A program made the translations under genes and the position numbers. DNA of 64,000 nucleotides. Origin: Anaeramoeba ignava BMAN. Taxonomy: Eukaryota; Protista; Anaeramoebae. The notes under the pieces are model-generated. The model had not been told where the DNA came from and ran no database searches. It saw only the letters and a program-made list of their open reading frames with translations. This document shows, one piece after another, positions 1-64,000 of the stretch (position 1 is the stretch's first letter; the number at the start of each line of letters is the position of its first letter). The stretch is taken from positions 248,001 to 312,000 of the forward strand of contig JAPDFW010000085.1 of NCBI GenBank assembly GCA_028826165.1, in the 5' to 3' direction.

Positions 1-90
1 AAATTTGTATTGCTATTATTTTGATCTTTCTTCTTTTTTGATCTTTTTTCTTTTTTGATCTTTTTTCTTTTTGTATTTTTTTCATTTTTT

Positions 91-2929
91 TCATTTTTCA
101 TTTTTAGATTTTTCATCTTCAACTTGATCATTTTCAATCAAAGAATCACGAACAGGATCATAACCAAATTTTCTTAAATGAACAGTTAAAAATAAATTAA
201 ACTCTTGAGAATTGCCAAGAAATGAAAAATCTCCACCAAGATCAATATCTGCATGTTTTGAATTAGGGAAAAATTTTTTTGTTTCTTCAATCATTTCTTG
301 TGTATAAATATGACCATCTAAAGCCTGAAAAAAATAAACGGAATAAATAATTTTTTTCTTTTCTTTTTTTTTTGTAAATTTGATTTATATTTATACATGT
401 AAAAAAGTTATATTTTTAGGTTTAAGTTTTTCTGGATGAACTGTTTTTGTATGTGTAATTAATTGAAGTAGAGAAACGATTGAGTCTCTTGTTTGGGATT
501 CAATTTGATCAACCTAAAGTAATTAATTTATATTTAATTTGATTTAAAATTTGATTTAAAATTTGATTTAAAATTTGATTTAAAATTTGATTTAAAATTT
601 AATTTAATAGTTGATTTAAAATTTGATTTAAAAATTGATTTAAAATTTGATTTAAAATTTGATTTAAAATTGATTTAAAATTTGATTTAAAATTTGATTT
701 AAAATTTGATTTAAAATTTAATTTAAAATTTGATTTAAAATTTGATTTAAAATTTAATTTAAAATTTGATTTAAAATTTGATTTAAAATTTAATTTAAAA
801 TTTAATTTAAAAATTGATTTAAAATTTGATTTAAAATTGATTTAAAATTTGATTTAAAATTTGATTTAAAATTTAATTTAAAATTTGATTTAATATTTGA
901 TTTAATATTTGATTTAAAATTTGATTTAAAATTTGATTTAAAATTTGATTTAAAATTTAATTTAAAAATTGATTTAAAAATTGATTTAAAATTTAATTTA
1001 AAATTTGATTTAAAATTTGATTTAATATTTGATTTAAAATTTGATTTAATATTTGATTTAAAATTTGATTTAAAATTTAATTTAAAATTTGATTTAAAAT
1101 TTAATTTAAAAATTGATTTAAAAATTGATTTAAAATTGATTTAAAATTTGATTTTAAAATTTGATTTAAAATTAAATTTAAAATTTAATTTAAAATTTGA
1201 TTTAAAATTTGATTTAATATTTGATTTAAAATTTGATTTAAAATTTAATTTAAAAATTGATTTAAAATTTGATTTAATATTTGATTTAAAATTTAATTTA
1301 AAATTTGATTTAATATTTGATTTAAAATTTAATTTAAAATTTGATTTAAAATTTGATTTAAAATTTAATTTAAAATTTGATTTAAAATTTGATTTAAAAT
1401 TTAATTTAAAAATTGATTTAATAGTTGATTTAAAATTTGATTTAAAATTTATATTTAAAAATTGATTTAAAATTTGATTTAAAATTTGATTTAAAATTTG
1501 ATTTAAAAATTTGATTTAAAATTTGATTTAAAATTTGATTTAAAATTTGATTTAAAATTTGATTTAAAATTTGATTTAAAATTTAATTTAATAGTTGATT
1601 TAAAATTTGATTTAAAAATTGATTTAAAATTGATTTAAAATTTGATTTAAAATTTGATTTAAAATTTAATTTAATATTTGATTTAAAAATTGATTTAAAA
1701 TTTGATTTAATATTTGATTTAAAATTGATTTAAAATTTGATTTAAAATTTGATTTAAAATTTATATTTAAAAATTGATTTAAAATTTGATTTAAAATTTG
1801 ATTTAAAATTTGATTTAAAATTTGATTTAAAATTTGATTTAAAATTTGATTTAAAATTTAATTTAAAAATTGATTTAAAAATTGATTTAAAATTTAATTT
1901 AAAATTTGATTTAAAATTTGATTTAATATTTGATTTAAAATTTGATTTAAATTTAATTTAAAAATTGATTTAAAATTTAATTTAAAATTTGATTTAAAAT
2001 TTGATTTAATATTTGATTTAAAATTTGATTTAAATTTAATTTAAAAATTGATTTAAAATTTGATTTAATATTTGATTTAAAATTGATTTAAAATTTGATT
2101 TAAAATTTGATTTAAAATTTATATTTAAAAATTGATTTAAAATTTGATTTAAAATTTGAAAGCAATGAAAATTACCATAAAATCAATAGAATCAATAATA
2201 GGTCCTGGTAATTCTTTATCTGGAATAAGTTTCAACATAGAACGTTTTAAAACAAAAGTTGGTCGAATTGAACTAATAAATTTTTAATTTTTAATTTTTA
2301 ATTTATTTTTTATCTTGAATTTTTAATTTATCTTGAATTTTACAAAGAAACTCGAGATTTTAAATTCTCAAAATATTTTGTTTTCATAAAAGTATTTGAA
2401 AGAAATAACGAACAAACTCTTTCTGGATAAATTTCAGCAAATTTTAATATTAAAAATCCTCCAAAAGATTCTCCAACAAAATGTGCCTATTTTGCAAATA
2501 ATAAATTTTTAATTTTGGATTTTCCAATATTTTTAAATATAAAACCTTCTTAATTCGATATTCATCTAAAAAAACATTCATAGCTAAAATCCAATCATCA
2601 AAAGTTTTGAAAGGAGGAGATTCAACCTATTTTTAAAACAAAATCAAAAAATGACAAAATAAAAAAAAATTTTTTCAATTAAATTTTATTATTTAAAATT
2701 AAATTACTGAAATTAAACGATATCCTTTAGGACATAAAGAAAGCATTTGCTTAAAAAAAATTTCACTTCCACCCATTAAACCTGGTATTAAAATTACTGG
2801 TGTTTCATTCTCTTTTTCAGAATTACCTTTCCAATCAAATAAAGTGTAAACTTGTTCTTGTTTGTTAAAATTTATTAAAATTTTCTTTTTTTGAACCCAA
2901 CTTGAAAAATTATTAAATGAATTTTGCAT
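91..2929 (-). CDS. SPG21: Maspardin-like alpha/beta-hydrolase; 6 exons: 2929-2708, 2626-2546, 2486-2344, 2272-2176, 513-397, 324-91
   Basis: All five introns are GT-AG and splice in frame. Translation includes PVILIPGLMGGSEIFFKQMLSLCPKGYRLISV, nucleophile elbow AHFVGESFGG, IIDSIDFMVDQIES and C-terminal LGGDFSFL...EFNLFLTVHLR, all matching maspardin as I recall it. Confidence 0.85.
536..2158. repeat. 12-bp tandem repeat (TTGATTTAAAAT and variants) filling maspardin intron 4 (2175-514, ~1.66 kb)
   Basis: Directly visible array of >100 units between donor GTAAT at 2175 and acceptor TAG at 514. Confidence 0.95.
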
Positions 2930-3082
2930 TTGTTTTTGTTTTGTAAATAGAAAAAAAAAAGCAAAGAAAAAAATGAAAAAAAAAATTTTTAAAATAAAAT
3001 TTGATTTAGTATTGTTATTATTTATTATTGAAAAATTTAGAAAAAAAGAAAAGAAAATATTTAGATTTGTTTATATAATCTA

Positions 3083-4776
3083 TTAACGACGTTTTGTTTT
3101 CCAAATGAAATAAATTAACCAAAGAATAACAAATACAAAGCAAATCAAATAACACATATGCCTTCCTGAAGCAGTAGCAATTAAATATTCCATTTTTCCA
3201 ATTGCAACTGAAACGAAATTTCTTGAATCTTCAACTCCATTTTGGAAATCATTCAATAATGCATTATGATCTTTTAATTCTCGTTCTATTTCAAGACTTA
3301 CCTAAATATAAATATAAACATAATTATTAATATAAATATAAATATTTAAAATATAAATATAAATATTTAAAATATAAATATAAATATTTAAAATATAAAT
3401 TTAAATATAAATATAAATATTTAAAATATAAATATTATTTTAATAAATATTATTTTTAATAAATATTATTTTTAATAAATATTTTAAAATATAAATATTT
3501 TAAAAATATAAATATTTTAAAATATATAAAATATAAAATATAAATATATAAATATAAATATAAATATAAATATAAAATATAAATATAAAATATTTAAATA
3601 AAATATATAAAAACATAAATATAAAATATAAATATAAATATTTAAAAATATAAATATAAATATTTAAAAATATAAATATTTAAAAAAATATAAACATAAA
3701 AAAATATAAAATATAAAATATAAAAAATATAAATATAAAAAATATAAACATAAATATTTTAAAATATAAATATAAAAATTTTAAAACATATAAATATTTA
3801 AAAATATAAACATAAATTTTAAAATATAAAATAAAAATAAAAAAAAATAAAAATATAAATATAAACATAAAATATAAAATAAATATAAAATATATAAAAA
3901 TAAAAATAAAAACATAAATACAAAAAAAAATATAAAAAAATATAAACATAAAATATAAAAAAAATAAAAATATAAAATATTTTAAAATATAAATATAAAA
4001 TATAAAAAATATAAAATATAAAATTTAAAATATAAAATTTAAAAATAAAAAATATAAATATAAAAATTAGTAAATATAAATATAAATATAAATATAAAAT
4101 ATAAAATATAAATATAAAATATAAATATAAAATAAAAATATAAATATAAATAAATAAAATAAATATAAACATAAACATAAATATAAATATAAATATAAAT
4201 ATAAATATAAAATAAACATAAAATATAAAATAAAATATAAAATATAAATATAAATATAAAAATAAACATATAAAAAAAATATAAATATAAATATAAATAT
4301 AAATATAAATATAAATATAAAATATATAAATATTAAAAATATTATTATTATAAATATAAATATAATTATTATAAATATAAATAAATTATTATTATATAAA
4401 ATATAAAATATTATTATTATAAATAAATAAATATAAATATAAATATAAATATTTAAAATATAAATATAAATATTTAAAAAATATAAAAATATAAAATATT
4501 TAAAATATAAATATAAATATAAATATAAATATAAATATTTAAAATATAAATATAAATATAAATATTTAAAATATAAATATAAATATTTAAAATATAAATA
4601 GCTACATCCTTCAAAGTATTAACTTTTTGATTTAAATATTTAATTTTTTCATCATTTCTTTGTTCTTGTAAATGATAATCTTCTTCTTTTAAATCAGTTT
4701 TTTTATTTGTATTTGATTTTTTTGTACTTCTTGCAAAAAGTTCTCGTCTTTCATTTAATTCTTGATCAAAATCCAT
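3083..4776 (-). CDS. BET1: BET1-like Qc-SNARE; 2 exons: 4776-4606, 3301-3083
   Basis: Spliced protein ...EQRNDEKIKYLNQKVNTLKD|VSLEIERELKDHNALLNDFQNGVEDSRNFVSVAIGKM...RHMCYLICFVFVILWLIYFIWK: SNARE coiled coil plus C-terminal TM anchor typical of Bet1/Bet1-like. Confidence 0.8.
3305..4600. repeat. Degenerate (ATAAAT)n microsatellite filling the BET1 intron (4605-3302)
   Basis: Directly visible; accounts for the spurious IF/YI-rich ORFs at 3680-4269. Confidence 0.9.
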
Positions 4777-5063
4777 ATTTAAAAAAGAAAATATTTAAAA
4801 AAGAAAATATTTAAAAAAGAAAATATTTAAAAAAGAAAATTTAAAAGACAAATTTAAAAGAAAATTTAAAAGAAAATTTAAAAGAAATTTAAAAGAAAAA
4901 AATGAAAAAAATGAAAAACGTTTTATTTTAATTTTATTTTATTTTTAATTTTATTTTTAATTTTAATTTAATTATTTAATTTTATAAAATTATTAGTCAT
5001 TTAAATTGTTTTTTTTTCTTTTTCTTTTTTTTTTTGAAGATCATTTTTATTTGCATTTTTTTA
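4777..5063. promoter_or_regulatory. Bidirectional promoter between BET1-like and MED14-like genes
   Basis: Divergent ATGs at 4776 and 5064. Outward-facing TCATTTT motifs (AAAATGAAAA at ~4900-4918; TCATTTTT at 5041). Also ~4 copies of ATTTAAAAAAGAAAAT at 4777-4840. Confidence 0.6.
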
Positions 5064-8000
5064 ATGGAAAAAGATAATAATAATAAATATAAAAAATATT
5101 ATATAGATACTCGTATGATTACTTATGGAAGATTAATAAGTAAAAACAAATCAAAAACATTGAAAAACAATTACAAAAATAATTATTAAAAAAAAATTTA
5201 TTAAAAAAAATTTTTTACTGTTATGAACCAACCAAATAGAAATCTGTGTGCAAAAATCATACACAAAACTCACTCAAATATTAATTGTAAATAAATCACA
5301 TAATGATCCTCAATTTAAACGGCTAGAATTAGCAAAATATTTTTCAATCACAAGAACTTTATTTTCCAAATTATTAATAATTGAAAATGCGATCATGCGC
5401 AATGCAATACCGAGCGCAGAAAATGTCAATCTTGTGCAGAAAATCCACGAGCACTTTCAAAAATTCCACAATCCACCAAGTGCACTTTTTGTTGTATTGC
5501 ACCGTATCCGAAATTTGGAAATTCCATTTTTCGAAAATAATTTTACAGTCAATCTTCTTTTTTCGACGCGATTTTTCTCCTTCCCCAAAATATCAGAAAA
5601 GGTAATATACTCAGGAGAAACTTGGCGCGGGATTGAAAGAGAACGGAATTCCCGGCTATACACACTCTGCTGCTTTCGATTGATTCCCAAAAATATCCGA
5701 TTTTTTCGGAGTTGGGAAATTAAAAATAAAGGAATCGTAGTTGCCAATGTCAGAGGTGAATTTGACATTACAATGTCACTGCGGATTGTGAGTCTCGAGA
5801 CAGGCATTGATGTGGGTATTGGTGTTGACAGTGACAGTGACATTGGCCTCTGCATAAAAAAGAAGCAAAATTACGCTATTTTTTGGCATCTTGACAGCTT
5901 ACAGTTGTCGTTCAAATACCTTAAGCTTGAGCACAAAAAAATCCCGCAACTCCAAAACGTGCGGAAGATTCTGTGCCACAAAATATACGCGATCCAAAAA
6001 GATTTCTATGCGCGAAGGGGATATACAGAAGAGCTTGAGATTATAACAGCGCAAAAAATAACGGAAAACGTGCTGAAATTTCTGCACGATATCCTCCACC
6101 AAATATACGGTGAATTATACTACCAGCTGTTTGAGAAACAGAGCGTGTATCACGAGTCAAAGCGGCGAAGAGCACTGAATAAAGCGCGTCTCCAAGGCGC
6201 AAATATGAGCGCACAAGAAAACAAAGCAGTCGAAACAGCGGTTGCATCGCCACCTCCTCGGAGACGATGGATCCAAGCGAGCCATCCCGTTCTTGCAGGC
6301 TCTAAAAATTACCCTGTGGAGCAACTGACAACCTCTTTTTTCACAGGTTTTTCTTTTAAAACAACCCTTTCAAGTCTCAAATCCCTAAAACAAAGACTTG
6401 AAATGAACAGAAAATCAATGTGGATCAACAACTTGCGTTTGCAAACAGACCGTTTTATCCCGCCGTTTTGTCCTATTTTGCGGATCCAACTTGTGCTCAA
6501 TCTCGCAGATATTTTCGTCCGCATTTACGATGGCAAATTCCATTCCCAAATCAAAACAAATGCATATGGATTTCAGTCATCTTTTAAACACTTCGACAAT
6601 TTTTTGGAAATTGAAAACACAAAGTCTTTTTGGAAAATGCCAACGGAATTTGTGTGTTCTCTCGTCAAGCACTACATCAAGACAAAAATGCAGAAGCTCG
6701 GCATGCAAGTTTTTGAGAATCTGCCGGTCATGATCTACAATCCAAAGGATCCACAAAAAAACTACTTGCTCAACACCGAACTTCTTGACATACGGATGAT
6801 GCCTCAGCGCCGCAAGGATGCCATGCGGATCCACACACAGACGCCGCCGAATGAGGTTGTGGCAAAGCAAATGCAAGCGATGATGCAAACGGAATCCAAT
6901 CCACATAAACACACCCCTCAATCCCCCATTAACGGCGCTCAGACCCAAATCTTCTCCAGGTCGCAAGCTGCATATCGCTCCCCAGAAAAATTAATCATAA
7001 GCTTTTTTGTCGGCACTTCTTTGCGCGCTCCTTACATCCTTCTTTTTGCGCTCACATCGCACTTAAGACTCTTTTTGTTTCTTATCAAAATCAAGACTGA
7101 CAAATCCCATTTATTTATGACTCAATTCCAGGAGAAAATCGATGAGATTGTGTTGACTAATTTCGCCACAATCAAACAAGCCATCGACTACATTGGAGAC
7201 GTTGCTTCTGCAGCAAAGAGCACAATCATCACATCCTCCTTTCTATTCCCACTTCGTGATATCAGCATCCGCCACTGCATCCAAAACCACGCATCCCTAG
7301 AACCTCGTCTACTTATCAGCCAGCACGATCTGCTCAAGATTGTGCACACCTTTGGCGTACCCCTCACAATCTCCCGTATCGCCGTCCATCTTCTCCACAA
7401 GCCCATATGGGAGGTCTCTGTCTTGATTCCCTCATCTTCCTTATGGATCCCTCAGTTGCTTAAATACTTGCGCATATACTCCAAACAGAAAGACTCTTAT
7501 TTATTCGGCATGTATTTTACAAAATGCTCTGCGTCTCCCTTTTCCGATGGTATATCCCCTTCAGATTACCACGCGATCATATTTCGCTATTCTCAAATAC
7601 ACAAAAATCCCTTGTCTTATTTTCTGGACAATTTTTGCAACCTCATCCAAAACAACTCCATTCACATGCTCCTTTCGCATTCTCCTCAATCTGTTCCTTT
7701 CGACTTCCTATTACGCGCCAATAACCTCTTTTTCATCCCTCACATCCCCAAACCCAACTTCCTCAACCCAAATTATTTGCTCTCCTTCGGATCCAAAGTA
7801 TCTTTGTATACAAACTCTACTCACACAGAAAACGGATCTGTCAATCTCATCAGCAAACTGTTTGAAGTCGAGCTCAATCGCTGGCTTAATTTGTATGATC
7901 GCGACTGTTTTTACATTCTCTTCGATTTTTTTGAAAAGTCAAAAAGTTTATATGCTTTTTTCAATCTCTCTTCCCCAATTTGCGATTATTTCTATTTTAT

Positions 8001-9468
8001 TCCTCATTCGCTTTTCTTTGGCGATCTGTATACCGTATATACCAATTCTCCATGCTTGATCTACTTACTCCCACAAAACAAGCTACTTTTCTGCAGATTG
8101 AGGAGGAAGAAGTGTTTCGCAACAAAAAAACTATGGAGCAAATTTAGAGATATCATCTTTTCTCGCTTATTAGTATCCAAAACACATTCAAATCAAGAGA
8201 CCAACTCAAATACAGACAAAATAAAAATCCAAGAAAATGTGTCAAATCAAGAAAATATGAAAAATCAAGAAAATATGAAAATTCAAGAAAATATGATTCA
8301 TGACAAAATAAAAATTCAAGAAAATATGTCAAATCAAGAAAACACCCCAAATAGCAACAACCCAGAAACACAAAAAGACTCAAATCTCGCCGCAAACCTC
8401 ATACTAACAACAGATGCGACAGAGATAACAAATACATTGGAAGGAAAAAACAACAAACTACAGACTTATCAGAAATCGTTCTCTCAATCAACACCAAGCT
8501 TCCGTAACCAGAATAGCATCGAAACAACAAAAAACAACAGCACAATATCAAATCATTCATCATCAACCCAAAAAGCACTACAAATCACAACTCAAAATCC
8601 CCAAATTTCCCAAAATCAGCACAAGTTGCAAATGTTTTCCTCTCCGAAGTTCTTCGGCAAAATCCCAAAACAACCACAAGATAGTCTCATTGTTCCACTT
8701 TCTATCCTTGAAAAATTTCTCACACAAATTATCCCAATCATAAAAGTAGCAAATGATAGGTCGAAAATACTTTTGCAGAACGTTTACAATTATCTCGCAA
8801 AGAGTTTCAGAAATATAGTCAAAATAAACTCAAAAATCGAGATTGAAGTTCAACCAGAAATCAAATTTCAAATGTATCTATCTTCAAATTACTTGAATTT
8901 AAGGGGCTCTTCAAAAAACACTGGAATTCAAAGATACGATATTGATTTTCTAACAACTTATTTCAACTCAAAAGAATATTCAGACGAAACCGATGAAAAA
9001 GAAGTTTGCAATTTTTACAAATTACTTTCACTTCCGCTACAAATTCTATCATTTTTTACAACTTTTCTCAAAATTACTAAGAGAATGCTCCAAAAAAAAT
9101 TAGAACAATCACAATCACAATCACAATCACAATCACAATCACAATCTTTTCATGTTTCAATGGATCTTAATCTTAAAGAATTCCATTTTTCTTCTGATAG
9201 AAATTCAATCCGTTTTTTGATTTCTTGTTTGTGGTTGGAACATAATCATCCAAAAGAAGAAATCATCCTCCAAGTTTTATATAATCATTCAACAAATAAT
9301 TTGGAACTTCCTCAACTTGATGATCACGCAAAAATTATTCTCAACCAAATTCCAAAAAATCTTCCTTTTAAAATTGATTTTCAAAAAACTTTTTTTCGTT
9401 TAGTTAATTTTTATTTTATTGATTGGGAATTTTTTTCTTATATTTCTTCAAAAATTAAAAATAATTGA
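5064..9468 (+). CDS. MED14: Mediator subunit 14-like protein; 2 exons: 5064-5139, 5240-9468
   Basis: The track ORF starts at GTG, but an upstream ATG exon splices in frame (A|gtaaaa...aaatag|AA). This gives ITYGRLIKICVQKSYTKLTQIL...KRLELAKYFSITRTLFSKLL, resembling the Med14 N-terminal motif (AYSEL...RKIEIVQFASRTRQLFVRLL). Length ~1430 aa also fits Med14. Confidence 0.55.
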
Positions 9469-10373
9469 TTGTATTGTTTCCTATAAATAGATTGTAAAAA
9501 AAAAAAAAAGTTTGATGAATTTTGTTTTGTTTTGTTTTTTTTTTATTAATTATTTTATTTTGGAAATAAAACAAAAGCAAATTATGATCAAAAGAAAAAA
9601 GAAACAATTTAATTTAATTCAAAACTTAATTTAAAGTTTAATTTAAAGTTCAATTTAATTTTGAGGGGATGAAATGAGTTAATTTTAATTTTTAATTTAA
9701 ATTTAATTCATTTTATTCAATTAAAAAAAATTTTTTTCATTTTGATTATTAAGTAAAAAAAAATTTTAATTTTAAAAATTTCTATTTAAAATTAAAACCC
9801 TCAACAATTTGATCAATCAAAAAATTTTCTATTTAACTTATTTTAAATTGATCTTGATTAAATTTATTATTTTTTTTTTCTTTTAAAACTTAAAACTTAA
9901 AACTAAAAAAAAAAAAATTTGTATTGCAAAAAAAAAAATTTTTTTATTAATTTCCAATTTATTTGAGTTGGAAATTTCAAAATGTTTTATAAAAAAAAAT
10001 ACCCAAAAAAATAAAGCAAACAAAATAAAAACTTAAAACCAAAAAAAAAATAGAAAAAAATGTTGAATGGATTTAATCAATTTATTTTAGTTTTTCTTTT
10101 ATGATTTATTTGATTTAAATTAATTAAAAATTTTTTTTTTTAAAATTAAAAAATTTTTATTCAAATTTTCATTTATTTTTCTTTTCCAAAAAATTAATTT
10201 TTTTGTGTTAGAAAGTGCTTTTTTTCTCTTTCTTAATAATTTTTTTTTTCTAATTATTTTGTTATAGCAATTAAATCTTATAATAATCATAATTAAATTT
10301 TTTTTTCTTTTTTAATAAATTGATTCAATTTTTTTTCAAATTTGAATAAAGAATACGATCAATTAAATATCAA

Positions 10374-13300
10374 ATGACAAGCAAAGACAAAGAAACAAAT
10401 TGTATTTTTTCTTCAGCAAGAAACAGATACGAAATGTTTGTTAATTCCTACTTCAACATCCATAAAAGCAGTCAATCAAAAAATTCAATTTTGGAAGATG
10501 CTCAAAAAGAGTGGGCAAAATATAAGCAAGATAGTTTATATGTTAGCAACTTTATTCAAGCAAACTCGACAAGAGAACAACTGGTTCAAATCGAGAACAA
10601 AAAAAGAGAAAAGGAAATTGCAAAAAAGGAAGGAAAACCAAAAAAGAAAAAAAGGAAAACAAGAACAAAAAGAAAATTGGATAGAAAAGGATTGAAAAAA
10701 TTTTTATCAATAATTCTCCCAAAAAATTGCCAAATTCCAGTCATTGTTAGATTGAGTCAAAAGACTAGAAAGAAATTCGAAAAAACTGCAAAAAATTTAC
10801 TTCATTATCATCTTTTAGAAGAAGAGTATCAAAAAAACTTAAAAAGACCCCCTCAAAAAAATTCTGTTTTATCTGAAAGTTTGAATTTACTTGAAAATAA
10901 AGTTTCTGATATTAAAGATTTTTTACAAGAAAAGATAGATATTTTACATAACATCTCATCTAATCAAAAAATAAAAGGGAATATAAATATAAATGAAAAT
11001 ACAAATATAAATCAAAATGAAAATACAAATGAAAATACAAATGAAAATACAAATATAAATGAAAATCAAAATCAAAATCAAAATATAAATACAAATCAAA
11101 ATGAAAATACAAATGAAAATCAAAATGAAAATACAAATATAAATACAAATCAAAATACAAATGAAAATCAAAATGAAAATATAAATACAAATCAAAATCA
11201 AAATCAAAATATAAATCAAAATATAAATACAAATCAAAATCAAAATCAAAATCAAAATCAAAATCAAAATCAAAATCAAAATCAAAATACAAATGAAAAT
11301 CAAAATCAAAATCAAAATCAAAATCAAAATGAAAATCAAAATAAAAATCAAAATAAAAATCAAAATGAAAATCAAAATCAAAATCAAATTGAAAATGAAA
11401 ATGAAAATCAAAATCAAAATCAAAATATAAATCAAAATCAAAATCAAAATCAAAATCAAAATCAAATTGAAAATGAAAATGAAAATCAAAATCAAAATCA
11501 AAATCAAAATCAAAATATAAATTTAAATCAAAATCAAAATCAAAATCAAAATCAAAATCAAAATCAAAATCAAAATCAAAATCAAAATACAAATGAAAAT
11601 CAAAATCAAAATCAAAATCAAAATCAAAATGAAAATCAAAATAAAAATCAAAATCAAAATCAAAATCAAAATCAAAATCAAAATCAAATTGAAAATGAAA
11701 ATGAAAATCAAAATCAAAATCAAAATATAAATCAAAATCAAAATCAAAATCAAAATCAAATTGAAAATGAAAATGAAAATCAAAATCAAATTGAAAATGA
11801 AAATGAAAATCAAAATCAAAATCAAAATCAAAATGAAAATCAAAATATAAATCAAAATCGAAATCAAAATATAAATCAAAATCAAAATATAAATCAAAAT
11901 CAAAATCAAAATCAAAATCAAAATCAAAATCAAAATGAAAATCAAAATGAAAATCAAAATCAAAATATAAATTTAAATCAAAATCAAAAAATCAAAATCA
12001 AAATCAAAATCAAAATCAAAATCAAAATCAAAATCAAAATCAAAATCAAAATCAAAATCAAAATCAAAATCAAAATCAAAATATAAATCTAAATCAAAAT
12101 CAAAATCAAAATCAAAATCAAAATAAAAATCAAAATGAAAATAAAAATCAAAATGAAAATCAAAATCAAAATATAAATCAAAATATAAATCAAAATATAA
12201 ATATAAATCAAATCCAAAAAAAACAAAATTGGAACCTATTTAATTTTAATGATTTGACAAAATATCTGGAATTAAATGAAACAAATTTTTTGGATCAATT
12301 ATTTGGAAAATTTGATGAATTAATATCATTAAGTTTAAATGCAAAGAAAAGACTCCGAAAAAGAATTTATAGAATGAGGAATGCAACTAAAAAAGATAAA
12401 AAAGATAAAAAAAATAAAAATAAAGATAAAAAAGATAAAAGAAAAAAGAAAAAACCAAAACTCAAACCACAAAAAAAAAACAAAGAAATAAATAATCAAA
12501 AAAATTATGAAAAAGAAAACAAAGAAATGATTATAGAAGATTCAAAAATTGAAAAGGAAATTCAACCAAAAAAAGATAAACATTTCATAAAAGAAGAAAT
12601 CCAAAAAAAATCATTTAAAGAACAAGAAAATGAGTCACAAAATATGAAAGAAGAAGTTACTGATATTAATGATACCATAATAAATAATCAATTATCGAAA
12701 CCTTTTAAAAAATACCGAACAAGAAGTGTCACAAAATATGAACTAAAACAAAAAGAAAAATTATTAGAAGATGATTCTTCCAATTCAGAAACAACCTCAA
12801 ATTCTTTTGATAATGAAGATGATGAAGAAGATGATGATGAAGAGGAAAATGAAAATGATGAAGAGGAAAATATTCAAATCAACAACCAAAAAATTCTCTC
12901 TTCATTTCTTTCAAATGAATTTCCATCAGTGAATTATCCACAAAACCAAAACCAAAACCAAAACCACAATTTCCAGATCAATAAGAACAAAGGAAATAAC
13001 CAAACAAATCAACTCCCTCTTTTCCAAGAACCAAATCAAATCGAACATCATTTAATAATGGATATGAATATGAATATGTATCTTCAAATTAAGAATAATT
13101 CTCCAAAAAACCCAAAAAATGAAAGTAGTCCAAATATTCTTCTCTATCAAATTTTATATTGGGATGAGGTTGAAACAAGGATAGTAAAACTTATTAACTC
13201 AGGTGATGACCAAAATTCACCGTTGAACATCTTCCAACTTTTGGATTTCATTCGGGATGCGCAAAACTTTTGTTGTGTTGCGCTTGATCTAATTATGAAG

Positions 13301-15292
13301 AAGTACCGAATTAAACAGGAAGATCGATTCAGATTAATTGCACAGATTCTATTTTTTTGTCCTATGATATTTCTGCAAACAAAAACACAATCTTTATTCA
13401 TTGATATCCACAAACTCAAGAAAAATGCCAATTTAGTCGGTTTTCTTATTCAGGAATTCTTGCAAATTTTCCCTTTGTTTGCGAATGATTTTCAAAAAGG
13501 AATGGAAACAGAAATTGAGAAGGAAATCGCAAAATTAAAATATAAGAAATTAGCAGAGAAACCCAAAAAAGAGACAAGCAAAGGAGCAACAAAAATGGTA
13601 GAAGATTTTAACTTGGACAGTTTTTTTGCAATATACCAAATAAAGCGGCCATCTTTTTTCAGTTTGATTCCGAAGTATCTGCAAACACTTTTCATATGGA
13701 TCCAAAAGAAATCACAAAAATTCATATCGGAAAAAGAAAAAATAAAATACGATGACAATCCTTTTAGCAAACTAACAACGGTTGATTATGCCACAAAAGA
13801 GAAAATCACAATCAATCTAAGACATCCCGATAAATTTCACTGCGGAACACAAATCCAATATATGATTGAATTTTCCTCTTTTTTTCCAGACGAATGTCTT
13901 GTTGTTTTCATGAGCAATTCACGCATATACATCTCAAGTGATATGAAAAAGATGAATGAGAATATTGATAATATCCAATATCCAAACAATCCGAGCGATA
14001 ACCAGAATAAAAGCACGATCAAATCAAACGAAACATCCAAAGAAAACAGCAACAAAAAATCACAAATAATCAACAAACTCTCACAAATTTATCAATTTCT
14101 TACTACTGATAACACTGAAAAACAGAAAAATAATAATGGCGAGAATTTATTCCCAAATCATTTCCAGTTAGAAGGCCAAATGATGCAAGATGAATCAATT
14201 CAAACACTCTATTCATCAGTGTTTTTCTTTCTGGAGCAAAACAAAAACGATACAGAGACTAAAATACAAACAGAAAAATCGGGAAGATATCACTTCTCGA
14301 CAGGAAACGAGACACCAGCAATTTTTGTAATCCAGAAAAACGAGCCAACATCGGAATCACTAGCAAACGATTTATGGAAAAAATTGACAAAAACAAAAAA
14401 GCCTGTTGTTTCTCTTATTGTCGACAGCGGGAGTCCCGAAACAGACCCAAGATCTTTGCTTGCTGCGGTTTATTACGGGCGATTATGGCGAGATCTAGAT
14501 CTTGATATTTTGCAGGTTGCTTGTCATGCTCCAGACTCGAATAAATTCAACCCTTCCCATTTATTTTTGAAAAAATGGAACGCAAATCTCCGCGAGGCAA
14601 TATTTGGAGAAAAAGAACTCTGTGAACTCTGTAAATACCTCCAATCCGTCAAAGGCAACCCAGTTTTGGAAACACAACTTTTTGAGGCCATTTCAAAAAG
14701 ATTAGAAGATCTCTCAAAAGACAAAAACAAGTCAGAAAAAGATGTTCAATTCAAGCATCGGATCGACAGCAAAAATTTTCCTTACTCGGATTATGATACT
14801 GTTCGCAGATTTTTGGGAATGAACCCAAGCACAAACAATATAGAGCCTCAACTGACGATATTGAAGAAAGAAATACAGTTTCTTTTTGCTCATATGGAAA
14901 GAAGAGGATATTTTCTTTCCTTCAAACGATGCAATCAAGCTCAATGCCTTCATTGCAAAAAGCATCCAAATAAGTCAAAAAGCGTTGAGAATCTTCTGAA
15001 ACGAAATTCTTCCAAGATGTTTTCCCCAATCCCATCCGATATGTATCTTGGTCATTACTGCACCTTTCATGAAATCATCACAAATAATTCCCTTTCTTGT
15101 TATAACTCTCCTCCTCCTTCTTTTCGTACTTCTCTTCTTGAAAACTCCATCTCTAAATGTCCCTTCTTGAATTGTAATTATAGCTCTTTCGGAAAAGATG
15201 ATTTAGTTCGTCATGAAATGCTTTTTCATAATGATCAAATTTCTGAAAAGATCTCTGAAACAATTTCTGAAAAGATCTCTGAAAGGGATTAA
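10374..15292 (+). CDS. Large transposase-derived nuclear protein (HMG-box-like N-terminus, NQ tract, degenerate DDE/RNase H-like domain, C-terminal C2H2 finger); one frameshift at ~11990
   Basis: ORFs 10374-12086 and 12254-15292 join if one A is added in the homopolymer at ~11986-11991 (~1640 aa). Motifs: ARNRYEMFVNSY..AQKEWAKYK; KPVVSLIVDSGSPE..YYGRLWRDLDLDIL..HAPDSNKFNPSH; CPFLNCNY..DLVRHEMLFH. Confidence 0.7.
10980..12210 (+). repeat. Coding hexamer microsatellite (AAAATC/AAAATG/AAATAT) encoding ~400 aa of NQ/NE/NI/NT
   Basis: Directly visible and in frame with the host gene apart from one homopolymer indel. Confidence 0.9.
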
Positions 15293-15829
15293 AAAAGTAA
15301 AAAGGGGATCTATTTTTATTTTTATTTTTATTTTTAAAAACAAAAAAAAAAACAAAACCAAAAAATAACTTTGGCATTTATTTTTAATTAAATGTATGCA
15401 ATTAAAAAAGAAGAATCAATTTTTATTTTTATTTTTAATTTTAATTTTATTTTTAATTTTAATTTTAATTTTAATTTTAATTTTAAATTTTAATTTTAAT
15501 TTTAATTTTAATTTTAATGATGTGTTATTTTTTTAATTATTTTTCAATTAGATTTATTTGCTTTTTTTTTGATTTATTTTTTGATTTATTTTTTGATTTA
15601 TATTTGATCATTAAGAGATCAATTAAATTTAAATTAATTCAAAAAATTAAATTTAAATTAAATTATTAAGGAAAAAAAGGAAAATTACGAATCACTTTCT
15701 ATTTTTTTTATTAAAATTAAAATTAAAATTAAATTTAAATTTAAAAAAATTTTTTTTCATTTTTTTTCTTTCTTTTTCTTTTTCTTTTTTAAACAAAAAA
15801 TTTGGAGTATTATTAATAGAAGAATAAAT

Positions 15830-18377
15830 ATGTTTCGAAGATTTAAATCTCAAAAAAAAATAACAGAAAAGACTCAACCAATAATTCCTTCAATAATTAT
15901 TGAAACAACAGAATTTTTAGAAGAAAATGGTAAATACTCTTTAGATTAATTTATTTAACCTTTAAATTAAGATCAAACCAATAAATATTTAAATAAAAAA
16001 AATAAAAATAAAAATAAAAATAAAAATAAAAATAATAAACCTTTAAGCAAAATTCTAAATACATAAAAATTCAGATCTTATTTCAAATAAAAAGATTTTT
16101 TTTTTAAATTATATTTTGAAACAATCAAAAAATGATCAAATTTTTATTTAATTTTTTTTTAATTGAATAATTTTTTTTTTAAATTGATTGTAAAATGATC
16201 ATTTAAATTTTTTAATTTTAATTTTAATTTAATTATAAAATTATAAAAAAAAAGCAAAAAAAAATCAAATTTAATTTTTGATTAATTCAATTTAGTTTTT
16301 ATTATAATTTAAATTAAAATCCCCTTTTTATAATTTAATTTTTTAAATAAATTATTAAAAAAAATAAAAAAAAAAATGGATTTTTTTTAGCTCTTGATAT
16401 TGAATATATTTTTAGAGTTCCAGGAAGAGTTACTGATGTTGAAGAACTTACAAAAAAATTTCTGAATAATGATTTGACGATCAATCTTTTTACAGAAAAT
16501 ATTCATGTTGTAGCTTCAGTTTTAAAAAATTATCTTAGGATTCGTGAACCTCCTTTAATTGTGTTTAAACTTTATAGATCATTTCTTAAAATTGAAGGTA
16601 AAATCCAATCCAAAAAAAAAATCCAAAAAAAAAATTTATTAAATTTAAATCTATTTAAATCAATTTATTCAATTTAAATCAATTTAAATCAATTTATTCA
16701 ATTTATTTAATTTAAATCAATTTAAATCAATTTATTTAATTTAAATCAATTTAAATCAATTTAAAACAATTTATTCAATTTAAATCTATTTATTTAATTT
16801 AAATCAATTTATTCAATTTAAATCAATTTATTCAATTTATTTACAAAATTTAAATCAATTTATTCAATTTAAATCAATTTATTCAATTTAAATCAATTTA
16901 TAAATTTAAATCAATTTATTCAATTTATTTACAAAATTTAAATCAATTTATTCAATTTAAATCAATTTATTCAATTTATTCAATTTAAATCAATTTATTC
17001 AATTTATAAATTTAAATCAATTTATTTAATTTATTTACAATTTTTTAATTTCAATTTATTCAAATTTAAATCAATTTATTAAATTTAAATCAATTTAAAT
17101 CAATTTTTATTTTAAATTTATTTTATTTAATTTATTCAATTTATTAAATTTAAATCAATTTATTAAATTTAAATCAATTTAAATCAATTTATTCAATTTA
17201 TTCAATTTAAATCAATTTAAATAAATTTATTCAATTCATTAAATTTATTCAGTTTAAATCAATTTATTCAGTTTAAATCAATTTATTCAATTTAAATCAA
17301 TTTATTCAATTTAAATCAATTTATTTAATTTAAATCAATTTATTAAATTTATTCAATTTAAATCAATTTATTAAATTTAATTTAATTTAAATCAATTTAA
17401 ATCAATTTATTCAATTTAAATCAATTTATTCAATTTAAATCAATTTATTTAATTTAAATCTATTTATTTAATTTAAATCAATTTATTTAATTTAAATCAA
17501 TTTATTTAATTTAAATCAATTTAATTAATTTAAAACAATTTATTCAATTTAAATCTATTTATTTAATTTAAATCAATTTATTCAATTTAAATCAATTTAT
17601 TTACAAAATTTAAATCAATTTAAATCAATTTATTTAATTTAAATCAATTTATTCAATTTATTCAATTTAAATCAATTTATTTAATTTAAATCAATTTATT
17701 CAATTTAAATCAATTTATTTAATTTATTCAATTTATTCAATTTATTTAATTTAAATCAATTTATTCAGTTTAAATCAATTTAAATCAATTTAAATCAATT
17801 TATTCAATTTAAATCAATTTAAATCAATTTATTCAATTTATTAAATTTATTTGATTTCTATTCCAAAAAAAAAATAGCAAAACAAGAAGCAGACAAAAAT
17901 GAAAAACTAACTAAACTACTCTTAATGCTTCCAGAAGACAATCAAATAATTCTCAAATACATTTTTAAATTTCTGAACAAAGTAGCAAATCATTCAGATA
18001 TTAATAAAATGAATTCATCAAATTTAGCAGTAGTTTTTGGACCCAATATTTTTAGAGCGAAAAAAAGCAAAATAAAACAAGAAGCGAAGGATTTTCGATC
18101 AATCCAAAGCTTAACAAAACATTTTATTGATAATTGTGATGAAATTTTTGGAAAGTTTGAAAAGCTTCAAGAAGAATTAAAACCTTATGCATTAAAAAAA
18201 AGTCAATCATACAGTGCAACACCACCTACAAAACCAAGAAGACAATTATTTTCAAGCATTTCTCTTCCTTTAAATGCAAAAAAACAGCTTTTTTTAGAAG
18301 ATGCTGAAGATGATGAAAATCTCCAAATGTTTTCCTCAATTTCTGGTTTAATTTCTGAATCAATGCGTCAAGATTAA
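15830..18377 (+). CDS. RhoGAP-domain protein; 3 exons: 15830-15929, 16391-16597, 17878-18377
   Basis: Spliced protein has IIPSIIIETTEFLEEN-ALDIEYIFRVPG (arginine finger), HVVASVLKNYLRIREPPLI and NKMNSSNLAVVFGPNIF. GT-AG junctions are in frame. Confidence 0.9.
16640..17850. repeat. Compound tandem repeat (TTTAAATCAA / TTTATTCAA) filling RhoGAP intron 2 (16598-17877)
   Basis: Directly visible ~1.2 kb array. Confidence 0.92.
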
Positions 18378-18597
18378 TTTTGATAGATTTTCATCTTGAT
18401 TATTCGTCTTTTTTTTTGGAAATCAAATCAAATCAAATCAAATTATTTTTCAATTTCTTCTTTTTTGTTATTTTAGAAAGTAATTGAAAATTGTTATTTT
18501 GTTTTTGTTTTTGTTTTTGTTTTTGAAAGCAAAAGAAAAAATAAAAGTAAAATTCATTTTTTTATTTTTTTCATTTTTTTCATTTTAAAATTAAGAA

Positions 18598-19689
18598 ATG
18601 GATAATGTCAAAGATTTAGAAGAAATATCTGATGATTTAATAGAAGAACATCAACTTCAACCACAAAATCAACACCAATTAGTTCTTGGGTTAGTTTCTC
18701 TTAAATTTTCAATTCCGGCTGTTTTAATATTTGTATTTGTTTCAATTTTCACAACATATACACTTACGATGGTACAAAGCCATATTGAAAAAGGCAGAAT
18801 ACCTTATATTAGTGAGACCTCTGTTTATCAACCAGAATGTTTTATTGTAAATTGATTTTGTAAATTGATTTTATAAATTGATTTTATAAATTGATTTTAT
18901 TTTTATTATTTTTATTATTTTTATAAGTTTGGATTTGGAATGGCTTTTACTTCTGGTTTAATGTTGTTAATAGACTTTAGTATGTATTCTAGTACAAAAA
19001 TAAAAATCAAACGAGAAAACAAAGAAACTACAAAATTCATCTCATTAGTTAAAATATCTCGATTTTGTGGCATTTTCAAAATTAATTTAATGAAACTCAA
19101 TAATATTGCTTTTTTCCTTGGGATTATAGCTTCAATGTGTCTTACTTTGCTATCATCAGTAAATCTCGATCAATACAACAAAACTCACTATGTTTTTGCA
19201 TACAGTTTTTTTACAGCAACTGGATTTCATGGATTTATTATGGATTTTATTTTATATAAACTTTATCGAAAAAGAAAAAAAGATCTGAATTCAAAGGAAA
19301 ATGATAAAAATCAAAATGTTGAATTGGATCAAGTGGCTCTTGTTTCTGATGGTATCCAAATTCACGAAGAAAGCGATAATTTTGATTTCTCAGGCTTGGA
19401 ATCTTCTTTTCCCTCTGAAAATATCTCGCTATCTTTAAAAAAGGAAAAAATTTGGATCATTGTTCGATTGATTCTTGATATTTTTGAAATTACTTCTGGA
19501 TTAATTATGTCGTTATTTCTTGGTTGGATTATGAGAAAAAGTGGCTATGCTGTTGAAGAACATGAAAATCTCTTTTATAACATTGGAGCAATTTTCCAAT
19601 ACATACTTTTAGGCTCTCAATTTTTTCATACATTGGGATATAAAAATGAAATCAGAAATGTAAAAGTTGCTTTTTTTCAAGTTGATTAA
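18598..19689 (+). CDS. DRAM/TMEM150 (Frag1/DRAM/Sfk1 family) membrane protein; 2 exons: 18598-18846, 18928-19689
   Basis: PYISETSVYQPECFIFGFG motif after TM1, then THYVFAYSFF and further TM segments. The 81-nt intron (gtaaat...ataag) joins the two track ORFs in frame. Confidence 0.8.
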
Positions 19690-21227
19690 ATTAAAACTTT
19701 TTTTTTTTTGCTTTTTTTTGGAAATGAAATTAAATTAAAAAATAAAATTTGAAAAATGAAATGAAATGAAATGAAATTAAATGAAAAACATTCCAATTCT
19801 TCAACTTTCCAATTTGAATAAGATCCTGCCAAATAATTCTCTGCTTCAGTTGTTTCACTTTTGATTCCTTTTGGAGGATCATAACTATGGCCAATATTAG
19901 AAAAACCAGGTTGAAGATCTGAATGTAAAATAAGATCATGTCCATATCCAAAAATTGGACCATAAAGTGCATGATAATGAAGTGCGAACTTGGATTCTCG
20001 AGGATTGGAAATGGGTAATTTTTGAGGTGGATCAAGTTTTGGATTCTTCAAACTGAAAAGAAAAGAATCTGAATCTTGAATCCATCTGTTAGGTCCTTTA
20101 CTCCATCCAACTTGAGTGAATCCTCCAAAAATATAGTTATCTGTTGTTTTGATAACAACCAACGTTTTTCCTTTATCATCACAAATATCATGCCACTTTG
20201 TTCCTGTAAAACCATCTCTTTTGGCTGAAAATCCAAGTCGCATTCGTGAAAAGAAATCGTCGTCTTTGATCCATTCTTTTAGTTTATTGAAATGCTCACG
20301 TTCTTTAATAATTTGTGAGTTGAATTGAATTCGAGATTGGAAAATCAAAGAATTTATGCTTTTGGTTTCTTCTTGGTGATTTCGAAGAAATTCATTCAAT
20401 TTGTTTCCCGATTTAAGAGAGTTGATGTTTTGGAATTCGATGATTTTTTGAGAAACATCTCTTGGAATCAAACCTTGCTTCAAAGCAGTATCCAAATTGT
20501 CTGAGGAGATATCGATGAACCTAATTTTATGAATAGCATTGGAAATTTGGTTTTGCAAAGCTTCTTTTTCTTTGTTATCAAGTCTGAGATTTGTTTTATT
20601 GATATTGAGTTTATGCTTTCCCCATGAAATCAAAGAATTGAAAATTGTGAATTCGTTGGTTTTAATATCATCTTGTGATAGAATAAAAACTAAATGCCGT
20701 TCTTCAAGTTGTAGAAAAAAAGGAGTTTGGATAAACTCATCGAAATGAGTTGAAATGAATTGATAACAAAGCTCAATTAATTGATTGAAATTCATTGATT
20801 CGGATAAATTAAGAACGTCAACAACATTTGCTATTTGCAAATTTTTTTGGATATAATTGGAAGCAATTTCAATCACTTCATTAATTGAAAATCTTGTGGA
20901 AAAATGCAAAATTTCAACTGCATTTTGTAAACTCATTTCAATTTTCCCTGAATAAAGATAATTCAAAATTGAATATACACTTCCACTTGAAACTCCTAAT
21001 AAAATCATCTTGTTTTCTTCTAAATCTTTGATCTTGGAATTGAAGAAATTTTTGAAATATTCACTTCTTGAAGAGAGAATTGATTTATGAGTTTTGAATG
21101 AAATTGGTTGTGTTTCTTCGTTTTGTTGACAAACAACTTCAAAATCAAAATAATCCTCTTCTTTTTGGTTTTGAAAAAGGTTTTGTAAATCATTTGAAAG
21201 TTTTTCTAAATTTGAATACGTTTCCAT
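19686..21227 (-). CDS. BTB-BACK-TLDc protein
   Basis: BTB (FDFEVV..FKTHKSILSSRSEYFKNFF..ILNYLYSGKI), BACK-like helices and TLDc (FSAKRDGF..WHDICDDKGKTLVVIKTTDNYIFGGFT..GPIFGYGHDL). Likely start is METYS at 21227, just downstream of a TCATTTT motif. The true stop is probably near 19777 (ECFFI*) if a T-homopolymer is one base short. Confidence 0.85.
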   Translation of the reverse strand: METYSNLEKLSNDLQNLFQNQKEEDYFDFEVVCQQNEETQPISFKTHKSILSSRSEYFKNFFNSKIKDLEENKMILLGVSSGSVYSILNYLYSGKIEMSLQNAVEILHFSTRFSINEVIEIASNYIQKNLQIANVVDVLNLSESMNFNQLIELCYQFISTHFDEFIQTPFFLQLEERHLVFILSQDDIKTNEFTIFNSLISWGKHKLNINKTNLRLDNKEKEALQNQISNAIHKIRFIDISSDNLDTALKQGLIPRDVSQKIIEFQNINSLKSGNKLNEFLRNHQEETKSINSLIFQSRIQFNSQIIKEREHFNKLKEWIKDDDFFSRMRLGFSAKRDGFTGTKWHDICDDKGKTLVVIKTTDNYIFGGFTQVGWSKGPNRWIQDSDSFLFSLKNPKLDPPQKLPISNPRESKFALHYHALYGPIFGYGHDLILHSDLQPGFSNIGHSYDPPKGIKSETTEAENYLAGSYSNWKVEELECFSFNFISFHFIFQILFFNLISFPKKSKKKKVLI

Positions 21228-21323
21228 TTTGTTTAAAAAAATTGAAAAGAAAAAAAATGAAAAAAAAAAAGCAAAAATTAAAATTCCAAAATTTATTTTT
21301 TTCATTTTTTTCTTTTTAATAAA
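21228..21323. promoter_or_regulatory. 96-bp bidirectional promoter between the BTB-BACK-TLDc gene and RCC1-BTB copy 1
   Basis: Outward-facing TTTTCATTTT motifs at ~21254-21264 (minus) and ~21299-21309 (plus). Confidence 0.65.
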
Positions 21324-23075
21324 ATGAATGATTGTTTATTTTGGGGTGAAAATAAATATCCAATTCTTATCAAAAATGAATCAGATTCAATAAAAAAACC
21401 AATTCAATTTAAATTTGAAAATGAAAATGAAAAACAAATTAAACAAATTTCAACAAGTCTTTATTCAATAATTTTCCTTTTTGAAAATGGAAAAGCACTA
21501 GAATATATAAATGGAAAAGATTCAAATCAAAATCCTTCAAAAATCCAAATTAAAAATATTCAAAAAGTAACTGTTGATTATGAAAATGAAGCTATTTTAA
21601 CAATAGAAGGAAATGTATTTGCCAAAGGATATTATATTAATCAAGAAAAATTAAATCAATTTATCAATATTTCATCATTAATTGAAGATACAAATGATAA
21701 AATAATTCAAGATGTTGTTTCTAATGCTCATTCAATTTACTTATTAACTTCAAATCAAAATGCTTATGGAATTGGTTCAAATCAATCTTGTCAACTTGGT
21801 TTTGATTCTAAAACTCTTGAATACACAGAAAAACCAATTTTAATGATGAAAAATGTTTCTAAAATATTTTCAGGAAATTCTTCACAATTTATTTTTCTTT
21901 TAAATTCAAATCAAGAATTATTTGGATGCGGAAATAATAATCATGGTCAACTTGGATTAGGAAAATCAAGAGAAGAAACAAAAATCCAAAAATTAACTAA
22001 AATCCAAAATATTCCAAAAGGTAAAATAATTGATATTCAATGTGGAGTTATTCATTCAATAATGTTGATTGAAAATCAAAATCCAAAAAGAAAATTTTAT
22101 TCATGTGGATATTATCAATATAATGGACTTGGCAAAAATGAAAATACTTATGAATTTACCGAAATCAAATCACCTTTATTTGAAAATGATGATAATATTC
22201 TTGAAATTTCTTGTGGGAATACGCATAATTTGATTTTAACAACAAATGGGAAATTGATAGTATTTGGAACTAATTATTATGGTAAATTAGGAACTGGAGA
22301 TACAGAATATCAAAAAATTCCAATTCAAATTGAACTTCCTAAATTAAGATTTAATGAAAATATTTATAATTATCATCTTTCTTGTGGATATAACAATTCA
22401 TTTCTTTATTATTCTCCTTCTTTTTCCAATCTTGAAGAAGATTCGATAAAACTATTTCGAAGAAAAGAATTTTGTGATATTTCATTTAAAACAGAAAATG
22501 GAGAAATAATTGAAGCTCATAAATTAATATTGAAATATAGATTAAATCAAAATCAAAATGAAAATCAAATTGAAAAACTTCAAGAAATTATTTCAAAAAA
22601 ATCAATTAAAGAATCAAATCAAATATTTGAAATGATTTATTCAAACAGAATAATAAATCCAAAATTATATTCAGAAATTAAAGAAATTATAAATTCAAAT
22701 GAAAAAATTGAAGAAACAATGAAAAGAATTTATTTAAATGAAAATGAAAAAGAAAAAGATTTTATAATTGAAAGAAAAGAAAAACAATATAAATTTCCAA
22801 AATTAATATTAATAATGAGAAGTGAATTATATCGAGGAATGTTTTTATCTGTAACTGAAGATAAATCAAATAAAGTTACAGATTATAGTGAATTAAGTAA
22901 TAAATCATTTCAATTATTTGAATATTGGATTTATTCAAATCAAATTAAAGAAGGAATTCAAATTACAAAAGAAATAATTGATGAATTTAAAATTGGAATT
23001 GATTATTTTCAATTAAATCAAACAAATCCAAATTTATTTGATTTATTAATTAACAAATTTAATAATCAAAATTAA
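21324..23075 (+). CDS. RCC1-repeat / tandem BTB protein, copy 1 (intact)
   Basis: RCC1 repeats (GxNxxGQLG, IQCGxxHS) followed by BTB-like FCDISFKTENGEIIEAHKLIL and a second BTB (KDFII..PKLILIMRSELYRGMF..FEYWIYS). RCBTB/IBTK-like architecture, intronless. Confidence 0.88.
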   Translation: MNDCLFWGENKYPILIKNESDSIKKPIQFKFENENEKQIKQISTSLYSIIFLFENGKALEYINGKDSNQNPSKIQIKNIQKVTVDYENEAILTIEGNVFAKGYYINQEKLNQFINISSLIEDTNDKIIQDVVSNAHSIYLLTSNQNAYGIGSNQSCQLGFDSKTLEYTEKPILMMKNVSKIFSGNSSQFIFLLNSNQELFGCGNNNHGQLGLGKSREETKIQKLTKIQNIPKGKIIDIQCGVIHSIMLIENQNPKRKFYSCGYYQYNGLGKNENTYEFTEIKSPLFENDDNILEISCGNTHNLILTTNGKLIVFGTNYYGKLGTGDTEYQKIPIQIELPKLRFNENIYNYHLSCGYNNSFLYYSPSFSNLEEDSIKLFRRKEFCDISFKTENGEIIEAHKLILKYRLNQNQNENQIEKLQEIISKKSIKESNQIFEMIYSNRIINPKLYSEIKEIINSNEKIEETMKRIYLNENEKEKDFIIERKEKQYKFPKLILIMRSELYRGMFLSVTEDKSNKVTDYSELSNKSFQLFEYWIYSNQIKEGIQITKEIIDEFKIGIDYFQLNQTNPNLFDLLINKFNNQN

Positions 23076-23128
23076 AATTAAAATTAAAATTAAAATTAAA
23101 ATTATTTTTCATTTTTTTCTTTTCAAAA

Positions 23129-24946
23129 ATGAATGATTGTTTATTTTTTGGAAGAAATCAAAATCCAAAACTTATAAAAAATGAACCAGAAAAAATAACA
23201 AAGCCAATTCAATTTAAATTTGAAAATGAAAATGAAAATGAAAAACAAATTAAACAAATTTCAACAGGAAATTATTCAACAATTTTCCTTTTTGAAAATG
23301 GAAAAGCAATAGAATATTTAAATAGAAATGATTCAAATAAAAATCCTGAAAAAATCCAAATTGAAGAAAATATTCAAAAAGTAACTGTTGGTTATCAAAA
23401 TGAAGCTATTTTAACAATAGAAGGAAATGTATTTGCCAAAGGAAATGATATTAATTCAAAAAATTCAAATGAATTTATCAATATTTCATCATTAATTGAA
23501 GATAAAAATGATAGAATAATTGAAGATATTGTTTCTGGAGCTTGTTCAATTTACTTATTAACTTCAAATCAAAATGTTTATGGAATTGGTTTGAATCATT
23601 GGTGTCAACTTGGTTTTGATTCTGAAACACTTAAAGAAACAGAAAAACCAATTTTAATGATGAAAAATGTTTCTAAAATATTTTCAGGAAATACTTCATA
23701 TCATATTTTTCTTTTAAATTCAAATCAAGAATTATTTGGATGTGGATATAATCAATCTGGTCAACTTGGATTAGGAAAATCAATAAAAGAAAGAACAATC
23801 CAAAAATTAACTAAAATCCAAAATATTCCAAAAGGTAAAATAATTGATATTCAATGTGGAATTGCTCATTCAATAATGTTAATTGAAAATCAAAATCCAA
23901 AAAGAAAACTTTATTCATGTGGAGATCGTAATTATAATGGACTTGGCAAATATAAAAATGCTTATGAATTTACTGAAATTAAATCATCTTTATTTGAAAA
24001 TGATAATATTCTTGGTTTTTCTGTTGGATGTTTTCATACTTTGATTTTAACTTCTAATTCAAAATTAATTGGATTTGGTGCTAATTATTATGGTCAATTA
24101 GGAACTGGAGATACAAAAAATCAATTAATTCCAATTCAAATTGAACTTCCTAAATTAAGATTTAATGAAGAAATTTCTAATTATCATATTTCTTGTGGAT
24201 ATCATAAATCATTTCTTTATTATTCTCCTTCTTTTTCCAATCTTGAAGAAGATTTGATAAAATTATTTAAAAGAAAAGAATTTTGTGATATTTCATTTAA
24301 AACAGAAAATGGAGAAATAATTGAAGCTCATAAATTAATATTGAAATATAGATTAAATCAAAATCAAAATCAAATTGAAAAACTTCAAGAAATTATTTCA
24401 AAAAAATCAATTAAAGAATCAAATCAAATATTTGAAATGATTTATTCAAACAATTCCAAAATAAATCCAAAATTATATTCAGAAATTAAAGAAATTATAA
24501 ATTCCAATGAAAAAATTGAAGAAACAATTAAAAGAATTTATTTAAATGAAAATGAAAATGAAAAAGATTTTATTATTGAAAGAAAAGAAAAACAATATAA
24601 ATTTCCAAAATTAATATTAATAATGAGAAGTGAATTATATAGAGGAATGTTTTTATCTGTAACTGAAGATAAATCAAATAAAGTTACAGATTATAGTGAA
24701 TTAAGTAATAAATCATTTCAATTATTTGAATATTGGATTTATTCAAATCAAATTAAAGAAGAGATTCAAATTACAAAAGAAATAATTAATGAAATTCAAT
24801 TTGGAATTGATTATTTTCAATTAAATCAAACAAATCCAAATTTATTTGATTTATTAATTAACAAATTTAATAATCAAAATCAAAATCTAACAAAACAAAA
24901 AGAAAAAGAAAAAGAAAAAGAAAAAGAAAAATGTTTAATTTTTTAA
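23129..24946 (+). CDS. RCC1-repeat / tandem BTB protein, copy 2 (intact; C-terminal CaaX CLIF)
   Basis: Paralogue of copy 1 ending KEKEKEKEKEKCLIF*. Confidence 0.88.
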   Translation: MNDCLFFGRNQNPKLIKNEPEKITKPIQFKFENENENEKQIKQISTGNYSTIFLFENGKAIEYLNRNDSNKNPEKIQIEENIQKVTVGYQNEAILTIEGNVFAKGNDINSKNSNEFINISSLIEDKNDRIIEDIVSGACSIYLLTSNQNVYGIGLNHWCQLGFDSETLKETEKPILMMKNVSKIFSGNTSYHIFLLNSNQELFGCGYNQSGQLGLGKSIKERTIQKLTKIQNIPKGKIIDIQCGIAHSIMLIENQNPKRKLYSCGDRNYNGLGKYKNAYEFTEIKSSLFENDNILGFSVGCFHTLILTSNSKLIGFGANYYGQLGTGDTKNQLIPIQIELPKLRFNEEISNYHISCGYHKSFLYYSPSFSNLEEDLIKLFKRKEFCDISFKTENGEIIEAHKLILKYRLNQNQNQIEKLQEIISKKSIKESNQIFEMIYSNNSKINPKLYSEIKEIINSNEKIEETIKRIYLNENENEKDFIIERKEKQYKFPKLILIMRSELYRGMFLSVTEDKSNKVTDYSELSNKSFQLFEYWIYSNQIKEEIQITKEIINEIQFGIDYFQLNQTNPNLFDLLINKFNNQNQNLTKQKEKEKEKEKEKCLIF

Positions 24947-25082
24947 AAAGAAATAATAATCAATATTAAAATTAAAATTAAAATTAAAATTAAAATTAAA
25001 ATAAAAATTAAAATAAAATAAGAATAAAAAGTGATCAATAAACAAAAAAAAAGGAGAATAAAAAGAGGAAAATTTTTTTTTT

Positions 25083-25203
25083 CTTTTTCATTTTAATTAA
25101 AAAAAATTAATCATTTTTTTCTTTCATTTTAATTAAAAAAAATTAATCATTTTTTTTCTTTTCATTTTAATTAAAAAAAATTAATCATTTTTTTTCTTTT
25201 TCA
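25083..25203 (+). repeat. Three direct copies of a ~37-bp unit (TTTCATTTTAATTAAAAAAAATTAATCATTTTTTTC) in the FG-GAP gene promoter
   Basis: Directly visible; each unit carries TCATTTT motifs. Confidence 0.8.
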
Positions 25204-25268
25204 TTCTTCTTTTTCAAGAACAAAAAAAAACAAAAAAAAAAACTGAAAATAGCAAATAAAATCAAAAA

Positions 25269-27965
25269 ATGAAATCAAATCTTTTCTTTTTCCTCATTCT
25301 CAATATTTTCTTAATTCAATCAATCCAAACTCAACAAAAATCAATTTCCACAATAATTCAAGAATTAAGAACAGAAACAACAAGATATTATTCTACTCCA
25401 AATGAAGCTTGGATTTGGAATTTATTAAGCAATTTTTCAGGTTCAACAGGATACTTTGGGTGTAGTGTTTCAATTCAGAAAGATGTTCTTGTTATTGGAA
25501 CTTTCCTGGCAAATCAAGCATTTATTTACAGATATAATGGAACAAATTTTGAACTTGAACAAATTTTGAGTGAACCAGTTTTATATTTTGGAGGGGATGT
25601 TTCAGTTGATGGAAATGTTATTGCTGTGGGAGCTCATTATGGATTTCAAGTATATGTTTACAGATATAATGGAACAATTTGGAATCTTGAACAAATTTTG
25701 AGTGAACCTTCAATTCCATATTTTGGTTATTCTGTTACAGTTTCTGGAAACGTTATTGGAGTTGGAAGTTATTATGGATATCAAGTATGTGTTTACAGAT
25801 ATAATGGAACAATTTGGAATCTTGAGAAACATTTCCAGGGAGTTGCTGAATATTTTGGATTTTCTCTTTCAATTTATGGAGATGCTCTTGCTGTTGGAGC
25901 ACCTGGTCCAAATCAAACATTTATTTACAGATATAATGGATCAAATTGGAATCTTGAACAAATTTTGAGTGAATCAATTTCAGGTTTTGGGTGGAGTTGT
26001 TCAATTTATGAAAATTCTATTGTTGTCTCAAGTGATAATGGAAATCAAGTATATGTTTACAGATATAATGGATCAAATTGGAATCTTGAACAAATTTTGA
26101 GTGAATCAATTTCATATTTTGGGAATTATGTTTCAATTTATGGAGATGTTATTGCTATTGGAACGGGTGCAAAACAGGCATTTATTTACAGATATAATGG
26201 AACAAATTGGAATGAAGAAGAAATCTTCAGTGATTCAGCTCTATATTTCGGGACTTTTATTTCAGTTTATGGGAATTTTACTGCTATTGGAGCTCCTGGT
26301 GAAAATCAAGCATTTGTTTATGAAGCTCATTTAATTCCTCAAGTTAATATTCTTAATTGTTCATCTTTGTTTTCATCATTTGATTGTTATTGGGATGAAA
26401 TTCAATTTTTCAGGACTGTGAAATATCAAATTAATTATGGATATGATTGGATTGATATTGACTCTCCAATTCTTGAAGATGAGAATGTTTATTATCAACA
26501 ATTTAATTCTTCATTTTATGATAATATTACTGGGAATGAATATTATTCAATTCAAATCAAAGCTTGTGATGTTTCAACAATGAAATGTGGTGAATCTTCT
26601 TCTTTCATTAATTTAACAACAAAAATTGATTCTGTAAAAGGTTTTCATTTATCAAATCCTTCAAATTATTCAATTAATGTTACTTGGAATTATCCAAATG
26701 TTCAAATCAATGAAGGAATTGCTCATCTTAATCATTATAATCTTTCTTATTTCATTCAATCTGAACCTGATTCAATATCTTTCATTTCAGTTGATAATTC
26801 TTCACTTTCCTATCTTTTGAATAATTTAGAATGTGACAATGATTATAATGTTTCAATTTGTGGATGTAGAACACAAGAATGTGAAGGAGATGATAAAGGA
26901 GAAGTTGTTGAGTCATCTATTTCGTTATTTTTTGAAGAAGTTACAAATTTTTCATGTTCAATTTCAAATTCAATCGATATTAATTGTAATTGGAATCAAC
27001 CAATTAATTGTTCAATTCCATTTTATTATAATTTTACTTATCAATCAATTTATCAAAATGATTCAGGAAATTATCAACCAACATCATCAAATCAACAATT
27101 TACAGCTCAATTCCCAAATCAAGAATATCAAATCAATATATCAGCATGTAATTCAAACGGAAAATGTGGAGATATTTCATCAATTTCAATTAAAACTGAT
27201 AATTTAACTGCTCCAATAATTTATGAAACAATTTCCAAAATTGAAGAAATTGAATTTAATTTCACAAAATTAACAAATGCTAAAAATTATTCAATTTCAC
27301 TTAATAATGGAACAAATTGGGAAAAATTTACATCTCTTGATTTAAGTGGAAATGAAGTAATTGGAATCATAAGTGGAATACCAGGAAATATTGAATATAA
27401 TATTTCAATTCGAGGATGTATTGATTTAAATTGTGAAACACCATATTTAGGATTACCTAGTTCAATTATTTCAACAAGAGCTAAATTAGGAAATATTACT
27501 TCATTAAATTGTTATTCATTAATTAATGGATTTGTTTGTAATTGGCATCCATTAATTTTATCAAGTGGATTAAAAGGATATTCATTTACTTACAATTCAA
27601 CATTAATTTGTTTACCAAATTTAATGAATTACTATTCAATTACTTCAGGATTAAAAGGAGGAGAATATTATGAAATTTCAGTTTATTCATCATCTGATTT
27701 AAATTGTTCATTTAATGAATATTCAGGAATGAATTCAACAACATCAATCACAACATTATCCCCTTATGAACCATGTGAACCATGCCAAAAAACTGAAAAT
27801 TCAACGAATTCAAACACAACAACAATAACTGTTGGGATAATTGTTCCAGTTGCTGTTATTTCGGCAATTATTTTAGCAATTATTTTATATAAGAAAAAAA
27901 GAAAAAAACAAGTTATTAAAGAAATTATTAAAGAAAAAGAACTTCATACTGATTTAGACCTTTAA
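25269..27965 (+). CDS. Type I membrane protein: signal peptide, 7 FG-GAP-like propeller repeats, ~5 fibronectin type III domains, TM helix, short basic tail
   Basis: Hydrophobic N-terminus; seven (Y/G)FGxxVSxxGxxxxVGA..QxFxYRYNG..W repeats; FN3 motifs (INVTWNYP, YNVSICGC, YQINISACN, YEISVYS); TM ITVGIIVPVAVISAIILAIIL followed by KKKRKK. Confidence 0.85.
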   Translation: MKSNLFFFLILNIFLIQSIQTQQKSISTIIQELRTETTRYYSTPNEAWIWNLLSNFSGSTGYFGCSVSIQKDVLVIGTFLANQAFIYRYNGTNFELEQILSEPVLYFGGDVSVDGNVIAVGAHYGFQVYVYRYNGTIWNLEQILSEPSIPYFGYSVTVSGNVIGVGSYYGYQVCVYRYNGTIWNLEKHFQGVAEYFGFSLSIYGDALAVGAPGPNQTFIYRYNGSNWNLEQILSESISGFGWSCSIYENSIVVSSDNGNQVYVYRYNGSNWNLEQILSESISYFGNYVSIYGDVIAIGTGAKQAFIYRYNGTNWNEEEIFSDSALYFGTFISVYGNFTAIGAPGENQAFVYEAHLIPQVNILNCSSLFSSFDCYWDEIQFFRTVKYQINYGYDWIDIDSPILEDENVYYQQFNSSFYDNITGNEYYSIQIKACDVSTMKCGESSSFINLTTKIDSVKGFHLSNPSNYSINVTWNYPNVQINEGIAHLNHYNLSYFIQSEPDSISFISVDNSSLSYLLNNLECDNDYNVSICGCRTQECEGDDKGEVVESSISLFFEEVTNFSCSISNSIDINCNWNQPINCSIPFYYNFTYQSIYQNDSGNYQPTSSNQQFTAQFPNQEYQINISACNSNGKCGDISSISIKTDNLTAPIIYETISKIEEIEFNFTKLTNAKNYSISLNNGTNWEKFTSLDLSGNEVIGIISGIPGNIEYNISIRGCIDLNCETPYLGLPSSIISTRAKLGNITSLNCYSLINGFVCNWHPLILSSGLKGYSFTYNSTLICLPNLMNYYSITSGLKGGEYYEISVYSSSDLNCSFNEYSGMNSTTSITTLSPYEPCEPCQKTENSTNSNTTTITVGIIVPVAVISAIILAIILYKKKRKKQVIKEIIKEKELHTDLDL

Positions 27966-28215
27966 CTCCAAAATTAAAGTCAAAATTCAAATTAAAATCA
28001 AAATCAAAATTAAAATCAAAATTAAAATCAAAACTAAAATCAAAATTAAAATTAAAATTAAAACCAAAATTAAAACCAAAATTAAAATTCAAATCAAATT
28101 CAAATTCAAAATTCAAATTTCAAATTCAAATTAAAATTAAAATTAAAATTAAAATCAAAATTAAAATAAAAATTAAAATTAAAATTCAAATTAAAACTAA
28201 AATCAAAAATTTTAA
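27965..28215 (+). repeat. (AAAATT/AAAATC)n hexamer spacer; equivalent tracts at 23070-23103, 29990-30250 and 32085-32390
   Basis: Directly visible; these tracts form the intergenic spacers of the array. Confidence 0.85.
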
Positions 28216-28246
28216 ATTCATTTTTTCATTTTTTTTCTTTTCAAAA

Positions 28247-30004
28247 ATGAATGATTGTTTATTTTTTGGTTTAAATCAATTACCAACTCTGTTAAAATCT
28301 CGAAACTATCTAATAGCAAAACCAATTCAATTTAAATTTGAAAATGAAAATGAAAATGAAAAACAAATCAAACAAATTTCATCAAGTTTATTTTCAACAA
28401 TTTTCCTTTTTGAAAATGGAAAAGCAATAGAATATTTAAATGAAAGATATTCAAATCAAAATCCTGAAAAAATCCAAATTGAAAATATTCAAAAAGTATC
28501 TGTTGGTGTTGAAAATGAAGCTATTTTAACAAAAGAAGGAAATGTATTTGCCAAAGGAAAATATATTAATTCAAATAATCCAAATGAATTTATCAATATT
28601 TCATCATTAATTGAAGATACAAAATGATAGAATAATTGAAGATATTGTTTCTGGTGCTTATTCAATTTACTTATTAACTTCAAATCAAAATGTTTATGGA
28701 ATTGGTTCAAATAGATCAGGTCAACTTGGATTTCAAAAAGTTTATGAAACATACCAACCAATTTTAATGATGAAAAATGTTTCTAAAATATTTTCAGGAA
28801 ATACTTCAAGATTTGTTTTTCTTTTAAATTCAAATCAAGAATTATTTGGATGCGGATGGAATGAATATGGTCAACTTGGATTAGGAGAATCAATAAAAGA
28901 AAAAAAAATCCAAAAATCAACCAAAATACAAAATATTCCAAAAGGAAAGATAATTGATATTCAATGTGGATTTAATCATTCAATAATGTTGATTGAAGAA
29001 GAAGATGAAAATCCAAAAAGAAAACTTTATTCATGTGGGTATTATAAATATAATGGACTTGGCAAAGATGAAGATATTTATGAATTTACTGAAATCAAAT
29101 CATCTTTATTTGAAAATGATAATATTCTTGAAATTTCTGTTGGAGATATCATACTTTGATTTTAACTTCCAAAGGGAAATTAATAGCATTTGGAAATAAT
29201 GATTTTTGTCAGATAACACAACAATATACAAAAAGTCAATTAATTCCAATTCAAATTGAACTTCCTAAATTAAGATTTAATGAAGAAATTTCCAGTTATC
29301 ATATTTCTTGTGGAGAAAATAACTCATTTGTATTTTATGCTTCTTTTTCCAATCTTGAAGAAGATTTGATAAAACTATTTGAAAGAAAAGAATTTTGTGA
29401 TATTTCATTTAAAACCGAAAATGGAGAAATAATTGAAGCTCATAAATTAATATTGAAATATAGATTAAATCAAAATCAAAATGAAATTGAAAAACTTCAA
29501 GAAATTATTTCAAATAAATCAATTAAAGAATCTAATCAAATATTTGAAATGATTTATTCAAACAGAATAATAAATCCAAAATTATATTCTGAAATTAAAG
29601 AAATTATAAATTCAAATGAAAAAATTGAAGAAACAATGAAAAGAATTTATTTAAATGAAAATGAAAATGAAAATGAAAAAGATTTTATTATTGAAAGAAA
29701 AGAAAAACAATATAAATTTCCTAAATTAATATTAATAATGAGAAGTGAATTATATAGAGGAATGTTTTTATCTGTAACAGAAGATAAATCAAATAAAGTT
29801 ACAGATTATAGTGAATTAAGTAATAAATCATTTCAAATATTTGAATATTGGATTTATTCAAATCAAATTAAAGATGAAATTCAAATTACACAAGAAATTA
29901 TTAATGAAATTCAAATTGGAATTGATTATTTTCAATTAAATCAAACAAATCCAAATTTATTTGATTTATTAATTAACAAATTTAATAATCAAAATCAAAA
30001 TTAA
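28247..30004 (+). CDS. RCC1-repeat / tandem BTB protein, copy 3 (frameshifts at ~28622 and ~29146; assembly error or pseudogene)
   Basis: ORFs 28247-28627, 28611-29159 and 29156-30004 are consecutive parts of one paralogue. Confidence 0.8.
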
Positions 30005-30277
30005 AATTAAATTTAAAATTAAAATCAAAATTAAAATCAAAATTAAAATTAAAATTAAAAATAAAATTTAAATTAAAATCAAAATCAAAATTAAAATTAA
30101 AATCAAAATTAAAATTAAAATCAAAATCAAAATCAAAATTAAAATCAAAATTAAAATTTAAATTAAAAATAAAAACCAAAATTAAAATCTAAAATCAAAA
30201 TTAAAATTAAAATCAAAATCAAAATTAAAATTAAAATTAAAATCAAAATTCATTTTTTCATTTTTTTCTTTTCAAAA

Positions 30278-32087
30278 ATGAATGAAATTATATTTTTTGG
30301 TGAAAATGAATTTCCAATTCTTTTCAAAAATGAACCATATAGAATAACAAAACCAATTCAATTTAAATTTGAAAATGAAAATGAAAATGAAAATGAAAAT
30401 GAAAATGAAAATGAAAATGAAAATGAAAAACAAATTAAACAAATTTCATCAGGTCTTTATTCAACAATTTTCCTTTTTAAAAATGGAAAAGCAATAGAAT
30501 ATTTAAGTGGAAATGATTTAAATCAAAATCCTGAAAAAATCCAAATTGAAAATATTCAAAAAGTAACTGTTAATTCTCGAAATGAAGCTATTTTAACAAT
30601 AGAAGGAAATGTATTTGCCAAAGGAAAAGATATTAATCCAAAAAATTCAAAAAAATTTATCAATATTTCATCATTAATTGAAGATAAAAATGATAGAATA
30701 ATTCAAGATATTGTTTCTGGTGCTTATTCAATTTATTTATTAACTTCAAATCAAAATGCTTATGGAATTGGTTTAAATGAACATGGTCAACTTGGTTTTG
30801 ATTTTAAAAAACTTGAAAAAACAGAAAAACCAATTTTAATGATGAAAAATGTTTCTAAAATATTTTCAGGAAATACTTCACTTTATGTTTTTCTTTTGAA
30901 TTCAAATCAAGAATTATTTGGATCTGGATATAATCAATATGGCCAACTTGGATTAGAAGAATCAATAACAGAAAAAGAAGAAATAAAAATCGATAAATTA
31001 ACCAAAATCCAAAATATTCCAAAAGGCAAAATAATTGATATTCAATGTGGGTGGCTTCATTCAATAATGTTGATTGAAAATGAAGATGAAAATGAAAATC
31101 TAAAAAGAAAACTTTATTCATGTGGAAAATATGGTTATAATGGACTTGGCAAAACTAAAGATACTTATGAATTTACTGAAATCAAATCATCTTTATTTGA
31201 AAATGATGATATTCTTGATTTTTCTGTTGGAAATTCTCATACTTTGATTTTAACTTCCAATTCAAAATTAATAGTATTTGGATATAATTTTTATAGTCAA
31301 TTAGGAACTGGAGATATAAAAAACCATTTAATTCCAATTCAAATCGAACTTCCTAAATTAAGATTTAATGAAGATATTTCCAATTATCATATTTATTGTG
31401 AAAATGAAAAATCATTTCTTTATTATTCTCCTCCTTCTTTTTCCAATCTTGAAGAAGATTTGATAAAATTATTTAAAAGAAAAGAATTTTGTGATATTTC
31501 ATTTAAAACCAAAAATGGAGAAATAATTAAAGCTCATAAATTAATATTGAAATATAGATTAAATCAAAATCAAAATCAAAATCAAATTGAAAAACTTCAA
31601 GAAATTATTTCAAAAACATCAATTAAAGAATCAAATCAAATATTTGAAATGATTTATTCAAACAAAATAATAAATCCAAAATTATATTCAGAAATTAAAG
31701 AAATTATAAATTCCAATGAAAAAATTGAAGAAACAATGAAAAGAATTTATTTAAATGAAAATGAAAATGAAAAAGATTTTATTATTGAAAGAAAAGAAAA
31801 ACAATATAAATTTCCAAAATTAATATTAATAATGAGAAGTGAATTATATCGAGGAATGTTTTTATCTGTAACTGAAGATAAATCAAATAAAGTTACAGAT
31901 TATAGTGAATTAAGTGAAGAATCATTTCAAATATTTGAATATTGGATTTATTCAAATCAAATTAAAGATGAAATTCAAATTACACAAGAAATAATTAATG
32001 AAATTAGAAACTGGAATTGATTATTTTCAATTAAATCAAACAAATCCAAATTTATTTGATTTATTAATTAACAAATTTAATAATTAA
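30278..32087 (+). CDS. RCC1-repeat / tandem BTB protein, copy 4 (frameshift at ~32008)
   Basis: The family C-terminus GIDYFQLNQTNPNLFDLLINKFNN* continues in another frame to TAA at 32085-32087. Confidence 0.82.
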
Positions 32088-32436
32088 AATTAAAATTAAA
32101 ATCAAAATTTAAAATTAAAATTAAAATCAAAATTTAAATTAAAAATTAAAAATTAAATTAAAATTAAAATTAAAATTAAAATTAAAATTAAAATTAAAAT
32201 TAAAATTAAAATTAAAATTAAAATTAAAATTAAAATTAAAATTAAAATTAAAATTAAAATTAAAATTAAAATTAAAATTAAAATCAAAATTTAAATCAAA
32301 ATTAAAATCAAAATTCAAAATCAAATTTAAAATCAAAATCAAAATCAAAATTAAAATTAAAATCAAAATTAAAAATTCAAAAATTAAAATTCATTTTTTT
32401 CATTTTTTTCATTTTTCATTTTTTTTCTTTTCAAAA

Positions 32437-34284
32437 ATGAATGATTGTTTATTTTTTGGTGAAAATCAATTTCCAATTCTTTTTGAAAATGAACCAAATA
32501 AAATAATAAAACCAATTCAATTTAAATTTGAAAAAGAAAATGAAAATGAAAATGAAAATGAAAATGAAAATGAAAATGAAAATGAAAATGAAAATGAAAA
32601 TGAAAATGAAAATGAAAATGAAAATGAAAATGAAAAACAAATTAAACAAATTTCAACAGGAAATTATTCGACAATTTTCCTTTTTGAAAATGGAAAAGCA
32701 ATAGAATATTTAAATGAAAATGATTCAAATCAAAATCTTTCAAAAATACAAATTGAAAATATTCAAAAAGTAACTGTTGGTTATCAAGATGAAGCTATTT
32801 TAACAAAAGAAGGAAATGTATTTGCAAAAGGAAAATATATTAATCCAGAAAATCCAAATCAATTTATCAATATTTCATCATTAATTGAAGATAAAAATGA
32901 TAGAATAATTGAAGATATTGTTTCTGGTGCTTATTCAATTTATTTATTAACTTCAAATCAAAATGCTTATGGAATTGGTTCAAATAATTATGGTCAACTT
33001 GGTTTTGATTCTAAAACACTTCAAAAAACAGAAAAACCAATTTTAATTATGAAAAATGTTTCTAAAATATTTTCAGGAAATTCTTCAATTTTTGTTTTTC
33101 TTTTAAATTCAAATCAAGAATTATTTGGATCTGGATGGAATGAACAACGTCAACTTGGATTAGGAGAATCAATAAAAGGAATAAAGATCGATAAATTAAC
33201 CAAAATACAAAATATTCCAAAAGGTAAAATAATTGATATTCAATGTGGTGATGATAATTCAATAATGCTGATTGAAGATGAAAATCAAAATCAAAATCCA
33301 AAAAGAAAACTTTATTCATGTGGAAAATATAGTTATAATGGACTTGGTAAAAATGAACATACTTATGAATTTACTGAAATCAAATCATTTTTATTTGAAA
33401 ATGATAATATTCTTGATTTTTCTGCTGGCAATTCTCATACTTTGATTTTAACATCCAATTCAAAATTGATAGTATTTGGATATAATTTTTATGGCCAATT
33501 AGGAACTGGAGATACAAAACACCATTTAATTCCAATTCAAATTGAACTTCCTAAATTAAGATTTAATGAAGAAATATTTCTAATTATCATATTTATTGTG
33601 AAAATGAAAAATCATTTCTTTATTATTCTCCTTCTTTTTCCAATCTTGAAGAAGATTTGATAAAACTATTTAGAAGAAAAGAATTTTGTAATATTTCATT
33701 TAAAACCAAAAATGGAGAAATAATTGAAGCTCATAAATTAATATTGAAATATAGATTAAATCAAAATCAAAATGAAAATGAAAAACTTCAAGAAATTATT
33801 TCAAATAAATCAATTAAAGAATCAAATCAAATATTTGAAATGATTTATTCAAACAGAAAAATAAATCCAAAATTATATTCTGAAATTAAAGAAATTATAA
33901 ATTCAAATGAAAAAATTGAAGAAACAATGAAAAGAATTTATTTAAATGAAAATGAAAAAGATTTTATAATTGAAAGAAAAGAAAAACAATATAAATTCCC
34001 TAAATTAATATTAATAATGAGAAGTGAATTATATCGAGGAATGTTTTTATCTGTAACTGAAGATAAATCTAATAAAGTTACAGATTATAGTGAATTAAGT
34101 AATAAATCATTTCAAATATTTGAATATTGGATTTATTCAAATCAAATTAAAAGAAGAAATTCAAATTACACAAGAAATAATTGAAGAAATTCAAATTGGA
34201 ATTGATTATTTTCAATTAAATCAAACAAATCCAAATTTATTTGATTTATTAATTAATAAATTTAATAATCAAAATCAAAATTAA
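32437..34284 (+). CDS. RCC1-repeat / tandem BTB protein, copy 5 (frameshifts at ~33577 and ~34151)
   Basis: ORFs 32437-33660 and 33657-34184 plus the family C-terminus ending KFNNQNQN* at 34284. Confidence 0.8.
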
Positions 34285-34463
34285 AATTAAAATTGAAAAA
34301 TTGTTTTAAAAAATTTGGAATTTTTATTGAATCAATGACTTAGAAAAAGAAAAAGAAAAAGAAATAGAAAAAGTATGAAAGAGAATTAAGAAAGGTGTGT
34401 TGATGCAATTCAAAAAAAAAAGGAAGTAAAAAAAAAGCAAAAAAAAAATTCCATTTTTGAAAA

Positions 34464-36579
34464 TTAATTATTTCTTCTTCCATGGAAACCTTTACCCATA
34501 AAACGCTTACCGAAACCCATCAAACCTGAACCTTGGTCTTTTCTTTCATCATCATCATCATCATAATAATCACCAAAACCCATTTGCTGACCAGCAATTA
34601 ATTCTCTTTGACGGGGATCCATTTTGTTGTTTTTCATTGATAATTTAACCAAATTTGTTGTATCTGTAATTTTTTTCTCAACTTCTTTTTTATGATCTTC
34701 ATTTGCTTCAAACATTAAAACTGAAAATTTTGATTTTTCATCTAATGATTCAAGAAGTTGTTCCGTTAAATTGAACCATTGTGTAAAAATATCAAGAACT
34801 CCCCCAAGTTCATCTGGTTTAACATCTCTTCCCATAACGTTTGATATGTCTAATCTTTTGTTTTTGTGATCTAATTTAGCTTCAATTAATCCTGAATAAA
34901 TTGCTTCTATTATTAAATCTTCAAGTTCTCTTACTGATTGGATTTCTAATTCTTTTTGTAAATCTTCATATTTGACAACCTTTTATTTAATAAAATTATT
35001 ATTAAAATTATTATTAAATTTATTATTAAAATTATTATTAAAATTATTATTAAAATTATTATTAAAATTATTATTAAAATTATTATTAAAATTATTATTA
35101 AAATTATTATTAAAATTATTATTAAAATTATTATTAAAATTATTATTAAAATTATTATTAAATTTATTATTAAAATTATTATTAAATTTATTATTAAAAT
35201 TATTATTAAAATAATTATTAAATTTATTATTAAATTTATTATTAAAATTATTATTAAAATTATTATTAAAATTATTATTAAAATTTATTATTAAATTTAT
35301 TATTAAATTTATTATTAAAATTATTATTAAAATTTATTATTAAAATTATTATTTAAAATTATTATTAAAATTATTATTAAAATTATTATTGAAATTATTA
35401 TTAATATTAAAATTATTTATTAAAATTATTAATAAATTTATTAAAATTATTATTAAATTTATTATTAAATTATTATTAAAATTATTATTAAAATTATTAA
35501 TAAAATTATTATTAAAATTATTATTAAAATTATTATTAAAATTATTATTAAAATTATTATTAAAATTATTATTAAAATTTATTATTAAATTTATTATTAA
35601 AATTATTATTATTAAATTTATTATTAAATTTATTATTAAAATTATTATTAAAATTATTAATAAAATTTATTATTAAATTTATTATTAAATTTATTATTAA
35701 AATTATTATTAAAATTATTATTATTAAATTTATTATTAAATTTATTATTAAAATTATTATTAAAATTATTATTAAAATTATTATTAAATTTATTATTAAA
35801 ATTATTATTAAAATTATTATTAAAATTATTATTAAAAATTATTATTAAAAATTATTATTAAAATTATTATTAAAATTATTATTAAATTTATTATTAAAAT
35901 TATTATTAAATTTATTATTAAAATTATTATTAAAATTATTATTAAAATTATTATTAAAATTTATTATTAAAATTATTATTAAAATTATTATTAAAATTAT
36001 TATTAAAATTATTATTAAAATTATTATTAAAATTATTATTAAAATTATTATTAAAATTATTATTAAAATTATTATTAAAATTTATTATTAAAATTATTAT
36101 TAAAATTATTATTAAAATTATTATTAAAATTATTATTAAAATTATTATTAAAATTATTATTAAAATTATTATTAAAATTATTATTAAAAAATTATTATTA
36201 AAATTATTATCTTTTAATTTGAGAAAAAAAAGCAATAAAATACTTTTGATTTATAAGTCATAGAAACAATAGTGAGCATTTTAAGTTTTTTAAGTTGAGG
36301 TTCAGTTAATTTTGGAAGTTTTGAATTTTTTTTATAATCTTGATAAGTTCCATAAGCGAACAATTCAAGAAGTTGAAGATAAGAAGCATCTTCAGTTGAT
36401 TTAAGTGCTTGAATTTGAGGGAGATTGACTAATTCTCCAAATACAAATAATTCAGGTTCAGCACATGCTTTTTTGATAAGTTCTACACATGCTTTTCCTT
36501 TCGCTTGTTTTGATAATATCATAAATTTCTCAAGTGCTCTTCCTCCATTTGTTACTTCGGTTACTGTTTGTGATGACAT
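34464..36579 (-). CDS. COPS7: COP9 signalosome subunit 7 (PCI domain); 2 exons: 36579-36244, 34979-34464
   Basis: LEKFMILSKQAKGKACVELI..PELFVFGELVNLP..LLELFAYGTYQDY..LKMLTIVSM|..YEDLQKELEIQSVRELEDLIIEAIYSGLIEAKLD..GRDV matches CSN7. Confidence 0.9.
34985..36210. repeat. 12-bp tandem repeat (AAATTATTATTA) filling the CSN7 intron (36243-34980)
   Basis: Directly visible ~1.2 kb array. Confidence 0.95.
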
Positions 36580-36749
36580 TTTTGATAATTTGTAAAATAA
36601 AAAGGAAAAAAATGAAAAAAAAAATTTGAAAAAAAAAAATTAAAAAATTAATTAAAAAATTAAAAACAAATGAGAACTCAATTAAAAGGAGAAAAAAAAA
36701 ATTTAAATAAAAAGGAGAAAAAAAAAACTTTTTCTTTTATTTTTCTTTT

Positions 36750-37430
36750 TTAAATAAATTTTTAAATAAATTCCAATTTAATTCTTATTCCACATTTTTA
36801 AATAAATTTAATTCCACATTTTTAAATAAATTTTAAATAAATTTCAATTTAATTCTTATTCCACATTTTTAAATAAATTTTAAATCAATTCCAATTTAAT
36901 TCTTAATTCCACATTTTAAATAATTCTTATTCCACATTTTTAAATAAATTCTTAAATCAATTTTTAAATCAATTTTTAAATAAATTTAATTCCACATTTT
37001 TAAATAAATTTAATTCCACATTTTTAAATAAATTTTAAAATCAATTTTTAAATAATTCTTAAATCAATTTTTAAATAAATTTTTAAATAAATTTAATTCC
37101 ACATTTTTAAATAAATTTTAAAATCAATTTTTAAATAAATTTCAATTTAATTCTTAAATCAAATTTTAAATAAATTTAATTCCACATTTTTAAATAAATT
37201 TTGAAATCAATTTTTAAATAATTTTTAAATAAATTTTTAAATAAATTCCAATTTAATCCTTATTCCACATTTTAAATAATTTTTAAATAATTCTTAAATC
37301 AATTTTTAAACAAATTTTTTAATTTAATTCTTATTCCACATTTTTAAATAAATTTTAAAATCAATTTTTAAATAATTCTTAAATCAATTTTTAAATAATT
37401 CTTAAATCAATTTTTAAATCAATTTTATTT
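36750..37430. repeat. Intergenic compound minisatellite with ~11 ATTCCACATTTT cores interspersed with TTTTAAATAAAT / TTAAATCAATTTT
   Basis: Directly visible between the 3' end of the 37440-39119 gene and the CSN7 promoter. Confidence 0.85.
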
Positions 37431-37439
37431 TTATTTCTT

Positions 37440-39119
37440 TTAAAAACAAACAAAAAAATCTAAAACATTTAATCGTTTTCTTTTAAAAAATCTCTTAATA
37501 TCCAAAAATGAAATAGAATCATCATAATCAGATAATTTCTCTTCATTTGAATTTGCATTATTTATATTTTCATTTTGCTTCAAAGAATCTTCAATAATAG
37601 TAGAAGGTAAAAAATCCCAAAATCTTATCCTATCAAACTCTTTAACCAAAAGAGGTTTTTCTGTGCTTAAATTTAGTGGCAAAAAAGAAGTTCCCCAATT
37701 AGTAAAACAACAAGATAAATCCTCATCAAAAAACAGATCAAAATTTCCAAAAATGGGCAAATTTGAATGTTGGAGAAAAGAACGAGAAGATATAGAATTT
37801 GGGAAATTATTCAACAATTTCCGATCTGGAAACAGTTTGCAACAGGAAATCAATTGAGGATCTGAAAGTAAAATGTGATTTATTTGAGCAATATAAATCA
37901 AGGATTTCTCGCTTATAATAGGATTTTTTAAATAAGATTCTGGAGAATATACAAATAAAACATCTCCTAAATCTGTGAAAATAAACCCCCACCACTCTTT
38001 TTTGCTCATCATTCTTTGTCTCATTCCCAAGGGTGAATAAGATATATCTGATGTTTTGTAATGTGATATCAGAATATAATTCAAAATTTCTTTTGCTGTT
38101 TTTTTCGGGAATTTTTTGTGGAAAAAACACTGAATTTGGATCATCATTTCAATTACAGATTCAAGTGTTTCCATCTTCTTTTTTTCTTCTTTAATAAAAT
38201 TTTCTTCGTTTCTCATTCTAGTTGGAATTATCCAAAAGGTTTGATTATTGAGATTTCTTGGGGAAAAGGGCAAAAAAAATTTCTTATTCAAATCATCCTG
38301 AATTGTTTGCATTTTTTTCGTTTTTCGTTTTGCTTTTTCTTCATCTTCATTTCCATAGATAATTTGGGATTGAAACCATTTTGTAAATAAATTGACTTCG
38401 CTATCTTCCAGAAAGCCAAAACTTGCAACTATCCTGAAATCTTGTTCACTTAACAATCCATATCGAATAAGATTCTTGTATTTTGCAAATTGCTCCCTGA
38501 TTTTTTTGGGAACAAAATAAAATCTTTCGCGAACCATCATTTGCGTTGTATATTTATGATTAAAAGCGAGCCAATTATAAATGAACTTAAAGAAATCCAT
38601 TTCATTTTCAATATAAACTAAATCACTGAAAACAATTCCTTCAAAATGTTGTTTTCCTAATTGATAAAGTTGGTTTTCATAGTTTCGAAGAAGAAACGAT
38701 ATATTTTGCGAAATTAAAGTCATCATTTTTGCATATAAACCTTTTTGGCTATCAATCCAAGAGTTATTGATGAAATCCAATACATTTTCTCTTGATAAAT
38801 TATCAAAAATAAATTCGTTAATCCAATCTAAAATTTGAATATTATTGATTTTTTTTGCTCCTTCAAGAATATCCAAAATATTGTCCATCTTCAATTCAAT
38901 TTCTCCTTTCATTGCATAATTCACAATTTCTTCTGCTGATTCTATTTCTTCTAGATCAACTTCTTCAACATTTATTTCGGGACAATTATGACTAACTAGA
39001 AAAATTGGACATTCAATTACTTTGTTTTCTTTAAGTTTAAATTTAATTGTTTTCCCTTCAAATTTTATGCCTTTTTCAATATGAAATGTTTTTTGAATCC
39101 AATCAATTCCATAATCCAT
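37440..39119 (-). CDS. Divergent BTB/BACK protein with degenerate TLDc-like C-terminus
   Basis: EEIVNYAMKGEIELKMDNILDILEGAK (BTB end), ENEMDFFKFIYNWL..IRYGLLS (BACK-like) and PIFGNFDLFFDEDLSCCFTNWGTSF, which resembles the TLDc of the 19686-21227 gene. Confidence 0.6.
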   Translation of the reverse strand: MDYGIDWIQKTFHIEKGIKFEGKTIKFKLKENKVIECPIFLVSHNCPEINVEEVDLEEIESAEEIVNYAMKGEIELKMDNILDILEGAKKINNIQILDWINEFIFDNLSRENVLDFINNSWIDSQKGLYAKMMTLISQNISFLLRNYENQLYQLGKQHFEGIVFSDLVYIENEMDFFKFIYNWLAFNHKYTTQMMVRERFYFVPKKIREQFAKYKNLIRYGLLSEQDFRIVASFGFLEDSEVNLFTKWFQSQIIYGNEDEEKAKRKTKKMQTIQDDLNKKFFLPFSPRNLNNQTFWIIPTRMRNEENFIKEEKKKMETLESVIEMMIQIQCFFHKKFPKKTAKEILNYILISHYKTSDISYSPLGMRQRMMSKKEWWGFIFTDLGDVLFVYSPESYLKNPIISEKSLIYIAQINHILLSDPQLISCCKLFPDRKLLNNFPNSISSRSFLQHSNLPIFGNFDLFFDEDLSCCFTNWGTSFLPLNLSTEKPLLVKEFDRIRFWDFLPSTIIEDSLKQNENINNANSNEEKLSDYDDSISFLDIKRFFKRKRLNVLDFFVCF

Positions 39120-39232
39120 TTTTAAACAAGAAGAAAACGGAAAAAAAAAAATGAAAAAAATAATTTTCTCCTTTTTTTATTTTAATTTTTTTTTTCATTT
39201 TTCATTTTTTTTTCGTTTTTTTTTTTTGATTT

Positions 39233-41528
39233 ATGTCAACTGATAATAATTCTGATAATAATAATAATAACAATCAATCTCTACAGAAAAATTTGAATGA
39301 AAAAAGTCATACAAATTTAGCTGAACCTCTTCTTAGTCATTCTTCTGATAATGAATTACAAATAATTGATATAGAAAACCCACCAAACCAAAATCAACCA
39401 CAAAAACGAATAGATAGAATTAATCTTGGAAATTCATTTAATATTAACGTTAGATGTATTACTGTTAATCCAAAAAACAAATATAGAACAATTGAACTTC
39501 GCGATATAATTCGTGTAAATTTGCATCAATTTACCCATTTCAATTCAAACCAAAAATATAAATATAAATATAATTATAAATATAAATATAAATATAAATA
39601 TAAATATAAATATAAATATAAATATAAAAATAAATATAAATATAAATATAAATATAAATATAAATATAAATATAAATATAAATATAAATATAAATATAAA
39701 TATAAATATAAATATAAATATAAATATAAATATAAATATAAATATAAATATAAATATAAATATAAATAATAAATATAAATATAAATATAAATATAAATAT
39801 AAATATAAAATATAAATATAAATATCAAAATATAATTATCAATATAAATATAAATATAAATATAATTATAAATAAAAATAGAAAAAATATAAAATATAAA
39901 TATAAAATATAAATATAAATATAAAAAAATATAAATAAAAATGAAATAAAAATAAAAATAATAAATATAAAATAAATGGAAACAAAAATATTTGAAAAAT
40001 ATAAATATAAATATAAAAACATAAATATAAATATAAATATAAATATAAATATAAATATAAACATGAAAAATATAATTATAAATATAAAACATAAATATAA
40101 ATATAAATATAAATATAAATATAATTATAATATAAATATAAATATAAATATAAATATAATTATAATTATAATTATAATTATAATTATAAATATAAATATA
40201 AATATAAATATAAATATAAATATAAATATAATTATAATTATAAATATAAATATAAATATAAATATAATTATAATTATAATTATAATTATATAAATATAAA
40301 TATAAATATAAATATAAATATAAATATAATTATATAATTATAATTATAATTATAAAATATAAATATAAATAAACAAAAAAACATAAATATATTATAAATA
40401 TAAATATAAATAAAAATATAAATATAAAACAAAGTTGATTATAAATGTTACAAAAACCAAACATAAACATAAACATAAACATAAAATTTTATAAAATATA
40501 AATATATAAAATATAAATATAAATATAAATATAAATATAAATATAAATATAAATATAAACATAAATATAAATATAAATATAAATACAAATATAAATATAA
40601 ACATAAATATAAAATAAACAAATATAAATATAAAAAAAAAAATAAAATATAAATATAAATATAAATATAAATATAAATATAAAATATAAATATAAATATA
40701 AATATAAATATAAATATAAAATAAATATAAAAATATAAAATATAAATATAAATATAAATATAAATATATAAATATAAATATAAATATAAATATAAATATA
40801 AATATAAATATATAAATATAAATATAAATATAAATATAAATATAAATATAATATAAATATAAATATAAATATAAATATAAATATAAATATAAATATAAAT
40901 ATAAATATAAATATAAATATAAATATAAATATAAATATTTAAAATATAAATATAAATATATAAAATATAAATATAAATATAAATATAAATATAAATATAA
41001 ATATAAATATAAATATAAATATAAATATAAATATAAATCTAAATATAAATATAAATATAAATATAAATATAAATATAAATATAAATCTAAATATAAATTT
41101 GAATACAGGTTTCTCCCGATGATGACATCAGTATAATTAGTCAAGAATTTATGGCTGCACATCCAGAGATTCAAACAACGGGATATTTTGTATTACATCG
41201 AAGTTTACTTTTCAAAACAGGAACAATATCATCATGCCGAATTGAAGAAGGAGACGAAGTTGAACTATTTAATTCACAAGATCAACGAGCAAAATATTCA
41301 AACGAGGGATTTTCATGTATTTTTTGGTCATCACTTGCAGTTATGCTTGGTCTTATTCTGTTTATTACTTCATGGTCTTATGAATTCAATGAAAATATTA
41401 GTGCTCAAGGTACTTTGGCTATGATTGGCTTTGTTATACTCATTCCTTCAGTTATTATTCTTACTATTGGTATTTGTCAAACTAATCTTTGTGGTGAATC
41501 TTCTTTTAGTGGTGAATCTTGGTGTTAA
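39233..41528 (+). CDS. Small membrane protein with ubiquitin-like domain and two C-terminal TM helices; 2 exons: 39233-39514, 41109-41528
   Basis: In-frame splice CGT|gtaaat...atacag|GTT. Ubl-like segment [34 protein letters not shown], followed by two hydrophobic helices. Confidence 0.65.
39555..41100. repeat. (ATAAAT)n / (ATAATT)n microsatellite filling the intron 39515-41108
   Basis: Directly visible ~1.55 kb array. Confidence 0.93.
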
Positions 41529-41921
41529 TTGTTATTTTCTTCTTTTTACTTCTTTTTAATTCCCGTTTTTTTTTTATTTGCTTTTTTTTTATACATTCCA
41601 CTTTTTTTTTTTGAATATTTTTTTAATTTTATTTTCTTTCTTTTTTTTTCCCAGTTTCTCTTTTTTTTTAGCTTTTTAAATACTTATTTTTGAATTAATT
41701 CCTTTTTTTTTTTCCTTTTCTAATTTTTTTCCATTCCACTTTTTTCTTTTTTACAAACAAAACACGTTTTTTTTATAATTTTAATTCAAATTCAAATTCA
41801 AATTCAAATTCAAATTCAAAAATATTTTTTTTCCTTTTTTAAAAAATCATTTTTTTCCTTTCTTTTAGATTTTTTTTTATAATTTCTTAAAAAAACAAAA
41901 ACAAAAACAAAATAAAAGAAA

Positions 41922-42443
41922 ATGGGATTAAAATTTCATTTCAGATCAATGAATGAATTTATTGAAAGATTCAATTTACCTCCATCATTAGAAGATGCTT
42001 ATAAAAGACTAAAAATACATCTTGAATATTTTTCAGGAAATTATTTAATCATTTTATCAGTTACTTTTCTTCTTATCCTTTTTATGAAACCTGTTGCCAT
42101 TTTCACACCAATTCTTCCTGTTATTTTTGCTTATTACACTCTTGTTATGCGTAAGGGTGAATATTTAGATGTTGCTGGAGTTCAACTTGGAAAAGTTCAT
42201 TTCGTTTTAATTTCTTTTGGAAGTAAATTTTTATTTTGATTTTCTTTTAAATTTTCTTTTAAATTTTCTTTTAAATTTTTATTTTAATTTTTTATTTTAA
42301 TAGGTTTTTTGTTAATGTTATTAATTTTCTCTAGTCTTCGTTTAACTTTTTTCATGATTATTGGTATGCTTGTTGTTTTGGGTCATGCTTCTTTTAGAAA
42401 CCTTTCAAAAAAAGCAAGAATTGCAACTGGAATCAAATTTTAA
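41922..42443 (+). CDS. PRA1 (prenylated Rab acceptor) family protein; 2 exons: 41922-42222, 42304-42443
   Basis: FRSMNEF..RFNLPPS..RLKIHLEYFSGNYL and C-terminal VVLGHASFR are PRA1 hallmarks; intron splices in frame. Confidence 0.85.
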
Positions 42444-42638
42444 ATACTTTTTTTTTTCTTTCCTTTTTTAAAACACAATTTCATTTTTCTTTTTTTTTTT
42501 AATTCAATTTTTTTTCTTTTTTCTTTACTTTCTTTAATTCTTAATCAAAAAACAAAAACACAATCAATATTTGATATTCTTTTTATTCTTTTAAAAAAAA
42601 AAAAAGATAAAATAGAATTTTAAATTTTCCTAAATAAT

Positions 42639-45600
42639 TCAAAAAAGATCAAAAAATGATTCGAAATTTTGATTTTCTTTCTTTTTATTTTGATTTTGAT
42701 TTTGATTTTAATTTTAATTTTAATTTTAATTTTAATTTTCTTTCTTATTTTGATTTTGATTTTCATTTTAATTTTGATTTTGATTTTGATTTTGATTTTG
42801 ATTTTGATTTTGATTTTGATTTTGATTTTGATTTTGATTTTGATTTTGATTTTGATTTTCATTTTAATTTTGATTTTGATTTTGATTTTGATTTTTGATT
42901 TTAATTTTAATTTTGATTTTGATTTTGATTTTGATTTTGATTTTGATTTTTATTTTGATTTTGATTTTAATTTTGATTTTCATTTTGATTTTGATTTTGA
43001 TTTTGATTTTGATTTTGATTTTGATTTTGATTTTGATTTTCATTTTGATTTTGATTTTCTTTTTCATTTTCTCTTTTATTTTCATTTAGATTTTGATTTT
43101 GATTTTGATTTTGATTTTGATTTTGATTTTGATTTTGATTTTGATTTTCATTTTGATTTTGATTTTTTTCATTTTCATTTTCTTTCTTAGTTTCATTTTC
43201 TTTCTTATTTTGATTTTGATTTTGATTTTGATTTTGATTTTGATTTTCTTTCTTATTTTGATTTTGATTTTGATTTTGATTTTAATTTTTAATTTTGATT
43301 TTGATTTTGATTTTGATTTTCATTTTCATTTTGATTTTGATTTTCATTTTGATTTTGATTTTCTTTCTCAGTTTCTTTCTTAGTTTCATTTTCTTATTTT
43401 GATTTTGATTTTCATTTTGATTTTGATTTTCATTTTGATTTTGATTTTCTTTCTCAGTTTCTTTCTTAGTTTCATTTTCTTTTATTTTGATTTTCTTTCT
43501 TATTTTGATTTGCTTTTTGTTGTTTTTCAAGTTTTTGTTGTTTTTCAATTTTTTGTTGTCTTTGCTTTTCTTTTTCAATTTGTTCTTTTTCAAATTTTTC
43601 TAATTCTTCTTCTTTTACAAGAAATTTCTGATCCAAAGAAGTAGCATTACGAATAATTTGAGGACCACCACCATAAATATTCAAAAGAAATTTCCAAGAT
43701 TTCGGTTGAAGAGTAACAAAATCTTTTTTAAAAACCAAATGAGTTTTAATAGATTTATCTGGATTAAAAAATAAATGATTATTAATTTGACCAGGAGGTT
43801 TATGGTTTGTTTTTTTACTCAAAACAAAAGCTTTCCAAGAATTAAACCATAAATTTGAAACAATACAAAAAATTCCAGTTGTTGGGAAAATTGGAGTAAT
43901 TGATTTGATTGTTTTCAATTCAAATTGTCTTCTTTGATTTAATCTTTTCCATTTTTCTTCACAATCAGGACATTCTCCAAAATCTTTGATTTCAAAAATT
44001 TCTTTAAATTTTGTTTTTGAAATTACTAAATCCCAAGTTTCTTTGTTTAGTAATGTCATTTCTTGTTCTGTTAATTTATTTCCTAATGCTCTTCGAAAAT
44101 GTAAATGTTGACATACAAAATCTTGATTGATTAATGTATCTACTGTTGAAAAATGTTTGAGTTTTTGGATCCATAATTTCGAAATTGCATAGAATTCTGT
44201 TATTTTATTTTGATTTTGATTTTGATTTTGATTTTCATTTTCATTTTCATTTTCATTTTCATTTTCATTTTCATTTTCATTTTCATTTTCATTTTCATTT
44301 TCATTTTCATTTTCATTTTCATTTTCATTTTGATTTTGATTTTGATTTTGATTTTGATTTTGATTTTGATTTTGATTTTCATTTTGATTTTGATTTTGAT
44401 TTTGATTTTGATTTTCATTTTCATTTTCTTTTTCATTTTCGTTTTTATTTTTATTTTGATTTTCTTTCTCATTTTCATTTTGATTTTGATTTTCATTTTT
44501 ATTTTGATTTTTATTTTGATTTTCTTTTTCATTTTCATTTTCATTTTCATTTTCATTTTCATTTTCATTTTGATTTTGATTTTGATTTTCATTTTGATTT
44601 TGATTTTCATTTTGATTTTCATTTTGATTTTGATTTTGATTTTGATTTTGATTTTGATTTTCATTTTGATTTTGATTTTGATTTTGATTTTGATTTTCAT
44701 TTTGATTTTGATTTTGATTTTGATTTTGATTTTGATTTTGATTTTGATTTTCATTTTCATTTTGATTTTCATTTTGATTTTCAGTTTCATTTTCATTTTC
44801 ATTTTGATTTTGATTTTTATTTTGATTTTGATTTTGATTTTGATTTTGATTTTCTTTTTCATTTTGATTTTCATTTTTATTTTGATTTTCATTTTGATTT
44901 TCATTTTGATTTTCATTTTGATTTTGATTTTGATTTTGATTTTGATTTTCATTTTCTTTTTCATTTTCTTTTTCATTTTGATTTTGATTTTGATTTTGAT
45001 TTTCAGTTTCATTTTCTTTTTCATTTTTGATTTTGATTTTGATTTTGATTTTGATTTTGATTTTGATTTTCTTTTTCATTTTCATTTTGATTTTGATTTT
45101 GATTTTTATTTTGATTTTGATTTTGATTTTGATTTTCTTTTTCTTTTTGATTTTGATTTTCTTTCTCGTTTTCTTTTTCTTTTTGATTTTGATTTCGAAT
45201 TTGTTTAAGCTTATCCTCAATTTCCTTTTCATTCTGAGATATAAAATCATTAATTTTTGTAAATAAATCCAAATCTTTTTGTTTTTGAGTTGGATTTTTT
45301 CTCTTTTGATAAAATAATAAATAAGCATTTGAAGAAATAATATCCTCAATTTTTGCGACACTTTTAACAGACATATCACTAAATCGATACCATTTATTAT
45401 TAGAAGAATTTTTAGTATAAGCAGTATAATGACCAAAACGAAGAGCGCCGCTATGACAAACAACAGCAAATAAATCATATAAAACATTAGTTTTTGAATT
45501 TTGTTCCATAAAATCATTCATATCAAGTCCTTCTATAAGATATTTAACATTTGAAGAAATTTTTGATCCTGAAAATATTCCATATTTAAACCTTTTTATA

Positions 45601-47411
45601 TGAAGAATCAAAACTTCAGGAAGTGAAACAATTTTCAAATGACTTGTTGCGTTTTGTTTGCTTTTGCATACTTCACAATAATACATATTTTTCCCTGATA
45701 ATTCGTTTCCTTCACAGAAATAATCTAAACAATCATATATATTTATTGGAATTGATGAAAACCATCTTTTTTTTTCGTTGAAAATAGTTGAATATTTTTC
45801 TGTTGATTTTTTTGGAATTGGAAGTGAAAGATAGAAAAAGTTTTCTTTTCTTTTGAAAATTTTTTTACAACCGTGACAATGGACAGAGGTAACAAATTCG
45901 CCTGAGAAAATATCTGATATGATACTATGTGTTTTTTTGATATACGATTTTTGTTTTTTTTCATTTGATTTTTCATTTGATTTTTCATTTGATTTTTCAT
46001 TTAAATTTTCATTGGATTTGGATTTTTGATTTAAGTTTTCATTTGATTTTGATTTAGATTTGGATTTGGATTTTTGATTTAAATTTTCATTGGATTTTAA
46101 TTTGGATTTTTCATTTAAATTTTCATTTGATTTGGATTTGGATTTTTGATTTAAATTTTCATTGGATTTTGATTTTGATTTTTGATTTAAATTTTCATTG
46201 GATTTTGATTTGGATTTTTCATTTAAATTTTCATTTGATTTGGATTTGGATTTTTGATTTAAATTTTCATTGGATTTGGATTTGGATTTTTCATTTAAGT
46301 TTTCATTGGATTTTGATTTGGATTTTTGATTTAAATTTTCATTGGATTTTGATTTGGATTTTTGATTTAAATTTTCATTGGATTTTAATTTGGATTTTTC
46401 ATTTAAATTTTCATTTGATTTGGATTTGGATTTTTGATTTAAATTTTCATTGGATTTTTCATTTAAGTTTTCATTGGATTTGGATTTGGATTTTTCATTT
46501 AAATTTTCATTGGATTTGGATTTGGATTTGAATTTGAATTTGAATTTGGATTTGGATTTTGAATCCTCACAAGGTAAATAAACTTTTTTCTTAAGAATCT
46601 CATGCAAAGAATCAAGTAAAAACATTAATAATTCTTGAGCATCTTGTTGAGAACGATCACCAAAATCCGGATTAAACTTTGAAATTTCCTCCAAAAAAGT
46701 TCTTGGCATAATTTGGTGCATATCCTTAAGCCAAACAGCTTGAATCAAATCTCTAAACGCAACGAAGATATTAATTTCCTCATCAGGATAGGGTTTAAAT
46801 ACTTGGAAAAAACCAACAAGTTGATCACAAGAAAGCATTGCTTGCAAAACAGAATTCATATAGCAAGTGTTTCCTTGATTTGAAAGACCACAAACACCTC
46901 TAACATCCGCAAATTTAAACGGTTCTATTTTGTTTCTTGCTCTTGAGGCTTGCGTAATAAGTGTTCTTGCTTCACGAAAAGAATATACAAATTCAAAATA
47001 TTTTTTATCTTCTTCACTTAATGTTTTTTTGTTCTTTTTTTCCTGATCTTTCAGAATGTCCTGGGTCCGATCTGTGCTATCCCAAATATTCAACACATCC
47101 TCTTTAGCAATAAAAGATGGGTGGTCTTGGACTTCACTTGAGCATGCAAAGCAATAAATTGATCCTGATGTTAATCCTATGTAAAGTGGGTGTTTTGTTT
47201 TATCAAAATGTTCGTTGACATGCTTTTTCTTGCCGCATCCTTGATAGTAACATTCATTGTTTATGCACATCCATATATTAGACTTCTCCTTGCAGCTGTG
47301 ACATCTGATTTCTGATTTTTCTAGTTTTTTCATAAAATTTTGCTCTTTTATTTTTTCAATTAGTTTTTTTGGATCAACGTTTTTTAAGTGTGGACATTGT
47401 TTATAAGACAT
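42639..47411 (-). CDS. USP20/USP33-like deubiquitinase (ZnF-UBP, USP catalytic domain, two DUSP-like domains) with large NQ/EN insertions; frameshifts in repeat tracts
   Basis: CPHL/ZnF-UBP, Cys box GLSNQGNTCYMNSVLQ, QQDAQE, His box HSGALRFGHYTAY, and DUSP-like WFNSWKAFV..PPGQINN..WKFLLNIYGGGPQI. Frame change at ~45025 in a homopolymer. The 3' end is uncertain (stop at 43472 as assembled, or ~42639). Confidence 0.8.
44200..45195 (-). repeat. Coding (NQ/NE)n hexamer tract in the USP gene; a second tract at ~42670-43500
   Basis: Directly visible GATTTT/CATTTT arrays on the + strand. Confidence 0.9.
45960..46560 (-). repeat. ~36-bp coding repeat (KSKSKSNENLN[EQ])n inside the USP catalytic domain
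   Basis: About 14 units in the 45021-47411 translation, between QQDAQE..KKVY and HSIISDIFSG. Confidence 0.9.
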
Positions 47412-47609
47412 TTTAATTAGAATAAAAATAATAAAAATAATAATAATAATAAAAAAATGAAAATTAAAAAAATGAAAATTAAAATTTTTTTGATTGATTT
47501 TTTATTTTGAATTTGAATTTTTATTTTGAATTTGAATTTGATTTGAAAAAAAATCTTTTTTTTAAATTCTTTTTTTTAAAATCTTTTTTTAAATTCTTTT
47601 TTTAAATTC

Positions 47610-50600
47610 TTAATTTAAATCTTCAATCCATTCAAATGGTTCTGGTGGTTCAGGTTCTTCACCTTCATCTTGAGGAGATTCAGTTTGAATTTTCTCTTCA
47701 ACAATAACAAGTTCTTCATTCTCATCAGGTTTTGTATCATGAAGTAAAATGACACCAAATTGAGCATTTGATTTAATAGAACGATAACGTTCATCAATAT
47801 CAAGACTAACATAATCTCTTTGAATCAAAGTAATTCTTGTAGGATTTTGTAAAATTTCGAAATTTTCTTTTTTTGGAATATCTTTTTTTTGGATTTCTTG
47901 ATTTTCTTGATTTTCTTTGATTTCTTGATTTTCTTGATTTTCTTGATTTTCTTTGATTTCTTGATTTTCTTGATTTTCTTGATTTTCTTCTTGTTTCTTC
48001 TCTTTCTTCATTTCTTCTCTTTTCAATGCTTTTGCTGTAAAAGAAAGAACAGCCTTTTCTATTGTAATATCTTTTTTCTGTTCGGAAATTTCTAACGGTT
48101 TTGGATAAGCAAATAAATCAGGATTTGCATTTGATTTGACTTTAAATTTAGGCATTTCCAAATTGATATTCAATCCAATCAATGCAGTTGGTTGGAAAGA
48201 CAAAGAAAGTAAATGAACGAACGGATGCCAGAACCAGAATTGAGTGAAAATGGACAAACCGACGATGGAAGTGATATCGTTCATTCCGGAATTTGTTTGC
48301 AAACTAATAACGACATTTCTTCCGCCTGCATCGATGATTCCTGCTCCCAAAATAGCACCAATTTTTGCCATGAGAGTTTCCGCTTTATCCGAAACACTCT
48401 GGAAAAACATGTCGCGAACGAGTTTGGCTCGTGGTTCTTGGAGCTCGTTGATTTGCATGAGCACCATTGCCAGTCCAAGAAAGGATCCCTGGCGAACAAA
48501 ATCAACAGGATCTTTTGTCAATGGAAATAATAAATCAATTGCCTGTTTTTTGACTTGCAATGATTTAACAGAAGAGCATCCAATGCCGAGAGAAATAGCG
48601 GCTCCAAAACGCACATGTGGATTGTAGCTTTTGGAGAGCAAAGATAATGTCTGAGGGATTTGTTCGGGTTCTTTGAAAAGCAGGAACGCAATTGCGATCA
48701 CAGCGGCTCTTCTGACGTCGTCGTTGACATCACTAACGCCGACATGAAGAAGTCTTTTTAGAGCCTTGTCGTTTGAAGTTCCTGCATACGCCATTGCGAT
48801 TGTGTACATTGCTCCATACCGAAGAATCGGGTCTTTGTCCAGAAGCAGCTGCTCAATGAGCGTGTCTGCTGCCTCTTCTTTTCCATACATAATAAGAGAT
48901 ATTCCGATTGCAAGTGAACGTATGATTTTTTCATGCTGAGTTTCATGCGCATATACGAGCATGTCCTGGATCGCGCTTTCTGATGCGCTTCCAAGCATTA
49001 CAAGTCCCATTGCAAGCCCTGCCGTCTCGCCCGCAATCGCAGAGTCTGAGTAGCATATGGCTTTTAAATCCTCGTATATTTCCTCATTCAAGGTTCCCAT
49101 TGCAGAGAGTCCCAATCCGAGACATGCTCCATGCTGCAAAATTTCATTTCCATCAAGACTTCTCAGCATGTTGAGTAAATAAGGTGTTGATGTTTCTCCG
49201 TGGTTCACGTTGATAATTCCCAACGCATAAAGCGCTCCCGCCTCTGAATATGGCGATTCTGAGCGCCCGTTTTGAGGTAAATATGGTGACAATAAATCCA
49301 GTGCCTGTGCAATGTGTCCTTTATGGATCACTCCCAATGATGCTGTACTTGAAAATTTTCCCCAATTGTTGATTTTTCGCAACCATTCCAGATTCCCTCG
49401 TAAAAAGGAATCCACAGTTGTTCCTGCCTGCATAAATCCATGTGCAGTTACTGTTGTTGTTCTCAATGCTATTTTTCTCGTGTCCATTTTCGTTTTGATT
49501 TGTCTCAGAATTTGGAAATCTGTGTGATTGTTCAAGTTTAAAAACTGAAGCAGTAATTTCAAAGAGTATTCTTGATTTAGAATAGCCTTTAGTTTTTTAA
49601 TTTTTTCCGGTTTCAGATTTGGTTTTGGAGTTTCTTTTGTTTCCTCTGTTTTTTCTTCTAATTTCTTTTCATCATTATCATTATCATTATCATTATTTAA
49701 TTTTTTTTCTTCTTGCATTTTTGTTTGTTGTTTTTCTTCGATTGGATCTGGAATTCTTGATTTAATTTCAGAAAGCATTTTCTGTCCTGCATTTTCACAC
49801 AAATCAAATCCTATTTGGTATGCTGTAAGAATATCAATTTCCTTTTCGGAATCAATTAAGTTCATTAAAATTTCTGAGATTTTTTCTGTGTCTTCCATTA
49901 ATAATAATAGTTCACAGATTCGGATATGATCTTCTTTTTGTTCTGATTGATAAATTTCTATAAGAAGTTGTAAAATCTATTAAAATTTTACAATCAAAAG
50001 AATAATTTCATTTTAAATTTTTTAAAAAAAAATAGTTTTTTTTTTGTTTTCGTTTTACTTGTTGTCGAAATGATCTTTTTAAAACATATTTATTTGTTAT
50101 TTTTAAGCAATATTCCAATGTTTCTGGAATGTTTCCTGATTTGTAAATTGTTTCTTTAATTAAATCAAGTCTTTTGGATTCGATTGCAATTCCGATTGCT
50201 TGTTTAAATTCTCCATCTTCGAAGCAACGTTGAAACATTTTGGAAATGACATTTTCAATATTAAACAATAATTCTGCTTGTTTTCTTAATTGTTCTTGAG
50301 ATTTTTCTTCCTCAGTTTGTGATCTTATCAAGATATATTCATCAATACATTTTGCTTTTAATTTATAAAATTTATTTATTAAATTATTTATAAATTTAAA
50401 TATAAATTATTAATAAAATTATTTATTAAATTATTTATAAAATTATTAAATTATTAAATTATTTATTAATTTATTTATTAAATTATTTATTAAATTATTA
50501 ATTAAATTATTTATTAATTTTATTTATTAAATTATTTATTAATTTATTTATTAAATTATTTATTAAATTATTTATTAAATTTATTTATTAATTATTTATT

Positions 50601-51538
50601 AATTTATAAATTTATTTATTAAATTATTTATTAATTTATTTATTAATTTATTTATTAAATTATTTATTAAATTAAATATTAAATTATTTATTAAATTATT
50701 AATTAAATTATTAATAAAATTATTTATTAAATTATTTATTAATTTATAAATAAAATTATTTATTAAATTTATTTATAAATTTATTTATTAAATTTATTTA
50801 TTAATTTATTTATTATTTTATTTATAAATTTATTTATTATTTTATTTATAAATTTATTTATTAAATTATTTATTAATTTATTTATTAAATTTATTTATTA
50901 AATTTATTTATTAAATTATTTATTAATTTATTAAATTATTTATTAAATTATTTATTAAATTATTTATTAAATTATTTATTAATTTATTTATCAATTTATT
51001 TATTAATTTATTAAATTATTTATTAATTTATTTATTTAATCAGAAAATATTTACCAACAATTGTCTCAACAAATTCGCTTTTATTCGATAAATCAAATAA
51101 ATCACCAGCTGCTAATGCATAATTTAAAGCTTCATTCATTGAACCTAGATGATAATAAACTTTACTTGCTACTAAAGAGGCTAATTCTTTTGATACAAAA
51201 TCTTGATCTTCACATAACTTTTCTCTATATATAAATAATTATAACAAACAAATAAAATAATATCTTGTTATTTATTTCAAATCTGTTTCTTTTTTCTTTT
51301 ATAATTAAATTCTCTTTTATAAACTTTATATTTTCAAAAATTATATTTTTTTTTTATTTTTTTATATTTTTTTTTTATCAAAAAATTAAACAAACATTAA
51401 ACCAATTGAATCAGCAATTTCTGGCCAAAATTGATCTACAAGTTCATTTAACTTTTTAAGTGCATATGTTTGAAGTTTTGGATCTTCTTCTTCAAGATAT
51501 GAAATAATTGGACTAACAGAAGTTAAATTTGCATTCAT
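47610..51538 (-). CDS. PSMD1: 26S proteasome regulatory subunit RPN2; 4 exons: 51538-51396, 51224-51055, 50354-50059, 49976-47610
   Basis: N-terminal [25 protein letters not shown] repeats ([31 protein letters not shown]) and C-terminal [10 protein letters not shown]. Introns splice in frame. Confidence 0.95.
50360..51040. repeat. (TTATTTATTAAA)-type repeat filling RPN2 intron 2 (51054-50355)
   Basis: Directly visible ~0.7 kb pure A/T array. Confidence 0.9.
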
Positions 51539-51699
51539 TTTTTTATTATTTTTTATTAATTAATTATTTATTTTTTGTTTTTGTTTTAGAAAAAAAGAAG
51601 AAAAGAAAAAAATGAAAAAAAAAATAAAAATAAAAAATATTTTTTTTTCTCCTTTTAATTTTAATTTTATTTTTTTCTCCTTTTTATTTTTCCGATTTT

Positions 51700-52025
51700 T
51701 TTTTTAATTTTTTAATTTCAATTTTAATTTTTTTAATTTTAATTTTAATTTTAATTTTTCAATTTTAATTTTAATTTTTAATTTTAATTTTAATTTTAAT
51801 TTTAATTTTAATTTTTAATTTTAATTTCAATTTTAATTTCAATTTTAATTTTAATTTTAATTTTAATTTTAATTTTAATTTTAATTTTAATTTTAATTTT
51901 AATTTTTAATTTCAATTTTTAATTTCAATTTTGATTTTAATTTTAATTTTAATTTCAATTTTAATTTCAATTTTAATTTTAATTTCAATTTCAATTTTAA
52001 TTCAAAATTAAATTTCAATTTAATT
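51700..52025. repeat. Intergenic (TTTTAA/TTTCAA)n hexamer tract between the Rab14 3' end and the RPN2 promoter
   Basis: Directly visible. Confidence 0.85.
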
Positions 52026-52120
52026 TCCATTTATTAATTCATTTCAGTTCAAAATTAAAAAGAAATAGAAATAGAAATAGAAATAGAAATAGAAATATTA
52101 AGCTTTAAATAATAAAAGCT

Positions 52121-53911
52121 TTAACAACATTGACTTCTGCTCTTTTTTTCAATACCAGATTCAGTTTCTTGAGGATCATTTAATGTTTGATTTTCTTGTA
52201 ATTTTAAAGTTCCACTTTGAATTTTTTCATAAATAATTCTAGCAGTTTTTTGGAAACATTCTTCAACATTCGTATTTGATTTTGCACTTGTTTCAATAAA
52301 TTCTAATCCTATTTATTATGCAAGATTAATATAATTATTTTTATTGATTGTGTATTTGATTATTTAATTTGATACCATTTTCATTTGCAAATTTTTCACC
52401 TTCTTCTATTGAAATGGATCTTTCTCGAATATCAATTTTATTTGCTACAAGTGTTATTGTTGTATCTGGATTAGATAAATTACGTGCATCTGTTAACCAT
52501 GTATTTAAGTGATAAAAAGTGTTTCTTCTAATAATATATTAAATATATTATTAAATATATTATTAAATATATTATTAAATATATTATTAAATATATTATT
52601 AAATATATTATTATTAAATATATTATTATTAAATATATTATTAAATTTATTATTATTTAAAATATACCTTGTCACATCATAAACTAAAAGAATACCTACA
52701 GCTCCTCTAAAATAACTTCTAGTTATAGCTCTAAATCTTTCCTATTAATTTAAAAATTTGATTATTAAATTTGATTATTATTTTACAAAGGAATAAAAGA
52801 ATTTACTTGACCAGCAGTATCCCAAATTTGAATCTTCCTATTTTTAAAAATAAAATTTGATTTTGAATTTAAATTTATAAATGAATTTGAATTTATAAAT
52901 GAATTTGAATTTATAAATGAATTTGAATTTGAATTTGAATTTGGATTTATAAATGAATTTGAATTTATAAATGATTTTGATTTGAATTTATAAATTGGAT
53001 TTATAAATGAATTTGAATTTATAAATGATTTTGATTTTGATTTTATAAATGATTTTGAATTTATAAATGAATTTGAATTTATAAATGAATTTGATTTTAT
53101 AAATGATTTTGAATTTATAAATGAATTTGATTTTATAAATGATTTATAAATGATTTTGAATTTATAAATGAATTTGAATTTATAAATGAATTTGAATTTA
53201 TAAATGAATTTGATTTTATAAATGAATTTGATTTTATAAATGAATTTAAATTTATAAATGAATTTGATTTTGAATTTGAATTTATAAATGAATTTTGAAT
53301 TTATAAATGAATTTTGATTTTGAATTTATAAATGAATTTTGAATTTATAAATGATTTATAAATGATTTTGAATTTAAATTTATAAATGAATTTGAATTTT
53401 TAAATGAATTATGATTTTGAATTTATAAATGAATTTTGAATTTATAAATGATTTATAAATGATTTTGAATTTAAATTTATAAATGATTTTGAATTTATAA
53501 ATGAATTTGAATTTATAAATGAATTTGAATTTATAAATGAATTTGAATTTATAAATTAATTTGAATTAAATTTGAATTTGTAAATTTTTTACACTTTATC
53601 ATTCATAATTTGAATAGTACGAGATGCAAATTCAACACCAATAGTATGAGAACAATCAGGAAAAACTTTGTTTATAATAAAAAATTTTTAAAATGAATTT
53701 ACAAAACGTTTTATTGATTTTTGTTTATTCAATTTTTTAAAAAAAAAATTAATACATTTTCCTTCAGTATATTGATTAAGAAGAGAAGACTTTCCTGTTT
53801 AAAAATGAAATTAAAAATTAAAAATTGAAATAAATATTTTTAATTATAAAATATACCAGTTCCAGTTGCTCCAATAACAATAAATTTAAATGTATATTTA
53901 TAAGAAGTCAT
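52121..53911 (-). CDS. RAB14: Rab14-like small GTPase (missed by ORF track); 7 exons: 53911-53857, 53794-53756, 53665-53593, 52837-52807, 52741-52668, 52527-52376, 52308-52121
   Basis: Spliced protein [84 protein letters not shown]. DCxHTIGVEF and WLTDARNL are Rab14-type; CC is a geranylgeranylation motif. Confidence 0.88.
52855..53580. repeat. (TTTATAAATGAATTTGAA)-type repeat filling Rab14 intron 3 (53592-52838)
   Basis: Directly visible ~0.73 kb array. Confidence 0.9.
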
Positions 53912-54090
53912 TTTAAAAACAAAAACAAAAAAAAAATGAAAAAAATGAAAAAAATGAAAAAAAAAATTTATTCTTTTTTTTTGTTTAAAAAAATTTGAAA
54001 AAAAAAAGTTTAAATTCTGAAATGGATTTGTTTAGAAAAAAATAAGTTCTTGGAAATTAAAAATTTAAAATTTAAAATTGTTTTTAATAA

Positions 54091-56658
54091 TTAATTATTT
54101 GATAAATCTTTTTTGCTTTTTTTCTTTTTATGATGTTTTTTTTTCTTCTTTAATCCAACATTTTGAGTTTCAGTTTCCATTCCATTTTCATTAAAAGTAT
54201 TTAAATCATCATTATTTTTAATTTCTTCTTGATTTTCAAATTGATTTTTTTCTTTTTCTTTTTGAATTTTTTCTTCTGCGATTTTTATTGAATTTTCTTG
54301 ATTAAATTGTTCTTTTTCACCTGAAAATTCTAAATATTTATCACTCCAAGATTTTGGGGTTAAATCATTTACTTTTCCATATTTATCGAGTAAACCTTCT
54401 TTGATCATTTGTTTTTTTGCTTTTGCCTAATTATGAAAAAATTTATCCGATTTTGAATTTTAATTTTATAAAATGAATTTTAATTTTAATTTTAATTTTA
54501 ATTTTATAAATGAATTTTAATTTTAATTTTAATTTTAATTTTATAAATGAATTTTAATTTTAATTTTAATTTGAATTTTAATTTTAATTTTAATTTTAAT
54601 TTTAATTTTAATTTTAATTTTATAAATGAATTTTATAAATGAATTTTAATTTTAATTTAATTTTGATTTTAATTTTATAAATGAATTTGAATTTTATAAA
54701 TGAATTTTATAAATGAATTTTAATTTTAATTTAATTTTGATTTTAATTTTATAAATGAATTTTAATTTTAATTTCAAAATGAATTTTAATTTTATAAATG
54801 AATTTTATAAATGAATTTTAAAAAATAAGCATACAACAGGACCATTTCCCCATTTACGAGGATAAGTATCTCTATCCATAATAACTCTCTTAATTTTTGC
54901 AACTATACCGAATTCTGAAGCTGCCATAACATCAGAAGTCATCAAGGAGATAGCCAAAGCAACAGCTTCACCTTTAGTTGTAATCAATACAATCTCTTGC
55001 CCGACAGAAATACCAGAATCAAACCTCAACAACCCAGGAATCATAAGCTTAGCACCATAGCAAATAGCATTAACACTCGTGTCCTTAAGAACTACTCTTT
55101 TATGATCAGTCAAAAGCCACTCTAATGGTTTTATAACTTGTCGAAGATAACTTTCATCCCTTGTTGTCTGATAAAGAAATTGCGCATCTAAGACATCGTG
55201 CATTGTGACGATTGAATCATTCTCAGTCAGCCTGCCAGACCGCACTCTTCGAAGCTCTTGCATCTTTGCAGGACAACCCGCAAGATATCCAATATGTTCA
55301 CAAAGTGTTCTGATGTAAGTGCCTGCTTCACATTTAACCCAAAAGAGTCCCAAATTCCGATTTTGATCAAATTCTAAAAATTTGCTTTCGTAAATTGTCC
55401 GCACTCGAAGCTGCTTTTTCACTGCAGATACTTCGGGTGGTCTTTGGAAAAGCGCGCCTGTTAGGAGTTTTAGGGTTTCTTGAAACTTTTTTTCTTCAAT
55501 CGAAGTGCTGAATTTGATTATTGCTACATACTCTTTCCCAGCGCCTTGTTGTGACTTAACTAATCGCGTCGCTCGGTTCAGACATACTATTAAACATCCT
55601 GTTACTTGCGGATCAAGTGTTCCTGAATGTCCTGTTTTTTCAATTTGAAGTATCTTCTTGATCCATGCTACTACTTCGTGTGATGATGGATTCGATGGCT
55701 TGTCAAGGTTAATTACTCCATATTTTAAATATTCACTTAGTGCTCGTTTTGTTGGTGATGATCCTTCAGGTAGAATTGTGAAATGTGATGTTCTTATATT
55801 CATTTTGTCAAAGTCCTTATTTGATTGAATTTCGATTTGAATTTTGAATTTATATTTATTATATTTATTATATTTATTATATTTATATTTATATTTATAT
55901 TTATATTTATATTTATATTTATATTTATATTTATATTTATATTTATATTTATATTTATAATTATATTTATATTTATATTTATATTTATATTTATATTTAT
56001 ATTTATATTTATATTTATATTTATATTTATATTTATATTTATTTATATTTATATTTATATTTATATTTATATTTATTATATTTATTATATTTATATTTAT
56101 ATTTTATATTTATTTATTTTATTTATTTATTATATTTTTTATATTTTTATATTTTATATTTATTTATTTATATTTATAATTATATTTATATTTATATTTA
56201 TAATTATATTTATATTTATATTTATTATGTTTTATTTATTTATATTTATATATTTTATATTTATATTTATATTTTATTTATATTTATATTTATTTATATT
56301 TATATTTTATTATAATTATAGAATTATATTTATATTTATATTTATATTTATATTTATATTTATATTTATATTTATATTTATAATTATATTTATAATTATA
56401 TTTATATTTATATTTATATTTATATTTATATTTATATTTATATTTATATTTATATTCATATTTATTATATTTATAATTATATTTATATTTATATTTCTTC
56501 AAATTTCATACTTTTAAAAGAAGTTTCCATTGTTCTGTTGAAAATTTTGGTTCAATTTGTTCTGATGAAATACAAAAATCTGTTTCTACTTGAATTTCTC
56601 CAAGTGTTTTTTGATTAGATTTTTTATGAGATTTTTTATGAGATTTTTTATTTTTCAT
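54091..56658 (-). CDS. DKC1: H/ACA pseudouridine synthase Cbf5/dyskerin; 3 exons: 56658-56512, 55815-54835, 54426-54091
   Basis: [31 protein letters not shown] (catalytic Asp), PUA domain, [14 protein letters not shown] and a Lys-rich tail. Introns splice in frame. Confidence 0.96.
54450..54820. repeat. (AATTTT / ATAAATG) repeat filling CBF5 intron 2 (54834-54427)
   Basis: Directly visible. Confidence 0.85.
55848..56495. repeat. (ATTTAT)n microsatellite filling CBF5 intron 1 (56511-55816)
   Basis: Directly visible. Confidence 0.9.
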
Positions 56659-56875
56659 TTTAATTTATTATAATTATATTAATTATATTTTATTTTTATT
56701 TAAGAAAGAGAAAGAAAAACAAAGAAAAAAAAAATGAAAAAAAATGAAAAAATAAATTTTGTAAAAGAAGAAAAAAAATTTTTTTATTTAAAAAATTAAA
56801 AAGGAGAAAATTTCTTTTTTCATTTTTTTTCTTTATTTTTCTTTTTTTCATTTTATTATTATTATTTTTATTAAA

Positions 56876-58313
56876 ATGTCTTTTATTTACGTTTTAATAA
56901 CACAAAACAAAAATCTTTTATTTGATTATTCACCTTTTGATGGTATTTTATTATTTCTTTTTCTCTTTTAAACTCAAATTTAAATTCAAATTTAAATTTT
57001 ATATTTAATATCAAAAAGGAAATTTCAAGGAAATTTGTCTTAAATTTATTTATCATATAAATACAGAAAATAAAGGATCATATGCTTATGATCAGTAATT
57101 TATTTTAAAAAAGATTATTTTCAATTAAAGAAAAAGTTTTACAGAAAATAAATTCTTCATTTTTTCTTTCTAGATATTTACTTCATGTTTTAGTTGATCA
57201 AGAAACAGTTTTTCTTTGTATGGTTGCTTTAAGTGTTTCAAGAGGTTTAGCTTTTGCTTTTCTTGAAAAAATTAAAAAAGAATTTAATCAAGTTTTTAAA
57301 CAAGAAAAACCTCCAACAAAACATCAAAAACAAAATTTTTTTCATTTTTTAAAAACGGAATTTGTAAATTTATCAAGAATTTATATTTATATTTATATTA
57401 TTTTAAATATTTATATTATTTTAAATATATTTATATTTATATTTTAAAAATGAAAAATATTTATATTTATATTTAAATATTTTAAATATCTTTATATTTT
57501 TTTATATTATTTTAAATATATTTTAAAATATTTTATATTATTTTAAATATATTTTAAATATATTTTAAATATATTTTTTAAATTTATATTTTATTAAATT
57601 TATTTTTATATTTATATTATTTTAAATATTTATATTTTAAAAAATTATTTTAAATTTTAGAAAATAAATTTTATTTTTAAAAATATTTATATTTTTGAAA
57701 AATATTTATATTTATAGTTTTTAAATATATCCAACAAAAACAAATATTTATATTTTTAAAAATATATTTTAAATATTTATATTTTATATATTTTAAATAT
57801 TTTATATTTATATTTTAAATATTTATATTATTTTAAATATTTATATTTATATTATTTTAAATATATTTTAAATATTTATATTATTTTAAATATATTTTAA
57901 ATATATTTTAAATTTAGGATGAATTCTCTTCAATTAAAAACGTTGATACATTTACTAAAATGAAAAATGATCTTGATGAAACAAAACATATCATGAAAAA
58001 AAATATCGATAAAATAATTGATCGAGAAAATAAACTTGATGATCTAATTGATAAAACTGAAAATTTAGGAAAATATGCAGCTAACTTTAAAAAAACCTCA
58101 AGAAATGTTAAAAGAAGAATGTGTTGGGAAAAATATAAAACAACAATTGTTTTACTTTTAGTTATAACTGTAAATTTTATTCATATTTAAATATTTAAAT
58201 ATTTTTATTTTTATTTTTGTTATTATTATTATTATTATTAGGTTTTTATTTATTTTGTTGCAGCTGGAATTTGTGGTGGATTTCATTTCCCAAAATGTCA
58301 TTCTCAAAAATAA
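56876..58313 (+). CDS. VAMP7: VAMP7-like longin R-SNARE; 5 exons: 56876-56942, 57019-57094, 57174-57363, 57918-58169, 58242-58313
   Basis: Longin domain (GNFKEIC..SYAYDQYLLHVL..VFLCM..RGLAFAFLEKIK), R-SNARE motif MKKNIDKIIDRENKLDDLIDKTENL, TM helix and luminal ICGGFHFPKC typical of VAMP7. Confidence 0.88.
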
Positions 58314-58406
58314 AAATACTTTGAAAAATTTTCATTTTCATTTTTTTTCTTTTTCTTTTTCATTTTCATTTTCTTTTTCATTTTCATTTTTTTTTCTTAA
58401 AAGAAA

Positions 58407-60071
58407 ATGTCTTTTATAAATTCTTATATTTTCTGGTCAAATTTAAATTCTTTAATACAAAAAACAGAAATATATATTCCATTGGAACAAAACAAAATAA
58501 TTTCACTTCCAAACAATTTGCTAGTTCAAATTACTTCAATTATTCTTGTTTTAAATTTAGTCAAAATTATTCCACAATTAAATCAACAAAAACTCAGATT
58601 TCTTATTAGAATTTGTTTGGCACTATCACTTTTTTTGGAAAGAACTATATATTCAGTTCCTCTTAGTTTTGTATTTGGTGTTTTTTCTTTCTCATCAAAA
58701 CTAATTCTTGTTTGGTTGTTTTTACTTTTTTATCCTATTGGCAAAAAATCAATAACAAACTTTACTTTGTCTTTATTTTTAATTCAAATCCAATCACAAG
58801 TTTTTTGTGGAATCAATTTACTTTTCACTTTACCTTATTCAATAAATATTTTCATCATTTCTTTATATTACTATCCAAGAATCATCCAAATCGAACAAGA
58901 AAATCAAACTAACATAAGTAATTATCCTAACGATCAAGAAAACAGAGAAGCATATAAATTCCACGAACAATTCCAACACCAACATTTATATCTTTTTATT
59001 GAATACTTTCGAAATACCAATTTTTTGAGATTGAACATTAACGAATTACTAAAAATCATTACAAAATCAATAAAAGACATCAAAAACAAGGAAAAAAACC
59101 CTTTACTGTTTGCAATATCGCTTGGGAATCTCCTTTTTTTATCGATTGATCTTGTTTCTTTGCCAAGCAAAATAACATCAATGAATTCAATTCCAGCATT
59201 TCCTTTTGGATTGTGGATCACATTTGTCACACTGCTTTCCATCTTTGTTGCGATTGAGTATAAGGGATATCTGCAAACACTGCAACTCTTATATCGCACA
59301 CATCCTGGGTTCTGGTTTTTTGTGGGTCTCATTTTGCTTTTTGCTACTTTCCCATTTCAACCTTTTGGATTTTTAACTCATTTACTTCTATTGTTTCAAA
59401 TTGCTCCCTTTTGGTTTCACTACTTGACTCACATGCTCCCTTCAAGAATAGCTCATCAGACCAATTTCCTCCAAACAATAAGCATTGGTCTCATCACCTT
59501 TATTCTTTTGAAAACATTTATCCAATTCGTTTCAATCCCAATTATCTCAAATATTCTTTATTCCCTCTCTTTTCTTAATGTCACTTATTTTGTAGCTTCA
59601 AATAAAGACCGTTTTTCTTTAAGAAAAATGGAAGATCTTGAAACGAAAAAGAATTCTCTCAATTTAAATTTAAATTCAAATTCAAATTCAAATTCAAATT
59701 CAAATTCAAATTCAAACTCAAATTCAAACTCAAATGATGATAGTCATGATGAAAAACATGATGAAAAACATGATTTCCCCCAAGATTATCATCATCATCA
59801 TAATCATAATCATAATGAAAATAATCATAGTGAAAATAATCATAGTGAAAATAATCATAATGAAAATCAAACCGATTTTCGCATCGAATCCACAAATGAA
59901 TTCCAATCGGAAAGAAAAAAAATTCTTTTGATTTTCGGTTTCTTTTCAGGAATTCTTACTCCTATTGCAATTTTATTTAGAATATTTATTCATTATAGAA
60001 CTTGGGCTGTTAGTATTTGCGCTTTATTATATGCAGAACCAATGAAAATTATTGAAGAAATTTTGAAATAG
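58407..60071 (+). CDS. Uncharacterised multi-pass membrane protein with His-rich loop
   Basis: Intronless 554-aa ORF with ~11-13 hydrophobic segments and an (NS)n / HHHHNHNH..ENNH tract before the last TM; preceded by TTTTCATTTT motifs. Confidence 0.7.
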   Translation: MSFINSYIFWSNLNSLIQKTEIYIPLEQNKIISLPNNLLVQITSIILVLNLVKIIPQLNQQKLRFLIRICLALSLFLERTIYSVPLSFVFGVFSFSSKLILVWLFLLFYPIGKKSITNFTLSLFLIQIQSQVFCGINLLFTLPYSINIFIISLYYYPRIIQIEQENQTNISNYPNDQENREAYKFHEQFQHQHLYLFIEYFRNTNFLRLNINELLKIITKSIKDIKNKEKNPLLFAISLGNLLFLSIDLVSLPSKITSMNSIPAFPFGLWITFVTLLSIFVAIEYKGYLQTLQLLYRTHPGFWFFVGLILLFATFPFQPFGFLTHLLLLFQIAPFWFHYLTHMLPSRIAHQTNFLQTISIGLITFILLKTFIQFVSIPIISNILYSLSFLNVTYFVASNKDRFSLRKMEDLETKKNSLNLNLNSNSNSNSNSNSNSNSNSNSNDDSHDEKHDEKHDFPQDYHHHHNHNHNENNHSENNHSENNHNENQTDFRIESTNEFQSERKKILLIFGFFSGILTPIAILFRIFIHYRTWAVSICALLYAEPMKIIEEILK

Positions 60072-60130
60072 GAAAAAAATTCATTCTTTTTTTTTCATTT
60101 TTTTCTTTCATTTTTTTTCTAAATCAAAAT

Positions 60131-62821
60131 ATGAATCAAAATAACAATATTAATAATATTATTAATATAATTAAAGAAGGGTCAATTTACAGGATTTTTA
60201 AAAAACAAAAAAATCATCAATATTTAATTTTGACTTCACAAAATCTTCTTTATTTCAAACATCAACAAAAAAAGCAAAAAAAAAATATCATTTTGCAAGT
60301 CAATTTGCAAGATATTGAGTTTATAAAGCAAAATAAAAACGATTTCCAAATATCTGTTAAAGGAACAGAAATTACAACACGAACAAAAAATATCTCAGAA
60401 TGCCAAGAATGGATTTCAAAAATTTTGATCGCAATTTCTAATTATGATAATACTAATTTATCAAAAAATAATCAATACAAAAAAAACTACTTAAGAAATC
60501 AGTGTTCCAATTATTATCCTTCAATAATATCAACAATTTCTGAAAAATCAAAAAATTCGGAACAATTTTCATCTTCTCAAAAATTAAAAAATTTTTTCCA
60601 TTCCCGAATTTTACAAAATTTGGAAAAGCAGTTTCTTAAGTTTGATTTTGAAAATACTTCCAATATTGAATTTATTGTCAAATATCAAGCTTTTATGCTT
60701 TCTCAAGAACAAAATTTAATAGAAAATCAGATGCAAGAAAAACAACTTGAAAAAATTCACCAATCAAAATTACTATTCAAAGAAAACTCTGAAAATCCCA
60801 AAACGAAAGAAAATAACAAATCAAAATTACTCAAAAAAATCAAAAAAAAAGTTATTCAAGCTAAAAAAAAACCTCAAAAAAGCAAATTTAAATTTTCCCA
60901 AAAATACAATGGATTAGAAGAATTACCAGAACTTCTTCCATCATTCTCAATTTTTGATACTCTCACATTCAATAAAACTCATCTTGGCAAAATGCTTCCT
61001 ATCATTTATACATTTACCAACTTGCAAAAACTTGTTATTATTGATTGTGGAATTGATCATATTCCAGTAGAATTTTTGGAATTTCCCTGTTTAAAACACT
61101 TGGATCTTTCACAAAATCCTATAAGAAAAATACCATGTCCCCAAAATAAAAATGTAACTATGAGAATTCTCATTTTAAATAACTGCAAAATTACTGAAAT
61201 TCCTGATCAAATTTCTCGACTTATCATTCTCGAAAATTTGTTTGCTATCAATAATTTGATTGTGAAAATTAGCCCAAAAATCAATCAGCTTGAAAATCTG
61301 AAGAGATTGGATCTCTCTTACAATATGATCAAGGATCTTCCTACGGATCTTTCTGGATTAAAAAACAGCTTGAATTTCCTTTCATTGGCTTCGAATTTAA
61401 TTGAAGAATTCCCGTCTTCAATTAAACAACTTTACAATCTTCAATATTTGAATTTATGTCAAAATTTGATTGAAGATTTATCACAAATGCAAAATGCAAA
61501 TTTTACAAATTTGGAATTTTTGGATCTTCATCGTAATTTTATATCTCATTTCCCTTCCTTTTTATCTTCTTTTAAAAACATCTCAGAAATCAATTTGGAA
61601 TGGAATTTTATTGATGATTTTTCTGTAGTAATTTACTCTTCTTTCCCAAAACTGACAAAACTTTTGGTTGAAAATAATATTGAAATTGATTTAAAAAATG
61701 ATCATGAAACTAATTTAAAAAATAATATTGAATTTAATTTAAAAAATGATCTTGTTATCAAAATAATCGATTCAATCATTAAAAAATGTTTGTTTGGGAA
61801 ATTTTCCGGAAATGCAAATATTGAAAACCAATCAAATGATAGTTTTATTGATGATTCTTTTATTCTTGCAAATTTTAAACAAAATGACAAGAAATTATCA
61901 TTAAATGGCAATAATCTAACAAAAATTGACAAAATAGATTTTAGTAAAATACCATTTAATATGAATATCCAAAATGTTAAGATCAAAAACTTTCCTCATA
62001 TTCTGCACATTGAATCAAATATACTCAAATTCGCAAATATTACTTCCTTGAGCTTAACCAATTGTGAAGTTTCAAAAATACCAGAATTTCTTTGTAAATT
62101 GACGAACCTTTCATCACTCAATTTATCACATAATCCAATTATATATATCTCTTCTCATATTAAAAATCTTTCCAAATTGGAATTCATAAATCTTTCTCAT
62201 TGCAGAATTTCGCGAATTGATTCAACAATTTTCTCTTTATTTCAACTCAAAATTTTAGATTTATCAAATAATTTTCTCTCAAAAATACCCAAATTTATGG
62301 CTCAGCTATCCAATCTAGAATTATTAGATTTATCCCATAATCAAATTAGAAAATTTCCTCGAATTCTCTTCGAACTAAATTATCTTTATTCGCTTAATTT
62401 GGAACATAATCGTATTGAGGAATTTCCTCATATACACAAAATAAACAATACAATTAATTGCCTGAATCTCTCACATAATTTTATCTCTAATATTAGTCTC
62501 AAAATCTTTTACGCAATACCTTCTTTAAAACAAATTAAAATTTCAAATAATTTGATTACTTCCATAATTGATGATCTAGTTCTAGAGAATTATCACTTTT
62601 CGAACTTGATTGAATTAGATTTTTCTTACAATTTGCTTAAAAATTTTCCTTTTAATTTCTTTCTCTTTTTGGATTCCTCTTGCATTGTTCGTTTTATTGG
62701 GAATCCATTAAATGAAGAGTTGATCTCAATTGTACAAGATCTAAAACAAAGAAAAAAATTTTTCCAATTTTATAAGAATTTTCAAATTAAAAAGAAAAGA
62801 AAAGAAATTGGATTATTTTAA
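60131..62821 (+). CDS. PH-domain + leucine-rich repeat protein
   Basis: N-terminal PH (IIKEGSIYR..YLILTSQNLLYFK..ECQEWISKI); two LRR blocks (LxxLDLSxNxIxxLP); polybasic C-terminus. Confidence 0.85.
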   Translation: MNQNNNINNIINIIKEGSIYRIFKKQKNHQYLILTSQNLLYFKHQQKKQKKNIILQVNLQDIEFIKQNKNDFQISVKGTEITTRTKNISECQEWISKILIAISNYDNTNLSKNNQYKKNYLRNQCSNYYPSIISTISEKSKNSEQFSSSQKLKNFFHSRILQNLEKQFLKFDFENTSNIEFIVKYQAFMLSQEQNLIENQMQEKQLEKIHQSKLLFKENSENPKTKENNKSKLLKKIKKKVIQAKKKPQKSKFKFSQKYNGLEELPELLPSFSIFDTLTFNKTHLGKMLPIIYTFTNLQKLVIIDCGIDHIPVEFLEFPCLKHLDLSQNPIRKIPCPQNKNVTMRILILNNCKITEIPDQISRLIILENLFAINNLIVKISPKINQLENLKRLDLSYNMIKDLPTDLSGLKNSLNFLSLASNLIEEFPSSIKQLYNLQYLNLCQNLIEDLSQMQNANFTNLEFLDLHRNFISHFPSFLSSFKNISEINLEWNFIDDFSVVIYSSFPKLTKLLVENNIEIDLKNDHETNLKNNIEFNLKNDLVIKIIDSIIKKCLFGKFSGNANIENQSNDSFIDDSFILANFKQNDKKLSLNGNNLTKIDKIDFSKIPFNMNIQNVKIKNFPHILHIESNILKFANITSLSLTNCEVSKIPEFLCKLTNLSSLNLSHNPIIYISSHIKNLSKLEFINLSHCRISRIDSTIFSLFQLKILDLSNNFLSKIPKFMAQLSNLELLDLSHNQIRKFPRILFELNYLYSLNLEHNRIEEFPHIHKINNTINCLNLSHNFISNISLKIFYAIPSLKQIKISNNLITSIIDDLVLENYHFSNLIELDFSYNLLKNFPFNFFLFLDSSCIVRFIGNPLNEELISIVQDLKQRKKFFQFYKNFQIKKKRKEIGLF

Positions 62822-62974
62822 ACTTAAATTTGTTTATAATATTATTATTATCTATAATTTATTAATTAGAAAAAAAAAAGTTTCAAAAAATAAAATGAAA
62901 TTTTTTTTTGCTTTTTCATTTTTTTTTTTTTCACTTTTTCTTTTTTTTTTCTTCTCCTTTTCTTCTTTTTTTCA

Positions 62975-64000
62975 ATGATTGCTTATTATCAAAATAATCC
63001 AAATCAACCTAAAAGAGCCAATACACAACCAAATTTTTTTACAAACACAGAACCAATTTTAAATGTAAAAATAAAAATAAAAATTATAATAATAATAATA
63101 ACGAATTTTCAAAAATTAAAAACAATAAAAAACAAATAGAGATCCTTTTTAAGAAGACCTACTTTAGAATTAGCAAGAATTAGATTTGAAAAAAAATTAA
63201 AAAAAAATGGGAAAATTGAACAAACAAATAATATTTTCAATGAAAATGATGAAAATAAAAATTCTAATCCAAAATTAAATTCCAAAAAGCAAGAAAATAT
63301 AAATTTATTAAATAAAACATTGAGCTATTCTCATAACGAACAAAATTATTCACCAATAAGAAGTTTAACTATTGAAAGAAAACAAAAAAAGAATCAAGGT
63401 AGAAAAATAAATTAAATTGAATTACATAATTATTTCATTTTAATCCCAAATTCCTCTTTTTTTACTTTAAGATTTAATTACTAAACAAAATGAAGTTATG
63501 AATTGGATCGAAAATTTCTTGGGAAAAAAACTTTTTCAACATTCTCCATTAGCTTTATTAAAAGAAGGAAAAATTCTTTATGAAATTATTTTCAAAATTA
63601 AAAATTCTAAAATTGGATCAAATCCTGGAAACACAAAAGAAAATATCCCAAATAAATCAATTCAATATATATCAACTTTTTTGCAAGAATGTGAATCTCT
63701 TGGAATCGCAAAAAGTGATTTGTTTACAGTTAGTGATCTAATTGAAGGAAAAAATATGTTTCAAGTATTCCACACACTTGATATACTTAAAATGCACTAT
63801 CAAAAAAATTATCCTGAAAAATTGAATGAAAATTCAAGTGAGAGTTCGGATAATATAGAGCCAGAAATAGAAGCTGATGACGAATTTGAAGATCTTAGTT
63901 TTTATTTAGAAAATCAAGAAAATGAAAATGAAAATGAAAATGAAAATTCTCAAAAAAATTTCAAAATTAATTTAAATAATAATAAGAAAAATGGAAATGA
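62975..64000 (+). CDS. Calponin-homology (CH) domain protein, 3'-truncated by the window edge; exons 62975-63064, 63140-63398, 63472->64000
   Basis: In-frame GT-AG splicing gives QNEVMNWIENFLG..ALLKEGKILYEII..ISTFLQECESLGIAKSDLFTVSDLIEGKNMFQVFHTL, a calponin/IQGAP/Vav-type CH domain. Confidence 0.75.

Follow-up and report, generated by a model that had tools for sequence, protein, structure and literature searches.

Among described proteins, IBTK and RCBTB1/2 come closest in domain order, with RCC1 repeats followed by BTB (two such domains in IBTK); they are encoded by conserved single- or few-copy genes, and IBTK, which carries N-terminal ankyrin repeats, is a Cul3 substrate adaptor. RhoBTB proteins, which are linked to Cul3, likewise have tandem BTB domains. 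A constant ligase-docking module is joined to a binding domain diversified by duplication, with positive selection at its contact surface, in the MATH-BTB and F-box families of nematodes and plants, for which a part in immune-type recognition has been suggested. The same holds, including the suggested immune-type role, for teleost finTRIM (PMC2657112). The genes analysed here, from the free-living anaerobic metamonad Anaeramoeba ignava, have the domain order of IBTK and RCBTB1/2 and the logic of MATH-BTB, F-box and finTRIM. They differ from the former in forming a family of ~1,000 copies with a hypervariable propeller face, and from the latter in their host, in using an RCC1 propeller as binder, in an apparently cis-packed double BTB without BACK, and in being far more numerous (~1,000 near-equidistant copies, 4% of a 43-Mb genome). 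The likeness to IBTK is one of domain order and annotation: RCC1 and two BTB stretches are present, and an ankyrin match was absent from the Pfam scan. As for RhoBTB, the A. ignava BTB-BTB module also occurs fused to a Rab-like GTPase, whereas Pfam found no GTPase domain in the genes described below.

The window (64,000 nt; positions 248,001 to 312,000 of contig JAPDFW010000085.1, strain BMAN) contains an array (21324-34284) in which the initial annotation had counted five tandem RCC1-BTB-BTB paralogues, a number borne out by ORFs and translations. All five lie on the forward strand. c1 (21324-23075; 583 aa, ending in an NNQN tail) and c2 (23129-24946; 605 aa) are intact. Pfam identified the RCC1-like domain, RCC1 repeats and two BTB stretches in c1; c2, which was also modelled with AlphaFold, is the reference copy for residue numbering throughout and comprises the propeller (residues 1-364; 23129-24220), BTB1 (~24239-24544) and BTB2 (~24569-24814). 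c3 (28247-30004) is split into three ORFs by +1 in an A-run near 28618-28621 and -1 near 29147. In c4 (30278-32090) a 580-aa ORF stops at 32020 and homology continues out of frame to ~32090, +1 near 32007 costing the last ~25 residues. c5 (32437-34284) has +2 near 33572 and +1 near 34150, and carries a long (GAAAAT)18 NE-repeat near its N-terminus (Tandem Repeats Finder). Thus two copies are intact, one is truncated late and two have two frameshifts each. Introns were ruled out as the cause of the breaks by overlaps of 4 to 17 nt between the pieces of each interrupted ORF. At 28621 in c3, contigs of three sequencing runs show a form shorter by 1 nt, which may come from paralogues, since Logan contigs of all four public runs over this part of the array are ~60-nt fragments common to several paralogues. 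An unrelated gene for an FG-GAP/fn3 membrane protein lies within the array span (25269-27965), unmentioned, like the frameshifts, in the initial annotation, and the array is bordered by housekeeping genes (USP-type deubiquitinase, Rpn2, presenilin-like and LRR-PH proteins); a neighbouring BTB-BACK-TLDc gene gives a BACK match in the Pfam scan. The c4-c5 pair was not found elsewhere in the genome as a segmental duplication (best nucleotide identity 91%). A ciliate-type genetic code, considered on account of in-frame TAA in genome matches, was rejected because TAA is confined to the NQ tail, where it alternates with CAA, and CAA is the Gln codon used within the genes. The array probably represents five members of a lineage-specific family, two or three of them degenerate.

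Judged by conserved DNA words, that family has between ~1,000 and 1,240 copies and takes up about 4% of a genome of 42.8 Mb: a 39-mer from BTB2 has 1,244 genome matches and a 47-mer from the propeller 1,006 (controls, 0 for both), and copies are found on nearly all contigs. This copy number is established, as is the restriction of the sampled relatives of the BTB-BTB module to Anaeramoeba (20/20); the best 120 of 1,168 database matches are all from A. ignava. By a rough estimate that takes the highest locus tag seen (M0811_14691) as a guide, about one gene in 15 would belong to this single recognition-type family. Its genes are intronless and intact at 29 of the 30 best loci, with frameshifts in about a quarter of the partial neighbouring copies there. 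As in birth-and-death receptor families, there are many paralogues, pseudogenes, purifying selection over most of the protein and omega >1 on a binding surface (1.2-1.9 once variable codons are given their own synonymous rate), and it is reasonably likely that the family is specific to A. ignava and evolves in this way. It is seemingly undescribed, though its proteins are deposited, some of them annotated as 'btk-binding protein-related' or 'RCC1 and BTB domain-containing protein'; the main text of the genome paper uses none of the terms BTB, RCC1, ubiquitin and ankyrin, and a literature search on Anaeramoeba and BTB listed a single match, on an unrelated subject. Ank-BTB and ARM-RCC1-BTB relatives occur elsewhere in the genome.

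The six series of loop motifs on which a contrast between constant and hypervariable regions had been proposed are all present in the translations and the alignment, and the contrast greatly exceeds what chance would give: over 15 independent pairs of nearest family members, amino acid differences per site are 0.73 at the variable sites defined by motif, 0.14 in the remaining propeller and 0.06 in BTB-BTB. The paratope-like composition claimed for these sites was recovered for Y (6x), W (60x) and R (3x), weakly for H (1.4x) and not for N (0.9x), with D (2.3x) and S (1.5x) further enriched; variable positions favour Tyr, Trp, Arg, Asp and Ser. Codon models (MG94xHKY/F3x4 omega-grid mixture) fitted to 31 intact copies bore out the expectation of sites with dN/dS >1 (lnL -13222.0, against -13648.4 with omega capped at 1). 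After Bonferroni correction omega exceeds 1 at 35 sites, 34 of them in the propeller, although counts made on the tree are inflated by its star-like shape and by homoplasy, 43.5% of informative site pairs failing the four-gamete test; a PHI-like test of patchwork ancestry by recombination showed no dependence on distance (p = 0.47). With equal synonymous scales, the scaffold of the propeller has omega 0.28 and the BTB-BTB tail 0.19, so that both are under purifying selection, and a tree-free fit to the 15 pairs puts omega at 6.4 for 33 codons defined by motif (2dlnL 872). Gene-wide dN/dS was 0.89 by NG86 counting and 0.53 by a frequency-aware ML model, which replaced NG86 because extreme A+T bias inflates the latter. 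The site-specific excess of replacements is established; each blade has three such spots, ~35 to 55 residues in all, and replacement there appears to run several times faster than at silent sites.

The predicted product of each gene is a beta-propeller of RCC1 type with seven blades, and behind it a constant module of two BTB domains in tandem. The propeller belongs to the RCC1-like superfamily (Pfam PF25390, PF00415, PF13540; PDB matches UVR8, HERC1, RCC1, RPGR and HERC2), and its AlphaFold model has 28 strands in seven groups of four, with pLDDT >90 over residues 80-340. When modelled strands were combined with counts of omega >1 sites, 26 sites fell in face-1 loops and 0 in face-2 loops (Fisher p = 8e-8), as predicted from the suggestion of a single binding face, and the remaining eight propeller sites are at the face-1 ends of strands. 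This one-face topology, also established, concerns the side opened by two loop classes (GxNxxG loops and GxxH turns). In the alignment, the family's variable residues fall on UVR8 E43/D44, W94/D96, D129 and R146; W94 and D129 we take to lie in the UVR8 dimer interface. E43, D44, D96 and R146 are salt-bridge residues across that interface (PMC5091643). By sequence alignment, the selected face would correspond to the UVR8 dimerisation face. By sequence, no solved structure matches better than UVR8 (E 4e-31), which has the same seven-bladed RCC1 fold; unlike the family, it is a conserved photoreceptor whose Trp/Arg/Asp interface is fixed, and it has no BTB domains. Both the site-model and the one-face tests were passed, so the architecture of variable binder and constant module put forward initially is well supported; the effector half of that idea is circumstantial.

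The reading that we favour, with moderate confidence, is a birth-and-death family of variable-face propeller binders on a constant, cis-packed BTB-BTB, with BTB2 handing the ligand to a Cul3-type ligase. Each paralogue would bind a different protein ligand through its variable face, one candidate class being fast-changing foreign proteins of prey, symbionts or viruses. The double BTB fold is established: two BTB stretches are detected by Pfam, many solved BTBs match by profile, and two BTB-like units are seen in the model, which for the module alone (241 residues, diverse alignment) reaches pLDDT 95.2 and pTM 0.88, the BTB part having pLDDT 30-45 when the whole protein was modelled with a shallow family alignment. 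BTB2 superimposes on solved BTBs with rmsd 2.5-3.5 A over ~115 residues (Foldseek, VIA). The best structural matches to the module are 4U2M (Z 14.7, 194 residues aligned) and 4U2N (Z 13.8, 186), the Miz1-BCL6 and Miz1-NAC1 POZ fusions, with single BTB domains at Z about 11.5; this suggests that in the modelled structure BTB1 and BTB2 are packed on each other like a tethered BTB dimer. The two fusions are single-chain tethered dimers as well, but engineered from transcription factors, whereas the arrangement here is natural and its BTB1 is shortened, with the third strand missing in the model. Packing in cis as a BTB dimer would prevent mixed dimers among near-identical paralogues.

Recruitment of Cul3 is where this reading is most open to a competitor, in which the propellers are diversified binders without Cul3 and BTB-BTB is a structural or oligomerising stalk, or a recruiter of another partner. 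Ligands would then be sequestered, scaffolded or localised, for instance at membranes through the CaaX-like forms described below. The sequence profile of BTB-BTB matches KBTBD4, KBTBD2 and SPOP best, all of them Cul3 adaptors, followed by KLHL3/22/26 and KEAP1. By structure, transcription-factor BTBs match about as well as Cul3 adaptors, and BTB-zinc-finger domains, which are mostly not Cul3 adaptors, do so too. The surface usually used as a dimer interface is apparently occupied by BTB1, in line with a role outside Cul3 ligases; to our knowledge, however, the two known types of tandem-BTB protein, IBTK and RhoBTB, are both Cul3 adaptors. A Cul3-like gene is present in the genome, and this is established (contig 58; best match human Cullin-3, E 5.6e-117), other cullin loci of A. 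ignava having Cul4 or Cul1/2 as best match. Cul3 adaptors carry a phi-x-E motif in the BTB alpha3-beta4 loop, a 3-box/BACK region forms about a fifth of the Cul3-binding surface of KLHL3, and SPOP requires its BACK domain for full Cul3 binding (PMC3616122). In three copies scanned with Pfam, 3-box/BACK was absent after BTB2, and most copies end ~20 residues past it. The motif is only approximate: in the alignment with KBTBD4 the superfamily has V-x-D at the L-K-E position, and the subfamily reads VTED, with one extra residue and a varying E513. The acidic D514 at this position is nonetheless conserved in at least 90% of the superfamily. From its profile BTB2 would most resemble Cul3 adaptors, and Cul3 recruitment is circumstantial; we consider binders that act without Cul3 rather unlikely.

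c2 ends in a Lys-rich stretch and a C-terminal CLIF (24893-24943, forward strand, from the translation), a predicted prenylation signal, and comparable Lys-rich stretches with C[LSFC]IF ends are found in 22 of 120 family proteins. About a fifth of sampled members, including c2, thus carry a polybasic CaaX-like end and would sit on membranes. Such tails are typical of GTPase and trafficking machinery, small GTPases are the classical partners of RCC1-like propellers, and the paralogues might accordingly be regulators or adaptors of the host's own small GTPases and trafficking, one for each endogenous Rab, Rho or Arf-type protein or partner. Expansion of the Rab and TBC families reported in the A. 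ignava genome paper would fit this, as would P0154, in which this BTB-BTB module is fused to a Rab-like GTPase, and P0049, a family member with an annotated Ras-family domain. However, ~1,000 receptors far exceed any plausible endogenous GTPase set, and contact-face omega well above 1, near saturation, implies ever-changing targets. RCC1 binds Ran through the face homologous to the variable face of the family, so that the face expected to contact a GTPase is here the one that is not conserved. The conserved GTPase-contact face of RCC1 proper, the Ran exchange factor, was not found: the face of GxNxxG loops and GxxH turns is hypervariable, and there is therefore no conserved catalytic face across the family. 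A role on endogenous GTPases is improbable, and propeller binders directed at varied ligands through a Cul3-type ligase remain our preferred reading.

Diversification of these binders need not be adaptive if the variable positions are unconstrained or locally hypermutable loops in a recently amplified, partly decaying family. Frameshifted copies are common and homoplasy is high. When variable codons, which are near saturation, are given their own synonymous rate, the fitted synonymous scale there is 2.5 to 4.8 times higher and omega in pairs falls to 1.24 (not significant), but omega on the tree is still 1.9 (2dlnL 13.3). At variable codons that encode the same residue, synonymous differences are only 2.06x the scaffold value, against >5x for replacements, and the scaffold between them is clearly under purifying selection in a family whose best loci are nearly all intact. 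Residue composition is far from the drift expectation in an 80% A+T genome, with Tyr at 18%, Asp+Glu at 16% and Ile at 3% of variable sites against ~8%, ~4% and ~14%, respectively, in our own base-composition estimate. Unconstrained or hypermutable loops, with neither adaptive diversification nor a repertoire function, are hence very improbable.

Amplification of the family seems to have involved its flanks. (AAAATT)n microsatellites (Tandem Repeats Finder, forward strand) lie between c1 and c2 (23055-23104, starting within the NQ-coding tail of c1), upstream of c3 ((AAAATT)40; 27970-28208), between c3 and c4 ((AAAATT)45; 29978-30250) and between c4 and c5 ((AAAATT)52; 32073-32391), and the repeat is also found at the flanks of most family copies elsewhere in the genome. 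A conserved T-rich element is located immediately 5′ of the c2 start codon (23108-23128) on the same strand, with an exact match upstream of c4 (30257-30277), a T-run length variant with 3 mismatches upstream of c3 (28226-28246) and a motif match upstream of c5 (32416-32436). It precedes nearly all of the 31 copies, has 523 genome matches (control, 0) and is a candidate core promoter or 5′ UTR. Copies may have spread as units of T-rich element, ORF and (AAAATT)n repeat, the repeat perhaps being derived from the NQ-coding tail. A mobile element or an endogenised giant virus as the carrier of the family, which shared conserved flanks, copies on nearly all contigs and the large BTB, ankyrin or F-box families often found in such viruses might suggest, can be dismissed as extremely improbable, given that the copies are flanked by a microsatellite and a short T-rich element and not by terminal repeats, that G+C content matches the host, and that beside the array no transposase or viral gene was found in the window, its neighbours being housekeeping genes.

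The gene family is consistent with a repertoire, encoded in the germline, of proteins that bind their ligands inside the cell and are perhaps receptors of ubiquitin ligases. More tentatively, it might be an antibody-like germline system, in which ~1,000 intracellular propeller receptors would share a cis-dimeric BTB-BTB but differ in a paratope-like face rich in Tyr, Trp, Arg and Asp; they would police symbiont, prey or virus proteins via ubiquitination, some prenylated members doing so on membranes such as the symbiosome or phagosome. If true, this would be an innate immune or symbiont-control system of a protist, built on a scaffold not known for such use. Large recognition families with hypervariable contact surfaces are a hallmark of immune and self/non-self systems, of which little is known in free-living protists, and A. 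ignava lives in obligatory bacterial contact. With ~35 to 55 positions diversified across one flat face, the RCC1 propeller would make a natural scaffold for binders that is new and of interest to protein engineering and to the evolution of ubiquitin-ligase adaptors, and the cis-packed double BTB suggests how a thousand near-identical adaptors could operate in one cell without mixed dimers.

The forward strand of the window carries five homologous genes (ORF listing and translation), tandem paralogues c1 to c5 in which an RCC1 propeller (residues 1-364 of c2, the reference for numbering) precedes a constant module of two BTB domains, BTB1 and BTB2. c1 (21324-23075; 583 aa) and c2 (23129-24946; 605 aa) are intact, each with an RCC1-like domain and two BTB stretches in Pfam, while c3 (28247-30004) consists of three overlapping ORF pieces, c4 (30278-32020; 580 aa) is truncated and c5 (32437-34284) runs through three frames. 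DNA alignment and tblastn frame analysis placed the breaks in c3 in an A-run near 28618-28621 (+1) and near 29147 (-1), in c4 near 32007 (+1, costing the last ~25 residues) and in c5 near 33572 (+2) and 34150 (+1). Introns are ruled out as their origin, since the ORF pieces overlap, and the breaks in c3-c5 are therefore frameshifts in a family whose members here are intronless. All loop motif series listed in the initial annotation were recovered from these copies. Close to the N-terminus, in a low-confidence loop of the predicted model, an (NE)n stretch is coded by (GAAAAT)n, with 2-3 units in c1-c3, 10 in c4 (30370-30429) and 18 in c5 (32529-32636).

Nearly all copies have a T-rich element of ~27 nt immediately 5′ of the ATG and are flanked by (AAAATT)n arrays. 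These extend the NQ-coding (AATCAA)n tail with TAA in place of CAA, and the microsatellites derived from it, (AAAATT)40-52, fill the spacers between copies (27970-28208, 29978-30250 and 32073-32391), where they may drive unequal crossing-over. A CaaX-like end (C[LSFC]IF) after a Lys-rich stretch was found in 22 of 120 family proteins (~18%), including c2 (24893-24943); other sampled members stop sooner, within the NQ tail, and in some copies a CaaX-coding remnant persists 3′ of the stop. Judged by this motif, the CaaX-like members may be membrane-anchored.

The best 120 of 1,168 protein matches are all from Anaeramoeba ignava, variously annotated as ‘BTB domain-containing’, ‘claret isoform a’, ‘btk-binding protein-related’ or ‘regulator of chromosome condensation’. 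The 42.8-Mb assembly containing the window has at least 72 full-length copies with 84-88% identity. A 39-mer from BTB2 occurs at 1,244 places in the genome (≤3 mismatches; control, 0), a propeller 47-mer at 1,006 and a 29-mer spanning the upstream element and start codon at 523, and the family totals ~1.8 Mb, ~4% of the genome. Apparent frameshifts affect three of the five window copies and the visible part of 8/33 neighbouring copies clipped by locus ends; 29 of the 30 best-matching loci are intact, in a sample that favours good matches. In public runs the region is present solely as ~60-nt contigs, fragmented by the repeated family. The words BTB, RCC1, ubiquitin and ankyrin are absent from the main text of the genome paper (PMC11550330), and the single paper listed by a literature search for Anaeramoeba with BTB is unrelated.

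Selection was analysed on 31 distinct intact copies (from 30 loci and the window), codon-aligned and fitted with our own MG94xHKY model (F3x4 frequencies, FastTree topology). Whole-gene omega was 0.53 by maximum likelihood and 0.89 by NG86 counting, the latter inflated by the 80% A+T bias. As the initial annotation had anticipated for the loops, a mixture over an omega grid (lnL -13222.0) fitted better than one with omega capped at 1 (-13648.4), and 35 sites had omega >1 after Bonferroni correction, 34 in the propeller and one (443) in the BTB part; the posterior exceeded 0.9 at 63 sites. Partition fits gave omega 0.28 for the scaffold (the propeller outside the variable sites) and 0.19 for BTB-BTB, with equal synonymous scales (0.69 and 0.74), so the tail is kept by purifying selection on the protein rather than by extra homogenisation. 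The tree has a star-like shape (branch length 3.74 terminal, 0.52 internal) and 43.5% of informative site pairs fail the four-gamete test, whatever their distance; because the tree is thus unreliable, the test was redone tree-free. In 15 independent nearest pairs, omega at 33 motif-defined codons was 6.4 under a synonymous rate shared across the gene (2dlnL 872). The contrast between constant and variable regions proposed in the initial annotation was borne out in these pairs, with 0.73 amino-acid differences per site at variable positions versus 0.14 in the remaining propeller and 0.06 in the BTB part.

When variable codons were given their own synonymous rate, the fitted synonymous scale rose 2.5- to 4.8-fold and omega fell to 1.9 on the tree (2dlnL 13.3) and to a non-significant 1.24 in the pairs, a test that loses power because these codons are near saturation. 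Local hypermutation as the source of the replacement excess is formally still tenable; however, where copies share a residue at a variable site, codons differ just 2.06 times as often as at residue-matched scaffold sites, too small a synonymous excess to account for the replacements. The 35 sites are enriched in Tyr (18%, 6x scaffold), Trp (60x), Arg (3x), Asp (2.3x) and Ser (1.5x) and depleted in Ile, Leu, Gly and Pro, a make-up quite unlike what mutational drift would yield where A+T is so abundant.

In the AlphaFold model of c2 the propeller is confident, its 28 strands forming seven groups of four (a to d). Within each blade, variable spots are confined to the a-to-b loop (at GxNxxG and again ~12 residues further on), the c-to-d turn (the GxxH motif) and the adjoining strand ends. 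These two loops hold 26 of the 34 propeller sites and the b-to-c and d-to-a loops none (Fisher p = 8e-8), the other eight being the final residue of strand a or the first 1-3 of strand b. Alternate loops of the up-and-down propeller meander open on the same side, and the variable sites therefore all lie on one face, as had been predicted; it is through this same face that RCC1 binds Ran. The best solved relative of the propeller is UVR8 (E 4e-31), in which E43/D44, W94/D96, D129 and R146 align with c2 Q209/S210, D266/N268, C301 and A318. W94 and D129 lie at the UVR8 dimer interface. Salt bridges across this interface involve E43, D44, D96 and R146 (PMC5091643). This alignment lends independent support to a single variable face.

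The 241-residue tail matched 330 clusters among 1.84 billion cluster representatives. Twenty were sampled, 18 from A. ignava and two from A. flamelloides, the latter with ~32% identity and fused to ankyrin repeats; two distant relatives also occur in a transcriptome-derived proteome. N-terminal partners include other RCC1 subfamilies, ARM plus RCC1, ankyrin repeats and a Rab-like GTPase, and among the sampled relatives the module is thus confined to the genus and recurs there with more than one kind of binder scaffold. Used as a profile, 80 diverse modules matched the BTB domains of KBTBD4 (1e-12), KBTBD2, SPOP, KLHL3/22/26 and KEAP1, as well as BCL6-type domains. AlphaFold with this alignment modelled the module with pLDDT 95.2 and pTM 0.88, and its best structural matches over the whole length were 4U2M (Z 14.7, 194 residues aligned) and 4U2N (Z 13.8), both single-chain tethered BTB dimers, versus Z ~11.5 at most for single BTB domains. 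We infer that BTB1, itself shortened, packs against BTB2 in the manner of a cis dimer.

Genes around the array are ordinary (USP deubiquitinase, Rpn2, presenilin-like and LRR-PH proteins). Between c2 and c3 lies an unrelated forward-strand gene (25269-27965) for an 898-aa FG-GAP/fn3 single-pass membrane protein that is rich in NxS/T sites and has a short cytoplasmic tail; within this gene a 132-nt tandem repeat array (25466-26320) encodes FG-GAP blades. A reverse-strand BTB-BACK-TLDc gene (19686-21305), a second and unrelated BTB architecture, adjoins the array head to head with c1, with 18 nt between annotated start codons, although translation may in fact begin at an internal Met. Three forward-strand ORFs (5248-9468, 10374-12086 and 12254-15292; 1,406, 570 and 1,012 aa) lack any Pfam match, and a 42% G+C island surrounds the first, in a genome of ~20% G+C. 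About 10 kb downstream of the array, three ubiquitin-proteasome genes stand in a row on the reverse strand (43475-49898), encoding a DUSP-domain protein, a USP-type deubiquitinase with zf-UBP and the proteasome subunit Rpn2.

Among the cullins of the genome are a Cul3-like one (E 6e-117 to human Cul3) and others resembling Cul4 and Cul1/2. Two tandem cullin-like genes with several exons were seen on contig 57 (~231500-239900), and another cullin, split over two ORFs, on contig 109. The phi-x-E position reads V-x-D across the superfamily, its Asp conserved to 90% or more, and VTED in the window subfamily; a Pfam scan found no 3-box/BACK after BTB2. This region contributes about a fifth of the KLHL3 surface binding Cul3, and SPOP requires its BACK domain for full Cul3 binding (PMC3616122). 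With a Cul3-like gene, an approximate phi-x-E and no 3-box/BACK, coupling of the module to Cul3 is plausible but unproven. In the initial annotation's reading, a repertoire that tags foreign proteins via Cul3, the ubiquitin-ligase part is thus circumstantial and the foreign nature of the targets conjectural; what omega and the single face uphold is the binder part, and there is good support for a variable-binder repertoire carried by a constant module.
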